From: Candidatus Cloacimonadota bacterium
GTDB lineage: Bacteria > Cloacimonadota > Cloacimonadia > Cloacimonadales > TCS61
DNA length: 64,000 nucleotides
NCBI GenBank assembly: GCA_030445745.1
Contig: JASUTE010000004.1
Span: forward strand, 88,173-152,172
Direction: 5' to 3'
The translations under genes were made by a program, and so were the position numbers. Numbering within the stretch: position 1 is the stretch's first letter; each line of letters starts with the position of its first letter. The notes beneath the pieces are model-generated. The model was not told the origin of the DNA, ran no database searches, and was given only the letters and a program-made list of their open reading frames with translations. Positions 1 to 64,000 of the stretch are shown here, piece by piece.

Positions 1-191
1 TAATGAAATTTGTGCAGCACGAACCAACATTTCTGGAAAAAACAGAAAAATTGGAGCAATTACGTTTCTTGGAAAACGGCACAAGAATTAAAATGGTGCA
101 AACCAACTACAAAGGCTTTGGTATCGATACCTTGGAAGATCTAAAGGCTGCCGAGAAATTATTGAATGTTTTGGAGAACACCACTAAATAA
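1..191 (+). CDS. kdsB: 3-deoxy-manno-octulosonate cytidylyltransferase (CMP-KDO synthetase), C-terminal fragment, open at window start
   Basis: The frame is open from the window edge. The tail ...[16 protein letters not shown]...[17 protein letters not shown] matches the conserved KdsB C-terminus (LEQLR..G..I ... G[IV]DT.EDL). Confidence 0.6.
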
Positions 192-1346
192 AATAGTTCC
201 TGTTTCTCTGTGTTTTATGAGAAATAAAAAGGGATGATCGGCGCGAAAAATTTTGTTTTTCACAGGTGGTGCCGATTTTATGGCAACCACGCCGCCAGTA
301 GCTGCAGCAGCTTCTGTTCCTGTTTCATCTACCTGCACAAATGCTTTATGCAACACTGCACTCAAGTATAGGGCTTTCTGCTTATTCATACCCGAAAGGT
401 CAGCGTCATTGCCGAAGACATCCTTCATTCCCATTTTCTGCAAAACTGCTTTCAAATTCAAGGTTTTAGTAAGCTTAAATTTGGGTATTATTACTTCAAC
501 TCTTTCTGGTTTTGGTTTAGAATGCTGTTTTTCATTGTTGGTAAGTGAACCTAAAACATCATCGATATTGCTGTTTGCTTTAGGCAGTAAAATTTCCAAA
601 TATAGCTCGTTTCGTTTGTAAGGAATTTGAACCAGCTGATACTTTGGATTCTCAGTGTAATTTATGGTTAATTCTTTGCGCATAAAATCAGTTTGCTGTT
701 TTTCGGCAGCAGCATAGAAATAATCCTCAAAATTATTTTTGGGGTCAAATGGGAACTCCCAGTTTCCTAGAAAATAGATGGCATCGGTTAAAACTACTCT
801 GGTTGTAGGTTGCAAAATGCCTGGTTTTATTAAATCTTTTATCTTGTTTTTTGTTTGAGCTTCAACCCATCTATTAATTTTTTGTCTAGATTTTTCCAAA
901 GAAGCTGGTGTAGAAAAATTTAGTTTATAGGCTTCTGTTTGGTAATATTTCTGTAGTTTTTTTTGGTAGGAATTTAGTAGCTGAAAATCTTGCTGCACCC
1001 ACAAGGCATTGGCAATATTCAGTTGGGAATATTTTACCTGTTTCACAGAGTTTGTTTGGGAAGCAAAAGCTGCCTGGAAATCTTCTGAATTATCAAAATA
1101 CAGCACTTGTTGCATCTGTTTAGCGGTGTTACCTTTAGCACCTGCATATACCATCGCCAAAGCGGTTCGGATGCTAAAGGAAGAGAGAAATAAGTTTTCC
1201 GTGGTATCTAGATTTTGTAGGAGGTCGTAGCAGAATTGGTGATTGGGATTTTCTGGCATAGAAAAAGGCTTTTCTGCCTGGTTGGCGGACATTCCAAATA
1301 ACAAGGAATTGATGAGCACGAGGGCAATTAATAAAAGTTTATACAT
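159..1346 (-). CDS. secreted serpin (serine protease inhibitor) family protein
   Basis: 395 aa with an N-terminal signal peptide ([21 protein letters not shown]). It has the serpin hinge and reactive-centre loop [22 protein letters not shown] and the C-terminal signature [23 protein letters not shown]. Confidence 0.9.
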
Positions 1347-2121
1347 ATTTTTCTCCTTCTTGTAATATTTTCGAGCTTTCTACTGCTCTGTAAGGGTAAA
1401 AATTCTTGTTTTCTGGCTTTATCGCTTCAGTGGGGCAAAAACTAAGACAGCGCATACACATTTGGCACTCATCTTCGAACTCGGGATAATGATCCATAGT
1501 GATGTTATCTACTGGACATAATTTGTAGCAAAGTCCGCATTTTATGCACTTGGTAGTGTCTATATCAAATTCATATTTATTTCGTAGGAGATCCAAAAAT
1601 TTTTCACTTTGTGATATTTTTTTCATAGGATTGGGTAGGGGAAGATGAGGCCACTTACTAATGCCGAAAGTGATATCGTGGGCAAATTTACGAGCTTTAT
1701 TAATCCCTTTCTCTTGCAGTTTTTCAACTTTGGGTGCTGGTTTTTTTAGGTTCATATTATGTGGCATTTTTATCTCTTTAGCACCAATGGGACGATAGCC
1801 CTTCTTTTTTAGAAGCCTGTAAACAGCACTTTTTAAACTACTACTAAAAATTGCCATGGTATCCACCATGAAAGCATCTTGCGGTTCTGCGATAGTGGGA
1901 ATATCTTCCAAAAATTCCCAGATAAATTTAAAGGTGGATTGCATAATTACAGGAAAAGCCAAACCTAGTAAATTATCTGGATTTATTTGGTCTGCTTCCG
2001 ATTTTTCTATACGAAAAAGATCAACTTTATAACCATGTGTTTCAAAGAAGTCTTTCATCTCTTTTACCACAAGGTAGGTGTTTCCAGTACCCGAAAAGTA
2101 ATAAAAATCTAATTTTTTCAT
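1339..2121 (-). CDS. EFR1-type flavodoxin-like domain fused to a 2x[4Fe-4S] ferredoxin domain
   Basis: The N-terminus YYFSGTGNTYLVVKEM is a flavodoxin-like signature. The C-terminus carries CIKCGLCYKLCP and CQMCMRCLSFCP motifs. Start overlaps... rather, its stop region overlaps the serpin start by 8 nt. Confidence 0.75.
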   Translation of the reverse strand: MKKLDFYYFSGTGNTYLVVKEMKDFFETHGYKVDLFRIEKSEADQINPDNLLGLAFPVIMQSTFKFIWEFLEDIPTIAEPQDAFMVDTMAIFSSSLKSAVYRLLKKKGYRPIGAKEIKMPHNMNLKKPAPKVEKLQEKGINKARKFAHDITFGISKWPHLPLPNPMKKISQSEKFLDLLRNKYEFDIDTTKCIKCGLCYKLCPVDNITMDHYPEFEDECQMCMRCLSFCPTEAIKPENKNFYPYRAVESSKILQEGEKYV

Positions 2122-3182
2122 GTTCTCCCCTCACTAAATTTTTTTTCTAATTCAAAAAAAGTATGGTTTTCTGTAGGTGTGCCTACAGAGACCCGCAGAT
2201 AGTTTTTCAATATTGGATGAGCGCTTATATCACGCACGGCAATTTCGTTTTCTTGTAAATATTGGAAAAGTGAAGTGCTGTTTTCTCCAGCAGTGAAAGC
2301 CAGAAAGTTGGTAGAAGAGGGTTCTACCTTTATACCATCAAGTTGGCGTAAGCTTTCATACATTTCATTACGTAATTTAATTACGTTTTGGGTATGCTGT
2401 AAGAATATTTCTCTAAAATCAAGTATAGTATCAGCAAAAGTTTGTGTTAACAAACTTAAATTGAATGCTGTTATCACCTTTTTTAGCTGTTGTATATTTT
2501 GCTGATTGGAAATAGCATAGCCAAAGCGTAAGCCGGCAGCAGAAAAAGATTTTGAAAATGAACGTACTAAAATTAGGTTAGGAAACCGTTCCACATAATT
2601 TTGCAAAGTTGCACCTGAAAATTCAAAATAAGTTTCATCAACTAGCACCAATTTATTGCATTTTTCAATTATATACAGTAGTTTTTGTTTAGGAAACAAA
2701 TTACCAGTAGGATTATTAGGATTGCACAATATAGCTAATTTACAATTAGTATGGTTGCACATTTCTAAAAACTTATCTGGATTAAAATCAAAATTTTTAT
2801 CTAAGTGCAAAAATTTTATCTGCATTCCCACTGCGGAAGTATAGCTCTTGTAGTCGAAATAGGAGGGTGACAGAGAAACGGCATAATCTTCCGAACTATT
2901 GCGCACGGCTGTAAAAATATAGTAGAGCATCTCATCGGCGCCATTGCCTAAAACCAGGTTTTGAGTGTTTGTCCCAACATAGTTTGCCAGTTTCTTTTTC
3001 AAACTGCTACTAATAGGATTAAAATAACGGTTCAAATGTACATTTTGCATCTTTTTTAAAAAGGCATCTTTAATTACTGAAAAAGGGTCCAGCGTGCTTT
3101 CGTTCAAGCACATCATCGTTTTTTTGCGGGGGACTTTTATCTCTACTGCTTTTTTATTTTGCAGATCATTTCTAAAAAACAT
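2118..3182 (-). CDS. hisC: histidinol-phosphate aminotransferase (class II PLP aminotransferase)
   Basis: Contains NPNNPTG, the PLP-lysine motif SFSKSFSAAGLRFGY and the C-terminal YLRVSVGT. The true start may be the internal MM (MMCLNESTLDP). 4-nt overlap with the downstream gene. Confidence 0.8.
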   Translation of the reverse strand: MFFRNDLQNKKAVEIKVPRKKTMMCLNESTLDPFSVIKDAFLKKMQNVHLNRYFNPISSSLKKKLANYVGTNTQNLVLGNGADEMLYYIFTAVRNSSEDYAVSLSPSYFDYKSYTSAVGMQIKFLHLDKNFDFNPDKFLEMCNHTNCKLAILCNPNNPTGNLFPKQKLLYIIEKCNKLVLVDETYFEFSGATLQNYVERFPNLILVRSFSKSFSAAGLRFGYAISNQQNIQQLKKVITAFNLSLLTQTFADTILDFREIFLQHTQNVIKLRNEMYESLRQLDGIKVEPSSTNFLAFTAGENSTSLFQYLQENEIAVRDISAHPILKNYLRVSVGTPTENHTFFELEKKFSEGRT

Positions 3183-3262
3183 TCTAACCTCTTAAATTAA
3201 GAAAATATATTTACGAATAAGTTGTATTTATAATTAAAGTCAATAGAAAATATGGAGGTTAT

Positions 3263-3967
3263 ATGGAAATTAAAACGATTTTATTTGATGCTGACGGGAC
3301 TTTATTCGATTTTTCCAAAGCGGAGCAAACTGCTTTCACAAAAACTTTATCCTATTTTGGAATAATAGATAAAAATGGCAAGTTAGCAAAAACTTACGCA
3401 CAGTGTAATAATAGAATGTGGGAAAAGTTCGAGCAAGGACAGATCTCTGCAAAAAAACTTAGAATCGAGCGCTTTCGGCTTTTCTTAGAACAAAGTCGTT
3501 TGCCAGGTAAAGCAGCGGAGTTTAGCAAAAAATACATTAGTGAACTTAGCCGATGCCGTTATCTATTGCCAGGTGCTAAGCAAATTTTGCAGCAGCTTTT
3601 TGGCAAATTCGAAATAAACTTAATAACCAATGGTCTGCAAGATGTACAGCGGTCTCGCATAGAAAAATCGGAGTTAGCAAATTACTATTCACAGCTGTTT
3701 ATTTCGGAAGAAATTGGCTTTCCTAAACCCGATAGAAGGATCTTTGATTTTGTATTTAAAAAAATACTTCACAAAAATAAAAAACAGGTACTAATTGTCG
3801 GCGATAATTTATTTTCAGACATAAAAGGTGGAATTGATTATGGCATAAGAACCTGCTGGTTCAATCCGCTAAATGCTGCCAACAGCAGCAACATTGTTCC
3901 CGAGTTTGAAATTCAGGATTTAACTGAGTTGAAGAAAATATTAGGAGTAGAAGATGAAAATAATTAA
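3263..3967 (+). CDS. HAD-IA family hydrolase (YjjG-like nucleotidase family)
   Basis: HAD motif I ILFDADGTLFDF, motif III/IV VGDNLFSDIKGG, and a cap-domain pattern typical of YjjG-type enzymes. Confidence 0.7.
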   Translation: MEIKTILFDADGTLFDFSKAEQTAFTKTLSYFGIIDKNGKLAKTYAQCNNRMWEKFEQGQISAKKLRIERFRLFLEQSRLPGKAAEFSKKYISELSRCRYLLPGAKQILQQLFGKFEINLITNGLQDVQRSRIEKSELANYYSQLFISEEIGFPKPDRRIFDFVFKKILHKNKKQVLIVGDNLFSDIKGGIDYGIRTCWFNPLNAANSSNIVPEFEIQDLTELKKILGVEDENN

Positions 3968-4856
3968 ATTGATTGTAATTTTAACATTTTTACTATCTGT
4001 AGCTGCTTGTAACACCAATGCTAAATTAGGCAGCAAGCATAATCCGATTAAAATGTATTTTGTTCCTTCCATGGAGGCCGGTAAAATTATTACAAGCGGT
4101 CGCGAAATTGCCGATCATTTGGAAGAAGTTACAGGCTATAGCTTTAAAGTTGCAGTACCCACCAGCTACGCTTCGGTAATAGAAGCAATGGGAACCAAAG
4201 AAACTGATATCGCTTGGTTAGCTACTTTTGCTTATGTTTTGGCACACGAGAAATTTGGTGCAGAAGTAGAATTAACAGTTGTTCGCCAGGGTATGGAAAA
4301 GTATCGTGGTCAGTTTGTAGCAAAAGTTGGAAGTGGTATCGATTCTATCGAGGATATAGAAGGGAAGGTAATTGCATATACCGATGCGGCTTCTACTTCG
4401 GGTTATATTTATCCTTCTGCATTGCTGAAGCAAAAAGGTATAAAGCCTGCCAGAACTTTTTTTGCTGGGGGACATCCGCAGGCAATTTTAGCCGTCTATC
4501 AAGGGCGAGCAGATGTGGGATGTACATTTTGGACTCCTTCCAATGATAATGAAATACGCGATGCACGCCGTGCTGTTATAGAAACTTATCCCGATGTGGT
4601 TGAAAAAATTAAAATTATCGGATTTACCGATTGGATTCCTAACGATACCGTTGCTTTCCGCAAAAATTTCCCCAAAGAGATGAAAGAGGAAATTGTAGAT
4701 GAACTGTTAAAATTTGCTAAAACTAAAAAAGGCAAACGAATTTTGTATGAGATCTTAGATATAGATGATTTGGTGCGAGCTAAAGATTCCGACTACGACA
4801 TTGTTCGTGAAACCTTGAAATTAACTGGAAGCGATGCAGCGGATATGCTGGAATGA
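3954..4856 (+). CDS. phnD: phosphonate/phosphite-type ABC transporter substrate-binding lipoprotein (PhnD family)
   Basis: Lipobox LSVAAC. PhnD-like core ...PTSYASVIEAMGTKETDIAWL...YRGQFVAK...DAASTSGYIYP. Overlaps both neighbouring genes in operon fashion. Confidence 0.8.
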   Translation: MKIIKLIVILTFLLSVAACNTNAKLGSKHNPIKMYFVPSMEAGKIITSGREIADHLEEVTGYSFKVAVPTSYASVIEAMGTKETDIAWLATFAYVLAHEKFGAEVELTVVRQGMEKYRGQFVAKVGSGIDSIEDIEGKVIAYTDAASTSGYIYPSALLKQKGIKPARTFFAGGHPQAILAVYQGRADVGCTFWTPSNDNEIRDARRAVIETYPDVVEKIKIIGFTDWIPNDTVAFRKNFPKEMKEEIVDELLKFAKTKKGKRILYEILDIDDLVRAKDSDYDIVRETLKLTGSDAADMLE

Positions 4857-5620
4857 AAAATATTATTGAAATTTCTGAACTGCATAAGATCTACGCAGGT
4901 GGTACTCATGCTTTGCAGGGAATAGACTTGCAAGTGAAAGAGGGAGAGTTCTTAATTTTATTGGGGCTTTCTGGCTCTGGCAAATCTACCCTGTTACGCT
5001 GTTTGAACCGGCTGATCGAGCCTACATCCGGCCGAATCAATATCGATGGTGAAGATGTAATATCAGCGAAAGGTATAAGACTGAGAAAAATAAGAAGGCG
5101 CATCGGTATGATCTTTCAACAGTTCAATCTAATCAAAAATCTCAGTGCACTCACCAATGTACTCAGTGGTAAACTAGGCTATGTTTCATTGTGGCATGCA
5201 CTTACATTCAGACAACACAAACAAGATGTACAAGAAGCACAGCAAAATTTACAACGAGTTGGTTTAAACGATTTTGCTAATAACAAAATTAGGAATTTAA
5301 GCGGTGGACAGCAGCAACGTGTAGCTATTGCCCGTGCCCTGATGCAAAATCCCAAATTAATTCTGGCAGATGAACCAGTAGCCAGTCTGGATCCTGCAAC
5401 AGCAGATTCAGTGATGAAATATCTGGGTGAGTTGAACAAAAAAGATGATATAACTGTTATTTGCTCATTGCATTTTCTTAGTCTTGCTCGTAAATATGGT
5501 TCTCGGGTTGTGGCATTAAAAAATGGCAAAATTGTTTTTGATGGTATTCCCACAGAGATAGATGAGCAAAAATTCAAAGATATTTACGGCGAGGAAGCTG
5601 AGGAGGTGGAGATACGATGA
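4853..5620 (+). CDS. phnC: phosphonate-type ABC transporter ATP-binding protein
   Basis: Walker [13 protein letters not shown] signature [15 protein letters not shown], Walker B LILADEP. Has the PhnC-type N-terminus, and ATGA overlaps both neighbours. Confidence 0.85.
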
Positions 5621-6819
5621 GAACTATAATAAAAAATACCGCCAAAGGCTTGCTAACCGATCTTCTATTCTGGACATATTTGTTTAGTTGTGTATATTTT
5701 TTAGTAAATTTATGGGCTACAATTGAATTCAGTTACCTTTATCTGTTTTTAGCTGGAATCGTAGCAGCTTTGGCTACTTTTTTCAGTAAGCTTTCCCTGG
5801 GTTACAAGATGTTTAGGAAGGGCCAGAAAAAGAAGTGGACGAAGACGTTTTGGGGCTGGAGTGTAGCAATAGCTCTTGTTATAACTTTTACTGTAGGTTG
5901 GAATATAGTGGAAGTGCAACCCTATAAGTTTTTTACAGGCTTTTCTAAAGCTGGAGGTATAACTTCAGGGATTTTTGATCCCAGCATTGTGGGCTATCAG
6001 CTTACAGAAGACTCTTTTGAACAAATGAAAAAAGCTGAAATTCCTAAACCTATTTTACAGAAGCTGGAAAAAATTAAATACAAAAATTTTAATACGGGGA
6101 ATATGTTGGAAGAGCGGTTGCAAAAGCTAATTTCTGCAACTAATTATGCAAAGTATAAGGATAGGATTTTCGCAAGTGCCCAAAAAAATACCAAAATGCT
6201 GAATATGGCTTTGGAAGCTTTGGCTGAAACAATTTTTTTGGCATTATTAGCTACGGTTTTAGCAATTCCATTTGCCTTTATTCTTAGCTTTTTTGCTGCC
6301 CGCAATCTAATGCCGAAAACTATACTGGGAAATGCTGTGTATTTGGTTATAAGAACAGTAGCTACTATTTTCCGATCAATAGAAGCTTTAGTGTGGGCTA
6401 TTATCTTTAGTGTTTGGGTGGGTATAGGACCTTTTGCTGGTATGCTGGCCTTGATGATACACTCCATAGCAGCTCTTACTAAATTATATTCCGAACAGAT
6501 AGAAAATATTGATCCTGGCCCAGTAGAAGCTATTAAAGCAACTGGAGCCAGCACGTTACAAACCTGGATCTATGCTGTTATCCCACAAATTATTTCGCCT
6601 TACCTGGCTTTTACTATCTATCGCTGGGATATAAATGTTCGTATGGCTACTATCGTCGGTTTTGTGGGTGGTGGTGGTATTGGTCTGCTGCTTCTGCAAC
6701 AACAACAATTACTGCGCTGGCATAATGTAGGACTTATTATCTGGCTTATTGCGGCAGTAGTGTGGATAATGGATATGGTGAGCGCTAGGGTAAGGGAAAA
6801 ATTAGCCGAGCTGAATTAA
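5617..6819 (+). CDS. phnE: phosphonate-type ABC transporter permease with a ~190-aa N-terminal extension
   Basis: The C-terminal ~210 aa carry PhnE/BPD-type permease features (EALAETIFLALLATVLAIPFAF..., IEALVWAIIFS, GASTLQTWIYAVIPQI). The N-terminal part has extra TM helices and a charged soluble segment. Confidence 0.75.
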   Translation: MRTIIKNTAKGLLTDLLFWTYLFSCVYFLVNLWATIEFSYLYLFLAGIVAALATFFSKLSLGYKMFRKGQKKKWTKTFWGWSVAIALVITFTVGWNIVEVQPYKFFTGFSKAGGITSGIFDPSIVGYQLTEDSFEQMKKAEIPKPILQKLEKIKYKNFNTGNMLEERLQKLISATNYAKYKDRIFASAQKNTKMLNMALEALAETIFLALLATVLAIPFAFILSFFAARNLMPKTILGNAVYLVIRTVATIFRSIEALVWAIIFSVWVGIGPFAGMLALMIHSIAALTKLYSEQIENIDPGPVEAIKATGASTLQTWIYAVIPQIISPYLAFTIYRWDINVRMATIVGFVGGGGIGLLLLQQQQLLRWHNVGLIIWLIAAVVWIMDMVSARVREKLAELN

Positions 6820-6820
6820 A

Positions 6821-8230
6821 ATGGAGGATATGATGGATAACGAGAAATTATATTATAATCCAAAACCTACAAAACAGCGTTCTAAATTTGAGTCAGTTTT
6901 TATTAAATATACACAAGAGCAAATTCTTTTATTCGGTTTTGTAATTTTAATAATTATTGGTGCTATTATTTTAAGTTTACCAATTTCTTCTGCAACGGGA
7001 ACAAATCAGCCTTTTATTGATGCGTTATTTACCTCGGCCTCAGCAGTATCAACAACAGGTTTAAGTGTAGTTGATATAGGAACTTTTTACAATTTGTTTG
7101 GGCAGATTATTATTCTGCTTTTAATACAAGTTGGAGGTTTAGGGTACATGGTATTTGTGGTTTTACTTATCTATATTATTAGGCGAAATATATCGTTGCA
7201 GGGTTCGTTTTTCATGAAAGAAATACTATCAGGAGATTCTGGTATTACAGCTGAAAACGTTTTAAAAGTAGTTAAAATCGTAATAGTTACAACATTGATT
7301 ATAGAATTATTCGGTGCAGTTTTATACACTGTTTTCTTTTATCAAGATTTCTCAATATCAAAAGCAATATATTATGGCATTTTCCATTCTATTTCAGCTT
7401 TTTGTACAGCTGGTTTTTCTTTATTCTCGGATAGTATGTCACAGTATCAATTTAATTATGGAATAAATATAACTACATATTTAATTACAATGGCAGGTGG
7501 TCTTGGGTTTGTGGTGTTATATGACGTCTTTTCTAAGCTCAAAAATAAGAACCTTAAATTCTGCAGATTAATGCCATATTCAAAACTAGTGCTGGTTACT
7601 TCTGCAATTATTATTGGTATTAGTTCGATTATAATCTTCTATTCAGAAACTTTGCTTACACATTATTCAGATTCAAATAGATTCCTAACAACATTGTTTC
7701 AATCAATTTCAGCATCTTCGACAACTGGATTTAATTCATTCGATATAACATCATATAGTATTACATCACTATTTGTAATAATTGTGTTAATGTTCATTGG
7801 AACTGGCTCCGCCAGTACCGGGGGTGGGGTAAAATGCTCAACCTTTTCGATTGCAGTATTATCGATAATTGCTATATTAAAAGGAAACAAAGATACAAAT
7901 GCTTTCGGGCATAAAGTTCCTCAACATACTGTTAAGATTGCCTTTGTCATAATATTTTTAGGAATCTCATTAATTCTGGTTGATTTGATAATCTTAGCAA
8001 ATACTGAAACTCATTCTCTATTTGACTTAATTTTCGAAATAACTTCAGCTTTTGGAACTGTAGGATTATCTACTGGTATAACCTCTACTCTAAGTTACGC
8101 TGGTAAAGCGATAATTATCTTCACTATGTTAATAGGACGTTTGGGACCCCTAACAATAGGTATGAGTATTGCAGGGAAGCAACCCAAAAGTACGTTCAGT
8201 TACGGTGTGGAACAGTTTCATGTAGGCTAA
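6821..8230 (+). CDS. ktrB: Ktr/Trk-family potassium transporter membrane subunit
   Basis: Four pore-loop glycine motifs (SVSTTGLS, FCTAGFS, SSTTGFNS, FGTVGLSTG) in a polytopic 469-aa protein. No KtrA/TrkA RCK subunit gene is present in the window. Confidence 0.8.
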   Translation: MEDMMDNEKLYYNPKPTKQRSKFESVFIKYTQEQILLFGFVILIIIGAIILSLPISSATGTNQPFIDALFTSASAVSTTGLSVVDIGTFYNLFGQIIILLLIQVGGLGYMVFVVLLIYIIRRNISLQGSFFMKEILSGDSGITAENVLKVVKIVIVTTLIIELFGAVLYTVFFYQDFSISKAIYYGIFHSISAFCTAGFSLFSDSMSQYQFNYGINITTYLITMAGGLGFVVLYDVFSKLKNKNLKFCRLMPYSKLVLVTSAIIIGISSIIIFYSETLLTHYSDSNRFLTTLFQSISASSTTGFNSFDITSYSITSLFVIIVLMFIGTGSASTGGGVKCSTFSIAVLSIIAILKGNKDTNAFGHKVPQHTVKIAFVIIFLGISLILVDLIILANTETHSLFDLIFEITSAFGTVGLSTGITSTLSYAGKAIIIFTMLIGRLGPLTIGMSIAGKQPKSTFSYGVEQFHVG

Positions 8231-8671
8231 TCCAATATAATCAATATTTTACTTTAAAATTACATGATTAAAAAGAGATAAAATACTAAACCCAAAAGCT
8301 TTTAGTTACCATTTTAGAGAGTTTTTTCTGCTATAGAGCTTTTGTTTATTTTAGTTCTGGAATCATAATATTCTAGTATTTTTTTCCAAATTTATTACAG
8401 TTTATTTTTATTACTTCTCCCGCTTCCAGTCCTAAGATTTTGTAAATATAATCACCGCTCTCTTTATTTTGCTACAACTGAGTATGTTGTGTGATGATTG
8501 GCTATCCATCTTTTTCGATTCCTACTTAACCATTAAAATATTCGGAAACATTACATACTTTGTATTCGCATTCTATGGTAAGTGTTTTCGTATGAGGATT
8601 ATCATTTGCCTGTAGGTTGGAAGCAGGAAGTGCACAAAGTGTTCCTAAAACATCAATACAGGCAAGATATG

Positions 8672-8902
8672 TTATCTTTTCTTTTTCTTAAAGATTTGAT
8701 TTTTTAGCCAATTCCAATTCAATCTTATGTGAAAAATAGCCATTATAAAGAAAAGAATACCGGCGATTTCATGGATTTCGCTCAAAAATGATGCACCTTT
8801 AAGTTGTGATGGAATAAATTCATAAAAGAGAATACTTAAAACTATAATAAGGAACAAAAAGAGCATACAAACGTTAACGATTTTGAGTGATTTTAATTTC
8901 AT
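8672..8902 (-). CDS. small two/three-helix membrane protein (DUF4405-like)
   Basis: 76 aa, hydrophobic. The His-containing motif HEIAGILFFIMAIFHIRLNWNWLK resembles DUF4405 proteins. Weak assignment. Confidence 0.4.
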   Translation of the reverse strand: MKLKSLKIVNVCMLFLFLIIVLSILFYEFIPSQLKGASFLSEIHEIAGILFFIMAIFHIRLNWNWLKNQIFKKKKR

Positions 8903-8952
8903 AAATCCTCCTACTGCTATTTGGAAATTTATTTAACTATTTGTCAATAAAT

Positions 8953-8990
8953 AAAAAAATCGGTGACAGAAATATCGGTCACCGATTTTT
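8953..8990 (-). terminator. rho-independent terminator (A-run / stem-loop / T-run, potentially bidirectional) downstream of the SDR gene
   Basis: aaaaaaATCGGTGACagaaatatcgGTCACCGATttttt. The 9-bp arms are at 8959-8967 and 8978-8986, flanked by an A-run and a T-run. Confidence 0.6.
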
Positions 8991-9002
8991 GTATTTATTA
9001 TA

Positions 9003-9779
9003 TTATTGAGCTGTCATTCCACCATCTACCGGCAATACTACTCCCGTAATAAAGCTACTTTCATCACTAGCTAGAAATACTGCTGCAGCTGCTACTTCTT
9101 CGTTTGTTGCATATCTTTGTAGGGGGATAGATTGCTCGAAATTAGATTTAGCTGCTTCTGCCTGACCAGGAGTGAATCCCTCTTCCAAAGAGCGCATCAT
9201 ACGATTATCTACCGGAGCTGGGTTAATTGTATTTACTCGTATTTTGTGAGGAGCACCTTCCAGAGCTGCTGAGCGCATCATACCTATGACAGCATGTTTG
9301 CTGGTAACATAGGGAAGTATATTGGCTGTGCCAGTTAAGCCAGCTACCGATGATGTCATAATAACCGAACCGCCTTTTTCTTTCATCAATGGAAAGATAT
9401 AACGCAGCCCATAAAACATTCCATCCACGTTAATGGACATTAATTTATGGTATTTATCCAGCGAATAATCTTCTAATGGTTTAACTTCGCCTTCTATACC
9501 AGCATTGTTGCAAAACACATCTACATTGCCGAAAAGCTCTTTAGCCTTCTTAGCATAAGCTTTTACTTGCTCTTCATCGCTAACATCTGCAACAAAGGTG
9601 TGCACATTTGGTGAGTTTAAATCTTCTGCTGTTTTTTGCAATGCTCTTTCGTTTATATCAACCAAAAGAATTTTAGCGCCTTCAGCCAGCATCATTTTTG
9701 CTACTGTAGAGCCAATTCCTCCGGATCCACCGGTGATAACTATCTTTTTGTTTTCCAGTCTTTTCATTTTTTCCTCCAT
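9003..9779 (-). CDS. short-chain dehydrogenase/reductase (SDR) family oxidoreductase
   Basis: TGGSGGIGS cofactor motif, NNAG, catalytic S...YVTSK, and the C-terminal ITGVVLPVDGG. Confidence 0.85.
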   Translation of the reverse strand: MEEKMKRLENKKIVITGGSGGIGSTVAKMMLAEGAKILLVDINERALQKTAEDLNSPNVHTFVADVSDEEQVKAYAKKAKELFGNVDVFCNNAGIEGEVKPLEDYSLDKYHKLMSINVDGMFYGLRYIFPLMKEKGGSVIMTSSVAGLTGTANILPYVTSKHAVIGMMRSAALEGAPHKIRVNTINPAPVDNRMMRSLEEGFTPGQAEAAKSNFEQSIPLQRYATNEEVAAAAVFLASDESSFITGVVLPVDGGMTAQ

Positions 9780-9851
9780 TTTACTTTTCTTAATAAACTA
9801 ATGGTAAATGTTAATAATGCTAAATATATTTTCTAAATTTGGAAATAAAAA

Positions 9852-9876
9852 AGCCCGAGCTATTAGGGCTCGGGCT
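9852..9876 (-). terminator. rho-independent terminator downstream of gcvPB
   Basis: Read on the minus strand: AGCCCGAGccctaataGCTCGGGCT followed by TTTTTT (complement of the a-run at 9846-9851). Lies about 20 nt after the gcvPB stop. Confidence 0.65.
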
Positions 9877-9897
9877 AGAAGATTAATAAATTAGTAT

Positions 9898-11346
9898 TTA
9901 CCACTCAAATTTCACATTAAGCTCGCGTACCGCTTTGGTATCGTCCACCCGGCGAACCGGAGTGTTTAGTGGTGCTTCTTTTAGTGTTTCAGGTGAATTT
10001 ACAGCTTCTGCAGCAATATCTACCATAGCTTCAATAAATTCATCTAAAGTTTCCTTGCTTTCCGTTTCTGTGGGTTCTATCATCATTGCTTCCGAGACTA
10101 TAAGTGGGAAGTAGATGGTAGGAGCATGAATTCCTTTATCTAAGAGTCTTTTGGCTATATCCAAAGTTTTTACTCCGGTTTTATCCTTCTGCCATTTACC
10201 GCTAGCTACAAATTCATGCATACAATATTCATCTTTGAATGGGACTAAATAATGTGCTTGCAGTTTTTTCATTAGGTAATTAGCATTAATCACAGCGTTT
10301 TCAGAAACTCTTTTTAATCCTTTAGGGCCTAACATCTTAAGATAGATGTAAGCACGCACATTTACAGCAAAATTACCATAGAACGAATGTATTTTCCCAA
10401 TAGAAGTATTTTTGTGGGAATAATCCCAGAAAAATTTTCCATCTTTTCGATTAACCATTGGTACAGGTAGGAATTTTACCAGATCTTTCCGTACTCCAAT
10501 TGGACCTGAACCTGGTCCACCACCTCCATGTGGGGTAGCGAAAGTTTTATGCAAGTTGTAATGCATAACATCAAAACCAATTTCACCCGGTTTCACTATT
10601 CCCAAAAGTGCGTTAAAATTGGCTCCATCCATATACATTAAGCCGTCAACATCGTGAATAATCTTGCTGATTTCTTCAATTTGGGCTTCGAAAATACCCA
10701 AAGTATTTGGATTTGTAAGCATGAACCCAGCAGTTTTTTCATTAACGGCTTCGCGCAGAGCTTTAATATCCACCATACCGCGCTCGTTACTGGGAATTTC
10801 TACTACTTCATATCCTACCATTTTCACACTAGCAGGGTTGGTGCCATGAGCAGAATCTGGAAGAATGATTTGGTTTTTTTTATTTCCCTTAGTAGCATGA
10901 TATGCTTTTATAATCTTCAGGCCAGTAAATTCGCCTTGAGCTCCAGCTACGGGTTGTAGGGAAGCTTTTGCGAAACCAGAAATTTCTGAGAGCATATTTT
11001 GAAGCTCAAACAGAATTTCCAGCGCTCCTTGAACAGTATTTTCTGGTTGTAGAGGATGAATATTGGCAATAGAGGGATTTCGAACCAATTCTTCACTTAT
11101 TTTAGGATTATATTTCATTGTGCAGGAACCAAGAGGATAAAATCCCTTTTCTATAAAATGATTCATATGACTAAGCTCGATAAAGTGACGCATTACATCT
11201 AGTTCACTTACTTCTGGCAATTTTAACTCTTGTTTACGACGGAAGTTTTCCGGGAAACAGTTTTCTAATTTGGTATCTACATCATTTGCAGGCAGGGTAT
11301 AACCTCTACGGTTGTCGGAGTGTTTTTCAAAAATAGTTTTAGGCAT
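9898..11346 (-). CDS. gcvPB: glycine dehydrogenase (aminomethyl-transferring) subunit 2
   Basis: 482 aa with strong family features: SCTMKYNP, HGTNPAS, and the PLP-lysine region NLHKTFATPHGGGGPG. Confidence 0.92.
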   Translation of the reverse strand: MPKTIFEKHSDNRRGYTLPANDVDTKLENCFPENFRRKQELKLPEVSELDVMRHFIELSHMNHFIEKGFYPLGSCTMKYNPKISEELVRNPSIANIHPLQPENTVQGALEILFELQNMLSEISGFAKASLQPVAGAQGEFTGLKIIKAYHATKGNKKNQIILPDSAHGTNPASVKMVGYEVVEIPSNERGMVDIKALREAVNEKTAGFMLTNPNTLGIFEAQIEEISKIIHDVDGLMYMDGANFNALLGIVKPGEIGFDVMHYNLHKTFATPHGGGGPGSGPIGVRKDLVKFLPVPMVNRKDGKFFWDYSHKNTSIGKIHSFYGNFAVNVRAYIYLKMLGPKGLKRVSENAVINANYLMKKLQAHYLVPFKDEYCMHEFVASGKWQKDKTGVKTLDIAKRLLDKGIHAPTIYFPLIVSEAMMIEPTETESKETLDEFIEAMVDIAAEAVNSPETLKEAPLNTPVRRVDDTKAVRELNVKFEW

Positions 11347-11347
11347 C

Positions 11348-12682
11348 TTAAACCTCCTTCAAAGCAGCAACTAATTCGTCTAAGTTAGTTTTACTTTTCT
11401 TTTCGGTAACAGCTATTAGCAGTAAGTTTTCCTCTAAACCAAACTGTTCCAAACTAATACCAGGCAAAATATCGTAGTCTACCAGTTTAGTTATTATCTT
11501 TTTAGCCGGTAACGGGGTTTTTACGGTAAATTCTTTAAAGAAAGGTTTGTTGCTCATTAGTTTATAATTAGGAAGCTCGGCGATCTTAGTAGCCAGGTAA
11601 TGAGCTTTAGTAGCACTTTGGGTTGCTACTTCCTGTAATCCCTTGGGGCCCATCAGACTCATATAAACTGTAGCTGCCAATGTGCAAAGAGCATCGTTAG
11701 AGCAGATGTTGGAAGTAGCTTTGGCACGACGAATATGTTGTTCGCGCGCTTGCAGAGTTAAAGCATAAGCACGAGTGCCATTGGCATCTTCGGTTGCCCC
11801 TACAATGCGGCCGGGCATGGTACGTGCCAATTTTTGGTGGGTAGCCAAAAACCCAAAGAGGGGGCCACCATAATTAGTGTGATTGCCTAAGGCTTGACCT
11901 TCGCCCACCACAATATCTGCTTTGTATTCTGCTGGAGAATTCAATACAGCCAAAGAGATGGGATCTACAACAGCTATAAATAAAGCTTTTTTAGCGGAAT
12001 GCGTTATTTTCTCGATAGCGGCCATATCTTCCAAATTACCAAAGAAGTTTGGAGTTTGTACAACCACACAAGCTGTATCGTTATCGCTTGTTTCTGCCAA
12101 TTTCTGCAGGTTATCTTCAATATCAACATCGATCAATTCAATATCCATTCCCTCTGTATAGACACTCACTATTTGACGATATAAAGGATTAAGCGAGTTA
12201 GCCAGAATTGCTTTATTCTTCTTGGTTTTACGTGCAGCCATCAGAACAGCTTCTGCTGTGGCTGTAGCACCGTCGTACAAACCTGCATTGGAAATTTCCA
12301 TTCCCGTCAGTTCACATATCATTGTTTGATATTCGTAGATATATTGTAGAGTTCCCTGGCTAACCTCAGCTTGGTAGGGTGTATAAGCGCTATGAAATTC
12401 AGGACGCTGAATGATATGATCTACTGCTGCGGGAATAAAGTGATCGTAAATTCCACCACCTAAAAAGGCATTGATTTCGTTTGCTGAAATGTTTTTGGCA
12501 GCTAGTTTAGCATATTTGCGAGAAATTTCTAATTCAGAATACTGTTTTTCCAAACAGCAATCTTCTTGAAGAAGGAATTTTTCTGGGATGTTTTTCAACA
12601 GTTGTGAAAAATTCTCCACACCAATTGCTGCCAACATTTCCTGGCGTTCTTTGTTTGTATTGGAAATGAAGGGCATATTCAT
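11348..12682 (-). CDS. gcvPA: glycine dehydrogenase (aminomethyl-transferring) subunit 1
   Basis: 444 aa with YTPYQAEVSQGTLQ and GEGQALGN..YGGP. Separated from gcvPB by 1 nt. Confidence 0.92.
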   Translation of the reverse strand: MNMPFISNTNKERQEMLAAIGVENFSQLLKNIPEKFLLQEDCCLEKQYSELEISRKYAKLAAKNISANEINAFLGGGIYDHFIPAAVDHIIQRPEFHSAYTPYQAEVSQGTLQYIYEYQTMICELTGMEISNAGLYDGATATAEAVLMAARKTKKNKAILANSLNPLYRQIVSVYTEGMDIELIDVDIEDNLQKLAETSDNDTACVVVQTPNFFGNLEDMAAIEKITHSAKKALFIAVVDPISLAVLNSPAEYKADIVVGEGQALGNHTNYGGPLFGFLATHQKLARTMPGRIVGATEDANGTRAYALTLQAREQHIRRAKATSNICSNDALCTLAATVYMSLMGPKGLQEVATQSATKAHYLATKIAELPNYKLMSNKPFFKEFTVKTPLPAKKIITKLVDYDILPGISLEQFGLEENLLLIAVTEKKSKTNLDELVAALKEV

Positions 12683-12769
12683 ACTCCTTTTTATATATTT
12701 TTTTAATTTTACAATTTTTTTTGTACTTATTCTGTCAATTAAAACGATTAAAGAAAAAACAGAGCTTTT

Positions 12770-13423
12770 TTAGTCCAAAATTATTTTATTTTGCAGTTCA
12801 AAAAAACTTTTCACCGTCAGGTCTGCTTTGTTAATATCTTGTTTGGAAGTGGAATTGGTTTGAAGTGCTGCGCAATACATACCTGCCATTTTTGCAGCAT
12901 TAACTCCGTTAGCCGAATCTTCTATCACCAGAATGTTCGCAGGTTTTGTATGCAAGAATTCGGCACTTTTTAAGAATATTTCGGGGGAGGGTTTGGGATT
13001 GGTTACATTTTCACCGCCTAAAATACTGTCAAAATAATCTCTGATTCCTAATTTATTCAGTATCAAAATTACTAATTTGCTGTGGGTAGAAGAAGCAACG
13101 GCTAGTGGCAAACCAGCTGTCTTTTGTAAAAAGGGTAGTAACCCGGGCATGGGTTTCAATTTATTTATTTTTTTAAACTCAGAATAAAGCAGTTTCTTAT
13201 TTTGCTCTATTAACTGCTCTACGGAATTCGGAAGCGCATGCTTTTGTTTCAGATAACTCCACATATATTGTAAATTGCTGCCAATAAAGCTTTCATATTC
13301 CTGCTCTCCAACCTCTATATTTAAATTATCGAACATCTTTTGAGTAATTTTTGCATGCAGAGGTTCACTATCTAGTAGCACTCCATCCATATCAAAAATA
13401 ATAGCTTTTGGTTTGAATTTCAT
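12770..13423 (-). CDS. HAD-IA hydrolase (beta-phosphoglucomutase / phosphatase family)
   Basis: AIIFDMDGVLLDSEPLH motif I, VASSTHS motif II, and KPSPEIF...VIEDSANGVNAAKMAGM motifs III/IV. Confidence 0.75.
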   Translation of the reverse strand: MKFKPKAIIFDMDGVLLDSEPLHAKITQKMFDNLNIEVGEQEYESFIGSNLQYMWSYLKQKHALPNSVEQLIEQNKKLLYSEFKKINKLKPMPGLLPFLQKTAGLPLAVASSTHSKLVILILNKLGIRDYFDSILGGENVTNPKPSPEIFLKSAEFLHTKPANILVIEDSANGVNAAKMAGMYCAALQTNSTSKQDINKADLTVKSFFELQNKIILD

Positions 13424-13553
13424 ATCTCCTTCCTTGATACAAATGAAACTTAAAACTTAACTAAAATGTCAAGCAAATCTGCTTTTTGTTTGACAACCAC
13501 AGCATTTTCCAATTTATGAGAAATATCTAAAATAAAATATGAGGATAAGATAA

Positions 13554-14879
13554 ATGCCTAAAAAAGGTGGTAGATACGTTTTTTTAATAATATTTAGTAT
13601 GTTTATCGTGGCTTGTTCCGACCAAGTAGAACAAGAAAAAAAAATTGAAGAACCCGTATTACCAAAATATGAATATAGAACTGGTCACATAGGACGAGGT
13701 GAAACTTTAGCTGAAACTATGCTGGAAATGGGATTAAAAAATACCCAGGTTTATGCTATGGTTAATAAACTTAATTCAGTTTATAATTTACGCTATACGC
13801 ATCCGGGAGATAGTTTTCAAGTCAAATTAGATTCTTTGCACAATATTCAAGAGCTTAGCTTTTATCCGGAAGTGGTAAAAACCTACAAAGTGATTCGAAA
13901 AGATAGATTGGTTTATGATGAAGATAGTTTGCGGGCATTGCAGGCAAAAAAACTCCCGCCTCTGGATTTTCTAGAAAGGATGGATGATTACATCATCGAT
14001 ACCACCTTTGTTTATACTGCTCAGGTAGATTCTTTGCCTTTAAAAAAGGAAATTGGAATTTGTACGGGTGAGATAGAGAGTTCTTTATGGCAAGCCATGC
14101 TGGATGCAGGTGAAAAACCTAAACTTACGATGGAACTCAGTCAAATATTCCAGTGGGATATCGATTTTAATATTGATCCACAAAAGGGAGATAAATTTAT
14201 CTTGGCCTACGAAAAATATACAAGCGATGGCGAATTTGTGAAATATGGAAATATCCTCACAGCACGGTATGTTAGCAAAAAATATGATAATACAGCTTAT
14301 CGATTTAATTCCCTAACCGATGGACCTCACTACTACGATTCTCAAGGGAAATCATTCCAAAAAGCGTTTTTGAAATCGCCATTGAATTATACGCGGATAA
14401 CTTCCTACTTTGGGTATAGAAATCATCCGATAGCTCGTAAAGTAAGATTCCACAATGGGGTAGATTACGCTGCCCCTTATGGCACACCGGTAGAAAGCAC
14501 TGGCGAAGGTGTGGTAATTCATAAAGGATGGAAAGGTGGTCATCCCACGGTGAATGGCCGGCGCGGAGGATATGGGAAAACAGTTATGATTCGTCACAGC
14601 AATGGCTATAAAACTCTTTATGGTCACTTAAGCAGCTATGCCAAGATTTGGGTAGGAAAAAGAGTAAGTCAACATGAGGTGATAGGTTATGTCGGCTCTA
14701 CTGGTCTTTCTACTGGAAATCATCTACACTACACCATATATCATCACGATAAACCAATAAATCCTTTAAGATTGAAAAATGTGTCAGGTCCACCAGTACC
14801 AAAAGAGCAAATGGCTGAATTCAAAGAACGTGTTAAAGAGCTAAAACAGCTTATTGCAGGTTTCGATGGAATTTCCTAA
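13554..14879 (+). CDS. M23 family metallopeptidase (LytM-type, secreted/lipoprotein)
   Basis: Signal/lipobox FIVAC. Catalytic motifs HNGVDYAAPYGTP and GSTGLSTGNHLHY. Confidence 0.85.
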   Translation: MPKKGGRYVFLIIFSMFIVACSDQVEQEKKIEEPVLPKYEYRTGHIGRGETLAETMLEMGLKNTQVYAMVNKLNSVYNLRYTHPGDSFQVKLDSLHNIQELSFYPEVVKTYKVIRKDRLVYDEDSLRALQAKKLPPLDFLERMDDYIIDTTFVYTAQVDSLPLKKEIGICTGEIESSLWQAMLDAGEKPKLTMELSQIFQWDIDFNIDPQKGDKFILAYEKYTSDGEFVKYGNILTARYVSKKYDNTAYRFNSLTDGPHYYDSQGKSFQKAFLKSPLNYTRITSYFGYRNHPIARKVRFHNGVDYAAPYGTPVESTGEGVVIHKGWKGGHPTVNGRRGGYGKTVMIRHSNGYKTLYGHLSSYAKIWVGKRVSQHEVIGYVGSTGLSTGNHLHYTIYHHDKPINPLRLKNVSGPPVPKEQMAEFKERVKELKQLIAGFDGIS

Positions 14880-15900
14880 GTTAGTTTTAGATAAACAAAA
14901 ATGCAAAACAAATATAAAAAGGTTTGTTAGCAAAGCCAAGAAGAAAGGTTTAATATTTCGGCCGCATTTCAAAACTCATCAGTCCGCGCAAATTGGTGAA
15001 TGGTTTCGGCAAAATGGTGTTAATAGTATCACAGTATCTTCTATAGCAATGGCGGAATATTTCGCAGCTGCTGGCTGGAATGATATCACTATTGCCTTTC
15101 CCTTGAATGTTTTACAAATTTCACAGTATAACAAGCTAGCAGAAAATATTAATTTAAATTTATTAATCTCCACGACTCAGATTTTGCCGAAATTATCCCA
15201 GCTATCAGATAAAATAGGCTATTTCATCGAATTAGATAATGGCAGCAATCGCAGTGGGTTGGAAATAGATCTTGCGTTGAAATTAGCTGCAATATTACCT
15301 TCAGATCGGGTTAGGGGTTTTTTATTGCATGCAGGAAATACTTATAAGGCAAAAAATTCCACTGAAATTTTGAAAATACACCAGCAGCAATTAGAAATAG
15401 CGCAAAAGTGTAAACAGAATTTTCCTGAAAAGATATTTTCTATTGGTGATACACCTTCTTTCAGTCTTGCTGAAACTTTTTCTAATATTGATGAGGCGAG
15501 ACCAGGTAACTTTGTATTTTTCGATGTAATGCAAAGAAATTTGGGAAGCTGCCAATGGGAAGATATAGCTTTAGCAGTATATTGCCCAGTAGTAGCAATG
15601 TATGATAAGCGTCAGGAAATAGTGATTCATGGTGGCGCCGTACATCTTTCCAAAGAAAATGAAAAAGGTTGTTTTGGTAGGGTTGCAATTCCTGGTAAAA
15701 CAGGGTGGGGAGAACCTTTGCCGGATACATATGTAACTTCGTTATCACAAGAACATGGCATTATAAAAACTCGAGGAGATGTTTTAGAAATGATAGAATT
15801 AGGTTCTATTTTAGCTATTTTGCCTATTCATTCTTGTTTAACAGCAAATCTGTTTACAGAATACAATACCTTAGAAAATAATATAATAGAAAAGTTGTAA
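14854..15900 (+). CDS. D-TA / alanine-racemase-N-terminal-domain PLP enzyme (D-threonine aldolase / D-serine dehydratase-like)
   Basis: The RPHFKTHQS PLP-lysine motif and overall alanine-racemase-like TIM-barrel pattern. The start could be the ATG at 14866 (MEFPKL...). Confidence 0.7.
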   Translation: MQVSMEFPKLVLDKQKCKTNIKRFVSKAKKKGLIFRPHFKTHQSAQIGEWFRQNGVNSITVSSIAMAEYFAAAGWNDITIAFPLNVLQISQYNKLAENINLNLLISTTQILPKLSQLSDKIGYFIELDNGSNRSGLEIDLALKLAAILPSDRVRGFLLHAGNTYKAKNSTEILKIHQQQLEIAQKCKQNFPEKIFSIGDTPSFSLAETFSNIDEARPGNFVFFDVMQRNLGSCQWEDIALAVYCPVVAMYDKRQEIVIHGGAVHLSKENEKGCFGRVAIPGKTGWGEPLPDTYVTSLSQEHGIIKTRGDVLEMIELGSILAILPIHSCLTANLFTEYNTLENNIIEKL

Positions 15901-15911
15901 AAGGAGTATTT

Positions 15912-16865
15912 ATGAATGTTTTAGTAACTGGCGGTGCTGGTTTTATTGGTTCTCATTTGTGTGAAAAACTTTTGGATGCTGGACACAGGGTCTATAATGT
16001 AGATAATTTTTGTGATTTCTATTCGCCAGATATAAAAAGAAATAATATTCAAGTAGCTCAGCAAAATCCAAATTATAGATTGCTGGCAGGCGATATTCGT
16101 AACCAGGAATTTTTAGAAAGAATTTTTGCAGAAAATCAATTCGACATGGTAATTCACTTAGCAGCCATGGCGGGAGTTAGGCCATCTATAAAAGCTCCTC
16201 AGCTTTATACTGAGGTAAATGTAAATGGTACAGTAAACTTATTGGAATGCTGTCGCAAAAATTCCATTAAGAATTTTATCTTTGCCTCTTCCAGCTCGGT
16301 TTATGGCAATAATACCAAAATACCATTTGCCGAAACCGATGCGGTTGATTTTCCTATTTCGCCCTATGCTGCTACTAAAAAAGCGGGAGAACTTTGGTGC
16401 TATACCTACCATCATCTACACAAAATCTCTATTGCCTGTTTACGGTTTTTTACTGTCATTGGCCCGCGCCAGAGGCCTGATTTGGCATTACACAAATTTG
16501 CCAGTAGAATTGCTAACCATAAACCTATTCAGGTGTATGGTGACGGCAGTTCCAAACGAGATTATACCTACATCGACGATATCACTGACGGAGTGCTGAA
16601 AGCGATGCAATATGTCAAAAACAATTTGGTTTACGATATTTTCAATTTAGGTGAATCGAAGAGGATAGATCTATTACATATGATAAAGAGCTTGGAAGAT
16701 GAAATGGGAATGACTGCGGAGAAAGAGTGGCTGCCTATGCAACCAGGTGATGTACAGCTTACCTATGCTGATATCGAAAAGAGTAGAAAAATTTTAGGTT
16801 ACTCGCCACAATTCCCTTTTGAACTTGGTGTGAAGAAATTTGTGGAATGGTTTAACGAAAGATAA
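15912..16865 (+). CDS. NAD-dependent nucleotide-sugar epimerase/dehydratase (UDP-glucuronate 4-epimerase-like)
   Basis: VTGGAGFIGSH Rossmann motif, catalytic SSSSVYG...YAATK, and the extended-SDR pattern. Confidence 0.85.
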   Translation: MNVLVTGGAGFIGSHLCEKLLDAGHRVYNVDNFCDFYSPDIKRNNIQVAQQNPNYRLLAGDIRNQEFLERIFAENQFDMVIHLAAMAGVRPSIKAPQLYTEVNVNGTVNLLECCRKNSIKNFIFASSSSVYGNNTKIPFAETDAVDFPISPYAATKKAGELWCYTYHHLHKISIACLRFFTVIGPRQRPDLALHKFASRIANHKPIQVYGDGSSKRDYTYIDDITDGVLKAMQYVKNNLVYDIFNLGESKRIDLLHMIKSLEDEMGMTAEKEWLPMQPGDVQLTYADIEKSRKILGYSPQFPFELGVKKFVEWFNER

Positions 16866-16913
16866 ATTTTGGAATAAAATTTGCATTAATCATGGAAAAT
16901 TCGGAGGATAAAG

Positions 16914-17480
16914 ATGAAAATAGTCAGAACAGTTATGATCTTGGTGCTAGTATTGCTTTCTGTAGCAGCATTAGCCGAACTAAAAGGAAAGGATTTTGTG
17001 GAGAAGGGTGAACTGCAAGAATTTAGCGGAAACCTAATAAAGACTGATGAAGAGTGGTCTTTACAGACAGAAGAAGCCACTTTTGATTTGCATTTTGGCC
17101 CACAGGAATATCTGCAGAGCAAAGAAGTTGTGCTGCAAGAAGATACAGAAATAAATTTAACGGGCTATTTGTATAAAAAAAATATTGCCGTTGTTAAGTT
17201 TGTTTACTATGATGTTAATGTGGTTTTGCGAAGCGATAAAGGTGATCCACTTTGGCATGGCACAAAATATGCCAAAAAACATGATAAGCATTACGTGGAT
17301 TCCAGCAAATGCATTGGCTGCAAACTTTGTGTTAGTGCCTGCCCCACAGGTGCTATTAGCATGAAAGATGGCAAAGCTGTTATCGATCCGGACAAATGTA
17401 TAAACTGTGGTATTTGTATAAATGGAAATGGTCAGGGGTTTTCCGGTTGTCCGGTAAAGGCTATAAACAAGAATGAATAA
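16914..17480 (+). CDS. signal-peptide protein with an unknown N-terminal domain and a C-terminal 2x[4Fe-4S]-type ferredoxin module
   Basis: Sec signal MKIVRTVMILVLVLLSVAALA. Cys motifs CIGCKLCVSACP and CINCGIC(x9)CP. GGAGGA RBS sits 6 nt upstream of the start. Confidence 0.7.
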   Translation: MKIVRTVMILVLVLLSVAALAELKGKDFVEKGELQEFSGNLIKTDEEWSLQTEEATFDLHFGPQEYLQSKEVVLQEDTEINLTGYLYKKNIAVVKFVYYDVNVVLRSDKGDPLWHGTKYAKKHDKHYVDSSKCIGCKLCVSACPTGAISMKDGKAVIDPDKCINCGICINGNGQGFSGCPVKAINKNE

Positions 17481-18261
17481 ACGAGATAAAATTCGTTTTT
17501 TTAGTCAGCTTTTTTTCCTAATAGTATCGTTAACGCTCTTAGTTTTGCTAATTTTAGGATTTCTAGGAGTATCGCACTCTTACTGTCCATTTGCCAGTGT
17601 TTGTTTTGGAATTCTGGGGCTTAGTCCTGCAGTTTCGGTTTGGTTGTTTAAAACAGCTGCTATTGTAGGAATTCTAATAGCTTTCAGTACGGTCTTTTGG
17701 GGAAGAAAGTTTTGCGGTTATATATGTTTCTTGGGCACACTTCAGGAATTTATTTACAATTTGAACTGCAGCCGGAAAAAGTATTGTCGGAAACTGTCTT
17801 ATAAAACTCATTTAATTTTAAGAGTGTTAAAGTATCTGGTACTTATCTTTACAGCAGTGACTGCTTTCTTGGCTCTACAGTATCTATATATGAAATTTTG
17901 TCCAGTGTATGCATTAGCTCATCCCCAAAACATTAGCTTAGCAGCAGTATTTACTTTAATTGTGATATTTGTTTTGGGAGTGTGGGTCGAAAGATTTTGG
18001 TGCAGATATTTGTGCCCTTATGCAGCATTGATGAATCTATTCCAATATATGGGTAAATTGCTGGGAATTAAAAGACAGAAAATTAGAAGAAATATTGAAG
18101 CAAGCGTGAATTGTAAAACTTGTTCAAATTATTGTCCAATGGGCATAAAAATTGAATGTAAAGAGGAGATAAGTAATATTAACTGCATACATTGTGGTCG
18201 TTGTGTTAGAAAATGTTTGAAAGACAATTTCTCTAAAGAACAGTGTTTATACAGAGATTAA
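17473..18261 (+). CDS. polytopic membrane 4Fe-4S-binding protein (NapH/MauN/NosR-type polyferredoxin)
   Basis: Multiple TM helices. Family-typical motifs RKFCGYICFLG and RFWCRYLCPYAAL, plus C-terminal CKTCSNYCP and CIHCGRCVRKC. 8-nt overlap with the upstream gene. Confidence 0.7.
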   Translation: MNKRDKIRFFSQLFFLIVSLTLLVLLILGFLGVSHSYCPFASVCFGILGLSPAVSVWLFKTAAIVGILIAFSTVFWGRKFCGYICFLGTLQEFIYNLNCSRKKYCRKLSYKTHLILRVLKYLVLIFTAVTAFLALQYLYMKFCPVYALAHPQNISLAAVFTLIVIFVLGVWVERFWCRYLCPYAALMNLFQYMGKLLGIKRQKIRRNIEASVNCKTCSNYCPMGIKIECKEEISNINCIHCGRCVRKCLKDNFSKEQCLYRD

Positions 18262-18264
18262 ATT

Positions 18265-19230
18265 ATGAAAAAGATACTCATATTTTTAGCGATTTTAAGT
18301 TTATTCGCTTGTGATGATTCTATTTCCAAGCTTAGTCTAGATAATACAGCTCCTAACCCGGTTTCTAATTTGCAAATATTAGAAACGGGAGGAGATTATG
18401 TGAAGTTGATATGGAGTGTACCAGATTCCAAAGATGCTGCTTTTTACAAAATTTATAAAAAATTAAGTACGGAAACAGAGACTATTACCAACTTTATTTT
18501 TACCGATCAACTTCAAGTTAACTTACAAAACACTCAGCAGGGTATAATTATAGACAGCTTAGCTTTCAGCAATAATTACGATTTTGCCGTTTCGGTGTGC
18601 GATGAAAGCATGAATGAGAGCGAATTACAAAAAATAACAGGTATTGAAACGCTTAACAATAATCCTGTTGACACAACACCTCCAGGTGATATTGCACAGC
18701 TGCAGTTGGTACCTACATTTTCGGAAGGCTATGAGATAATTGACGTAGTTATAACAGCTTCTTTTGTTGCACCAGGCGATGATGGCGATAACGGTATAAC
18801 CGAGATTGAAGTAAGATATTCACCATTTGGACCAGTTAATTCAGATAACTGGCAAACCGCTTTTCCTTATCAGGGTACAGTTTTTAGTGGTATTGCTGGA
18901 GAAACCACAATAATTGAACTTCCCTTGAAAAAATGTATGGCTCCCCCTCCCGTTCCACCCAATTATGCTTTTTATTTTGCTGCCAGAGCTATTGATGAAG
19001 CAGGAAATACTTCGGCTATCAAGAGTTTTTCTGGTAAAATAACCGCAGAAGTTATCCGTAAAAGCTGTATTTCTTGTTGGGAATGTTTAGATATTTGCCC
19101 GGAAAATGCTATCTCCAAACAAAACGGAAAGGCTTCTATCGATTTGAGCAAATGTGTGCGCTGTGGCGATTGTATTTTAACCTGTGAAGAAAAAGGTAAT
19201 GAAGCAATAAAATATTATATAACAGAATAA
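18265..19230 (+). CDS. lipoprotein with FN3-like domains and a C-terminal 2x[4Fe-4S]-type ferredoxin module
   Basis: Lipobox LSLFAC. FN3-like signatures (PNPVSNLQILETGGDYVKLIWSVP; DTTPPGDIAQLQL). Cys motifs CISCWECLDICP and CVRCGDCILTC. Confidence 0.65.
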   Translation: MKKILIFLAILSLFACDDSISKLSLDNTAPNPVSNLQILETGGDYVKLIWSVPDSKDAAFYKIYKKLSTETETITNFIFTDQLQVNLQNTQQGIIIDSLAFSNNYDFAVSVCDESMNESELQKITGIETLNNNPVDTTPPGDIAQLQLVPTFSEGYEIIDVVITASFVAPGDDGDNGITEIEVRYSPFGPVNSDNWQTAFPYQGTVFSGIAGETTIIELPLKKCMAPPPVPPNYAFYFAARAIDEAGNTSAIKSFSGKITAEVIRKSCISCWECLDICPENAISKQNGKASIDLSKCVRCGDCILTCEEKGNEAIKYYITE

Positions 19231-19247
19231 AAGAGAGGTAGGAGAAG

Positions 19248-19787
19248 ATGAAAAAGAAAATAATTTACGCGATAATTTTGCTGTTTGTAATGGCCGTAAC
19301 ACTATATGCTGCTAGGGTTATCTATCAAATAGACCCCGATCAGTGTAATGGTTGTGGTGAGTGTTTTGTACAATGTCCCAATGATGCTATCTATTATGAT
19401 TATGAAGTATGGACTTATCAGATCAATCCAGAATTATGTGATGGTTGCGGAGATTGTGTAGATACTTGTAATCATAATGCTATTCATGAAGTTGTTAGCA
19501 ATGGCAGTGAAGAGATCGATCCTAATTTAAAGATATCTTGTTTCCCCAATCCACTTAGCTCTAATACAACTATTTCTTATGATATGCACAACGGGCAAAA
19601 AGGAGAAATAGTTATCTTTAACATCAAAGGCAGAAAAATTCGTTCTTTTCCAATAGAAAGCCGTACTGGCCAGGTCAGCTGGGATGGAAAGGATAGAGCT
19701 GGCAATGAAGTTGCAGAAGGTATTTATTTCTATAAATTGAAAACCGGCAATAGAAAAGTGATAAAAAGACTAACTGTAATAAAATGA
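19248..19787 (+). CDS. signal-peptide ferredoxin module fused to a T9SS-type C-terminal sorting domain
   Basis: Signal MKKKIIYAIILLFVMAVTLYA. Cys motifs CNGCGECFVQCP and CDGCGDCVDTC. The C-terminal ~85 aa (CFPNPLSSNTTISY...GIYFYKLKTGNRKVIKRLTVIK) match the por_secre_tail / FlgD-Ig-like pattern. Confidence 0.7.
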   Translation: MKKKIIYAIILLFVMAVTLYAARVIYQIDPDQCNGCGECFVQCPNDAIYYDYEVWTYQINPELCDGCGDCVDTCNHNAIHEVVSNGSEEIDPNLKISCFPNPLSSNTTISYDMHNGQKGEIVIFNIKGRKIRSFPIESRTGQVSWDGKDRAGNEVAEGIYFYKLKTGNRKVIKRLTVIK

Positions 19788-20026
19788 AAAAAATTAATAT
19801 AATTTTAGTTTTAGTGCTGCTGCTCATTATTTCGTGTGCAGCAGCCTCTGCTGCTTATCGAGTAAATACAAACGACTGTGTAGGTTGTAATGATTGTGTT
19901 AAAGTGTGTCCTGTAAATGCGATCTCTATCGAAGATGGAAAAGCTTATATAGACCAGGAGAAATGCATCAAATGTGGGTTGTGTTATAAAACCTGTACTT
20001 ACGAAGTTATTAGGAAATCAAAATGA
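19784..20026 (+). CDS. small (80 aa) signal-peptide/lipoprotein 2x[4Fe-4S]-type ferredoxin
   Basis: MKKINIILVLVLLLIISCAAASA followed by CVGCNDCVKVCP and CIKCGLCYKTC. ATGA overlap on both sides. Confidence 0.65.
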   Translation: MKKINIILVLVLLLIISCAAASAAYRVNTNDCVGCNDCVKVCPVNAISIEDGKAYIDQEKCIKCGLCYKTCTYEVIRKSK

Positions 20027-20265
20027 GAAAAATTGCTATTCTATTCTTGCTAATTGTTCTGATAGCTGTTTGGGGTTGTGAAAAAGTTAGCAATCCCCAA
20101 TATCATGTAGATAAAGAATCGTGTAATGCTTGCGGAGAATGTTTAATTGTATGTCCCGTAGACGCTATTGAATTCGACGCAGATGGTAAAGCTGTGATCG
20201 ACCAAACCAAATGTAACCAATGTGGCAAATGTATAAATGTTTGCCCTCAGGATGCGATATACTAA
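20023..20265 (+). CDS. small (80 aa) lipoprotein-type 2x[4Fe-4S]-type ferredoxin
   Basis: MRKIAILFLLIVLIAVWGC lipobox, then CNACGECLIVCP and CNQCGKCINVCP. Confidence 0.65.
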   Translation: MRKIAILFLLIVLIAVWGCEKVSNPQYHVDKESCNACGECLIVCPVDAIEFDADGKAVIDQTKCNQCGKCINVCPQDAIY

Positions 20266-21461
20266 TGAAAAAATTGTTTTTATTGCTTATAGTTTTATAT
20301 GCTGTAACCGTACAAGCTCAGCTATCCAGTTATACCGATATCAGTTTTCGCTATATTAATACCGATTCCAGTAGTGAATTTTTTACCGATCCCAATGATT
20401 CAGAGGTGAAAAAGGCTAGTGGCTACTCGGGTATGGATTGGGAATATCATCTTAACTACAAGTTCAACAAAAATTTATTTCTTACATGGAATAATCAGCT
20501 TTTTTATTCTGAAGTATCGTCAGAGTTACGCAATTCCTTCCTATACGATAAAAGCCGCTTGAGTATAGGTTTTCGAAATTCTGTTCACAAACTTTCACTT
20601 TTTCTGAATAACAGGTTTTATGGAGATGATGATACCACGATCTCGAATATTGCCGGCTTAGATACTTTGATTAAAAAAAGAGCCACCTTTGCTTATGGCT
20701 TAAACTATGAGCTGAATTTCGGGAAACTAGAATTTGCTACTTCCGGTTACTATAGAAATTTGCGCTACTTAGAATACACAACCAGTCAAAATGAATGGGA
20801 AAATGATCTCTACTTAGCTAGTAAGCTCGGTTACCAGATTATACCACACTGGCAAATTTTCACCAATTTCTACTATAAAGATGACCTAAACCAGGTGGAT
20901 TGGTACGACCAGACTAAATGGGGGGCAGGAGTTGCCTACGAAAATAGATTTGACTTTTTCAACTCTGTAGAAGCAGTGGTGAATTATTTTCATAGCGAAA
21001 CAGATGAGTTGCCCCAATATCAGAATGACTATCTTTTCACCAAAGTTCGCTATTTCAAAAGATTTGGCACAACTTTCAGTAGCTTTATAACTTATATAAA
21101 TCGTAGTACCTACAACACTTCCCAAGAAAAACTCTTGCGGATCTCTAATTTAATAAGACTGCAGGCAAAATATATTTATCAAGAAGGCAGAGCAGAATCT
21201 TCTTATCTACTGTTTTCCGGAAAATATAATCCAGAGAATTCTGGCAGTAAGTTACGCTTGGGTGTGAACCAGCATTTATTTAAAGACCTCTATTTTGGTA
21301 TAGCTGGTGAGTATGCACCAGACCTGTACAATGGTTATGAAGGAGAATTCCGATATTTACTTAGCGGATTTCGCTATCTCTACCTGCGCTATCAACTGCG
21401 GGATTACCAGGATTTTGTTGGTACTCAGAAGATTCAGGCAGGCCTTTCTTACCAGTTTTAA
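20265..21461 (+). CDS. predicted outer-membrane beta-barrel protein, family unknown
   Basis: I place the start at the ATG in the TAATG overlap at 20265 (MKKLFLLLIVLYAVTVQA signal peptide). The track start at 20220 lies inside the upstream gene. The protein is Tyr/Asn/Gly-rich with an alternating strand pattern and a C-terminal ...AGLSYQF, typical of an OMP beta-signal. Confidence 0.55.
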   Translation: MKKLFLLLIVLYAVTVQAQLSSYTDISFRYINTDSSSEFFTDPNDSEVKKASGYSGMDWEYHLNYKFNKNLFLTWNNQLFYSEVSSELRNSFLYDKSRLSIGFRNSVHKLSLFLNNRFYGDDDTTISNIAGLDTLIKKRATFAYGLNYELNFGKLEFATSGYYRNLRYLEYTTSQNEWENDLYLASKLGYQIIPHWQIFTNFYYKDDLNQVDWYDQTKWGAGVAYENRFDFFNSVEAVVNYFHSETDELPQYQNDYLFTKVRYFKRFGTTFSSFITYINRSTYNTSQEKLLRISNLIRLQAKYIYQEGRAESSYLLFSGKYNPENSGSKLRLGVNQHLFKDLYFGIAGEYAPDLYNGYEGEFRYLLSGFRYLYLRYQLRDYQDFVGTQKIQAGLSYQF

Positions 21462-21468
21462 TTTAATT

Positions 21469-21486
21469 TGAGAATCATTCGCAAAA
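21469..21486 (+). promoter_or_regulatory. Fur-box-like palindromic operator, copy 1, abutting a TTGACA -35 hexamer (21493-21498) upstream of fur
   Basis: TGAGAATCATTCGCAAAA. It is near-palindromic, with the AT-rich GAATSATTC core typical of Fur boxes. Two further copies lie at 21982 and 24256. Confidence 0.6.
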
Positions 21487-21536
21487 ATAAGCTTGACACA
21501 TAATAAGCGCTGTGCAATTTAGGCGCAGAGGTTATT

Positions 21537-21965
21537 ATGAAAAAAGAAGAAGCTATTTTTCGTGATTTTTTGAAAACAAAGGGGCTAAAATTAACTAAAC
21601 CCCGTCGCATTATCCTGAATGCGGTCTTCAGCACACACGAGCATTTTAATGTGGATGCACTTTACGATATTATCCGTAAAAGACATAAAAATGTATCGCG
21701 GGCAACCATCTACAGAACTATGCCGCTTATGATAGAAGCAGGTCTTATAAAACAAGCTTTACGATGTCAGGCAAAAGACCACTACGAACATATTTTTGGC
21801 CATAAAAGTCATCTACATTTTATCTGCGATAAATGTGGAAAAATAGTTGAAAAAGAGAGTAAACAAGTTGAAAAAATAATAAAAGATCTAGCAGAAACTG
21901 AAGGATTTGAAATACGTGAATTCAATGTTGGTGCTAAAGGTTTGTGTGCAGATTGCCGCAGTTAA
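21537..21965 (+). CDS. fur: Fur family transcriptional regulator
   Basis: 142 aa with a winged-helix N-terminus (RATIYRT), metal-site H..H.HFICDKCGK..., and the C-terminal CADC pair. Confidence 0.85.
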   Translation: MKKEEAIFRDFLKTKGLKLTKPRRIILNAVFSTHEHFNVDALYDIIRKRHKNVSRATIYRTMPLMIEAGLIKQALRCQAKDHYEHIFGHKSHLHFICDKCGKIVEKESKQVEKIIKDLAETEGFEIREFNVGAKGLCADCRS

Positions 21966-21981
21966 AAATTTAGACTGTATC

Positions 21982-21999
21982 TGAGAATGAATTGCAAAA
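21982..21999 (+). promoter_or_regulatory. Fur-box-like operator, copy 2, 22 nt upstream of the feoB start
   Basis: TGAGAATGAATTGCAAAA, matching copies 1 and 3 at 15-16 of 18 positions. Confidence 0.6.
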
Positions 22000-22020
22000 T
22001 CAAATAGTTGAGAGGTTAAC

Positions 22021-24258
22021 TTGAAAAAATATACAATAGCATTAGCAGGAAATCCCAATTGTGGTAAAACTACCCTGTTCAACGCTTTTACCGGTTCCAA
22101 ACAAAGGGTAGGCAACTGGCCAGGTGTAACTGTAGAAAAAATTATCGGTAACTATAAATATAAAGATGCTGAATATGAAATTATCGACTTGCCTGGAATA
22201 TATTCCTTTTCAGCACATTCGATGGACGAAACAGTATCCCGAGAGTTTATCTTGATGGAGAAACCAGACTTAGTAGTGAACATTATAGATGCTACTAACC
22301 TGGAAAGAACACTCTATCTTACTACCCAGCTTCTGGAAATGAAGATTCCAGTTATTATCGCGCTGAATATGATGGATATGGCTAAACAGCGGCGGATAAA
22401 GATAGAGCTGGATCATTTAGCCAAGCACCTTGATACAAAAATAATATCTATTGTAGCACCCAAAAAACAAGGTCTGGATGAATTAAAACAACAAATTGCT
22501 GAAAGTGTAGAAAAACAACATATTCCTCATACCCAGGTGGAATACGATTCCGTGGTAGAAACAGCTATAAATGAGATAGCTCCGCAGTTAGATAAATATG
22601 CCAAAAAATATCAAGTAGATAAACGCTGGCTAGCTATCAAACTGTTGGAAGAGGACAAGTTAGCTGCTCAGCTTACCAATTCCGACTTAGCAGATCTAGT
22701 AAATCAGCAGATCCAGAAAATAGAAAAACATACTAATAACGATGTGGAAATTGTAATTGCAGATGGACGCTATGGTTTTATTCATGGATTAACTTTGGAT
22801 GTGGTTCATAAAGCTGGTGATGCTCGGCGTAATTTTTCCGATCTGGTAGATAGTATCGTATTAAATCGTGTTTTGAGCATTCCCATATTTTTGGGAGTGA
22901 TGTATCTGGTATTTATGCTAACAATAAATGTGGGTTCTCCCTTCATAGATTTTTTTGATAATTTAATGGGCACTATTTTTGTGGATGGTACAGAGTACTT
23001 TTTACAAAGTCTTAATGCTCCAGCATGGCTTATTTTACTACTGGCACAAGCTTTAGGAGGTAGCATTCAAACAATTTCCACCTTTATTCCTCCTATTTTC
23101 TTTATGTTTCTATCGCTTTCCATTTTAGAAGATTCGGGTTATATGAGCAGGGCTGCTTTTGTGATGGACAGGTTTATGCGCTTCATTGGCCTCCCGGGAA
23201 AAGCATTTATTCCAATGTTGGTGGGTTTCGGTTGCAATGTTCCAGCAATAATGGCAACCAGGACACTGGAAAATAAAAAAGATAGACTCTTAACTATTCT
23301 AATTAACCCATTAATGTCCTGCGGTGCCAGATTACCTGTTTATACACTTTTCGCAGCAGTATTTTTCCCTGAACATGGAGGACAGGTAATTTTTGCACTC
23401 TATCTCACTGGTATTGTCTTAGCTATAATATTCGGGCTAATTTTCAAGAAAACTCTTTTCAAAGGCGAAACTTCTACATTTGTTATGGAACTATCACCTT
23501 ATCACCTACCAACTTTCAACGGAATTATGTTACATACCTGGCAACGTCTGAAAGGTTTTATCATCAGAGCTGGGAAAGTAATCGTAATTTTTATAATTAT
23601 ATTAACTGTGTTAAATTCGGTGGGAATAGATGGAAGTTTGGGCAATCAGGATTCAGAGAATTCTGTGTTAAGCTACATTGGGAAAAAGATTAGTCCGATT
23701 TTCCAACCAATGGGAGTACAGCAGAAAAATTGGCCAGCAGTAGTTGGTATGATGACGGGTATTTTTGCTAAAGAAACAGTGGTAGGAACGCTGGATGCAC
23801 TTTATTCGCAACTGGCTGGAGCTCAGCAGCAAGTAGAAGAAGAAACCGGTTACGATTTTACCTCGGGTATAGTTGCTTCTTTTCGGGCTATAGCTACTGG
23901 ATTTGGTATAATAGAAGCTAAAGATGGAGAAACTACTCTACAAAAGGGTGTTACCAGAGAAATGATGAACAGATTTGGTGGAAAGAATAATGCTTTTGCC
24001 TATCTGCTATTTATACTTATTTATGCTCCCTGTGTGGCTGTAATCGGCGCTATTTACAAGGAAACAAACCTGAAATGGACATTTTTTTCTGTTTCCTATT
24101 TAACCATGTTGGCATGGTTGGTAGCCACTTTGTTTTACCAAGTTTCGATAATTGCGATACAACCTGCTGTAAGTTTGGGTTGGATTCTGGGAATTAGCTT
24201 GATTTTCTTTGGATTCTATAAAACACTACAAAAGATAAAACCAGGTGAAACTTTTTGA
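22021..24258 (+). CDS. feoB: ferrous iron transporter FeoB
   Basis: TTG start preceded by a GAGAGG RBS. N-terminal G-domain GNPNCGKTTLFN...DLPG, followed by the polytopic FeoB permease domain. 745 aa. Confidence 0.93.
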   Translation: MKKYTIALAGNPNCGKTTLFNAFTGSKQRVGNWPGVTVEKIIGNYKYKDAEYEIIDLPGIYSFSAHSMDETVSREFILMEKPDLVVNIIDATNLERTLYLTTQLLEMKIPVIIALNMMDMAKQRRIKIELDHLAKHLDTKIISIVAPKKQGLDELKQQIAESVEKQHIPHTQVEYDSVVETAINEIAPQLDKYAKKYQVDKRWLAIKLLEEDKLAAQLTNSDLADLVNQQIQKIEKHTNNDVEIVIADGRYGFIHGLTLDVVHKAGDARRNFSDLVDSIVLNRVLSIPIFLGVMYLVFMLTINVGSPFIDFFDNLMGTIFVDGTEYFLQSLNAPAWLILLLAQALGGSIQTISTFIPPIFFMFLSLSILEDSGYMSRAAFVMDRFMRFIGLPGKAFIPMLVGFGCNVPAIMATRTLENKKDRLLTILINPLMSCGARLPVYTLFAAVFFPEHGGQVIFALYLTGIVLAIIFGLIFKKTLFKGETSTFVMELSPYHLPTFNGIMLHTWQRLKGFIIRAGKVIVIFIIILTVLNSVGIDGSLGNQDSENSVLSYIGKKISPIFQPMGVQQKNWPAVVGMMTGIFAKETVVGTLDALYSQLAGAQQQVEEETGYDFTSGIVASFRAIATGFGIIEAKDGETTLQKGVTREMMNRFGGKNNAFAYLLFILIYAPCVAVIGAIYKETNLKWTFFSVSYLTMLAWLVATLFYQVSIIAIQPAVSLGWILGISLIFFGFYKTLQKIKPGETF

Positions 24259-24273
24259 GAATGATTTGCAAAA
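24256..24273 (+). promoter_or_regulatory. Fur-box-like operator, copy 3, overlapping the feoB stop codon and 41 nt upstream of feoA
   Basis: TGAGAATGATTTGCAAAA. The TGA at 24256-24258 is the feoB stop. Confidence 0.55.
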
Positions 24274-24314
24274 AATCTAAAAATAAATAGTTTTTAAAAT
24301 AAAAAGGATAAAAA

Positions 24315-24608
24315 TTGTTTGGAAGAAAAAAAAGACGAAGAGCTAAAGGGAAACGTTGTAAAAATCATCCGCAGTGCAACCGTGGGAGCAATAATAATAG
24401 ATTTTTAAATCTGTGTGAAGCCGAAGTTGGTAGAAAATATGTGGTAGTGGATAATCCAGATCACAAAATAATGGAGATGGGTGTTTTTAATGGCTGTGTT
24501 ATCACTGTACACAAAAATAACCCAAGTGATAGTAATATAATTATAGCGGTAGGTGAATCTCGGTTCATAATTCCCAAGCCAACTGCTTGCCGCATTTTGA
24601 TACGCTAA
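24315..24608 (+). CDS. feoA: FeoA-domain protein with a basic, Cys/His-containing N-terminal extension
   Basis: TTG start with an AAGGA RBS. The C-terminal ~65 aa match the FeoA SH3-like pattern (L..CEAEVGRKYVVV...MEMGVFNGCVITV...IIIAVGESRFII....A..ILI). The N-terminus is MFGRKKRRRAKGKRCKNHPQC. Confidence 0.75.
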   Translation: MFGRKKRRRAKGKRCKNHPQCNRGSNNNRFLNLCEAEVGRKYVVVDNPDHKIMEMGVFNGCVITVHKNNPSDSNIIIAVGESRFIIPKPTACRILIR

Positions 24609-24609
24609 A

Positions 24610-24834
24610 ATGCTCTCGGAAATTATAGAATATTTTCACCAAAAAAAAGTATTAAGTATTTCAGAAATAGCTACTTGGTTAAATTCTAACGAAGAAGCAG
24701 TAGAGGGAATGTTGCAAATACTGTTGCGTAAGAAAATGATAAAGCCGTGGAGACCTGCGTGTAAAAGCTGTAGCTCCTCCTGTGCTTCCTGTAATTTGGT
24801 GAAAACAAAATATTACCAGTGGATTTCTGCTTGA
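24610..24834 (+). CDS. feoC: FeoC-like winged-helix protein with a Cys-rich tail
   Basis: 74 aa. The pattern MLSEIIEYFHQKKVLSISEIATWLNSNEEAVEGMLQILLRKKMI is FeoC-like, followed by CKSCSSSCASC. Confidence 0.6.
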   Translation: MLSEIIEYFHQKKVLSISEIATWLNSNEEAVEGMLQILLRKKMIKPWRPACKSCSSSCASCNLVKTKYYQWISA

Positions 24835-24866
24835 CTAAAGCTTGCCACAATAAGTAAAAAGTTCTT

Positions 24867-26945
24867 ATGCAAGCTTTACAGAAAGATATTAAATATTTGA
24901 AAGGTGTCGGTGAAAAACGAGCTCTTTTGCTACACAAATTAAATATATACACCATCGCCGATTTAATGGAATTTTTTCCTAGAGCCTACTTGAACAGACA
25001 TTCCAAAGATACAATTGCCAAACTAAACCCAGAAGAGCAAGCAGCAGTTATTGGGCATATCGTTTCGGTGGAAAAACGTAATTTGGGAAGGCATCGCACG
25101 CAGCTTAACGTAGTAGTTAGTGATGGTAAAAGCTATCTTTTTTGTACTTGGTTTCGGTTTGGGAAATGGTTGCCGGCTAAGTTCGAGGTAGGGAAAAAGA
25201 TTTGGGTAAGCGGTAAAATTTCTTATTTCAAAGGTAGTCCACAAATTGTGCACCCCGATTTTGAAGTTTTGGAAGAGGACGAAGAGCAGAGTTTTTGGAA
25301 CAAACGCGATATTTTACCTGTTTATCCGCTTACCGAGGGTATTTCTATTCGTCAAATGCGCCGTTTAATTTTGAATGCTTTCCAATTTTATGCAGATGAA
25401 ATACAGGAAACATTACCCGAATATTTACGTGAAAAATTGAAATATGAGCCCAGGCGTATTTCACTGCAGAAAATCCACTTTTCGCAACATCCAGATGAAA
25501 TTCCTCCCATCAAGCAGCGTTATGCTTTTGAAGAATTATTCTATCACCAATTAATGTTAGCCAGAGTAAAAAAAATCCATAAACAAAAGGAATCTGGTTA
25601 TAAATTCATCTTACACAAAACTTATACCACTAAGCTAAAAGGGTCTTTGCCATTTAAGATGACAGCAGCACAAAAAAAGGTAATCCGCGAGTTTGTGGCC
25701 GATATGAATTCTGACAGACAGATGAATAGACTGTTGCAGGGCGATGTAGGTTCTGGAAAAACCATCATAACTGTTTTTGCTATGCTGCTTGCAATAGAAA
25801 ATGGATTCCAGGCAATTTTTATGGCACCTACCGAGATTTTGGCAGAACAGCATTTTGCCAGTATTAAATCTTTTTTACAAAATCAGCCCGATATAAAAAT
25901 AGCCTTACTAAAAGGTGGTAATTATAAAGGGAAAAAAGCTACTATAGAAAAAATCGCAAACGGTGAAATCGATATTATCGTAGGAACACACGCACTTATT
26001 CAGCCAGATATAAAATACAAAAAAGTGGGTTTTGTAGCAATAGATGAACAGCATCGTTTTGGCGTAGAGCAGCGCGCTGTACTTTCCCAAAAAAATCGTC
26101 ATCCCGATGTAATGTACCTTTCTGCAACTCCCATTCCTCGTTCTTTGGCCTTAACTGTATATGGCGATTTGGATGTGAGTGTTTTAGATGAACTTCCCCC
26201 AGGAAGGCAGCCCATTAAAACTATCTGGCGCAATTCCAACAAGAAAAAAACTGTTTATAAAGAGGTTGAAAAAGAGTTACAGAAAGGTAAACAGGTCTAT
26301 ATTGTTTGCCCGCTTATTGAGCAATCGGAAAAGAGTGATCTGTTGGCAGCGGAAACGCTTTATCAGGAAATTTCTGAGAGGATTTTTCCCAAATACAATA
26401 GTTTTTTGCTGCATGGAAAGATGAAAACTGCCGAAAAAGATGAAATCATGCAGAAATTTAAGCAAACTCCAGCTTCTATTTTAGTTTCCACCACGGTTAT
26501 CGAGGTGGGGATAGATGTACCCAATGCTTCTGTAATGATAATTGAGCATGCTGAGCGCTTTGGGCTTAGTCAGTTACATCAACTGCGGGGTAGGGTAGGT
26601 CGAGGTCAAGGCAGATCTTATTGCTATCTTATCGCACATCCGCCAATAAGCTCAGAAGCCCGTGAGCGCCTACAGACTATGGTTTCTACCACAGATGGTT
26701 TCAAAATAGCTGAAAAAGACCTGGAACTACGCGGCCCAGGTGATTTTTTTGGTACAGAACAATCTGGTATGCCTCTGTTCAAACATGCCAATTTAGTGCG
26801 CGACCAGCATCTGCTGAAAATAGCTAGAAATTTGGCTTTCCAAATTGTGAAAGATGATCCCCAACTTGAAAAGCCAGAAAATAGATTGTTACACCAAAAA
26901 TATAAAGCTGAATTTGCTCAGCGTGAGCAGCTTTTTAATTTCTAA
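24867..26945 (+). CDS. recG: ATP-dependent DNA helicase RecG
   Basis: 692 aa with a wedge domain, helicase motifs GDVGSGKT, DEQHRFG, SATPIPR, QLHQLRGRVGRG and TDGF. Confidence 0.93.
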   Translation: MQALQKDIKYLKGVGEKRALLLHKLNIYTIADLMEFFPRAYLNRHSKDTIAKLNPEEQAAVIGHIVSVEKRNLGRHRTQLNVVVSDGKSYLFCTWFRFGKWLPAKFEVGKKIWVSGKISYFKGSPQIVHPDFEVLEEDEEQSFWNKRDILPVYPLTEGISIRQMRRLILNAFQFYADEIQETLPEYLREKLKYEPRRISLQKIHFSQHPDEIPPIKQRYAFEELFYHQLMLARVKKIHKQKESGYKFILHKTYTTKLKGSLPFKMTAAQKKVIREFVADMNSDRQMNRLLQGDVGSGKTIITVFAMLLAIENGFQAIFMAPTEILAEQHFASIKSFLQNQPDIKIALLKGGNYKGKKATIEKIANGEIDIIVGTHALIQPDIKYKKVGFVAIDEQHRFGVEQRAVLSQKNRHPDVMYLSATPIPRSLALTVYGDLDVSVLDELPPGRQPIKTIWRNSNKKKTVYKEVEKELQKGKQVYIVCPLIEQSEKSDLLAAETLYQEISERIFPKYNSFLLHGKMKTAEKDEIMQKFKQTPASILVSTTVIEVGIDVPNASVMIIEHAERFGLSQLHQLRGRVGRGQGRSYCYLIAHPPISSEARERLQTMVSTTDGFKIAEKDLELRGPGDFFGTEQSGMPLFKHANLVRDQHLLKIARNLAFQIVKDDPQLEKPENRLLHQKYKAEFAQREQLFNF

Positions 26946-27649
26946 TCGGAATAAAAAGAGCAGGTTACCGTTACTTTTATATTCTTTTTGCGGGTAGAAG
27001 TAGAGTGGATTCCATAGCCGGCAATATCGGTGGAATAGGGCTCGGTTATTTGGAAAACACCTGCGTGAGCAGTTTTTAATTTTCCTACTTTAGAACCATT
27101 GGCTGCAGCAATTTCGTTAGCTCGTTCGCGTGCATTTTTGGTAGCAGCTGCCAGAAGTTGTTTCTTAATTTCGGGAAGTTTAGTGGAAAAATACTGCAAA
27201 TTAGTTCGTTCAAATGCAATTCCAGCATCAATAAATTTTTTGGGATTAATACTGATATCTTCCACCGCATCTAACTGCTCGGAAATGATAAAAATACGCT
27301 GTTCAAAGTGATTCCCAACTATTTTTCCCTGCTCGCCATATTGTTTGTAAACGTTCACGGGACTTATGTTCATGTCGGAGTAAGCAATGTTTTGTTTTTC
27401 CCATATTAGTTTAAATTTTTCCAATTTATTTTGCAGAATCTTGTAGCCGGCAGCAATGTCATTAACATCATTCACATTAGTCGAAATGGAAAAATCCCAT
27501 TTAATTTTATCAGCAGTAAAAGCTTCTGTGGCGTAGCCCACTACCCGAATTGTATTTTTGTTAGCGCGCGAGGAATGGAAAAATATTCCAAATACCAAAG
27601 CGGCTAAAATTAGACCCACACTCAAGATCACGGCGAATTTGTTGTTCAT
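26942..27649 (-). CDS. SIMPL (DUF541) domain periplasmic protein
   Basis: I place the start at the internal ATG (MNNKFAVILSVGLILAALVF signal/anchor), 1 nt after the upstream gene's stop. SIMPL-like pattern: ...IRVVGYATEAFTADKIKWDFSI...AGVFQITEP... Confidence 0.7.
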   Translation of the reverse strand: MNNKFAVILSVGLILAALVFGIFFHSSRANKNTIRVVGYATEAFTADKIKWDFSISTNVNDVNDIAAGYKILQNKLEKFKLIWEKQNIAYSDMNISPVNVYKQYGEQGKIVGNHFEQRIFIISEQLDAVEDISINPKKFIDAGIAFERTNLQYFSTKLPEIKKQLLAAATKNARERANEIAAANGSKVGKLKTAHAGVFQITEPYSTDIAGYGIHSTSTRKKNIKVTVTCSFYSD

Positions 27650-27650
27650 T

Positions 27651-28721
27651 TTATTCCTCCAATTTTTTCTTATTTCCCTCGATATCAATTTCATACCAGC
27701 CGGAACTGTCAATAAGTATTCCAGCTCCAGTGTTACCTTTTTTCAGGCCGGCATCAATAGGAATTATCTTTCCTTGGAAAATGGGAGTGATTTGTTCTTG
27801 AGTGGTGTGTCCTACAACTATTTTTTCTACCTTAAAATGAGACAGAGTGCTGTCGACCTGAGCTTGATTTATAGCTTTATAACGCCAACTGCTGCCAAAA
27901 TAACCACGATACCAAAAAGGGCCCTTGCTGTGCTGTAAATATTCTAAACTATCAGGCAGGTTCATTTGCACAGCTAGCTTATTTAGTTGGGAAATAGATA
28001 AATTTTGCCTATAAACTAGCGGGTGAATGCCGGCATGCACAAAGAGAATATTGTTTATTTTTATCGCATTAGGAAGTGTGTGTAGCCATTTTCCCAAAAT
28101 GCTGTTTGTTGCATAAAGCTGCGGATATTTTTTGTTGAGCAACTTGCAGGTTTTTGCCAAATATTTATCGTTCACATAACGCAGATCATTCTGCTGTATC
28201 ATTTTTTCATGATTCCCGCGAAGTAAGATAACACAGCCCCCGGCTTGACAAGCTTGATTACGCAGTTTGTAAAGTAGCCAAAAACTCTGGTTAACCTGTG
28301 CCCCTCTATCGAAAATATCACCAACCACAACTAACACCCCATCTGCGAAGCTCCAGTTAAAGTCATCATCGATAACGTGAGCTTCTTTTAATAATTTTTG
28401 CATAACTCCAAATTGACCATGCACATCGCTGAGGGCAAATATCTTACTAGCAGATAAGGAATCAACTTCAGGGAATTTAGTTTTTGCTATTTTTACTGGA
28501 TATGGTAAAATACTCTCGGAAAAGTTTACAGTATCGGCATAAACTTTATGGTACAAGCTATCGTTTTGAATAAAATAAACTTGTAGGCTATCGTTTTCCC
28601 AAAAAATATATGGGCCATCGTTCCAAGACTCTTTTGACCCATCTTGGGGAAAACTGATATAATTGTATGTTGCCCACAATAAACTACTTAAAAGGAAGAA
28701 AACGAAGATAACTTTCTTCAT
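27651..28721 (-). CDS. secreted calcineurin-like metallophosphoesterase
   Basis: Signal peptide present. Motifs ALSDVHG, GDIFDRG, GNHE and VHAG. Confidence 0.8.
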   Translation of the reverse strand: MKKVIFVFFLLSSLLWATYNYISFPQDGSKESWNDGPYIFWENDSLQVYFIQNDSLYHKVYADTVNFSESILPYPVKIAKTKFPEVDSLSASKIFALSDVHGQFGVMQKLLKEAHVIDDDFNWSFADGVLVVVGDIFDRGAQVNQSFWLLYKLRNQACQAGGCVILLRGNHEKMIQQNDLRYVNDKYLAKTCKLLNKKYPQLYATNSILGKWLHTLPNAIKINNILFVHAGIHPLVYRQNLSISQLNKLAVQMNLPDSLEYLQHSKGPFWYRGYFGSSWRYKAINQAQVDSTLSHFKVEKIVVGHTTQEQITPIFQGKIIPIDAGLKKGNTGAGILIDSSGWYEIDIEGNKKKLEE

Positions 28722-28722
28722 A

Positions 28723-29544
28723 CTAACATTTTCTCTTTTTCCTTTTTAAAAATAGCGAAATGAAATAAGCCATACCGCTTAAGATGATTATAGTAGCTCC
28801 AGTTGGTAGGTTAGCTGAATACGAAAGCACAATGCCACTTCCAGTGAATATAATTCCCAATACTGCAGCTATTAACATCATTGTTGCTGGGCTTCTGCTG
28901 AAAAGAAATGCGATAGCAGCGGGTAGAGTTAAAAGTGCTATCACCAATATTATGCCAACAATTTGAATTAGTACCACTATAGTAAGTGCAATTAGAATAA
29001 GTAGAAAGATGTAAAGTAAATTAACCTTCAAACCGCTGATACGTGCATATTTTTCATCAAAAGCGATTGCTATAAACTGACGATAGAAGACAAAAATGCT
29101 GCCAATAATTACTAAATTCAAAATTAACAGGACCCATAAATCGGAACGTGTAACTAACAAAATATTTCCAAATAGGTAGGTCATCAAATCGCTTTTATAA
29201 CCAGGAGTAAGATACATGAAGATTAGTCCTAAAGCCATACCAACAGCCCACAAAGCTCCAATCACTGTATCTTCGTGCTGTGCTCCTTTTAGCTTTATAA
29301 GTCCAATAATTACAGCAGCCAAGATGGCGAATACAAAGGCACCGATAAGGGGCTCGATTCCCAAATAATAAGCAATGCCTATACCACCTAAAACAGTATG
29401 TGCAATACCGCCGCTGATAAATGTGATGCGTTTTATAATGACAAAAGTACCAGTAATTCCACAGACTATGCTAGCCAGAATACCTGCTATGATGGCATTT
29501 TGCAAAAAAGCATGATTTAAAAACGAGTAGAAAAATTCTGCCAT
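28723..29544 (-). CDS. znuB: zinc/manganese ABC transporter permease
   Basis: 273-aa polytopic ABC-3 family permease, positioned in the znuA-znuC-znuB series. Confidence 0.85.
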   Translation of the reverse strand: MAEFFYSFLNHAFLQNAIIAGILASIVCGITGTFVIIKRITFISGGIAHTVLGGIGIAYYLGIEPLIGAFVFAILAAVIIGLIKLKGAQHEDTVIGALWAVGMALGLIFMYLTPGYKSDLMTYLFGNILLVTRSDLWVLLILNLVIIGSIFVFYRQFIAIAFDEKYARISGLKVNLLYIFLLILIALTIVVLIQIVGIILVIALLTLPAAIAFLFSRSPATMMLIAAVLGIIFTGSGIVLSYSANLPTGATIIILSGMAYFISLFLKRKKRKC

Positions 29545-29553
29545 AAAATCTCC

Positions 29554-30285
29554 TTACAAATTACAACCGTGTTCCAAAGCTTTTATAGAACCCATATAAG
29601 CTTGTTGCAGTTTTTCACCTTTAATATCTTTCGTATAATGCGTGCAACTACGCACATTTAAACAGGTTACTTTGTTTACATAGGAAGAAACAAAAGCGAT
29701 GTCGTGAGAAACAAGTAAAATAGTAGTATTTTTGTTTAATTCTTCCAAGGTGTCGTAGATATCTTTTTCTATGGAAGAATCGATAGAGGCGGTGGGTTCA
29801 TCCAGCAGCAAAATTTTGGGATCTGTCATTAGAGCACGGGCAATAAGGGTACGCTGTTTCTGTCCGCCGGAAAGTTCACCCAGCCTTTTTTCAGCTATAT
29901 TTTCTATTTGGAGTTTTTTCAAGAGAGCAATTGCTTTTTTTTGTGCACGTTGTGGGTATTTAGGAAAGAAAGAATTGTTTTGTAAACAGCTCATCATTAC
30001 TACTTCTTTTACTTTAATGGGAAAATCGGAATCGAATTGGGCATATTGTGGTACATATCCTATATGACGACGTGCTTTTTGTGGGGTAGTACCTAAAATT
30101 TCTATCTTACCGCTATCTGGTTGCAAAAAGCCCAAAATTATTTTCAGTAAAGTTGTTTTGCCGCCTCCGTTTGGACCCAAAATAGCCATAAAATCATTTT
30201 CTTCTACTTCCAAATTGATATTTTTCAAGGAAGGTTGAAAGTCATAGCTATAAGATAGATTTTCTATTTTTATTATTTTATTCAT
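29554..30285 (-). CDS. znuC: zinc ABC transporter ATP-binding protein
   Basis: Walker A GPNGGGKTT, signature LSGGQKQR, Walker B LLLDEP. Confidence 0.88.
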   Translation of the reverse strand: MNKIIKIENLSYSYDFQPSLKNINLEVEENDFMAILGPNGGGKTTLLKIILGFLQPDSGKIEILGTTPQKARRHIGYVPQYAQFDSDFPIKVKEVVMMSCLQNNSFFPKYPQRAQKKAIALLKKLQIENIAEKRLGELSGGQKQRTLIARALMTDPKILLLDEPTASIDSSIEKDIYDTLEELNKNTTILLVSHDIAFVSSYVNKVTCLNVRSCTHYTKDIKGEKLQQAYMGSIKALEHGCNL

Positions 30286-31147
30286 TCAATGCCTTTCTCA
30301 GTTGTTGTGCTACCTGTAGTAAATTTTCGGAATAATTAGGTGCTAAGGGATCGATAGAGACCGCTGTGCCACCTATTTGTTCTGCTATCGATTTAGCAAT
30401 AGCTCTGTTAAACTGCTTTTGTATGAAAATGGTTTTTATTTGGTGCTGGTTTGCGAAATCTATTATAGCAGCTAACTCCTTGGAATTTGGGGATTTTCCT
30501 TCCATTTCAATAGGTATTTGGGTTAAATCAAACTCTTCAGCAAAGTAGCCCCAAGAGGGGTGAAAAACCAAAAATTTTCGATTAGGTAGATCTTTTAAAA
30601 TTATGGCAATTTGTTCATGCAGGTTTTGTAGTTCATTTTGGAAACTGCTTAAGTTATTCTGTATTTTTTGTTTATGGTTAGGAAATTGTTTCACAAGCTC
30701 ATTAGCTATATTCTCAGCTTGTTTTTTTACCAAGAGTGGGCTAAGCCAAATATGCGGATCTTGGGTATGTGAAGCGTGATGCTGTTTTGTATCAGCAAGC
30801 AAGTGAGTTTGCATATCTCGCAGTTTGATACCAGCGCGGGTATCAACAATTTTAAGATTGGGATTGGTTTGTTTTATTTTTGGCAGCCAGGCTTTTTCGA
30901 AAGGAACCCCAATTCTGAAAAAAAGAAGCGCATCTGCTAGTTTAGCCATTTGTTTGGGGGTTACTTCATAGGTAGCAGGGTTTGCACCAGGTTGCACCAT
31001 TACCTCTATCTCTACCAAATCTTGTGCCAACTTCTCTACAAAATATTTTTGGGGTAAAATACTAACGAAAACTGTATTTTGGGCATTTTGTGTACTACAG
31101 GAAAATAGAATACCAAATAACACTACTATCAAGCATATTTTCTTCAC
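30278..31147 (-). CDS. znuA: zinc ABC transporter substrate-binding lipoprotein (cluster A-I, ZnuA type)
   Basis: Lipobox ILFSC. TroA/ZnuA fold pattern (DPHIWLSP) plus the His-rich loop HLLADTKQHHASHTQDPH typical of Zn-specific ZnuA. Confidence 0.85.
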   Translation of the reverse strand: MKKICLIVVLFGILFSCSTQNAQNTVFVSILPQKYFVEKLAQDLVEIEVMVQPGANPATYEVTPKQMAKLADALLFFRIGVPFEKAWLPKIKQTNPNLKIVDTRAGIKLRDMQTHLLADTKQHHASHTQDPHIWLSPLLVKKQAENIANELVKQFPNHKQKIQNNLSSFQNELQNLHEQIAIILKDLPNRKFLVFHPSWGYFAEEFDLTQIPIEMEGKSPNSKELAAIIDFANQHQIKTIFIQKQFNRAIAKSIAEQIGGTAVSIDPLAPNYSENLLQVAQQLRKALNE

Positions 31148-31515
31148 TTTTGGCTCTCCCGCTCTTGTAACATTTTTTCTCCAGAATCTATTGTAGTAAT
31201 TGCATCAGCAATCTGAACAATTCCTACTTTCCCATCAACTGTACACAAAACATTTTTCTCTAGTTGGAAAGTTGTGGAAAATTCATTAATATCCAATTGA
31301 ACAGCTGCTGGTTTTAGTTGCTTAAGTTCATCATAATTGTCTATAACTGCAGCTTTTATGATATATATGGAGTCACCTTTAGCAATTTGTATTTCAGATT
31401 CACAGCTACTTAATAGTTTGCCTTCGATTTTTTCTTGATTTAGTAAAATTGCTGTGACAGCATTTAATTGGATAAAAAATATTATAATTAATAACCAACT
31501 AGCAAATTTTTTCAT
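31144..31515 (-). CDS. hypothetical secreted protein, first gene of the znu transcription unit
   Basis: 123 aa with a signal peptide (MKKFASWLLIIIFFIQLNA). 4-nt overlap with the znuA start. No family recognised. Confidence 0.4.
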   Translation of the reverse strand: MKKFASWLLIIIFFIQLNAVTAILLNQEKIEGKLLSSCESEIQIAKGDSIYIIKAAVIDNYDELKQLKPAAVQLDINEFSTTFQLEKNVLCTVDGKVGIVQIADAITTIDSGEKMLQERESQK

Positions 31516-31564
31516 ATCAACCCTTCTAAACTTCTAATATAAAAGATAAAATTATTTAAAATTT

Positions 31565-31582
31565 TACAAGCAAAATCTTGTA
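31565..31582. promoter_or_regulatory. 6-6-6 palindrome upstream of the znu unit (candidate operator)
   Basis: TACAAG-caaaat-CTTGTA, about 50 nt upstream of the 31515 start. It does not match the classical Zur box, so its function is speculative. Confidence 0.2.
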
Positions 31583-31590
31583 TCTGAGCT

Positions 31591-32337
31591 TCAGCTCAAA
31601 TTTGGGTATTCAACATTTTGCAAATATAATCCTTGGGGAGGAGCGGTGGAGATTAAGTTACTTTGGGGAGATCGAGCTGCTAGCAACTCTGTTATTATGC
31701 TTATTTCTTGTTCTTTATGGGAAATATTTACCAAGGTGCCAACTACACGGCGTACCATGTTATGCAAAAATCTATTAGCTTCTATCTGCAGAGTTATGGT
31801 ATCAGTATTTTCATAGCAGTTGAAATTATAAATTTCGCAGATTTGGGTTTTTACATCCGGATTAAATTTGCTAAAGGCGGTAAAATCATGTTTACCTAAG
31901 AAAAGTTGTGCCGCTTGATCGATAATAGAAATATTCAAGTTTTTTTTGGGAAAATAACTCTGGTAGAAGCGATTGAAAGGTGTTCGTTTTTTGGTAATGA
32001 TGTATAAATAAGTTCGTTTGCTAGCATCGTAACGCGCATGAAAATCTGCTGGTACTTCCCAAATTTGTTTTATCAAAATATCCTCTGGCAAAAGTGAATT
32101 TAATGCTGCCACTATTTGTTTGGGTTGCATGGAAATGGGAAAATCGAAATGCGCATATTGGTTAAGGGCATGTACTCTAGCATCGGTACGTCCACTTCCC
32201 ACAATTGGTGTGGTTTGTTTGGCTATTTTAGATAGAGTAGGTTCCAAAACTTGTTGCACTGTGCGTACTTGAGGCTGAGTTTGCCAACCGCTAAAAAAAG
32301 TACCGTCATAACTCAATTGCATCAAAAAACGCTTCAT
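31591..32337 (-). CDS. truA: tRNA pseudouridine(38-40) synthase TruA
   Basis: YDGTFFSGWQ.Q and the catalytic GSGRTDARVHA motif. The probable start is MKRF at 32337 (ATGA overlap with the upstream gene). Confidence 0.9.
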   Translation of the reverse strand: MKRFLMQLSYDGTFFSGWQTQPQVRTVQQVLEPTLSKIAKQTTPIVGSGRTDARVHALNQYAHFDFPISMQPKQIVAALNSLLPEDILIKQIWEVPADFHARYDASKRTYLYIITKKRTPFNRFYQSYFPKKNLNISIIDQAAQLFLGKHDFTAFSKFNPDVKTQICEIYNFNCYENTDTITLQIEANRFLHNMVRRVVGTLVNISHKEQEISIITELLAARSPQSNLISTAPPQGLYLQNVEYPNLS

Positions 32338-32948
32338 AGATATTTCCAACTAACTAAGTTTAGAAGCAGAATATAAAAGAGCAAGATAAAATTAGCACTA
32401 TTTGCTATACTCCTAATAGGCAGAGGTTCTGCCAATTTGGCCTCAATTTTCTTTACTATTGAAGGTGAATCCTGAGCAGTTTTGGTAATAGCTTGCAGTG
32501 CAGAATGAAAAATATCACTTTTTATCTGACGAAAATTATTTATAAATGCTGGTATAAACTCCACAGTAGCGGAAATGTAAAGTACAAAAGCAGATTTTTT
32601 GCCAAAGATTGGGGCAATATCTGCTAAGAAGTTATGAAGACTGGTAGTGTGAATAAGATAAACTGAAACCATGACTAAAATTAAAATCTTGGTAGCTGTT
32701 TGTAGTTGAGAAATAAAATCTGAGTCGAACAATATTCCTAACAGAAAAAAAGCTATAAAAAACGGAACCAACTTGAGGCTGGTTCGGAGCCAGGCGATAA
32801 TTAGTGTTGGCTGTAACAGAAAAAAAATAAATTGTGCTATCAGCAAATAACCGATGAATTCAAAACTTGCATGAAATAAATAGAATATTACCGAAATCAA
32901 CAGTAGAAGTTTGAGTAAAAGGTGCTGTTTGGAAAATAAATTATTCAT
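32334..32948 (-). CDS. hypothetical polytopic membrane protein
   Basis: 204 aa with about 5 hydrophobic helices. No family confidently recognised. Confidence 0.4.
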   Translation of the reverse strand: MNNLFSKQHLLLKLLLLISVIFYLFHASFEFIGYLLIAQFIFFLLQPTLIIAWLRTSLKLVPFFIAFFLLGILFDSDFISQLQTATKILILVMVSVYLIHTTSLHNFLADIAPIFGKKSAFVLYISATVEFIPAFINNFRQIKSDIFHSALQAITKTAQDSPSIVKKIEAKLAEPLPIRSIANSANFILLFYILLLNLVSWKYL

Positions 32949-35208
32949 TTTGATTTGGTTTGGTTGTAGGAAGGGGAAGATTGTTTTCCGAATTGCCCAG
33001 AGTATCTGCTATTGCGGGGTTCAATGTGTTAATACTGTCTGGCTTTTGGATTTTTACACTATCGGAATATAACTTGGTGCTATCTTGTAACGCACTTAAA
33101 TTTTTAGCAGTTGCATTCATGCTATCTACCACGGTTTTAGTGCTATCTAGCATTACTTTAGCGCTATCGCTAGCAGCTTGTTCTGCTGCCATTGCCTCTT
33201 TAATTGCCTGCAGGCGATCTTCTTTTATAAATTTTTTGCCATCAAAGAATTTTTGCACTTCATCTTTCCACTCGCTGTCTTCCATGGCTAATATCTGTTT
33301 CCAATATGGTTTAGCCGCCAAAGTATCTTCTCGGATGAAATATTGGATATGCCCCAAAGCATACAGCGCTTTTTGATAAAATCTGTGGGTTGAATCGCTG
33401 GCAATGTTTTCCAATAGTTCTATGGTTTTGGAATAGTTTTCTTCTAAATGTTGCATAGCTTGGTGATATTCGTTTAGCTGTTGCTCTTCCTCTGTTCCAA
33501 ACTCAATTTTCTGGTTATTCAAAAGTTGTCGGCAGGCCCTAGTGTATTTGTTTTCAGGATAATTCTGTTCTAAATATCTGGTAAGGCTATCGGCAGTAGT
33601 GCTATCGTGTTTCACCTTATCATAGATCCAAACTTTTAGAAAATTAGCATGGGGGATACATATATCTTGATAAATTTTATACTCTTTTTGTTTTTGTGAA
33701 ATTTGGTTTTGTAACTCTGTGAATTTAGTTTGTAAGGAATCTATTACTGCATTTTTGCGAGCAACAGAATCGCTAGCAGCGGTTGTGGAATCTATCTTTA
33801 CTGAATCAGCCGGTAAAGAGTTCAAGCTATCTTGTGTTAGTGTAAAGGAAAGTGTATCAATATACACCTCTGTAGAATCTTCAGGCAAGATAACGCTGGA
33901 ATCTGCTACTACTGTGGTCAAGGTGGAATCTGAACTGATGGTTTCTGTTAGGAAGGGATGAGCCAAATGTAAACTATCCAACTGTGCTTGCAAGGAGTCT
34001 AATTCAGCACCTATTAATTCCTTACGTTGAATGATATCATTATAGACAACCAAAGCAGAATCTGGTTGCTGCAAATTCTGCAAATAGAATTCTGCCAGCT
34101 TAAACTGTTGGTCGACTAAAGTTTCGATATCAAGAGTTCTATCTGGGTGGTAATATTGAATAATTTGGCTTGCCACCGAGCTTTTGGAAACTGCTTTTTC
34201 TACAAATTCCGAGTTTCTATCTTGATTTTGCACTTGATTATATTTTTCGATAGCAGCTTCATAATCATGTGTGATTTGGAAGTGCATCTCGCCCCAGTAA
34301 AAATAGGCCTGTGCAGCTACTTTACTGCGTTTATTTTCGTCTATTATTTTTTGGAAAAGTTCTGCTGCTTTTTCGGTTTTCTTCAGGTTTGCCAAACTGC
34401 GGGCAATTAAGAGTTCAATTTTGGGAAAATTAGCAGGGTCAACTTCATCTTTTAAAAGTTCGCGACTTTCTTGCAAAGCTTGGTCGTAATTTTTTAACTC
34501 TAACTGGTTCAAAGCAAGGTAATAGCGAGCATCTAATTTGGTTCTTTTGCTTACTTTGCTATTAATTAACTCGGTAAAGGTATCGCGGGAGCGCTGGTAT
34601 TTTTCCTCTTCCCAATATAATTTTCCTAAATTAAAGAAAGCTTGTTCAAATTCATCCGATTTTGGAAATTTATTAACAATATTATTCAAATAATATTCTG
34701 CTTGCAAATAATTTTCATCATCTTTGTAATATTGAGCCAGTGTGAGTAATATTTGTGGATGGATCTCTTTGAACTCTTTTTTTTGTAATAATTCTTTTAG
34801 CTCTTCAATAGCCTGAGTTTTTTTATTCATCTGGTAATGGCTTTTAGCTAAAAACAGATGTGCTTCTTCGTAAAATTCACTTTCAGGGTAAAATTTAATA
34901 AGTTCTTCGAATTTTTCTATAGCCTGTACATAACCGCGTCCTTTATAATAGAAAGCTTTTCCCATCAACATCAGAGCATCATCGGCATATTTACTATCTT
35001 TGTAATCGGTTAAGATTATCCCACATTTTTTTATAACTTGATTGTATTTGCCAATAGCATTAGAATTTGCCCTGCCGTCATCTCGGCGCGGCATTTCGCT
35101 GGCTTCTTTATAAAGTTTTTTGGCATTGTAAAAAGTGTTGTAGTAGGCATTGAAGTTGGTACAGGAAAAAATAGCAAATATAAGCAACAGGGGAAAATAT
35201 TTTTTCAT
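32941..35208 (-). CDS. TPR-repeat lipoprotein with Asp-Ser-rich low-complexity regions
   Basis: Lipobox IFSC. There are many TPR-like A..Y/F..A repeats in the N-terminal 400 aa, and DS-rich degenerate repeats in the central and C-terminal parts. Confidence 0.7.
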   Translation of the reverse strand: MKKYFPLLLIFAIFSCTNFNAYYNTFYNAKKLYKEASEMPRRDDGRANSNAIGKYNQVIKKCGIILTDYKDSKYADDALMLMGKAFYYKGRGYVQAIEKFEELIKFYPESEFYEEAHLFLAKSHYQMNKKTQAIEELKELLQKKEFKEIHPQILLTLAQYYKDDENYLQAEYYLNNIVNKFPKSDEFEQAFFNLGKLYWEEEKYQRSRDTFTELINSKVSKRTKLDARYYLALNQLELKNYDQALQESRELLKDEVDPANFPKIELLIARSLANLKKTEKAAELFQKIIDENKRSKVAAQAYFYWGEMHFQITHDYEAAIEKYNQVQNQDRNSEFVEKAVSKSSVASQIIQYYHPDRTLDIETLVDQQFKLAEFYLQNLQQPDSALVVYNDIIQRKELIGAELDSLQAQLDSLHLAHPFLTETISSDSTLTTVVADSSVILPEDSTEVYIDTLSFTLTQDSLNSLPADSVKIDSTTAASDSVARKNAVIDSLQTKFTELQNQISQKQKEYKIYQDICIPHANFLKVWIYDKVKHDSTTADSLTRYLEQNYPENKYTRACRQLLNNQKIEFGTEEEQQLNEYHQAMQHLEENYSKTIELLENIASDSTHRFYQKALYALGHIQYFIREDTLAAKPYWKQILAMEDSEWKDEVQKFFDGKKFIKEDRLQAIKEAMAAEQAASDSAKVMLDSTKTVVDSMNATAKNLSALQDSTKLYSDSVKIQKPDSINTLNPAIADTLGNSENNLPLPTTKPNQNE

Positions 35209-35209
35209 T

Positions 35210-36727
35210 TTATTGCAGGGTAATTATCTTGTTAAGTTTAGCTAATAGTTCTTCCGATTCTATATAATTTTTTGCTTTATGAATATCTTCGGTTATAATA
35301 CGGTCTTTTTCCAAAGGCAAAATCTGGCTTCTGACCTCTTTTTTTAATTTTTCAATAAAATTGGAGCTTTTAAAGTTGCGGTAGTCTAGCGCTTGCAAGG
35401 CTGCCATTAATTCAATTCCCAATACATATGCAACGTTGGAAATCACATTGCGGGCTTTTACAGCACCTATAGTTCCCATGCTTACATGATCTTCCTGATT
35501 AGCCGAAGTGGGAATGGAATCAACACTCGCTGGATGTGCTAACACTTTATTTTCCGAAACCAGAGAAGCGCTGGTAAGTTGTGCTATCATAAACCCGGAA
35601 TCTAAACCAGGGCGGGCAGCTAGGAATGGTTTTAAATCGCGATTTAAGGCTGGATTTAAAAGCTGCTCAGTACGCCTTTCTGAAATATTAGCCAATTCTG
35701 CTACTGCAATAGCCAAACTATCTGCTGCAATAGCTACAGGCTCACCATGAAAGTTACCGCCAGAAATTACCTTGTCTTCATCAGGAAAGATTAAAGGATT
35801 ATCGGTGGTAGAGTTGAGTTCGATAGTAAGAACGTTGCGTACATAGCTCAAAGCTTCGCGTACAGCTCCATGTACCTGGGGAGTGCAGCGCAAACTGTAT
35901 GCATCTTGCACATTCTTACAATTTCGATGTGACTCTCGTAATGGACTATTTTTTAAAATATTATACAGATTAGCTGCAGATTTTTTTTGGCCTGGGTAGG
36001 GACGCAAATTATGAATTAACGGATCGAAAGCAGCTGGAGTTCCTAAAAGAGCATCTACACTAGCTGCAGCGCAAACATCTGCCATTTGAGTTAGGTGTTC
36101 TGCCTTTAACAAAGCCAAAGCAGCAATTCCTGTCATTACTTGAGTGCCATTATTCAAAGCAAGTCCTTCTTTAGCCTTTAATTTTATCGGTTTTAAGCCA
36201 GCTTGGGCCATTGCTTCTGCCCCAGGCATTATTTTGCCTTGATATTCTGCTTCACCCTTTCCCAATAGAACCAAAGCTAAATGAGAAAGCGGTGCCAAAT
36301 CGCCACTAGCACCTACAGAACCCTTTTCTGGAATGCAGGGATGAATTTGCATATTTAACATATCTATAAGAGTTTGCAAGGTTTGTAAACGAATCCCAGA
36401 ATGTCCCTTTGCTAAAACATTTATGCGTAATAGCATAATAGCTCTGACTTCTTCTTTAGGTAATAAATTTCCAACACCAGTTGCATGACTCAAGATCAGG
36501 TTTTGCTGAAGTTCGTCTATTTGATCAGGTGGAATTTTTATGGAAGCAAATTTGCCAAATCCGGTGGTTAAACCGTAAACAGTTTTATTTTCAGCTATTA
36601 TTTTTTCTATATATTTGCGGCATTTTGTCACTTTCTGTTGGGAAGCTTCACTTAATTCTATTTTTTCATCTTCGCAAGCAACTTTTTTTAATTCTTCTAA
36701 AGTTAAATTATATCCATCTATTTTCAA
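35210..36727 (-). CDS. hutH: histidine ammonia-lyase
   Basis: 505 aa with the MIO-forming motif GSVGASGDLAPLSHLA and overall HAL/PAL family conservation. Confidence 0.93.
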   Translation of the reverse strand: MKIDGYNLTLEELKKVACEDEKIELSEASQQKVTKCRKYIEKIIAENKTVYGLTTGFGKFASIKIPPDQIDELQQNLILSHATGVGNLLPKEEVRAIMLLRINVLAKGHSGIRLQTLQTLIDMLNMQIHPCIPEKGSVGASGDLAPLSHLALVLLGKGEAEYQGKIMPGAEAMAQAGLKPIKLKAKEGLALNNGTQVMTGIAALALLKAEHLTQMADVCAAASVDALLGTPAAFDPLIHNLRPYPGQKKSAANLYNILKNSPLRESHRNCKNVQDAYSLRCTPQVHGAVREALSYVRNVLTIELNSTTDNPLIFPDEDKVISGGNFHGEPVAIAADSLAIAVAELANISERRTEQLLNPALNRDLKPFLAARPGLDSGFMIAQLTSASLVSENKVLAHPASVDSIPTSANQEDHVSMGTIGAVKARNVISNVAYVLGIELMAALQALDYRNFKSSNFIEKLKKEVRSQILPLEKDRIITEDIHKAKNYIESEELLAKLNKIITLQ

Positions 36728-36738
36728 TTTCTACTCCA

Positions 36739-37395
36739 TTAAAATCTATAATTAAATGTAAGCAGCGGGTTCAGCTGTTTGTTTACTTTTACTTTAACAT
36801 CTACTTCAGTTTGGAGTGCACTTATTCGTAGAGAATTTATAACACTAATAATATGATTTGCTACTATTGCTCCGCTAAAAACCTTGGCGTAATCATCGAA
36901 TTCAAGGCTTCTTTTTTGCAAAATTTTATAATCATGTTGGCGCTCATCAGATTCCCATTTCCAAAAATGAGATTCTGAATAGATATGTTCATCAATAAAT
37001 TGCTGTCGTTCCTCCGGATCTTCAATACTTTCAGCCTGTAGGATGATATTGGCATTGTATCCGCCGGTTTCAAAACCGTAGCTATCATAGTTTTTCAAAT
37101 CGATCCAGAAATCTTGGCTATAATTACCTTGGGGATCTACGTCAGCGTAACGATAAGCGTAATCGTGTGCTGCAGATATTTTCAGGTCAGATTCTTGGGC
37201 AAAGTAGAGTTGCGCCGACCAAAGCAGTATTTCGGAAGCAATAAAAGCGTAACCAGTATTATTGCCCATGGAAATTTCGCCCCAACCTGGCAATATAGCC
37301 GATTTCAAGACATTTATTTTACTATGTTGAGCAGTTAAATTAGTTGTAAATAACAGTAAAAGGGTAATGATGAGTAATTTAGAAATTAATTTCAT
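36739..37395 (-). CDS. envelope protein, paralog 3 of a tandem triplet (PGxG-helix family, DUF5683-like)
   Basis: Signal peptide, ILPGWGEISMGN...EILLWSAQLY, an acidic/aromatic middle (FWKWESDERQHDY), ANHIISVINSLR, and a C-terminal ...LLTFNYRF. Confidence 0.5.
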   Translation of the reverse strand: MKLISKLLIITLLLLFTTNLTAQHSKINVLKSAILPGWGEISMGNNTGYAFIASEILLWSAQLYFAQESDLKISAAHDYAYRYADVDPQGNYSQDFWIDLKNYDSYGFETGGYNANIILQAESIEDPEERQQFIDEHIYSESHFWKWESDERQHDYKILQKRSLEFDDYAKVFSGAIVANHIISVINSLRISALQTEVDVKVKVNKQLNPLLTFNYRF

Positions 37396-38038
37396 ATGAA
37401 ACCTGCATTCCTTTTTTTTGTAAATCTGGTTTTACAGAAAGATTGTTCAGCTTTTCTTTCACATAATTACTGGTAACCATAGCATCGATGGTGGAAACGA
37501 TTCGATTTAGAATAGCTGCTGCAATGGCAAAATTGGCATATATTTCCAAATCTTGTTTTTCGCGCCGCAAATCTTTATATTTTTGCCAATCTTGCGTATT
37601 TTCCCAGTTCCAATTATTTTCTTCAGGTAGCAAATTATTGTTCAAGTAAGTTTCGTAAGCATCCTTATCTTCCAAACCTATCAAAAAATAATTACGTGCA
37701 GTTTGGATGACATCGTTGTTATAATCTTCTAAACTCATATAATCTTGAGCTTTTTGGTAGATAAAATCAGGGCTGTCGGAGTTTAGACCGGCATTATTTT
37801 GGGCAAATTGCTGGTAGGTGTTTATTTTCCAGTTTTTCTCAGCATCTAAGCGCAGATAGGAAAGAATGATAGCTAGTTCTGCACCTAAATAGATGCCACC
37901 TTTGTTGTAGTCTTTTAAATAAAGATGACCACTTCCAGGCACTGCCAGCGAAAATAAAGCTGCTTTGCCAGTGGAAACCTGTGCCAAGGATACAGAACAT
38001 AAACTTAGTAGAATTAAGATAATAAGAAATTTACGCAT
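37379..38038 (-). CDS. envelope protein, paralog 2 of the tandem triplet
   Basis: Signal peptide, AVPGSGHLYLKDYNKGG...AELAIILSYL, WNWENTQDWQKY, LNRIVSTIDAMV, and a C-terminal ...QVSYEINF. Confidence 0.5.
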   Translation of the reverse strand: MRKFLIILILLSLCSVSLAQVSTGKAALFSLAVPGSGHLYLKDYNKGGIYLGAELAIILSYLRLDAEKNWKINTYQQFAQNNAGLNSDSPDFIYQKAQDYMSLEDYNNDVIQTARNYFLIGLEDKDAYETYLNNNLLPEENNWNWENTQDWQKYKDLRREKQDLEIYANFAIAAAILNRIVSTIDAMVTSNYVKEKLNNLSVKPDLQKKGMQVSYEINF

Positions 38039-38041
38039 AGA

Positions 38042-38914
38042 TTAGAACCCTTTAGAAAAAACTAACCCGAGAGAAACTTGGTTGTCTACAAACATAGGTG
38101 ATATCTTCATTTTAAGATTATTTTGTGAAATAGCTTCAAAATTATATTGTTTAGTAACGCGCAGGGCATCGAAAGCACTAATAATATGGTTGAAAACTAT
38201 GCCAAAGCTCATCAAATCGGCTTTGTCGTAATAATCTTCTGCTTCTCTTCTCATATCGATATATTCAGCTCGCATTTCACTGTAGATACCGTTATGATTA
38301 TCGTAGATTTGTTCTTTGCCTACATAATATTGCGAGTTAGGATTTATCGGTTGATTACCTGCCCACTTCTTATAATTAGCACTTTCATCTTCCCAGATCC
38401 AAGTGGCATTTGTCCAAAAACCCTGGGGGTTGGTGCAGTAGATATCGAACCAATCTTGCCAGCCGAAGATATATTTGTTGTATTTCCCAATATCTTCGTA
38501 AAAATGTTGTGAATTTTCATCATCCAGTCTGAAATGATTTTCATAGAAGGGATTATTATTGCTGGCTATAATTAAGTCTTCTTCAGCATGATGTTGACGG
38601 TCTCTATCGTAATAATTATCTGCATAGTCTTGATATGAAGCTTCTTTATCTTCGCCTTCCTGCTGGAAATGATACATTCCATACCATAACCCAATTTCGA
38701 TAAGAGGAAAGATGTAAGTGGTAATGCTTTTGTAGTTGGCATAAGCCTGACCAGTGCCAGGAAAGATAGAACTCATAATCATAGCTTTAGCTGCCGATTT
38801 GGGTTCATATTTAACTTCTATAATATCGTTTATTATCTCTTCATCTTCGTTGTCTTGAGCCACTAGTGGCAACATGAGAGCTGTTACAACCAAAATAACA
38901 AGTAATTTTTTCAT
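38042..38914 (-). CDS. envelope protein, paralog 1 of the tandem triplet (longer Trp/Tyr/Asp-rich insert)
   Basis: Signal peptide, IFPGTGQAYANYKS...IEIGLWYGMY, WIWEDESANYKKW, FNHIISAFDALR, and a C-terminal ...LGLVFSKGF. Confidence 0.5.
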   Translation of the reverse strand: MKKLLVILVVTALMLPLVAQDNEDEEIINDIIEVKYEPKSAAKAMIMSSIFPGTGQAYANYKSITTYIFPLIEIGLWYGMYHFQQEGEDKEASYQDYADNYYDRDRQHHAEEDLIIASNNNPFYENHFRLDDENSQHFYEDIGKYNKYIFGWQDWFDIYCTNPQGFWTNATWIWEDESANYKKWAGNQPINPNSQYYVGKEQIYDNHNGIYSEMRAEYIDMRREAEDYYDKADLMSFGIVFNHIISAFDALRVTKQYNFEAISQNNLKMKISPMFVDNQVSLGLVFSKGF

Positions 38915-38923
38915 AATAAACTC

Positions 38924-41900
38924 CTATTTTATTATGGCTATGGGAACTTTTTGAGTTTCTCCCCGAGAACTGATAACTGCAAAATATACACCCGAGCTGA
39001 ATTTGTCAGTAGAAAACCAGATATCTTTAGAATTCCCATCATTTTTTTCTATATTATCCGAATAAATTTTATGGCCAGCTATGTCAAATATCTTAATTTT
39101 TATATCCGCTTTCGCATTTTTCACTTTTATTCTAAATTCACCTTTTTTAGCTGGATTGGGGAAAGCAAAAGCTGCTAAATTTTCAGTCTCGGATATTGGC
39201 ATATCAATAAAAGCTTCATATAAACCACTGTAGTTATTACGGTAACCTTGCCAAACCAAGGGGTTTACCTGGACGGAATCTTTTCGAGAAGCAAAAAGAT
39301 TATGATTACTATCTTGGTGAAAATAGAAAAGATTTTTCTGAGAACCTTGCCAGAAATAACTGTGTTTATTTGTAAATTCGGAATTGGAAATACTGAATTC
39401 TGGATGCTGATTGCCCAGGTTGTCTATAGCTATACTAGCATCATTGTCGGTACTTAGTACTATCATTGTAGCTTGAGCGAAATTTATAATCTCTGGAAAA
39501 CTGTTAGCAAGTATGTTTTTATTTTCCACATAAGCCGGAAATCCTTCCAATAGTGTACCATCAAGAGTTAGAGCAAAAACTCTGTCCCTTATTCCAAAAG
39601 TGATGTAAACCTGATTTTCGTCTGTCAATTTGCCTAAAGCCAATTGTGAAGCTTCATTGCCCCAGTTTTCTGCTGTAAATATTCTTTCATAATCATTACC
39701 AGATAATTTGTAGATATTCGCTTGCTCATCTTGGATGAAAACAGCAGAATTAGCTGCATTTAAGGTATCATTGTAGCAAACTGGTTCGTAATTGGCAGTA
39801 GAGTGTGGCAGATTGATCTGATGAGTAATTTGTCTATTTTCTATGTCTATGAAATTCACCACATTATCGGTAACAGCGATCAACTGGGAATTGTTGTACG
39901 CCAGTTTTGCCGCTGGTAAATCGAACTGGCTCTCTCCTATATATAGTATTTCCGCAGTAGCCACTACTTTCTGTGAGATTTCGGGAAGATAGAGAGGAGG
40001 TGAAGTTATTTCAGTTGGATACTCATTTTCGGAAATATATTCGTCAGAAACAATAGTAAGTTTATTGTTTGCTACTAAATAAAATTCATTATTAGGAGAT
40101 TTTCTGCCAACTGTAATTGGTTGAGTCAACTCACCAGTATATTCTTCTTCCCACTGTAAATGATTAGCTACAGTATTATTTATGATGGAAAAGAGCTCTA
40201 CTTTATTATCTTCCACAACTGGGAAGGTAGGAAAATCATAAATATTACCAACTGGACCGATAGCTTGCAGAAAATCGTATTCAGCTATTTTACTAGTATT
40301 TTGGAAGTACTGCGTACCCAGTTTGAAGCTGATTGTTCGAGTTTGATCGGCCTGCAGGCTGCAGCTACCAATATCGTACACACGGTAGATGGAGTTTTGA
40401 CCGGAATTAAGCTGCAGTGCCGGTTCACTAGTTGACGAAAGCTCGTCGTTAAAAGTAGGAAGTGTTTGCCCAGCAGCATAATTTATGTCCCAATTCAAAA
40501 AATAACCATCACTGCTGAGTTCAGGAAGATATCTGTGGTAGGGCTCATAAGCTGTGCCCCGCCAATATTGAGAATAAGCATTACCAATATCCGGCAGGTT
40601 GTCTGCTTCTATTATTTTTACAGCACGATTGGAATGACTGGTATTTACACTATTGTTGGCAAAGTTATTATTCTCGTACAAAATCTTCTGATCGATATGC
40701 CAAACTACTATGCCACCACCTACAGCCTCTCCGGTGCTCTTTTGCCAGCCGGGTAAAAGATAGTCATATTCATATGTGGGCTGGTCATAAGGATCATCAA
40801 AACGGCAAGGATAAAGAGCAACTCTGTTACCGGAAGTGGTTACAACCGATGTTCCGCCATCACCATCTGAATCTACTTGCCGATTTTCCAAAAGAAGATA
40901 TTCTTCATTTCCCAATGGGATCTTTACAAAATATGGGTTTTCGCAGTTTTCTGTAAGTTTTTTTTCAACTGGTTCTAAAATGATCTCTTCGTCAAAAGTT
41001 AAATCAGAGGCATTTTTATAGATTCTTTCTTGTTGGAATTCATTTTCCCACACCAGTAACCGAGTCCAAACACTGGGTAAAGTAGGCAGGACGCCTTCTA
41101 TATAAAATAGTTTATCATCTTGTCCGTCGCCATCGGTATCTTGCACAACACCAGAAAGCCCAGCTCCGCCACTATCCATAATATCCCAATAACCTACTTC
41201 TGGTCTATGATTGTAAGTATTGTATAGATCTACAAAGCCCAAAGAATGACCAAATTCATGAGCCATAACTGCATTAATAACTCCATAATTGTAAACAATA
41301 GGCATTGAATTAGTTTCGTATTGTTCTATATCTTGCGTTATTGTTTCAGGTACATTACAAGCATAGTCTATCATCACAGTACCATCATCTACGTAAACTT
41401 CTTTTCCGTCTCCCATGGTAATAAAGAAAGATGGCATGTCATTGGGTGAATTACCCAAAACATCATGCTGCCAGTCCGAACCAGCGTGAATTAGCATAAA
41501 ATGATCGTATTGGGAAAAATCTATCTGAGGCGAGGTTTGATCGGCGATATGGAAACAATCGGCAAAGTATTCCTCGAATCTACTAACCATTAGTTGTTGA
41601 TCAGATGTACCTGGTGAATAATAGGACAATTTATGGGGTAAGGTATAGGCATTAAATTCACCAGATTTAGAAACTGGAAAGATATCGTAGTTCAAATTAA
41701 AATTACCAAAACTGACAGCTTTGTAATAATATCGCAGACTAGTTAGTTGATCGCTAAAAAACTGATAGTTATGAGGAGGTTTTCCCAAACTGGGTTGGTA
41801 TCCCGTGGTATCTTGCACAAATTGACCATTGCCAGTGGTAGTGCTGGTTGTATCTGGTTGAAATTGAACTAAAAGCACAAGAAGATTTTCAAAGTTCCTA

Positions 41901-42067
41901 GATTTTGCTAAGATCTCTCTTTTACCAACACCAGAAAATTCTGTTTCCAGTGGATGCACATTTTTTTCCTCTATTTGAGGATATGATATTTTTTGCAGCT
42001 TCATTTTCTCAGCTATTGCTAACTGAGAAAACAGCAGCAGACAAAATATTAAGCTGAAACGCTTCAT
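38924..42067 (-). CDS. M6 (immune inhibitor A-like) family metalloprotease with a T9SS-type C-terminal sorting domain
   Basis: 1047 aa with a signal peptide and the zinc motif VMAHEFGHSLGFVDLY. The C-terminal ~80 aa (AFAFPNPAKKGEF...SGVYFAVISSRGETQKVPIAIIK) fit the por_secre_tail pattern. TAATG overlap with the upstream gene. Confidence 0.8.
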   Translation of the reverse strand: MKRFSLIFCLLLFSQLAIAEKMKLQKISYPQIEEKNVHPLETEFSGVGKREILAKSRNFENLLVLLVQFQPDTTSTTTGNGQFVQDTTGYQPSLGKPPHNYQFFSDQLTSLRYYYKAVSFGNFNLNYDIFPVSKSGEFNAYTLPHKLSYYSPGTSDQQLMVSRFEEYFADCFHIADQTSPQIDFSQYDHFMLIHAGSDWQHDVLGNSPNDMPSFFITMGDGKEVYVDDGTVMIDYACNVPETITQDIEQYETNSMPIVYNYGVINAVMAHEFGHSLGFVDLYNTYNHRPEVGYWDIMDSGGAGLSGVVQDTDGDGQDDKLFYIEGVLPTLPSVWTRLLVWENEFQQERIYKNASDLTFDEEIILEPVEKKLTENCENPYFVKIPLGNEEYLLLENRQVDSDGDGGTSVVTTSGNRVALYPCRFDDPYDQPTYEYDYLLPGWQKSTGEAVGGGIVVWHIDQKILYENNNFANNSVNTSHSNRAVKIIEADNLPDIGNAYSQYWRGTAYEPYHRYLPELSSDGYFLNWDINYAAGQTLPTFNDELSSTSEPALQLNSGQNSIYRVYDIGSCSLQADQTRTISFKLGTQYFQNTSKIAEYDFLQAIGPVGNIYDFPTFPVVEDNKVELFSIINNTVANHLQWEEEYTGELTQPITVGRKSPNNEFYLVANNKLTIVSDEYISENEYPTEITSPPLYLPEISQKVVATAEILYIGESQFDLPAAKLAYNNSQLIAVTDNVVNFIDIENRQITHQINLPHSTANYEPVCYNDTLNAANSAVFIQDEQANIYKLSGNDYERIFTAENWGNEASQLALGKLTDENQVYITFGIRDRVFALTLDGTLLEGFPAYVENKNILANSFPEIINFAQATMIVLSTDNDASIAIDNLGNQHPEFSISNSEFTNKHSYFWQGSQKNLFYFHQDSNHNLFASRKDSVQVNPLVWQGYRNNYSGLYEAFIDMPISETENLAAFAFPNPAKKGEFRIKVKNAKADIKIKIFDIAGHKIYSDNIEKNDGNSKDIWFSTDKFSSGVYFAVISSRGETQKVPIAIIK

Positions 42068-43116
42068 TAAAATTCTAATTTAGCAGAGAAAGTTTTGTTA
42101 TAGTCTGTCATTTCACCAGCCGGCTGCATGGCAAAGTCAATTGATAACTTGTATTTTCCCGAAAATGCATAATGAATACCGCCACCAAAAGAGAAGCCGT
42201 CGATAGCACCAGCCTCATCGTAGATGTAACCTGTTCTTAAGGAAAGAAGATCCAAATATACATATTCTGCACCACAGTTGTAGATAGGAGCATCACCGCC
42301 CCAAGCTGTAAATAGTCTCTGGTAAAAAGCATCATCATTATCGGTTGCTAGCACTTTATTAAAATCGGCATTAATGGTGAATTTGTTCATCTGTGTCTCT
42401 AGAACTCGGTAGGAAATTCCCATTCTCCAGTTCATAGGCAATTGGTCCGATTGAGATTCATTGATATAGGTGATGTTTGGGCCCACATTTTGCAAGTTCA
42501 AGCCAGCATCAAGTCCTCTGAGGAAAAGGTCTTTTCTTTTTACACCAAAGTCGAAAGCATAACTCATTCCACGTCCTTTTACCCCAGATTCTGTTTCTCC
42601 TTGTCCTTCTGGTGCAAGGTCACTGTAGATGAATTTAAAAGTAATACCCAAGCCTGTTTTGGGATTTAACTGATAGCCATAGCTAATAGCAGGGGCGGCT
42701 TCCCAACTGCTAAAAGTGCCTTGGTAATTTCCTTCGGAATCGTATTCTTCCTGTTCGCCGTAGGTCATAAAGATCATATTAAAACCTATATTTCCAATAT
42801 TTTCATAATATTTGTTCCACCCGATATATTCATAATACATATCGTTGATATCGGAAACATCACCCAGCCAGTTTGTATGCATCCAGGCAAATTGATTTTT
42901 TCTGTTAAAAGCCATAGCCCCTGGATTCCAATAACCAGCATAAGCATCATCTACTTGTGCCACGTAAGCAGAACCCATAGCTCCAGCACGGGAACTTGGT
43001 TCTATAAGTAAAAAGATAACGGCAGATTGAGATACAGCAGTGGCTGTAGCGGGGATAAGTAATGACAAGATCATTGCGATCAGTATCCATTTAGATTTCA
43101 TAAAATTCCTCCACAA
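42067..43116 (-). CDS. PorV/PorQ-like outer-membrane beta-barrel protein
   Basis: Signal peptide present. The N-terminal motif FLLIEPSSRAGAMGSAYVAQVDDAYAGYWNPGAMAF matches the PorV/PorQ (UPF0164-like) signature. The C-terminal ...FSAKLEF is an OMP beta-signal. Confidence 0.7.
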   Translation of the reverse strand: MWRNFMKSKWILIAMILSLLIPATATAVSQSAVIFLLIEPSSRAGAMGSAYVAQVDDAYAGYWNPGAMAFNRKNQFAWMHTNWLGDVSDINDMYYEYIGWNKYYENIGNIGFNMIFMTYGEQEEYDSEGNYQGTFSSWEAAPAISYGYQLNPKTGLGITFKFIYSDLAPEGQGETESGVKGRGMSYAFDFGVKRKDLFLRGLDAGLNLQNVGPNITYINESQSDQLPMNWRMGISYRVLETQMNKFTINADFNKVLATDNDDAFYQRLFTAWGGDAPIYNCGAEYVYLDLLSLRTGYIYDEAGAIDGFSFGGGIHYAFSGKYKLSIDFAMQPAGEMTDYNKTFSAKLEF

Positions 43117-43199
43117 TTATTTCTATAGGATGAAGTTATAAAAGATTGTCAAACTAACAACTCGGTATATCTGCCTCCATACTTTATTTTCAAATTTTA

Positions 43200-43287
43200 T
43201 GGTGCCGAAGGCCGGACTCGAACCGGCAAGAGCTAAAAGCTCGGTGGATTTTGAGTCCACTGCGTCTACCAATTTCACCACTTCGGC
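43200..43287 (-). tRNA. tRNA-Leu (anticodon CAA), class II with long variable arm, CCA encoded
   Basis: The minus strand reads GCCGAAGTGGTGAAATTGGTAGACGCAGTGGACTCAAAATCCACCGAGCTTTTAGCTCTTGCCGGTTCGAGTCCGGCCTTCGGCACCA. The acceptor stem is 7 bp (GCCGAAG/CTTCGGC), the anticodon loop is CTCAAAA, the T-loop is GGTTCGAGTCC, and the total is 88 nt. Confidence 0.9.
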
Positions 43288-43296
43288 ACATTGGCT

Positions 43297-43327
43297 GTTA
43301 TAAAAAAAACAACCTATCATGTGTCAA
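43297..43327 (-). promoter_or_regulatory. candidate sigma70-type promoter for tRNA-Leu
   Basis: The minus strand has TTGACA (43327-43322), then an 18-19 nt spacer, then TTATAAC, ending about 10 nt before the tRNA 5' end. Confidence 0.35.
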
Positions 43328-43879
43328 GTAAAAATGATTTCCATGCATACCCCGAAATATTTTCATTAGAATGATGGACCGGAGGTGCATCCTAAGTTCA
43401 TACTTGGTAATCCTAACTAATTTTCTATACAACCTTACGTAATTATAACATATCTAACAACTAGAGCGAGGTTATAGTAGATAAATTTTCCCTGCAAATT
43501 TTTAATCATATTTTTTCTGTGAACCGCATAGAAATGCTCCTTTTATTATTTTTTTTATTAGAATTAATATGATAGAGCATTTCTTTGCAGCTATTTTTTA
43601 ATGATTTTCATTAAGACTATCCATTTTTTTCAATAGATTACCTTATCATAAATCTGCTTTTTTAGAGTAAGGGTAATAAAACTAGAATATTTATCAAGTT
43701 AGTCATCAAGTTAGTCATCTTGATTTGCAGATAGACTTATGAGCTAACTGGCATATCCTGGTTATTTTCTATTTTATCTAATCCAATTCGAGGTTTTCAG
43801 CAGGCGAAGTTAGCCGAGGTATAAAAAAATCATAGACATATAGAAATTAATTTCAACTTTTGTGTTACAGGAGGGTAAG

Positions 43880-44347
43880 GTGAATAAATTTCCCATTTAT
43901 CTATTAATTTTGCTAATTTTAGCTGGTTGCAGTTCTACAGCTAAGTATAAAACCAACAGCAACAGATACAGCGGTTACACCAGAGGTTATGGCAATACAG
44001 TTACTAAAACAACGACGACAAACCAGCAGAAATTCCACCAAGGAGAAGTATTATATCTCGTTACTTCCTATTATGGTAAAAAATTCCATGGACACCCGAC
44101 CTCCAATGGTGAAGTTTTCGATATGAATAAATTCACCTGCGCCCACAAGGAATTGCCTTTTAACACCAAATTGCGGGTAACCAATGAAGCCAATATGAAA
44201 TCAGTGGTGGTACGTGTAAACGACCGTGGCCCTTTCATACCTGGTCGCGATTTAGATATTTCCTATGCAGCAGCCCAAAAAATTGGCCTTACAGCTAGCG
44301 GAGTGAAAAAATTGAAAGTAGAAATTTTGGAGTATCCCAATGAATAA
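43880..44347 (+). CDS. rlpA: RlpA-family lipoprotein (DPBB domain, septal ring lytic transglycosylase-like)
   Basis: I prefer the GTG start at 43880, after an AGGAGGG RBS; the track start at 43862 is also possible. Lipobox LILAGC. DPBB motif SYYG..FHG..T.NGE.FD......AH..LPF.T.LRVTN..N...VVVRVNDRGPF. Confidence 0.8.
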   Translation: MNKFPIYLLILLILAGCSSTAKYKTNSNRYSGYTRGYGNTVTKTTTTNQQKFHQGEVLYLVTSYYGKKFHGHPTSNGEVFDMNKFTCAHKELPFNTKLRVTNEANMKSVVVRVNDRGPFIPGRDLDISYAAAQKIGLTASGVKKLKVEILEYPNE

Positions 44348-45242
44348 AATAGTTGAACTAAGCGAAAAAGTGAAGACAGCTTTCCAAACTGGTAAGCCGA
44401 TAATAGCATTGGAATCTACCATCATCTCGCATGGTATGCCCTATCCCGAAAATTTGCAGGTAGCCCAAGCTTTGGAAAATATCGCTGAAGAAGCTGGCGT
44501 AACTCCAGCTACGATCTGCCTGATGAATGGCAAGATCAAGATAGGTTTGAACGATTCTGAGCTGGAGCAGTTGGCTACTGCTTCCCAGGTGGAAAAGGTA
44601 AGCAGGCGCGAAATTGGTAAGGTGCTGGTACAAAGCAAAACAGGCGCAACCACGGTGGCTGCCACCATGTTCTGTGCTAACCTGGTTAATATAAAAGTCT
44701 TTGCTACCGGTGGTACAGGCGGTGTGCATCAAGGTGCTGCAACTAGCTTCGATATCTCGGCCGATCTGCAAGAATTTGCTTCCACTCCGGTTATAGTTGT
44801 TTCTGCTGGTGTAAAAGCTATTTTAGATATTCCTAAAACCCTGGAAATGCTGGAAACTTTGCGTGTGCCCGTGCTAGGCTATAAAACCAGTTCTTTCCCA
44901 GCTTTTTACTCTAACAATTCTCCTTGGCAGGTAGAGAAAATAGACTCAGCTGCCCAAATAGCCGAAATATATAAATTGGAACACCGTTTGGGTCTTAAAA
45001 ATGGAATGCTGATTGCCAACCCCATACCTGCTAAAGATGAGATCCCATTTTCTAAGATGGAAAAAATAATAGCTGCCGCCTTGAAAGCAGCAAAAAAGCA
45101 AAAAATAACCGGTCAGGCAGTTACACCATTCCTATTAAAAAAGATAGTGGAACTAACGAAAGGCCGCTCGCTGCAGGCGAACATCGCTTTAGTGAAAAAC
45201 AATGTGCGTCTAGCTTGCCAAATAGCTAAAGAGCTGGCCTGA
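44340..45242 (+). CDS. psuG: pseudouridine-5'-phosphate glycosidase
   Basis: 300 aa with IALESTIISHGMPYP, the VSRREIG...GATTVAATM pattern and FATGGTGGVH. No psuK is adjacent. Confidence 0.9.
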   Translation: MNKIVELSEKVKTAFQTGKPIIALESTIISHGMPYPENLQVAQALENIAEEAGVTPATICLMNGKIKIGLNDSELEQLATASQVEKVSRREIGKVLVQSKTGATTVAATMFCANLVNIKVFATGGTGGVHQGAATSFDISADLQEFASTPVIVVSAGVKAILDIPKTLEMLETLRVPVLGYKTSSFPAFYSNNSPWQVEKIDSAAQIAEIYKLEHRLGLKNGMLIANPIPAKDEIPFSKMEKIIAAALKAAKKQKITGQAVTPFLLKKIVELTKGRSLQANIALVKNNVRLACQIAKELA

Positions 45243-45243
45243 C

Positions 45244-46035
45244 CTATTTCCAGGCTGAACGTAATTGGTCGATTGGTTTTAGAATTTCTCGCAAAAGCTC
45301 CAAAGTTACCGTCTGTCGGCTATCGCACACAGTTTCATCGGGACAGAAATGAGTTTCAATCATAAGACCATTGGCACCCGCAGCCACAGCTGCCCAGCTT
45401 AAAGATTTTATCATCTCGCGTCTGCCCGAACTATGCGAAGGATCAACTATTATAGGCAATTTACTCAGCTGTTTCACTGCGCAAACAGCAGAAATATCCA
45501 AGGTATTACGGGTATAGTTCTCGAAAGTTCTGATGCCGCGTTCACACAAAATTACTCTAGGATTTCCTGCTTGAATTATGTGTTCAGCAGCCAGCAACCA
45601 CTCTTCTATAGTACTGCTCATACCTCGTTTTAACAAAATCGGATTTTTTACCTCTCCTAAAGCAGAAAGCAACCTAAAGTTGTACATATTACGGGTTCCA
45701 ACCTGCAAAATATCCACATAATCTTGCATCAAAGGGAGGTCTTCTTTGGAAACTATCTCCGAAACAGAGATCATACCGGTTTCCAAGCTCACTTTTTTAA
45801 TATATTCCAAGCCTTTTTTGCCCAGCCCTTGAAAACTATAAGGCGAGGTGCGCATCTTGTAGGCTCCACCACGAAATAAGTTAATGCCCATACTTTGCAA
45901 TTGAAGTGCTATTTCTTTTAAATCCTGGTAATTTTCTATGGTACAAGGTCCGGCAATTACATTGAAACTATCCTGAGAAAATTCCACACCTTTAAAGGTA
46001 AATCCGCCTATTTCTTCATATTTAAAACTACTCAT
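45244..46035 (-). CDS. 3-deoxy-7-phosphoheptulonate (DAHP) synthase, type I-beta, no regulatory domain
   Basis: VIAGPCTIEN, RGGAYKMRTSPYSFQGLG, ILQVGTRNMYNF, LLKRG, ILCERGIRTFE, IVDPSH. Confidence 0.85.
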   Translation of the reverse strand: MSSFKYEEIGGFTFKGVEFSQDSFNVIAGPCTIENYQDLKEIALQLQSMGINLFRGGAYKMRTSPYSFQGLGKKGLEYIKKVSLETGMISVSEIVSKEDLPLMQDYVDILQVGTRNMYNFRLLSALGEVKNPILLKRGMSSTIEEWLLAAEHIIQAGNPRVILCERGIRTFENYTRNTLDISAVCAVKQLSKLPIIVDPSHSSGRREMIKSLSWAAVAAGANGLMIETHFCPDETVCDSRQTVTLELLREILKPIDQLRSAWK

Positions 46036-46928
46036 CTTTCACCTAAATACTCTTCCAATTTTTTGCGAGGTAAATTCAAAATTCCATATTGTAGCCCCTT
46101 ATCACTAACAAATATTTCCTGCACTCCAAAATAAGCAACGATTTCTTTCACTATCATAGTGCCAGTTAGAATTATCTCTGCCCGCTTAGGCTCGAATGGC
46201 ATTATCTTTTGCAGTGTTTTTCGGTTGCTGTTTTTTAGTTTGGAAAGTATTGTCTGCAGTTCAGATTCGGTCAGAATTTGTTTATGGATCTTGCTGGTAT
46301 CGTATTCGTCCATATTTTGGGAAATTGCCACCAGCGAAGTAACAGTTCCGCCAATCCCAACTAATTTTGCCTTTGTTTTAGGAAGCTTACGCAAAATTTC
46401 GCGAGTATATTTCAATCTATTTTTCATATTGGAAAACTCATTATGCAGCCGGCGAATCCCCAGTTCCAAGCTAAACATTTTATCTATTTTACCATCGTTT
46501 ACATAGGTAAATTCTGTGCTGCCACCACCCACATCGAACAGCAGCAGCTGTGAAAATTCTGCAAAATCGCCTAAGTTGGCCAGGCCGTTCAAATAAGCTT
46601 CTTCCTCACCCGAGATTATCTTGAAATTTATATTAAACCTGCTCTTTAGCCAAGTTTGCAGCAGTTTTATGTTAGCTGCACGCCGGGCAGTGCTGGTGCC
46701 AACTACAATAATATTGCTGGTAAAAAATTTACAATACTGAATATATTCCCGTAAAATTTTCTTGGCTCTAGCTAAAGCAGCACCAGTAATATTATCAGCT
46801 CGCATATTACGGCCTAGTGCCGAAGTGCGCGAACTTTTTTTCAGAGTAATTATCTCATCGTTTTGTTTGCGGGCAATAAGTAGCAAAATATTATTGGTGC
46901 CCACATCTATAACTGCGTATTTTTCCAT
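46032..46928 (-). CDS. Ppx/GppA family phosphatase (short form)
   Basis: YAVIDVGTNNILLLIA, DVGGGSTEF and IGGTVTS (ASKHA-fold Ppx/GppA motifs). 298 aa. Confidence 0.8.
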   Translation of the reverse strand: MEKYAVIDVGTNNILLLIARKQNDEIITLKKSSRTSALGRNMRADNITGAALARAKKILREYIQYCKFFTSNIIVVGTSTARRAANIKLLQTWLKSRFNINFKIISGEEEAYLNGLANLGDFAEFSQLLLFDVGGGSTEFTYVNDGKIDKMFSLELGIRRLHNEFSNMKNRLKYTREILRKLPKTKAKLVGIGGTVTSLVAISQNMDEYDTSKIHKQILTESELQTILSKLKNSNRKTLQKIMPFEPKRAEIILTGTMIVKEIVAYFGVQEIFVSDKGLQYGILNLPRKKLEEYLGER

Positions 46929-46931
46929 TTT

Positions 46932-47741
46932 CTAATAATGATAGATCGCTTTGATATTTTCGGCCTGCATCCCTTTATCTTTTACCTCTTTCAATTCAAA
47001 TTCAAATATTTGCTGGCGATTAGGAAGCTCTCGCTCATCAATATTGTCTGGCAACTGTGAGCTATGTACAAAAGCAGTACCGTAAGGTGAGAGTTCATTA
47101 CGTGAATCTGTTATCCACAGTCCGCCTCTCAAATCTTTCATATAGCGCATAAAACCATATTTTTTTTCGGGAAAATAGGAATAACAAACTCCGCGATAAT
47201 GTTTATTTCCATTTTCATGTTCCGGTTCCAACAGATCCGGCACCAAATAACCAGAAGTAAATACATCAGCCTCGTTTCTAAGTTGATGAGCTACATTCTT
47301 GAAGGCTAATATCTCTACACGGCAGCCTTTATTTTGTAACGCGCGTACTACTTGTACAAAATCACCATCACCGGAAACCAACAACACGTAATCCAATCTT
47401 TCCGACTGCAAAAGCGCATCTACAGCCATATCCAAATCGGCATTGGCTTTACCATAGCGAACTCCATTATCATCATAGAACCAGCGCACTTTTTTTACGA
47501 TAACCTTGAAACCAAAATCGCGTAATACATTATGAAAATTTTGCGATTTTTTACGATATTCCGGGTTTTTGTTTGCCATCTCCTCATCATAAGCAACATA
47601 AGCATTTAAGCGCATGGCAACGCCATTGTTGCGGCAGGCAAATTCTCTTAGAATATCATATTGCATGCCATAACCGCCATTTTGGGCAATATTGGCCACA
47701 TCTACGTAAACTCCTACTTTTAAACATCCGTCATTTTTCAT
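46932..47741 (-). CDS. NYN (LabA-like) nuclease domain fused to a C-terminal cold-shock-like OB domain
   Basis: N-terminal VGVYVDVANI...LVSGDGDF is the NYN/LabA pattern. C-terminal YRGVCYSYFPEKKYGFMRY...AFVHSSQL...QIFEFEL...GMQAENI is the CSD pattern. Confidence 0.75.
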   Translation of the reverse strand: MKNDGCLKVGVYVDVANIAQNGGYGMQYDILREFACRNNGVAMRLNAYVAYDEEMANKNPEYRKKSQNFHNVLRDFGFKVIVKKVRWFYDDNGVRYGKANADLDMAVDALLQSERLDYVLLVSGDGDFVQVVRALQNKGCRVEILAFKNVAHQLRNEADVFTSGYLVPDLLEPEHENGNKHYRGVCYSYFPEKKYGFMRYMKDLRGGLWITDSRNELSPYGTAFVHSSQLPDNIDERELPNRQQIFEFELKEVKDKGMQAENIKAIYHY

Positions 47742-47758
47742 AAATATCCTTTCTTTTT

Positions 47759-49417
47759 TTAAAATCTACTTTCAACTCCAAAATGCAATAATCCTTGCAT
47801 TGGAGCACTAAATTTTCCGTTTTGATAATTTAAGGCATAATCTAAATGAAATAAACCTAATCTGGTTTGCAACATCAAACCAGCACCAAAACCGCACAAT
47901 AGACCATATTTGTAAACATCATTTTCTATATACCCATGATCGATAAAAATATAACTACGGCTAGTACGAGATAACAAATATCTAAACTCCAAAGTTGTTA
48001 CAGCCGTTCTGTAACCATAAAATTCATTTTCTCTAAATCCACGCAGACTATTGTAGCCGCCTATTTCATAATAATCCAGATCTGTTAAATCCTTATTTTC
48101 TGCTACCTTGATTTTTGTTTGCAAAGCTAAACTAAGTCTATTTTTAATTGGAATATAACGCGCTGCTTCCCACTCTACGGCCTGGTGCGAGTTTTCTTCC
48201 GAACCGCTATCGTTCATGATATAAAAATAGCGTAGTGAAAATGTTTGCCCATCGCGAGGATTTTTGCGATTATCCACATTCCTATATTCCCATAACACAC
48301 CTGTTTTAGTATAATTGCTTTTTTCGTATATTTTAGGTCGGCGGCTTCCCGGGTAAATTCCATTCCATCCCAAAATAATTCCATAACGACTTTTTAGGTC
48401 CGTATAATAAACTTCAGTTTCTACTTCTGTGTCAATGTAGGTAGAATCTACTTCTTCGCGAAATAAGGAAAGATCGGCATTTACTGGCACGCTATTTACT
48501 CCAGTTTCGTGATAGTTCAATTGTACAGAACTGCGAGAAGCTACCAACCTCTGCCATTGTAAAGACAAAGACCGCCCCGTTCCAGATAAATTCATAAACT
48601 GCAAATCCACGAAACCTGTCAGTTGATTGTCTTCCTGGGCCGAATTATCGTAACCTAGCAAAAAAGCTAACTGAGTCATTTTATCTTCTTCAATTTTTAT
48701 AAGCAAATTATCTGAATTTACAGGGATAATTTCTGCATTTTTAATGTATTCTTCATCTTCCAGATTTTCTTCTGCTAAACGAATGAGTTCTGGTGTAAGC
48801 AATTGGTAGTTTTGTAGGCCTGAAAGTCGAATTAAAGTATTTTCGGTAGTCACTTTGTTGCCTTGAAACCTAAAATTCTCAATCTCACAAGGCTTACCCT
48901 CGTTGATTTTTAAAAATACTTTCAGGTTTTCATCTGTTTTTACAATTTTTTGCAAGGAAATAGAAGCAAAAAGAAAACTCTGGTCATTGTAATATTGCAC
49001 TATTTCTTTCATAAATTTGGGAAGCTGTTGCAATTGAGAAACATTTCCAACCTGCTCTCTTAGTTTATTGCTGGTTATATAAGAATTACCGGTAAATTCT
49101 ATACTAGCAATATTGATATTGGCATTTTCTTGTATTGAATAGATAATTTTTAATTTTTGAGCTGGCAAAAACTCTATGTCTGGTTGAAATATTTTGGCAA
49201 AATAGAGTCCTTTGTTTTGATAAAGCCTGCTAAGGCGCTGGGCATCTTCACTAAGTTTTTGTTCGGAATATTCCGCCCCTGGCTTTAAACTTAAAATTTT
49301 TAAGATCTGTTCATCGTTTATTAGCTGATTACCTTCTAAAACTACATCTTCCACAATAACCTGTGCTACCAGAGAAGTACAAAAAAACATTAGGAAAAGC
49401 AGCTGGCTAATTTTCAT
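47759..49417 (-). CDS. BamA/TamA-family outer-membrane protein (short, reduced POTRA region)
   Basis: Signal peptide, POTRA-like N-terminal repeats, and an Omp85 barrel with ...GGYNSLRGF... and a C-terminal ...LLHFGVESRF. At 552 aa it is shorter than a canonical five-POTRA BamA. Confidence 0.75.
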   Translation of the reverse strand: MKISQLLFLMFFCTSLVAQVIVEDVVLEGNQLINDEQILKILSLKPGAEYSEQKLSEDAQRLSRLYQNKGLYFAKIFQPDIEFLPAQKLKIIYSIQENANINIASIEFTGNSYITSNKLREQVGNVSQLQQLPKFMKEIVQYYNDQSFLFASISLQKIVKTDENLKVFLKINEGKPCEIENFRFQGNKVTTENTLIRLSGLQNYQLLTPELIRLAEENLEDEEYIKNAEIIPVNSDNLLIKIEEDKMTQLAFLLGYDNSAQEDNQLTGFVDLQFMNLSGTGRSLSLQWQRLVASRSSVQLNYHETGVNSVPVNADLSLFREEVDSTYIDTEVETEVYYTDLKSRYGIILGWNGIYPGSRRPKIYEKSNYTKTGVLWEYRNVDNRKNPRDGQTFSLRYFYIMNDSGSEENSHQAVEWEAARYIPIKNRLSLALQTKIKVAENKDLTDLDYYEIGGYNSLRGFRENEFYGYRTAVTTLEFRYLLSRTSRSYIFIDHGYIENDVYKYGLLCGFGAGLMLQTRLGLFHLDYALNYQNGKFSAPMQGLLHFGVESRF

Positions 49418-50468
49418 TCTGATAATTTTCTATAACCTCCAGCAGACCCTCGATCAGCTTATTTTCCGGCACTGTTTTCAGGATTTCACCCTTCTTAAAG
49501 ATTATCCCCTGATGTTTACCACCAGCAATACCAAAGTCTGCTTCCTTGGCTTCGCCAGGGCCATTTACTACACAGCCCATCACAGCCACTTTCAGGTCGG
49601 CATCAGCATATTTTTGCAATCTTTTTTCCACTTCTGCGGCAATACCGATAACATCGATTTCTGTACGCCCGCAGGTGGGGCATGAAATAATCTCTAAACC
49701 CTTGCGCAATCCTAAATCACGCAAGATATGCTGAGCAACTGCTACTTCTTTTACTGGGTCAGCTGTTAGCGAAACCCGAATTGTGTCGCCGATACCCTCA
49801 GCCAGCAAAGTACCAATGCCGATCGCAGATTTTATAGTACCACTAAACTCGCTCCCAGCTTCAGTTACTCCCAAATGCAAGGGATAATCCACTTTTTGGC
49901 TCAATAAGCGATAAGCTGCTAGGGTAAAAGGTACCGAAGATGCTTTCACCGATATTTTCATATCATAATAACCTGCTTTTTCCAAAATTGCTACGTGTTC
50001 CAAAGCACTTTCCACCAATGCTTGCGGTGTTACCCCATATTTTTTTATCATTTCTGGAGAAAGCGAACCGCTATTTACACCAATTCGAATGGGAATTTGC
50101 TTAGGTTTGGCTGCTTCTATAACCTTCAGCACATTTTGGTAGCTGCCAATGTTGCCTGGGTTCAATCTAAGGCCATCTATACCGCCTTCAATGCTGGCCA
50201 CAGCCAGTTTATAATCGAAATGTATATCGGCGATAAGCGGCACCGTACTTGCTTGCACCAATTTCGGAATAGCTTCTGCTGCTTCTTTATTAGGTACAGC
50301 AACTCGCACTATTTCGCAACCGGCAGCAGCCAACTGCTCGATTTGCCGGCTTGTTTCGGGAATATTTTGAGTATAAGTATTGGTCATCGACTGAATCGAA
50401 ATCGGATTATCGCCGCCAATGCCAACCTTTCCAACAAATATCTCTCTGGTTTTATGTCTTGGGAACAT
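49407..50468 (-). CDS. ispG: 4-hydroxy-3-methylbut-2-en-1-yl diphosphate synthase
   Basis: 353 aa with IGGDNPISIQSMT, VRVAVP and Cys ligands CPTCGRT...GCVVNGPGE. Confidence 0.93.
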   Translation of the reverse strand: MFPRHKTREIFVGKVGIGGDNPISIQSMTNTYTQNIPETSRQIEQLAAAGCEIVRVAVPNKEAAEAIPKLVQASTVPLIADIHFDYKLAVASIEGGIDGLRLNPGNIGSYQNVLKVIEAAKPKQIPIRIGVNSGSLSPEMIKKYGVTPQALVESALEHVAILEKAGYYDMKISVKASSVPFTLAAYRLLSQKVDYPLHLGVTEAGSEFSGTIKSAIGIGTLLAEGIGDTIRVSLTADPVKEVAVAQHILRDLGLRKGLEIISCPTCGRTEIDVIGIAAEVEKRLQKYADADLKVAVMGCVVNGPGEAKEADFGIAGGKHQGIIFKKGEILKTVPENKLIEGLLEVIENYQNEN

Positions 50469-50475
50469 TTTTCTC

Positions 50476-53400
50476 CTATTTCAAATAAAGCATTCGGCGA
50501 ACATCACAGTTGTGACTAGCTTGCAATTTGATGAAATAAATTCCAGTTGCCAAATCCTGTTGCTGCATATTCCAACTTATTTTGTGCTCACCTGTGCCAA
50601 ATTTACCAACAGCCAATTTTTTGACAAGCTGTCCTTTAATATTGTAAGCATTCAGCTGGATCTTTTGTGGAGATTTCAGTTTAAACTTTATTTCGGTAGA
50701 ACTATTTTTGGCAGAAGTAGGTGTGAAGGGATTGGGATAAACTGCGGTAATTTTAGCTGCTTGCGGTATGAATTCGGGTTGTTGGTCGTTGGCAACCAGC
50801 TCATAATTCAGATCCGTTGTATTTTCTATCATATTGTAATAAAAAGTTACATCTGCTGTTTGGGAAATAGAAAAATTCAAATTGCCACTGGTTGTATTCT
50901 GATCCCAATTGTTATTCAGCACGATTTTGTATTCGTAACTGCCAGCTGGAATTTGCACCAGGCGAGTGAAAATACCGTCTCCGCTCACCTCATCGCCATT
51001 CAAGCCTTCATCGTTCATCACAGTAAGCTCGGTTTGCTCATTCCAATTAGTTCCACCAATTGCTGCCAAAAAATCTCCCGCTACAACTGGTAAATTCGTA
51101 CTATGGCATACATATTCAATACCTTCATAAGTTTCTATTTGAGCTCCGCAATTCACGTAAAATTTTACTTCAGTTGCATCGTCTAAGACAATCGCCTGAT
51201 TTTCGGAAGGATAATCATTATCATCCCAAGCATCACTTTCCACAACTTTGTATTCATGCACACCAGCATCCAGAGCTAAGGTTACTTGCCAAAGTCCATT
51301 ATTTTGCAATATAAGATCATAACTATGGTTATCAACTTGCCACGCATTGAAAGAACCAACCAAATGCGGACGAATCACGTTTACTACAGCTACTGTATTT
51401 TGTTCTGGAGCAATCTCGTTGCCATTCAAATCGGTTATGTTTTGCAAAACAACTTCGCCGAGGTCATCAGCAGAAAAATCGTTATTCGCTGTAAGCACTA
51501 CCCGCCGGTTGTGGGTAAGCACTGCTTCTGCAACGGTGTAGGAACCACTGAAACCTTGCAGCTGATAGTTAGCTTCATTTTCAGCTGCAGCAACATTTAT
51601 AGCTTCCGAAAATGTCAGCTGCAATTTATTTTGACCTACCCAGGCAGCCTGCTCTTGCCAAACTGTGGGTGGAATGTCATCTTCCAAAATAGTTGCCAGG
51701 TTATCTAACTCTTCTACTTTGTTGTTGTATTCATCGTAAGGTGCGCTAGTGTAGCCAGCATACAAAAATAATTTAAAACTAGCACCACCTTTGATCTCAT
51801 CTCCCATCACCAAAGTGCCTTCAAAGGTTGAGTTATGCTGAGCACCGCCGTTTCCTAAAACATAAGCAGCGGTAGCTCCGCTAGTGCTGTTCCTTCTACC
51901 GCAATAACTTCCGAAATCACCCCACATACGCTGCACATTTTCCTTTCCAGACCAAATAAGATCTAGAAGATCGGGGGACCAACCACTTTTCACGTAGGTA
52001 TCGCCACTTCCAGCATATTCTACTTCCAAATAGGAATTACCGGTTTGCAATTTACAGATTTTGGTAACATCATTTTTAGTGAATTCTACTTCTACTTCAT
52101 CACCGCTGGTCTGTAGCAAATTCCATTCGTAAATATCGTGTTGCAAATTGGGTGACGATTCGGAGAGAGCAGCCACATGGTTGTTGGAAGACTCGTTATA
52201 GTCGCCATCTGTTTCCGACCAATAAGCCATATCGGAGCCAACGACTGAGTACTGGCCGCCGTTATCATCTTTAGCAAAAATCCAGTTAGCCTTACCGCCA
52301 ATACTCTCGAACACAGCCATCAGCTTATCGTTATGCATCACTACTTCATCCACTCCATCACGGTCGATATCTTCCAAATAAGCTGCGGTGGTTGCGGCAT
52401 AATCTCCATTAGCCCAGCGCGAAGCTTCGGCATAAACATTGGCATTTTTCATGTGGGCAGAATAACGATGTTCCCAACCAGAGATCTCCTCGCCATCGTG
52501 CCAGCCAGTTTCGTGCAAATTTATCATCAAAGTGTACCAACCCAACTGTGCCAGGTTGTTATCGGGGCAATTTATTAAATTTTCGTAAGCATTATTCCAA
52601 ATAAATCCATAATTCCATTTAGGATCATGAAAATCGGAATGCGATTCGGCACCAGCCCAATGGGTATACCAACCGTTGTTTCCGCCCCCATAACCATCAG
52701 TTCCTCCCAAAAGACCATAAGTACCATGGGTAATATCGGCGGTAACGCCATTGAAATCGGGATTGGTTAATGCATTATCCAGCTTCCAAACATTTACACC
52801 TGGATAGTTATCGTGACAGTACCAGAGAACATTTTCGTAGTTATCTAGGAAAAAGCTGCCGTCGTGTTCGTTCATTTCTGCTGCCACTTCCCAATCTGTA
52901 CCATAAACACAGATGTTATACTGTCCCATGCCGGCAATCTGGTTTTTGACAGCATTGGCGTCGTAGTGCATATTACCGACAAATTCGTTATTTATGGGAA
53001 TCACGCGCAGGTCGATATCGGAGCCATTTGACATCCAGTGTATCTTGCGATTATCGTATCCACTCAAATGAGGCCAGTCATCCAAAACCACGCCCCAAAC
53101 ATCGTGCTGAGTCCAATTATCTCCTAGCCAATCAATTACACCAGCATCGGGATAATAACCCGGAGCTAACCATACTCTTTCGGGGACCCAAGCAACATGG
53201 GGAACGTAGTTGTAGCGGTAATCTACCATGTCACATTCAATATTTACCGACCAATTATTCATTTCATTTTGCACAAAAGGCATTATATGTTGTCCTAAAG
53301 CAGAGGTCATCATCGCTGCCTGGCCATCGGCGGACATCTGAGTAAGCCAGTCGTTGAATTCGGGATTGTGCCATTGAGCAGCTGGCATAAGTGTGCCCGA

Positions 53401-53748
53401 CATATGAAAATTGCCAGGAACACCAGTCGCTTCGTGCACTTCCAAAACCTCATCAAATCCACTTCCATCTAAACCGCTTTCACCACTGGCACTACCATAG
53501 AAAACCTCGGTGTAGGTAAGTCCTTGATTTCCATGATGCACAAAAGCACAGTTGCCAGTATCGCGAGAACGCCTTAGCTTCCCAACAAAACTATCCTGCA
53601 ATTCGCCTTCTAAAACAGTTTTAATACTTATTTGCTTATTTTTGGCTAAATATTTAGGTATTTTTAACTCTAGCAAATTATTTTGTGGTGTACGCAAGAA
53701 ATCATACTCAGCATTTTCGGCGTAAAGCTTGTCCAGATTTAAGCGCAA
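50476..53748 (-). CDS. GH57-like glycoside hydrolase with Ig-like domain, two CBM-like modules and a T9SS C-terminal sorting domain; body of a probably frameshift-split gene
   Basis: GH57-like regions: FVHHGNQG (region I variant), HVAWVPERVW (nucleophile region), VYGTDWE, HETGWHDG. CBM-like repeats: GVHEYKVVESDAWDDNDYP and GSYEYKIVLNNNWDQN. The C-terminal VYPNPFTP...GIYFIKLQASHNCDVRRMLYLK is a sorting domain. No signal peptide follows the annotated TTG start (see findings). Confidence 0.6.
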   Translation of the reverse strand: MRLNLDKLYAENAEYDFLRTPQNNLLELKIPKYLAKNKQISIKTVLEGELQDSFVGKLRRSRDTGNCAFVHHGNQGLTYTEVFYGSASGESGLDGSGFDEVLEVHEATGVPGNFHMSGTLMPAAQWHNPEFNDWLTQMSADGQAAMMTSALGQHIMPFVQNEMNNWSVNIECDMVDYRYNYVPHVAWVPERVWLAPGYYPDAGVIDWLGDNWTQHDVWGVVLDDWPHLSGYDNRKIHWMSNGSDIDLRVIPINNEFVGNMHYDANAVKNQIAGMGQYNICVYGTDWEVAAEMNEHDGSFFLDNYENVLWYCHDNYPGVNVWKLDNALTNPDFNGVTADITHGTYGLLGGTDGYGGGNNGWYTHWAGAESHSDFHDPKWNYGFIWNNAYENLINCPDNNLAQLGWYTLMINLHETGWHDGEEISGWEHRYSAHMKNANVYAEASRWANGDYAATTAAYLEDIDRDGVDEVVMHNDKLMAVFESIGGKANWIFAKDDNGGQYSVVGSDMAYWSETDGDYNESSNNHVAALSESSPNLQHDIYEWNLLQTSGDEVEVEFTKNDVTKICKLQTGNSYLEVEYAGSGDTYVKSGWSPDLLDLIWSGKENVQRMWGDFGSYCGRRNSTSGATAAYVLGNGGAQHNSTFEGTLVMGDEIKGGASFKLFLYAGYTSAPYDEYNNKVEELDNLATILEDDIPPTVWQEQAAWVGQNKLQLTFSEAINVAAAENEANYQLQGFSGSYTVAEAVLTHNRRVVLTANNDFSADDLGEVVLQNITDLNGNEIAPEQNTVAVVNVIRPHLVGSFNAWQVDNHSYDLILQNNGLWQVTLALDAGVHEYKVVESDAWDDNDYPSENQAIVLDDATEVKFYVNCGAQIETYEGIEYVCHSTNLPVVAGDFLAAIGGTNWNEQTELTVMNDEGLNGDEVSGDGIFTRLVQIPAGSYEYKIVLNNNWDQNTTSGNLNFSISQTADVTFYYNMIENTTDLNYELVANDQQPEFIPQAAKITAVYPNPFTPTSAKNSSTEIKFKLKSPQKIQLNAYNIKGQLVKKLAVGKFGTGEHKISWNMQQQDLATGIYFIKLQASHNCDVRRMLYLK

Positions 53749-54041
53749 TTTTCTCCCATCGATTGCAATACCAGTTCAATTTTTTTATTTTTGTAATTAT
53801 CCTTGGAAAATTTCAAGTGAGAGCGAGTAGCCATATCATCAAATGTTATTCTTAGGAAACTATCGTCAGTTTCTTGTCTGAAATAAACCGAAGCAATATC
53901 TCCTAAATTTTTGGCATCGCCCACTTTATCGAAGCCAATCAAATCTTGTTGTCGCCAGTTTTGGGGGTTGCCGGTGAACTGAAAGGCCAATATTAAACCA
54001 ATTTGCATAAAAAAGTATAAAACAAAGATATATTTTTTCAT
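53739..54041 (-). CDS. signal-peptide-bearing N-terminal fragment, probably the 5' part of the GH57-like gene
   Basis: 100 aa starting MKKYIFVLYFFMQIGLILA (signal peptide). It overlaps the downstream ORF by 10 nt in a different frame. An A4 run at 53749-53752 lies in the overlap. Confidence 0.5.
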   Translation of the reverse strand: MKKYIFVLYFFMQIGLILAFQFTGNPQNWRQQDLIGFDKVGDAKNLGDIASVYFRQETDDSFLRITFDDMATRSHLKFSKDNYKNKKIELVLQSMGENCA

Positions 54042-54225
54042 TTCTCCTCCTCATTTCTTTCTAAGTTATTCTTTTGATATTTGTCAATTTAAAATATTCA
54101 CTGGTAAACCCCGAATTTTTGATAATGTCCAGAACTGGTGTAAAAAAGTTGAGCCAAAATTCAATCCTCATAACTTGGTTTAAGCAAAAATCAAAACAAG
54201 GACTAGAATAATAGCTCAAGTGTAA

Positions 54226-54513
54226 ATTAATTTAGATAGTAAATTATGGCAAGGTTTTAATGATATTTTAGCAGTTCTAATACTTCCCTTTAGATATCGT
54301 GGAAGCTTGCAAACAACCAATAGCATTGAACGTTTAAATAAAGAGATCAAAAGGAGGGGAAGAGTAATAAGAGTATTTCCGAACGAAGCTTCTGTGATAA
54401 GATTGTTTGGAGCTTTGCTACATGAGCATCATAAAAAGTGGATAACAGGCAGAAAATATTTAGATATGGAAGCTATAAAGAAAAAAAGTGAAAATATACT
54501 AAAAAGTGTTTAA
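54226..54513 (+). pseudogene. IS256-family transposase, C-terminal remnant only
   Basis: The open frame gives ...DILAVLILPFRYRGSLQTTNSIERLNKEIKRRGRVIRVFPNEASVIRLFGALLHEHHKKW, which matches the conserved IS256-family C-terminal block (TTN.iErlN..iKrR....FPn). The N-terminal ~300 aa, including the DDE residues, are absent. Confidence 0.7.
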
Positions 54514-54644
54514 ATCTTTTATGAGGAATTTACATACTTTTGGGGACTTGACTGTTTAATAGATATTTAAAGTAAGAAATATAAATTGTTTGACGTTTTT
54601 TCTTACAAACTTTTTTTGAACCGAAAATAGGATAAGGAGAGCTT

Positions 54645-55406
54645 TTGGAAATATATTCTTGGAATGTAAACGGTTTAAGGGCTGCCGTTAGGAAAAATTT
54701 TCTGGAATTTATAGAAGATGAAGATCCTGATATCTTGGCAATTCAAGAAACTAAATTACAAGAAGAACAAATTCCTGAGGAAGTAAAGAATCTCTCTCAG
54801 TATCACCAATATTGGAATTTTGCAGAAAAAAGGGGTTATTCTGGTGTAGCTGTATTTACCAAGCAGAAACCTGAAAAAGTGGAATACACAATTGGGGATG
54901 CAGATTATGATGCAGAAGGTAGACTGCTGATTCTCTACTTTTCCGATTTTGTACTGTTAAACTGCTATTTTCCCAATGGAAAGATGAGCGAGGAACGGCT
55001 GCAGTATAAATTGAATTATTATGATAAGATGTTCAACTTAATGCAAAAGTTGCGCAAAGCAGGACACAATGTAGTGGTTTGTGGCGATTACAATACTGCC
55101 CATAAAGAGATAGATTTGGCTAATCCCGAGCGTAATAAAGATATTTCAGGTTTTTTGCCTATAGAAAGAAAGTGGCTGGACAAATTAGTCAATAACGATT
55201 GGGTTGATACATTTCGTCAATTCAACCAACAACCAGGGCAGTATTCTTGGTGGACATACCGGTTTGGAGCTCGCAAGCGCAATGCCGGTTGGCGGATAGA
55301 CTATTTTTTTGTGAACAAAGATTTTATGAATAGGGTGAAAGACGCCTTTATAAGGCAAGACATAATGGGCAGCGACCATTGCCCGATAGGAGTGGAGTTA
55401 GGATGA
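54645..55406 (+). CDS. xth: exodeoxyribonuclease III
   Basis: TTG start. SWNVNGLRA, QETK, GDYNTAH and SDHCP motifs. 253 aa. Confidence 0.92.
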   Translation: MEIYSWNVNGLRAAVRKNFLEFIEDEDPDILAIQETKLQEEQIPEEVKNLSQYHQYWNFAEKRGYSGVAVFTKQKPEKVEYTIGDADYDAEGRLLILYFSDFVLLNCYFPNGKMSEERLQYKLNYYDKMFNLMQKLRKAGHNVVVCGDYNTAHKEIDLANPERNKDISGFLPIERKWLDKLVNNDWVDTFRQFNQQPGQYSWWTYRFGARKRNAGWRIDYFFVNKDFMNRVKDAFIRQDIMGSDHCPIGVELG

Positions 55407-56581
55407 AGAATAGAATAGGTTTTCTAGAATTGTTATTATATGTAACAAAGCATAAAAAGTTAGTTATCTCTACCGTTCTGTTGGCGTCAATATTGGCAGT
55501 TACCTATAGCTTGTTGGCACCTAAATATTGGAGTTCTAAAGCAACTTTTTTCCCTGCTGAAACGTCTAGTATGATTTCTTTTGGTGAAATTTCTAAAATT
55601 AGGGAATCATTATTTACTGGTAGTATGCAACCTGCAAGTTCAGAGTTAACAATGATAATGGAAAGTGATACGTTTAGCGAAAAAGTCATTAAGCATTTTA
55701 ACTTAGTTGAAAGGCTGGAAATTACCGGAAGAGATTCTTTGGAAATTAGAGAAAAGGCAATTAAAAAATTGATGCAGGATATTGTAAATTTTTCTATAGA
55801 TGAAGAGACGGGGTTGATCGTTGTTAGTGTAATGACTAAAGATAAATATCTTTCTGCCGAAATTGCAAATTATTATACCCAATTAATAAATCAATATAAT
55901 AAAAAAACAAGAAAAACTAAAGGACGTAGGACAAGAAAATTTATTGAACAGCGTTTAACAGAAGTAGAAAATAAAATTGATTCTCTTTCTATTGCTATTA
56001 AAAATTTCCAAGAAAAAACCAATTTAATCGACTTAGAAACTCAAGTGAAGAAATCAGTAGAACTATATTCTGAATTAATTTCCAAAAAGATGATTGCTCA
56101 AATAGAATATAATATTAAAGAATCATACCTTGACATCGATTCTTTCAATTTGCAAAAGTTGAAAAAGCAAATATCGGAATATGACAAACTGATAAATAGT
56201 TTGGAAGGTATTCAGAAGAATAAGGATTTCCAATATATAATCAAATTAAAGAATGTACCGAAGAATGCCCTAAAATTAGGTAATTTGAAAATGGAACTGA
56301 AAATTCAGCAAACTGTATATGAATTCTTATATCCACAATATGAAAGTGCAAGAATTGATGAATTAAGAGATTCCGAATCCATTGTAATTTTAGATGAAGC
56401 ACGTCCAGCAGGTAAACGTACTAAACCACGAAGAGCCATCATTTGCATTACTACATTTATCATTGCCTTATTAGCCAGTATCATCCTCAGCATTTTAATT
56501 GAAATTTCTAAAGAATATCTTAAAGATGAAGAAGAACAAAAGTTAATTACTAACATAAAGTCTAATTTATTTCACAAGTAA
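55403..56581 (+). CDS. polysaccharide chain-length determinant (Wzz/PCP family) protein
   Basis: ATGA overlap with xth (start MKNRIGFLELL). It has an N-terminal TM helix, a long coiled-coil periplasmic region and a C-terminal TM helix preceded by PAGKRTKPRR, which is the PCP architecture. Confidence 0.7.
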   Translation: MKNRIGFLELLLYVTKHKKLVISTVLLASILAVTYSLLAPKYWSSKATFFPAETSSMISFGEISKIRESLFTGSMQPASSELTMIMESDTFSEKVIKHFNLVERLEITGRDSLEIREKAIKKLMQDIVNFSIDEETGLIVVSVMTKDKYLSAEIANYYTQLINQYNKKTRKTKGRRTRKFIEQRLTEVENKIDSLSIAIKNFQEKTNLIDLETQVKKSVELYSELISKKMIAQIEYNIKESYLDIDSFNLQKLKKQISEYDKLINSLEGIQKNKDFQYIIKLKNVPKNALKLGNLKMELKIQQTVYEFLYPQYESARIDELRDSESIVILDEARPAGKRTKPRRAIICITTFIIALLASIILSILIEISKEYLKDEEEQKLITNIKSNLFHK

Positions 56582-57922
56582 ATGAAAAAAACTTTAATAA
56601 TTGCGCTTCTTTTAGCCACTATTTCGCTAGGTTTGGCTTTAGATTTTAGATATATAACCCTGTTATTAATTCCAGCAGTTATCATTTTCTTGCCTAAATC
56701 TATATTTGATAGACGTTATATGTTTTTTTTTATTTTGTCAATATTTGCTATATTACCCCAGTTAGAGAGGTATTCTGTGCTTCCTGTCATTACCAGTTCA
56801 ATGGCTTCTGTTATTTTACTGATAATGCTGTTTTATAGTTGCAATAACATTAGGCTTTCTAATTCCTATAATATTTTTTTCTTAATTTTAATAGCATTAA
56901 TAGCATTTCAAACTTTCAGGGGATATTTTTTAGGATATAAATTCTATTATCTTTTCTCTGAAGCTATAAAATATTTATATTACCCAATAGGCTTTTTCTT
57001 TACTATGAGTATGTTTAAAGATGATGACAAAGATGAAAGTATAATAAAAAATTTTTTACTTTTTTTTCTAGTTTCAGGTATCATCATTAGCATACAAATA
57101 CTTTTCTATCACTTTAACGTTACTAGGGGAGAACGAGTTTTAACGCGCCAAGCAAACCTATTATTAATGTCAATAGTTGTTGCTATTATATATTTTTTTG
57201 CTTATGCGAGAGATATAAAAGAAAAAATAATGATTTCTATTTTACTTATGTTATATATTTTATCAGTGATATTATTTATGCAACGTTCTTTGTGGGGGGG
57301 GATTATAGTAGCCTTATTGTCTTTGATGTTCTGTTTACAAAAGAAGATTATTAAAAGCAATAAAGAGGCAATAATCATAGTTTTAATAATTGCTTTATTA
57401 CTAGCAGTTGTTATAAATATTTATCAGTCAATTAGCTTTAACTCAGATGTCATGTCAACCAGAACAGATGTGCTTGAAAGTGGTACAAAATCTTTTAGTT
57501 TAGGTGTACGTCTTTTATCTTTTGCCCGGATTTTCCAGAAGATAAAAAATCATCCTATTATTGGTTCAGGATTTGGAGATTCATTAGTGACTCCATATTT
57601 AAACAGTAGAGAAGTTGGGTTTGTAGATAATAGCTTTATTGTAATTCTTTGGAAAAGTGGAATACTAGGATTTATGATTTTTTGTGTTATTTTTATCCGG
57701 TTTTTCTTTCAATTATTCAAAATTATAAATCATTCAAAAAATAAACATTATATATTATTTGCAATATTTTCACTGTCTACAATTGTTGGACAAATGGTAA
57801 ACGGGCTTGCTTGCGTTATTATGATTTTGTATCACTTTAATATATATTGGGCAGCAATTATAGCTATTACTGACTATATTTACAGGAGGGAATTTTACAC
57901 ACAAAATGAAAAAACTCATTAG
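56582..57922 (+). CDS. O-antigen polymerase/ligase-like (Wzy-type) polytopic membrane protein
   Basis: 446 aa with more than 10 TM helices and a large loop carrying the R...G.GFG pattern typical of the Wzy_C/O-antigen ligase family. Sits inside a wzx/wzz locus. Confidence 0.6.
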   Translation: MKKTLIIALLLATISLGLALDFRYITLLLIPAVIIFLPKSIFDRRYMFFFILSIFAILPQLERYSVLPVITSSMASVILLIMLFYSCNNIRLSNSYNIFFLILIALIAFQTFRGYFLGYKFYYLFSEAIKYLYYPIGFFFTMSMFKDDDKDESIIKNFLLFFLVSGIIISIQILFYHFNVTRGERVLTRQANLLLMSIVVAIIYFFAYARDIKEKIMISILLMLYILSVILFMQRSLWGGIIVALLSLMFCLQKKIIKSNKEAIIIVLIIALLLAVVINIYQSISFNSDVMSTRTDVLESGTKSFSLGVRLLSFARIFQKIKNHPIIGSGFGDSLVTPYLNSREVGFVDNSFIVILWKSGILGFMIFCVIFIRFFFQLFKIINHSKNKHYILFAIFSLSTIVGQMVNGLACVIMILYHFNIYWAAIIAITDYIYRREFYTQNEKTH

Positions 57923-59333
57923 TTCAAGCATATGGAATTTTTCAGCTAATTCGATAATAAGAGTATTAAGCTTGATTACTTATCCTATTATAGTTAGAAA
58001 TTTTAATAAGAGTGATATCTCATATTTCAAAGCTTTCCAGTCTCTTATTATGATTTTAATTGCTGTAATTCCTTTGGGAACGAAACAACTATTTATAAGT
58101 GCTCCCAAAAATTTAAAAGAAGAAAGGTGGAAAGTAACTTTTCTAATTACAATTAGTGTATCCTTACTTTTGATACTAATAATTAATATTAATAATAGCT
58201 GGATTATGAATATTTTGGGCACCCAGTATTCTTTTATTAATAGTAATATACTTACTTTGATAATTTTATTAGCAAGTTTAAAAACGCTTTTTATTACATT
58301 ATTGACTAGCAAGATTGATTTTAAGACAATTTCTATAGCGCTTATCATTAAACAATTATGTTTTTATTCGGCAGTTATTGTAATTGCATTTTGTAAAAAA
58401 ATACCAGGTATATTAATTTATTTGGTTATTATGGCTGAAATATTGGAAGTAGTGATATTGGCCTTGAAAATCTATTCAAAGCGAATTCGTTTCTTACCAA
58501 AAAAGAAAGTAAACTTTTTCCTTGATAAGGTTGCTGTTAAGTATATTAGTTTTATTGGGTCAGAACAAATTTTTAACGTTTTAGCTCTTCATTTCCCTTC
58601 AATCTTTGTTATTTTTCTGATGGGCAGCAAACTCGCCCCTGAATTCCAGTTACCTTTTTATGCGATCAATATTCCTGCCAGCTTAATTATGATGTCCGTT
58701 GCTAAAGTTTTGTTCCCTTATAATTCAGAATATCGAGAAAACTCTATGATGCGTAAAACATATCGTACTGTTATTTTTGCTTTAACTTTTATCATGGTTC
58801 CAGTTCTTATTTCCATATTTATATTAAATAAAGAAATTGTGTCAATTTTGTTTCAACCCGATTGGATCTATGCTATGCAAGCGGTTCGGATATTCCCAAT
58901 AATGATTTTTGTAAATGTTATTTCAAACCCATTTTCTACTATTCCGAACATAAAAGAAAAACCTCAAATTATGTTCATTTATTCTCTTGTACTCTTCGCG
59001 TTAAGAATGAGTGCTTTGTATTTTGGGTATACTATTTTTGGGTTTATAGGAGCGGTTGTAGCCTTTACCATAGCTGATGCTGTAGTACGCTTAATGAAAC
59101 TTAAAATAGATCTGCAGCTGATCGAGTACAAAATATTAGATTTTTTAAATAACATAAAACTAAATTTATTTGCGGGAGGGATCTATCTAATCAGCTTTTT
59201 CATACTAAAACTGGTTTTGCCTAAATATATTGCTCTATCAGCAAGTTTATTATTTTGCCTTGTTTTTATTGTTCTTACTCAGAAGCAAAGAATAATTAAT
59301 TTGTTACATAAAGTGAAAATGGAGCGAAAGTGA
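57906..59333 (+). CDS. MOP-superfamily polysaccharide flippase (Wzx-like)
   Basis: 475 aa with about 12-14 TM helices. The N-terminal pattern SSIWNFSANSIIRVLSLITYPIIVRNF is typical of polysaccharide biosynthesis (Wzx) proteins. Confidence 0.7.
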   Translation: MKKLISSSIWNFSANSIIRVLSLITYPIIVRNFNKSDISYFKAFQSLIMILIAVIPLGTKQLFISAPKNLKEERWKVTFLITISVSLLLILIININNSWIMNILGTQYSFINSNILTLIILLASLKTLFITLLTSKIDFKTISIALIIKQLCFYSAVIVIAFCKKIPGILIYLVIMAEILEVVILALKIYSKRIRFLPKKKVNFFLDKVAVKYISFIGSEQIFNVLALHFPSIFVIFLMGSKLAPEFQLPFYAINIPASLIMMSVAKVLFPYNSEYRENSMMRKTYRTVIFALTFIMVPVLISIFILNKEIVSILFQPDWIYAMQAVRIFPIMIFVNVISNPFSTIPNIKEKPQIMFIYSLVLFALRMSALYFGYTIFGFIGAVVAFTIADAVVRLMKLKIDLQLIEYKILDFLNNIKLNLFAGGIYLISFFILKLVLPKYIALSASLLFCLVFIVLTQKQRIINLLHKVKMERK

Positions 59334-60490
59334 AAAAAATAGTTTATATGGTTGTCCTGAATAATGTAATTTATGATGCACGTGTTTTAAGAGAAGCCAA
59401 AGCATTATCAAGGAAATATGAAGTTCAAATACTGGGAATTAAGCAAAGTGAAACCGATTTAACTAACCACAAGGTTTCTGGAATAAATATACATTTGTTT
59501 CACCTTTTAACAAAAAATATATTGCCCAAGAACAACCTCGGATGGAGTATAAAATATCTCGAATTTATAATAAAAGCTAACTTGTATTTAGTTTTTAAGA
59601 AGTTAGATTTTTTACATGCCCATAACTTAAATGCACTCTTACCAATATATTTTTTAGGTAGAATTAAAAAGGCAAAAATTATTTATGATTCTCATGAGCT
59701 CTTTACAGAAATGTCTGGCAAAAAAAATACTTTAATAAATAGATTATGGTTTAGAATAGAAAAATTTTTATTAAATAGGGTTAATATAGTAATTGCTGCC
59801 AATAAATCTCGGGCCGATATAATGTACAAGGAATATGGCGCTAAAAAAATACCTGAAGTTATTTTAAACATTCCTAGGAAACAACAAAAAATAGTTCAAT
59901 ATAATAAACTATTTAAATATCTAGAAGAAAATAATATCAGTACTGATAATAAAATTGTAATATATCAGGGCGGAATCTCTAAAGCTAGAAATATTGATGT
60001 TCTGATAAAATCAGTGAAATTTTGGCAACCTGGAAGCCTACTCTTTTTAATAGGACCTATTTTAAGTTCGGAGAAAAATGAGCTGGAACAATTAATCAAT
60101 CAGGAAGCAAGAGTTATTTATCATTCACCGGTAAATTCAGAGGTTTTACCACAATACACCAAATTTGCTGATGTTGGTATAGTTATATATGCTAACGATT
60201 GTAGAAATAACTATTATTGTGCTCCTAATAAATTATATGAATATATTTTTTCTAGTATACCGGTATGTGGCAGTAATTTACCAGAAATTAAAAAGGTAAT
60301 ATCAAAGTACAAAGTAGGCGAGATCTTTGAGGATTCCAACCCAAAATCTATTGCTAGAGCTATTAATAAAATTTTATCTAATTATGAAAACTATAATAAG
60401 AAAGAAATATACACAAAAATTATTGAAGAAGTAAATTGGGAAAAACAGGCTGAAAAACTGTTAAATATTTATAAAAGAATAACTGGCTGA
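59330..60490 (+). CDS. glycosyltransferase (GT4-like, GT-B fold)
   Basis: 386 aa. The C-terminal half follows the GT4 pattern (IVIYQGGIS..RNID...PNKLYEY), including the E-x7-E-like region. Confidence 0.7.
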   Translation: MKKIVYMVVLNNVIYDARVLREAKALSRKYEVQILGIKQSETDLTNHKVSGINIHLFHLLTKNILPKNNLGWSIKYLEFIIKANLYLVFKKLDFLHAHNLNALLPIYFLGRIKKAKIIYDSHELFTEMSGKKNTLINRLWFRIEKFLLNRVNIVIAANKSRADIMYKEYGAKKIPEVILNIPRKQQKIVQYNKLFKYLEENNISTDNKIVIYQGGISKARNIDVLIKSVKFWQPGSLLFLIGPILSSEKNELEQLINQEARVIYHSPVNSEVLPQYTKFADVGIVIYANDCRNNYYCAPNKLYEYIFSSIPVCGSNLPEIKKVISKYKVGEIFEDSNPKSIARAINKILSNYENYNKKEIYTKIIEEVNWEKQAEKLLNIYKRITG

Positions 60491-60495
60491 AGAAT

Positions 60496-61587
60496 ATGAA
60501 AAAAGTGTTTATATTTACTAGTGTTCATAAATGGGATGATATAAGGATATTCAAAAAAGAAGCAACTTCATTAGCTAAAAATTTTGATGTAGAACTACAT
60601 GCTCCTGCTAATTTTGAGTTTAAAGAGAAAAATAATGTTAAAATCTACGGCTTGCCAGTTTGGGAAAAAAGGATTGATAGAAAGCAAACTAGGAAAATTT
60701 TATGGTCCAGAATTAAGCAAAGCAACGCTGATATTTTTCATTTTCATGACCCTGAATTATTATTTCATGGGTTTTTTATTAAGTTATTTAAACGAAAAAA
60801 AGTGATTTTTGACATTCATGAGAATGTTGCATGGCAAATTCTTAATAAAACATATATTCCAACTAGAATTTTAAGAAAAATTATTTCAAGCTTATATTCA
60901 TATATTCAGAAAATTTCCTGTAGTTTTTTTGATGTAAATATAGTAGCAGGTGATGGTATTTTAAAGAATTATTCTAAGAGAGAGGTCATAAACAATTATC
61001 CGATCTTGAAGGCCATTAAACCAGCTACAAGCAAGGATTTCTCATATTTGGCTTACCTGGGTGGCATAACACGAATTAGAGGAATTGTTGAAAGTTTGCA
61101 AGCAATTAGAATGGTAAATATGAAACGAGATAATAAAATTAAACTAATTCTAATTGGTCCTTTCGAAGATGAGAATCTTAAATATGAGTTATTAACTGAG
61201 TATAAAGAAGAAGTGGAATATTTAGGTATTTTAGATCAAGTATCAGCATTTGATAAAATAAAAAAATGTTTTGCCGGATTTGCTTTATATCAACCGGTAC
61301 CTAACCACTATAATTTACGTTCCAATAAGGTGTTTGAGTATCTTGCTTTAAAAATTCCGGTAATTTATCCTAATTATAAAGATTGGATAAAAAAGTTGGG
61401 TGATGGTAAGGTTGGATATGCAGTGGATCCAAAAAGAATCAGTGAAATCAGTTCTAAAATAGAATTATTATTAAATGATAAAGATGGTTATAGAAAAATA
61501 TTGAATAATACAAGAACTCTTGTAGATTCCAACTTTAGTTGGGATAGTGAAGAAAAGAAACTGTTACACATTTACAGAAAATTATAG
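60496..61587 (+). CDS. glycosyltransferase (GT-B fold, GT4-like)
   Basis: 363 aa with N-terminal FHFHDPEL and a C-terminal LAYLGGITRIRG...NKVFEYLALKIPVI pattern. Confidence 0.65.
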   Translation: MKKVFIFTSVHKWDDIRIFKKEATSLAKNFDVELHAPANFEFKEKNNVKIYGLPVWEKRIDRKQTRKILWSRIKQSNADIFHFHDPELLFHGFFIKLFKRKKVIFDIHENVAWQILNKTYIPTRILRKIISSLYSYIQKISCSFFDVNIVAGDGILKNYSKREVINNYPILKAIKPATSKDFSYLAYLGGITRIRGIVESLQAIRMVNMKRDNKIKLILIGPFEDENLKYELLTEYKEEVEYLGILDQVSAFDKIKKCFAGFALYQPVPNHYNLRSNKVFEYLALKIPVIYPNYKDWIKKLGDGKVGYAVDPKRISEISSKIELLLNDKDGYRKILNNTRTLVDSNFSWDSEEKKLLHIYRKL

Positions 61588-61589
61588 AG

Positions 61590-63491
61590 ATGAAAAAGAA
61601 TATAATAATTTCGATTATAACATTAATAATTGTTGTGTTTTTAATTCTAGCACCAACAATATACAGAGAGAATCAAATAAAATCTTTTGAAATAAAACTG
61701 AATGATTATTGCGATTATTTTTTTTATCTAAAAACACAGAAGCGAGATAAACACAGAGCTTTACAGATAGCAAACAATTCCTTAGGAAATAAATTTGAAT
61801 TTCAAATCAAAACTTCCGATTATCCTTTATTAGAAGTAGAAAAACCACAAGAATTGTGGACCAAGAATAATTTTTATAATAATACCCATGAATTTTATGG
61901 ACATTCATTGATAATTTTGTGGGATTTAATTTTAGCTCATCAGCAAACGGGTAATGCAGACTACCTTTTAAAAGGAGAAGAACTTATAACGTCTTGGATT
62001 AACAATAATGAACGATTTGATCCTCTGAATCAACGCTATGCCTGGGAAGATCATTCAACTGCTAAAAGAATAATAGCTATATTGTTATTTTCCGATTATG
62101 CAAAACAATATATACAATTTAATAAGAAATTTTTTACTAATATAACTAAACTGACTAATTATTCAGCTGAATTTCTCAACAGTGATCAAAATTATTCTTT
62201 TAATCATAATCACGGGATATATCAGGATATTGCTCTTTTAACCATAGCACTACATTGTCAAAATATGAAAATATCTGACCAACTGATTAAAAGGGCTAAT
62301 TCCCGCTTTGAGAAACAAGTTTTGGCTACATTTTCTCTTAATGGCTTTCATTTAGAGAATTCTCCAGGTTATCATTTTGTTACTACCGATAGATGTAACG
62401 ATTTTAAGAGACTATATAAACTAACAGATTATAGCTTAGGTAGTAGAATAGAAAATATTATAAAAAAGGCGAATAGGAACAGAAAGCTATTTGTTATGCC
62501 AAATAATAAAATACTTAACTTTGGTGATACAAATAGTGAGGAGATAGTTCCTGAATACGAGGCAGATTCTTTATTGGTTTTCGACCAGCAAGCTGGCTAT
62601 TTTATTTTTAAATATGACTACAACTATTTAGCAGTTAAAACCAGCAGTGTATTGCAAACACATAGACATTATGATGACATGTCATTTATAATATTTATAG
62701 ATGGTGAACAGTTAACATATGATCCTGGCTTTCTAACCTATGCCAAAACTGAAACAAAATATTATTCTAAGAGTATGCAAGCTCATAATACAATTATTCC
62801 AAAAGAAAAATTAGGTGATTATAATTTTGATTATAACTCCAATTTTGTAAAATATTTTGTGAACGACGAGTTTTTGCTAGTAGCCATAAAAACCAAAAAT
62901 GAAAATATTTACCGAAATATTATCTTCGATTATTCTAATATGTTATGTATTATAGAAGACGAAATTAAACAAAATGGAGATTTTTGTCAGATTATTAATT
63001 ATAATAATAACTCTAAATTTAGATTGTACCTATCAGAAAGAGGAAAATTTTATCATGGCTCCAATAAGCCTAAACTCGGTTGGAAAGCACTTCCCTTACA
63101 AAAATTAGTAGCAGCTGATACTTATATAAACTGTGGAAAAGATAGTTTATTATTCAGCTTTAGCAAAAATAAAATAATCAAAATTATATCAGATGAAGGT
63201 TCTTATATCATTAAAACAAACAAGGATAAAATAAAATTGAATTTAGATATAAAATATAAAGATTTTCCCGCAAAAAAAGTTCCCCCAAAAATTGGTCATA
63301 TCTCCAAAACCAGATTAAGCTATTATCGTAGGAATCAATTATTATTTATTAATATTTTTATTACTATATTTGTGATTTTATTAAATATTATCTGTAAAAG
63401 AATTAAACCTGGGTTAAGGAAATTTTTATTGACACCGCTATTTATTCAGCTATTTTTAATATTTATTTTGTATTGGAAATATATTAACTAA
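61590..63491 (+). CDS. heparinase II/III-like (alginate-lyase-fold) protein with N- and C-terminal membrane anchors
   Basis: Motifs WEDHSTAKR, NHGIYQDIALL, GFHLENSPGYHF and HRHYDDMSFIIFIDGE are typical of the heparinase II/III-like family. There are hydrophobic helices at residues ~5-25 and two near the C-terminus. Confidence 0.7.
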   Translation: MKKNIIISIITLIIVVFLILAPTIYRENQIKSFEIKLNDYCDYFFYLKTQKRDKHRALQIANNSLGNKFEFQIKTSDYPLLEVEKPQELWTKNNFYNNTHEFYGHSLIILWDLILAHQQTGNADYLLKGEELITSWINNNERFDPLNQRYAWEDHSTAKRIIAILLFSDYAKQYIQFNKKFFTNITKLTNYSAEFLNSDQNYSFNHNHGIYQDIALLTIALHCQNMKISDQLIKRANSRFEKQVLATFSLNGFHLENSPGYHFVTTDRCNDFKRLYKLTDYSLGSRIENIIKKANRNRKLFVMPNNKILNFGDTNSEEIVPEYEADSLLVFDQQAGYFIFKYDYNYLAVKTSSVLQTHRHYDDMSFIIFIDGEQLTYDPGFLTYAKTETKYYSKSMQAHNTIIPKEKLGDYNFDYNSNFVKYFVNDEFLLVAIKTKNENIYRNIIFDYSNMLCIIEDEIKQNGDFCQIINYNNNSKFRLYLSERGKFYHGSNKPKLGWKALPLQKLVAADTYINCGKDSLLFSFSKNKIIKIISDEGSYIIKTNKDKIKLNLDIKYKDFPAKKVPPKIGHISKTRLSYYRRNQLLFINIFITIFVILLNIICKRIKPGLRKFLLTPLFIQLFLIFILYWKYIN

Positions 63492-63504
63492 AGTGTGGGG
63501 GATT

Positions 63505-64000
63505 ATGAAAATTATGTATATTAGCCAATATTTTTACCCAGAAGTCTGTGCTCCAGTTAATCGAGCACATTCGAATGCCAAGCTGTTAAGCGAAATGGGG
63601 CATGATATCACCGTTGTAAGTGAGATCCCGAACCATCCAAAGGGAATTGTATTTCCGGAATACAAAAACAAAATCTATCAATCGGATAATCAGCTTGGGT
63701 TTAAAACTGTTAGGCTCTGGGTTTTTACCAGTAAGAAGAAAAATTTTATTACCAGGCTTCTTTTTTACTTCAGCTTCTTATTCTCTGCTTTAATCTATTC
63801 TCTTTTTAATTTCCGAAAATACGATATAATATATATTAGTTCTCCTCCTTTATTTGTTGCCCTTATCGGAATAATTATCAAGAAGATTGAACCTAAGAAG
63901 AAAGTTGTTTTTGAAGTTAGAGATCTGTGGCCAGATAGTGCAATACAATTAGGTGAATTAAAAAATAAAGTGCTGGTTAAGTTTAGTTTCTTTTTGGAAA
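63505..64000 (+). CDS. GT4 glycosyltransferase (WbuB/WcaI-like), 5' part, open at window end
   Basis: Not in the ORF track because it runs off the window. My translation from the ATG at 63505 gives MKIMYISQYFYPEVCAPVNRAHSNAKLLSEMGHDITVVSEIPNHPKG...FEVRDLWPDSAIQLG, the classic WbuB/WcaI N-terminus. GGGGGA RBS upstream. Confidence 0.75.
   Translation, partial: MKIMYISQYFYPEVCAPVNRAHSNAKLLSEMGHDITVVSEIPNHPKGIVFPEYKNKIYQSDNQLGFKTVRLWVFTSKKKNFITRLLFYFSFLFSALIYSLFNFRKYDIIYISSPPLFVALIGIIIKKIEPKKKVVFEVRDLWPDSAIQLGELKNKVLVKFSFFLE

Follow-up and report, generated by a model that had tools for sequence, protein, structure and literature searches.

The 64,000-nt window analysed here, a stretch of contig JASUTE010000004.1 of Candidatus Cloacimonadota bacterium (GCA_030445745.1), carries a tightly packed unit of five minus-strand genes. 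These genes encode a PorV orthologue, a large M6-type metalloprotease with a T9SS sorting domain, and three exported paralogous proteins that we call par1, par2 and par3. On balance, we favour the view that this module is a PorV-centred outer-membrane/cell-surface subcomplex of the Cloacimonadota T9SS, comparable to PorU-PorV-PorQ-PorZ, and not a dedicated cargo unit.

Direct reading of the sequence bore out the layout given by the first-pass annotation, which had placed five open reading frames on the minus strand downstream of a tRNA-Leu gene, with the exception of the PorV gene start. The tRNA, a tRNA-Leu(CAA) at 43200-43287 (minus strand), was found by both ARAGORN and Rfam. The PorV reading frame stands and can be extended to the TTG at 43116, where the gene was first said to begin, but the ATG at 43101, which has a GGAGG ribosome-binding site, is the more likely start, and the same call was made on the Logan contig; the resulting gene (42067-43101) encodes 344 aa. 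Its stop codon overlaps the start of the M6 protease gene (38924-42067, 1047 aa) in the sequence TAATG. The par1 gene (38042-38914, 290 aa) follows after 9 nt and par2 (37379-38038, 219 aa) after a further 3 nt; par3 (36739-37395, 218 aa) overlaps par2 by 17 nt, and hutH, with TTG as its start codon, follows 11 nt later. All five proteins of the module have Sec signal peptides. The Rfam scan detected nothing besides the tRNA, and the promoter scan gave a signal at chance level. Terminator-like sites numbered 18 against 9 expected, none of them in the interval from the tRNA gene to PorV or at any of the module's gene junctions.

The barrel belongs to the PorV/PorQ family, as originally annotated: it scores 223.4 bits with NF033709 (cut-off 90) and 76.3 bits with PF19572 (cut-off 27). 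The PorV equivalog NF033710 gives 144.8 bits, below its cut-off of 250 and still the best specific model, compared with 85.5 bits for PorQ and 39.3 bits for PorV2; by these scores the protein is PorV-type, not PorQ-type. It matches the solved PorV of F. johnsoniae (PDB 6h3i_F) with an E-value of 1.4e-14. The alignment with PorU-adjacent PorVs of loci L082 and L086 spans the full length at 35-38% identity and ~200 bits, against 27% identity and 96 bits for the Cloacimonadota PorQ-like paralog. On sequence grounds, then, the barrel is an orthologue of the canonical PorV that adjoins PorU in other FCB phyla. It ends in ...SAKLEF, and a terminal F or Y is found in all 75 family members (75/75). 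What is not supported is a special PorV-like gene reserved for a single cargo in nutritional proteolysis: the gene is a canonical PorV orthologue, and further type A cargo besides the M6 protein is encoded in the same window.

The product of the second gene had been described as an M6-like protease with an HEFGH motif and a T9SS sorting domain, and both parts of this description hold in the translation and the Pfam matches. The zinc-binding motif HEFGHSLGFVD occupies residues 270-280 (41228-41260, minus strand) and follows the pattern HEXXHXXGXXD, which we take to be the M6 signature. Family profiles gave 25.6 bits with PF05547 Peptidase_M6 (cut-off 22) and 61.3 bits with TIGR03296 (cut-off 110.8), in a region where AF2 confidence is low. 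Across 20 orthologues at 36-76% identity, residues H270, E271, H274, G277 and D280 do not vary. Cloacimonadota in general have orthologues at full length, 1040-1100 aa, and the zinc site is intact in all full-length homologues checked from this phylum; outside it, the motif is lost in a subset of homologues. The orthologue profile matches InhA weakly (E 4e-4), and a PDB sequence search with the M6 region alone as a single sequence returned nothing, InhA included.

The AF2 model of the M6 protein has a mean pLDDT of 69, falling below 50 around the active site. Residues ~560-960 (39188-40390, minus strand) form all-beta blocks with pLDDT of 83-94, and we assign them to a beta-propeller region: Foldseek searches with this region returned DDB1-type and multi-propeller proteins, and relatives have FG-GAP Pfam matches. 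PorZ (5m11) was the third Foldseek match, a likeness that is generic for propellers and comes with low TM-scores. The sorting domain (CTD) spans residues 969-1040 (38948-39163, minus strand) and passes both the Por_Secre_tail model PF18962 (40.3 bits, cut-off 27) and TIGR04183 (34.8 bits, cut-off 23); in addition, the orthologue profile finds the CTD of PorZ and that of 8glk_D, a T9SS substrate of solved structure. The N-terminus is hydrophobic with a likely cleavage site AIA|E. Since it carries a type A CTD, together with a Sec signal peptide, the M6 protein is a predicted T9SS substrate.

The paralogy of par1, par2 and par3 proved sound: BLASTP E-values range from 8e-6 to 2e-11, and profile-profile comparisons give 99.6-100% probability over the full length. 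The suggested link to DUF5683 (PF18935, cut-off 26.7) applies to par1 (36.8 bits) and par2 (30.0 bits) and fails for par3, which is without any Pfam match and is connected to par2 by homology (BLASTP E 2e-11; full-length hhalign E 6.7e-43). An AF2 model of par2, predicted from a deep alignment built from database hits, reaches a pLDDT of 88 and consists of a helical bundle followed by a C-terminal beta-hairpin. Foldseek found no fold match for it in the PDB (best E-value 1.5), and the PDB sequence search returned only chance matches to antibodies. Residues P34, G35, R158, N178 and S182 of par2 are invariant. The C-termini of the paralogs show an alternating-hydrophobic pattern ending in F, as in PorV; in par1 the C-terminal strand has a terminal F in 59 of 60 orthologues. 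The three paralogs are exported homologous helical proteins that close with a C-terminal β-hairpin of outer-membrane type whose last residue is Phe, and the earlier proposal that they are envelope accessories is consistent with their signal peptides and C-termini. In the deepest Cloacimonadota lineages par2 is the sole paralog, and it is probably the ancestral copy.

The five-gene order is conserved across ~60 species-level genomes. In essentially all sufficiently long Cloacimonadota loci, PorV, M6, par1, par2 and par3 follow one another on one strand in tight packing, and this synteny persists down to ~30% identity of the M6 protein. In 66 of 67 loci, the tRNA-Leu(CAA) precedes PorV on its own strand by 73-233 nt. 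Median gaps are 2 nt between par1 and par2 and -17 nt between par2 and par3, whose overlap is exactly 17 nt in 31 loci. Beyond the stretch from tRNA-Leu to par3, the neighbours vary by clade: mfd, uppP, holA, alaS, or hutH with a TPR gene. The hutH gene lies 3' of the module in this lineage as well as the deepest ones and is absent beside it in Cloacimonadaceae-type loci, making it a lineage-specific neighbour only. The TAATG overlap of PorV and M6 is likewise peculiar to this lineage, with a median gap of 57 nt elsewhere. Of the claim that the genes form one translationally coupled module, the tight and conserved five-gene unit therefore stands, but the TAATG coupling is specific to a lineage and hutH is a variable companion.

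Outside the phylum, we sampled eight loci, including KSB1 and Zixibacteria. All eight have PorV followed by an M6-like gene and by at least one DUF5683-like or similarly sized gene. Homology of these small genes to par1/par2 was established in L082 and KSB1 (L083) only, where par1-type genes after the M6 homologue score 85-101 bits. A C25 protein is encoded directly upstream of PorV in four of the eight loci; the one in L082, the sole one tested, is a true PorU (NF033707, 503.6 bits, cut-off 420). The tRNA-Leu(CAA) is absent beside the module in KSB1, Zixibacteria and the other outside loci checked. In KSB1 and further lineages, full-length M6 homologues without HEXXH keep their place in the operon. 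This persistence of homologues with a destroyed zinc site beside PorV points to a conserved role of the M6 protein that is independent of catalysis. In L082 and L090 the operon continues into an Omp85/POTRA gene. A 1090-aa cargo and Omp85 encoded in the window do not mirror the '1088 aa, then Omp85' ending of these operons, as the large proteins are non-homologous.

Cloacimonadota have been listed in a review among the phyla possibly having a T9SS (PMC11285876). The initial observation that porK/L/M/N and sprA are absent from the window was upheld: scanning 37 window ORFs gave 0 matches, and none of the ORFs is long enough for SprA. SprA, GldK/L/M/N and PorU were found neither in the 64-kb window nor in the ~10-kb flanks of 80 related loci, and a tblastn search of the window and the 80 Cloacimonadota loci with these flanks, in which a true PorU was the query, recovered CTD-type matches only. 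A gingipain-like C25 protein present in three loci (L004, L005 and L008) was rejected as PorU at 21.5 bits. The downstream TPR lipoprotein at 32941-35208 is no more than a weak lead as PorW/SprE: NF052312 gives 94.7 bits against a cut-off of 250, a score comparable to the 92.7 bits of the YbgF TPR model, and no T9SS protein appears among its PDB sequence matches. Other envelope genes in the vicinity encode RlpA (43862-44347) and a BamA-like protein (47759-49417).

Several lines of evidence lead us to the PorV-centred subcomplex. The tight gene order is conserved in Cloacimonadota while the outer flanks differ between clades; the eight outside loci all keep PorV ahead of an M6-like gene, four of them with a C25 protein upstream; and the window PorV is closest to PorU-adjacent PorVs, not to the PorQ-like paralog. 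M6 homologues without HEXXH stay in place, the paralog C-termini resemble that of PorV, and NCBIfam curators independently placed an M6-like family alongside PorU2 and PorV2 in what they label a putative type IX sorting system. PorU is composed of a protease and a CTD, and PorZ of propellers and a CTD; the protease–propeller–CTD architecture of the M6 protein combines PorU-like and PorZ-like parts, which also argues for a subcomplex. Other CTD proteins are already known to stay on PorV or PorQ as components of the T9SS (PMC8754138).

In the mechanism that we propose, the M6/propeller protein would cross the outer membrane and then probably stay on PorV via its uncleaved CTD. PorU, PorZ and PorA are kept tethered through an uncleaved CTD. 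At the surface, its targets would be other T9SS cargo or else the surface layer, where it could serve processing, maturation or attachment; the propeller part is a candidate binding module. The par1-par3 proteins would probably associate as a hetero-oligomer, seated within or beneath the outer membrane and anchoring or assembling the complex, and the tight overlaps of their genes may keep the amounts of the paralogs matched. Against the subcomplex stand the PorV equivalog score below cut-off, the generic character of the likeness to PorZ and the poor model of the M6 region. Furthermore, the same synteny would be expected from a very widely conserved cargo merely co-expressed with PorV. Dissection of the T9SS in P. 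gingivalis and F. johnsoniae has, to our knowledge, brought no report of a required M6-like or DUF5683 subunit.

The reading first put forward, a dedicated extracellular proteolysis unit of an amino-acid fermenter, would make the M6 protein an ordinary cargo, with PorV co-expressed and the paralogs acting as surface holders. It draws on the intact and, in Cloacimonadota, invariant zinc site, the type A CTD of the protein, the position of hutH in this lineage and the deepest ones, and the description of Cloacimonadota with secreted peptidases and histidine degradation (PMC8542988). Nevertheless we consider it unlikely: catalytically dead homologues occupy the same operon position in KSB1 and others, the genes are part of a porU-porV operon in other phyla (after porU in four of the eight outside loci), Cloacimonadaceae-type loci are without adjacent hutH, and a canonical PorV must also serve the other CTD cargo of the same window. 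Nutritional cargo genes, moreover, usually vary among lineages. A general role in outer-membrane biogenesis or remodelling, for example with BAM on lipoproteins or LPS, with the T9SS merely exporting the protease and the module functionally apart from it, appears very improbable to us. In its favour are the BAM-type C-terminal signals of the paralogs, the RlpA and BamA-like genes nearby and the Omp85/POTRA gene of the operon in L082 and L090. Against it, the constant partners are T9SS-specific (PorV, a CTD protein, and in four of eight outside loci a C25 protein at the PorU position, confirmed as PorU in L082); the Omp85 link is seen in two loci only, and the adjacent large proteins there are non-homologous to window genes.

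The position that PorU occupies elsewhere, directly upstream of PorV and M6, is taken by the tRNA in 66 of 67 Cloacimonadota loci, and this raises the question whether the M6 metalloprotease replaced the C25 sortase PorU for removing the CTD from type A cargo on PorV. The strict conservation of the M6 site in Cloacimonadota is in line with such a replacement, as are the lack of PorU in the window and in the ~10-kb surroundings of the module at 80 loci and the failure of the sole C25 protein nearby to qualify as PorU. However, PorU may be encoded elsewhere in the genome, the M6 protein is no substitute in phyla having both proteins, and we know of no metalloprotease for sortase-like transpeptidation; we therefore hold the replacement to be rather improbable. 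We are similarly doubtful of a broader scenario, in which the M6/propeller CTD protein and the DUF5683-like proteins would be ancestral T9SS attachment subunits across non-Bacteroidota FCB phyla, and the Cloacimonadota zinc protease would have taken over cargo CTD removal as a non-homologous sortase replacement.

Nearly all work on the T9SS concerns two Bacteroidota models. Cloacimonadota, KSB1 and Zixibacteria, and with them at least two further FCB lineages, keep extra genes fixed to porV: one for a large M6/propeller CTD protein, and two or three for exported helical proteins to which nothing in the PDB corresponds structurally. Half of the loci sampled outside Cloacimonadota have these genes behind porU as well. 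Should the proteins prove to be genuine subunits, the type IX surface-attachment step is more varied than the current model holds, and the uncharacterised DUF5683 would gain a testable role. Cloacimonadota are abundant in anaerobic digesters, and the module bears on the surface display of hydrolytic enzymes.

Literature searches on PorV2, DUF5683, PorU/T9SS in Cloacimonadota, and immune inhibitor A together with T9SS found nothing on the module. Immune inhibitor A of Bacillus (InhA, MEROPS M6, PDB 4yu5) has the same HEXXHXXGXXD zinc motif as the M6 protein; it is very distant, its gene context differs, and the M6 protein adds the propeller region and the T9SS CTD. DUF5683 is a mostly Bacteroidota family for which we found no function in the literature. 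Its model shares with par1 and par2 an N-terminal S-x-x-x-P-G-x-G motif region, whereas the module proteins are longer than the 151 positions of the model, par3 has no match to it, and the tandem trio is fixed behind PorV and M6.

A closer parallel is an NCBIfam trio for which we found no paper: NF052323 (T9SS-dependent M6-like inactivated metalloprotease), NF052324 (putative sortase PorU2) and NF052325 (putative type IX sorting system protein PorV2). Here, too, a PorV-family barrel is paired with an M6-like CTD protein, and the M6 protein aligns with NF052323 end to end (residues 54-1046 with model positions 38-1042 of 1043). It scores 221.9 bits against a cut-off of 600, compared with 537 bits for the KSB1 relative P0271. 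In contrast to the trio, the zinc site of the module is intact and not inactivated, and the barrel is of PorV and not PorV2 type (144.8 against 39.3 bits).

Set beside PorU-PorV-PorQ-PorZ, the attachment complex described in P. gingivalis and F. johnsoniae (PMC8754138), the module differs in the class of its protease (M6-type zinc enzyme, against C25 cysteine protease), in that protease and propeller are united in one protein, in its three DUF5683-like exported proteins, which have no described counterpart in Bacteroidota, and in that no PorU was found near the Cloacimonadota module. The two nevertheless have in common a PorV-family barrel gene adjoining the gene of a large secreted CTD protein and the logic of joining a protease (PorU) or propellers (PorZ) to a CTD, and in sister phyla the genes of the module share an operon with porU-porV.

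The tRNA-Leu(CAA) gene (43200-43287) and the five open reading frames of the module lie on the minus strand between positions 43287 and 36739, the reading frames at the coordinates of the first-pass annotation. Reading the junctions from the sequence also bore out the packing it had described: the stop codon of the PorV-like gene overlaps the start of the M6 protease gene (TAATG), gaps of 9 nt and 3 nt separate the protease gene from par1 and par1 from par2, 17 nt are shared by par2 and par3, and hutH, with a TTG start codon, begins 11 nt after par3. For the PorV-like gene the more probable start codon is the ATG at 43101, which has a GGAGG site ahead of it; the resulting 344 aa is the PorV length also called on the sole public contig carrying the identical protein. 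No terminator-like sites were detected between the tRNA gene and the PorV gene or at the module junctions, a promoter scan gave a result at chance level, and the tRNA was the only match in an Rfam search. Upstream of the tRNA, a 570-nt AT-rich stretch flanked by divergent genes (43288-43861) lacks ORFs of 80 aa or more as well as Rfam matches at the gathering threshold.

The close homologues of the protease are all full-length (1040-1100 aa) and all from Cloacimonadota. A scan of species-representative genomes yielded 80 loci; apart from one mislabelled bin and two loci with no label beyond 'uncultured bacterium', all are assigned to this phylum. Their ORFs were searched with the window proteins. 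The same-strand order PorV, M6, par1, par2, par3, which had been proposed to form a unit, is kept in essentially every Cloacimonadota locus of sufficient length, even where the M6 proteins share only ~30% identity; in the deepest lineages the paralogs are represented by one gene, of par2 type. The median spacing is 2 nt between par1 and par2 (at most 30 nt in 56 of 59 loci), −17 nt between par2 and par3 (an overlap of exactly 17 nt in 31 loci), 22 nt between M6 and par1, and 57 nt between PorV and M6, the TAATG overlap being peculiar to the window's lineage. In 66 of 67 Cloacimonadota loci PorV is preceded on its own strand, at a distance of 73-233 nt, by the tRNA-Leu(CAA) gene, which is missing from those homologous operons that were checked outside the phylum (KSB1, Zixibacteria and two other loci). 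The tRNA gene may act as a promoter source for porV or be co-transcribed with it.

Genes flanking the unit from the tRNA to par3 vary by clade: hutH, a TPR gene, a membrane protein gene and truA come next in the window's clade and the deepest clades, and unrelated housekeeping genes in the remaining ones. Hence hutH is a neighbour outside the unit. Many related loci carry a tandem pair of distinct hutH-like genes after the module (L004 14197-17261, also L005, L011, L018, L064 and L074-L076), with scores of ~400 and ~740 bits against the hutH of the window, which itself has a single copy. The TPR gene that follows hutH (32941-35208, minus strand), and trails the module in the window's clade and the deepest lineages, encodes a 755-aa lipoprotein with the lipobox ...IFSC. 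Its match to PorW/SprE is weak (94.7 bits, E 5.6e-27; cut-off 250), and YbgF matches it equally well.

The assignment of the barrel to the PorV/PorQ family is firm (223 bits; cut-off 90). It matches the solved F. johnsoniae PorV with an E value of 1.4e-14 and shares 35-38% identity (~200 bits) with the PorVs of loci outside the phylum, but just 27% (96 bits) with a PorQ-like family member from a Cloacimonadota locus. Judged by sequence comparison, it is a canonical PorV orthologue. This second family member, of PorQ type (PorQ 113 bits, PorV 77), is encoded ~5 kb downstream of the module in one Cloacimonadota genome (L014, 19913-20893, minus strand).

In the M6 protein, both domain calls stand: Peptidase_M6 at 25.6 bits against a cut-off of 22, which is marginal profile support, and the T9SS type A C-terminal sorting domain (CTD) at 34.8 bits against 23 for TIGR04183 and 40.3 against 27 for PF18962. 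Residues 270-280 read HEFGHSLGFVD, in agreement with HEXXHXXGXXD, the M6 zinc site; H270, E271, H274, G277 and D280 are invariant among 20 orthologues of 36-76% identity. The AF2 model (mean pLDDT 69) is poor in the protease part and confident in an all-beta region (residues 560-960) and in the beta-sandwich CTD. A Foldseek search returned multi-propeller proteins, with the T9SS component PorZ third, at low TM-scores.

The three small proteins are truly paralogous, as had been supposed (BLASTP E 8e-6 to 2e-11; 99.6-100% probability over the full length in profile-profile comparison), and family scans upheld DUF5683 for par1 and par2. In the model of par2 (pLDDT 88) a signal peptide is followed by a helical bundle, two helices of which are long, and by a C-terminal beta-hairpin; no fold in the PDB matches it significantly. 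The internal helices of the paralogs are only moderately hydrophobic and contain invariant polar residues, and are thus unlike classic transmembrane helices. The last strand of all three families, like that of PorV, is alternating-hydrophobic and closes with an aromatic residue, which is F in 59 of 60 par1 and 61 of 64 par2 sequences and either F or W in 51 of 57 par3 sequences.

An exhaustive profile search with the M6 protein recovered 739 representative clusters at E ≤ 1e-30, with a sharp drop in score from the Cloacimonadota orthologues (at least 727 bits) to relatives of 1020-1170 aa at ~350 bits. We examined eight of the latter with their neighbouring genes. Four (L082, L086 from Zixibacteria, L088 and L090) have a C25 protein followed by PorV, the M6-like protein, two genes of ~260-300 aa and an NHL protein; the C25 protein of L082 is a genuine PorU, scoring 503.6 bits with NF033707 (cut-off 420). 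In three others (L083 from KSB1, L085 and L087) PorV is followed by an M6-like protein without HEXXH, a ~1000-aa Peptidase_MA_2/Tricorn-like protein and two small genes, and the short contig L089 has PorV, the M6-like gene and a 271-aa gene at its end. The Zixibacteria and KSB1 affiliations come from named cluster members. The small genes of L082 and L083, the two loci tested, are of par1 and par2 type, scoring 85-135 bits with the Cloacimonadota family profiles. Of 245 long homologues, 210 retain an intact zinc motif, and its loss is confined to a distinct subset.

The ~1000-aa genes directly after the HEXXH-less proteins (L083 11146-14193, L085 11066-14017, L087 11215-14277) are Peptidase_MA_2/Tricorn/PD40-like with an HExxH-type match of their own, and may compensate for the lost M6-like activity. 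Two of the porU-containing operons (L082 12866-18986, L090 13081-19171) extend to the NHL-repeat protein, a ~1088-aa protein with no firm Pfam match and an Omp85/POTRA protein, which suggests a still larger conserved envelope operon.

Other T9SS cargo is encoded near the module, both in the window and in a related genome. In the window, the gene at 50476-53748 (minus strand) encodes 1090 aa with a choice-of-anchor X domain and a CTD. The related locus L005 encodes, on the minus strand, a gingipain-like C25 protease (1-3620) longer than 1200 aa, whose C-terminus is cut by the locus end so that no CTD was seen, as well as a CTD-bearing M1 aminopeptidase (3763-6687). Elsewhere in the window, at 19248-19787 (plus strand), the last gene of a ferredoxin/NapH-like cluster (16914-19787) encodes a 179-aa protein in which a 4Fe-4S dicluster ferredoxin domain is fused to a type A sorting domain (TIGR04183, 41.6 bits); an Fe-S protein sent to the cell surface via T9SS would be unusual.

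The module is constant throughout the phylum, it follows porU in half of the loci sampled elsewhere, catalytically dead M6 copies persist in the usual position, and the exported partners are conserved along with it; all four features fit machinery better than ordinary cargo. We therefore lean towards reading the module as a PorV-centred T9SS surface subcomplex whose protease is active in Cloacimonadota. The first-pass annotation had seen in it a dedicated extracellular proteolysis unit. This now seems unlikely: it leaves unexplained the dead M6 copies, the link to porU, and why the barrel is the canonical PorV orthologue in an organism whose window encodes other CTD cargo. It is quite improbable that the zinc protease stands in for PorU in Cloacimonadota, an idea whose one basis is that no PorU was found within ~10 kb of the module in the 80 loci.

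We found no published description of the module in the literature searched. NCBIfam (release June 2026) contains models named 'T9SS-dependent M6-like inactivated metalloprotease', 'putative sortase PorU2' and 'putative type IX sorting system protein PorV2', so its curators saw a related system. The window proteins score well under the cut-offs of these models, the zinc site of the M6 protein is intact, the barrel is of PorV type, and the models cover neither the DUF5683-like trio nor the linkage to the tRNA. In Bacteroidota, PorV carries CTD cargo to the PorU/PorV/PorQ/PorZ attachment complex, and PorU, PorZ and PorA, which have CTDs of their own, remain bound as components (PMC8754138). The module resembles this complex in that its PorV barrel adjoins a large CTD protein, one in which a protease part and a propeller part are combined.
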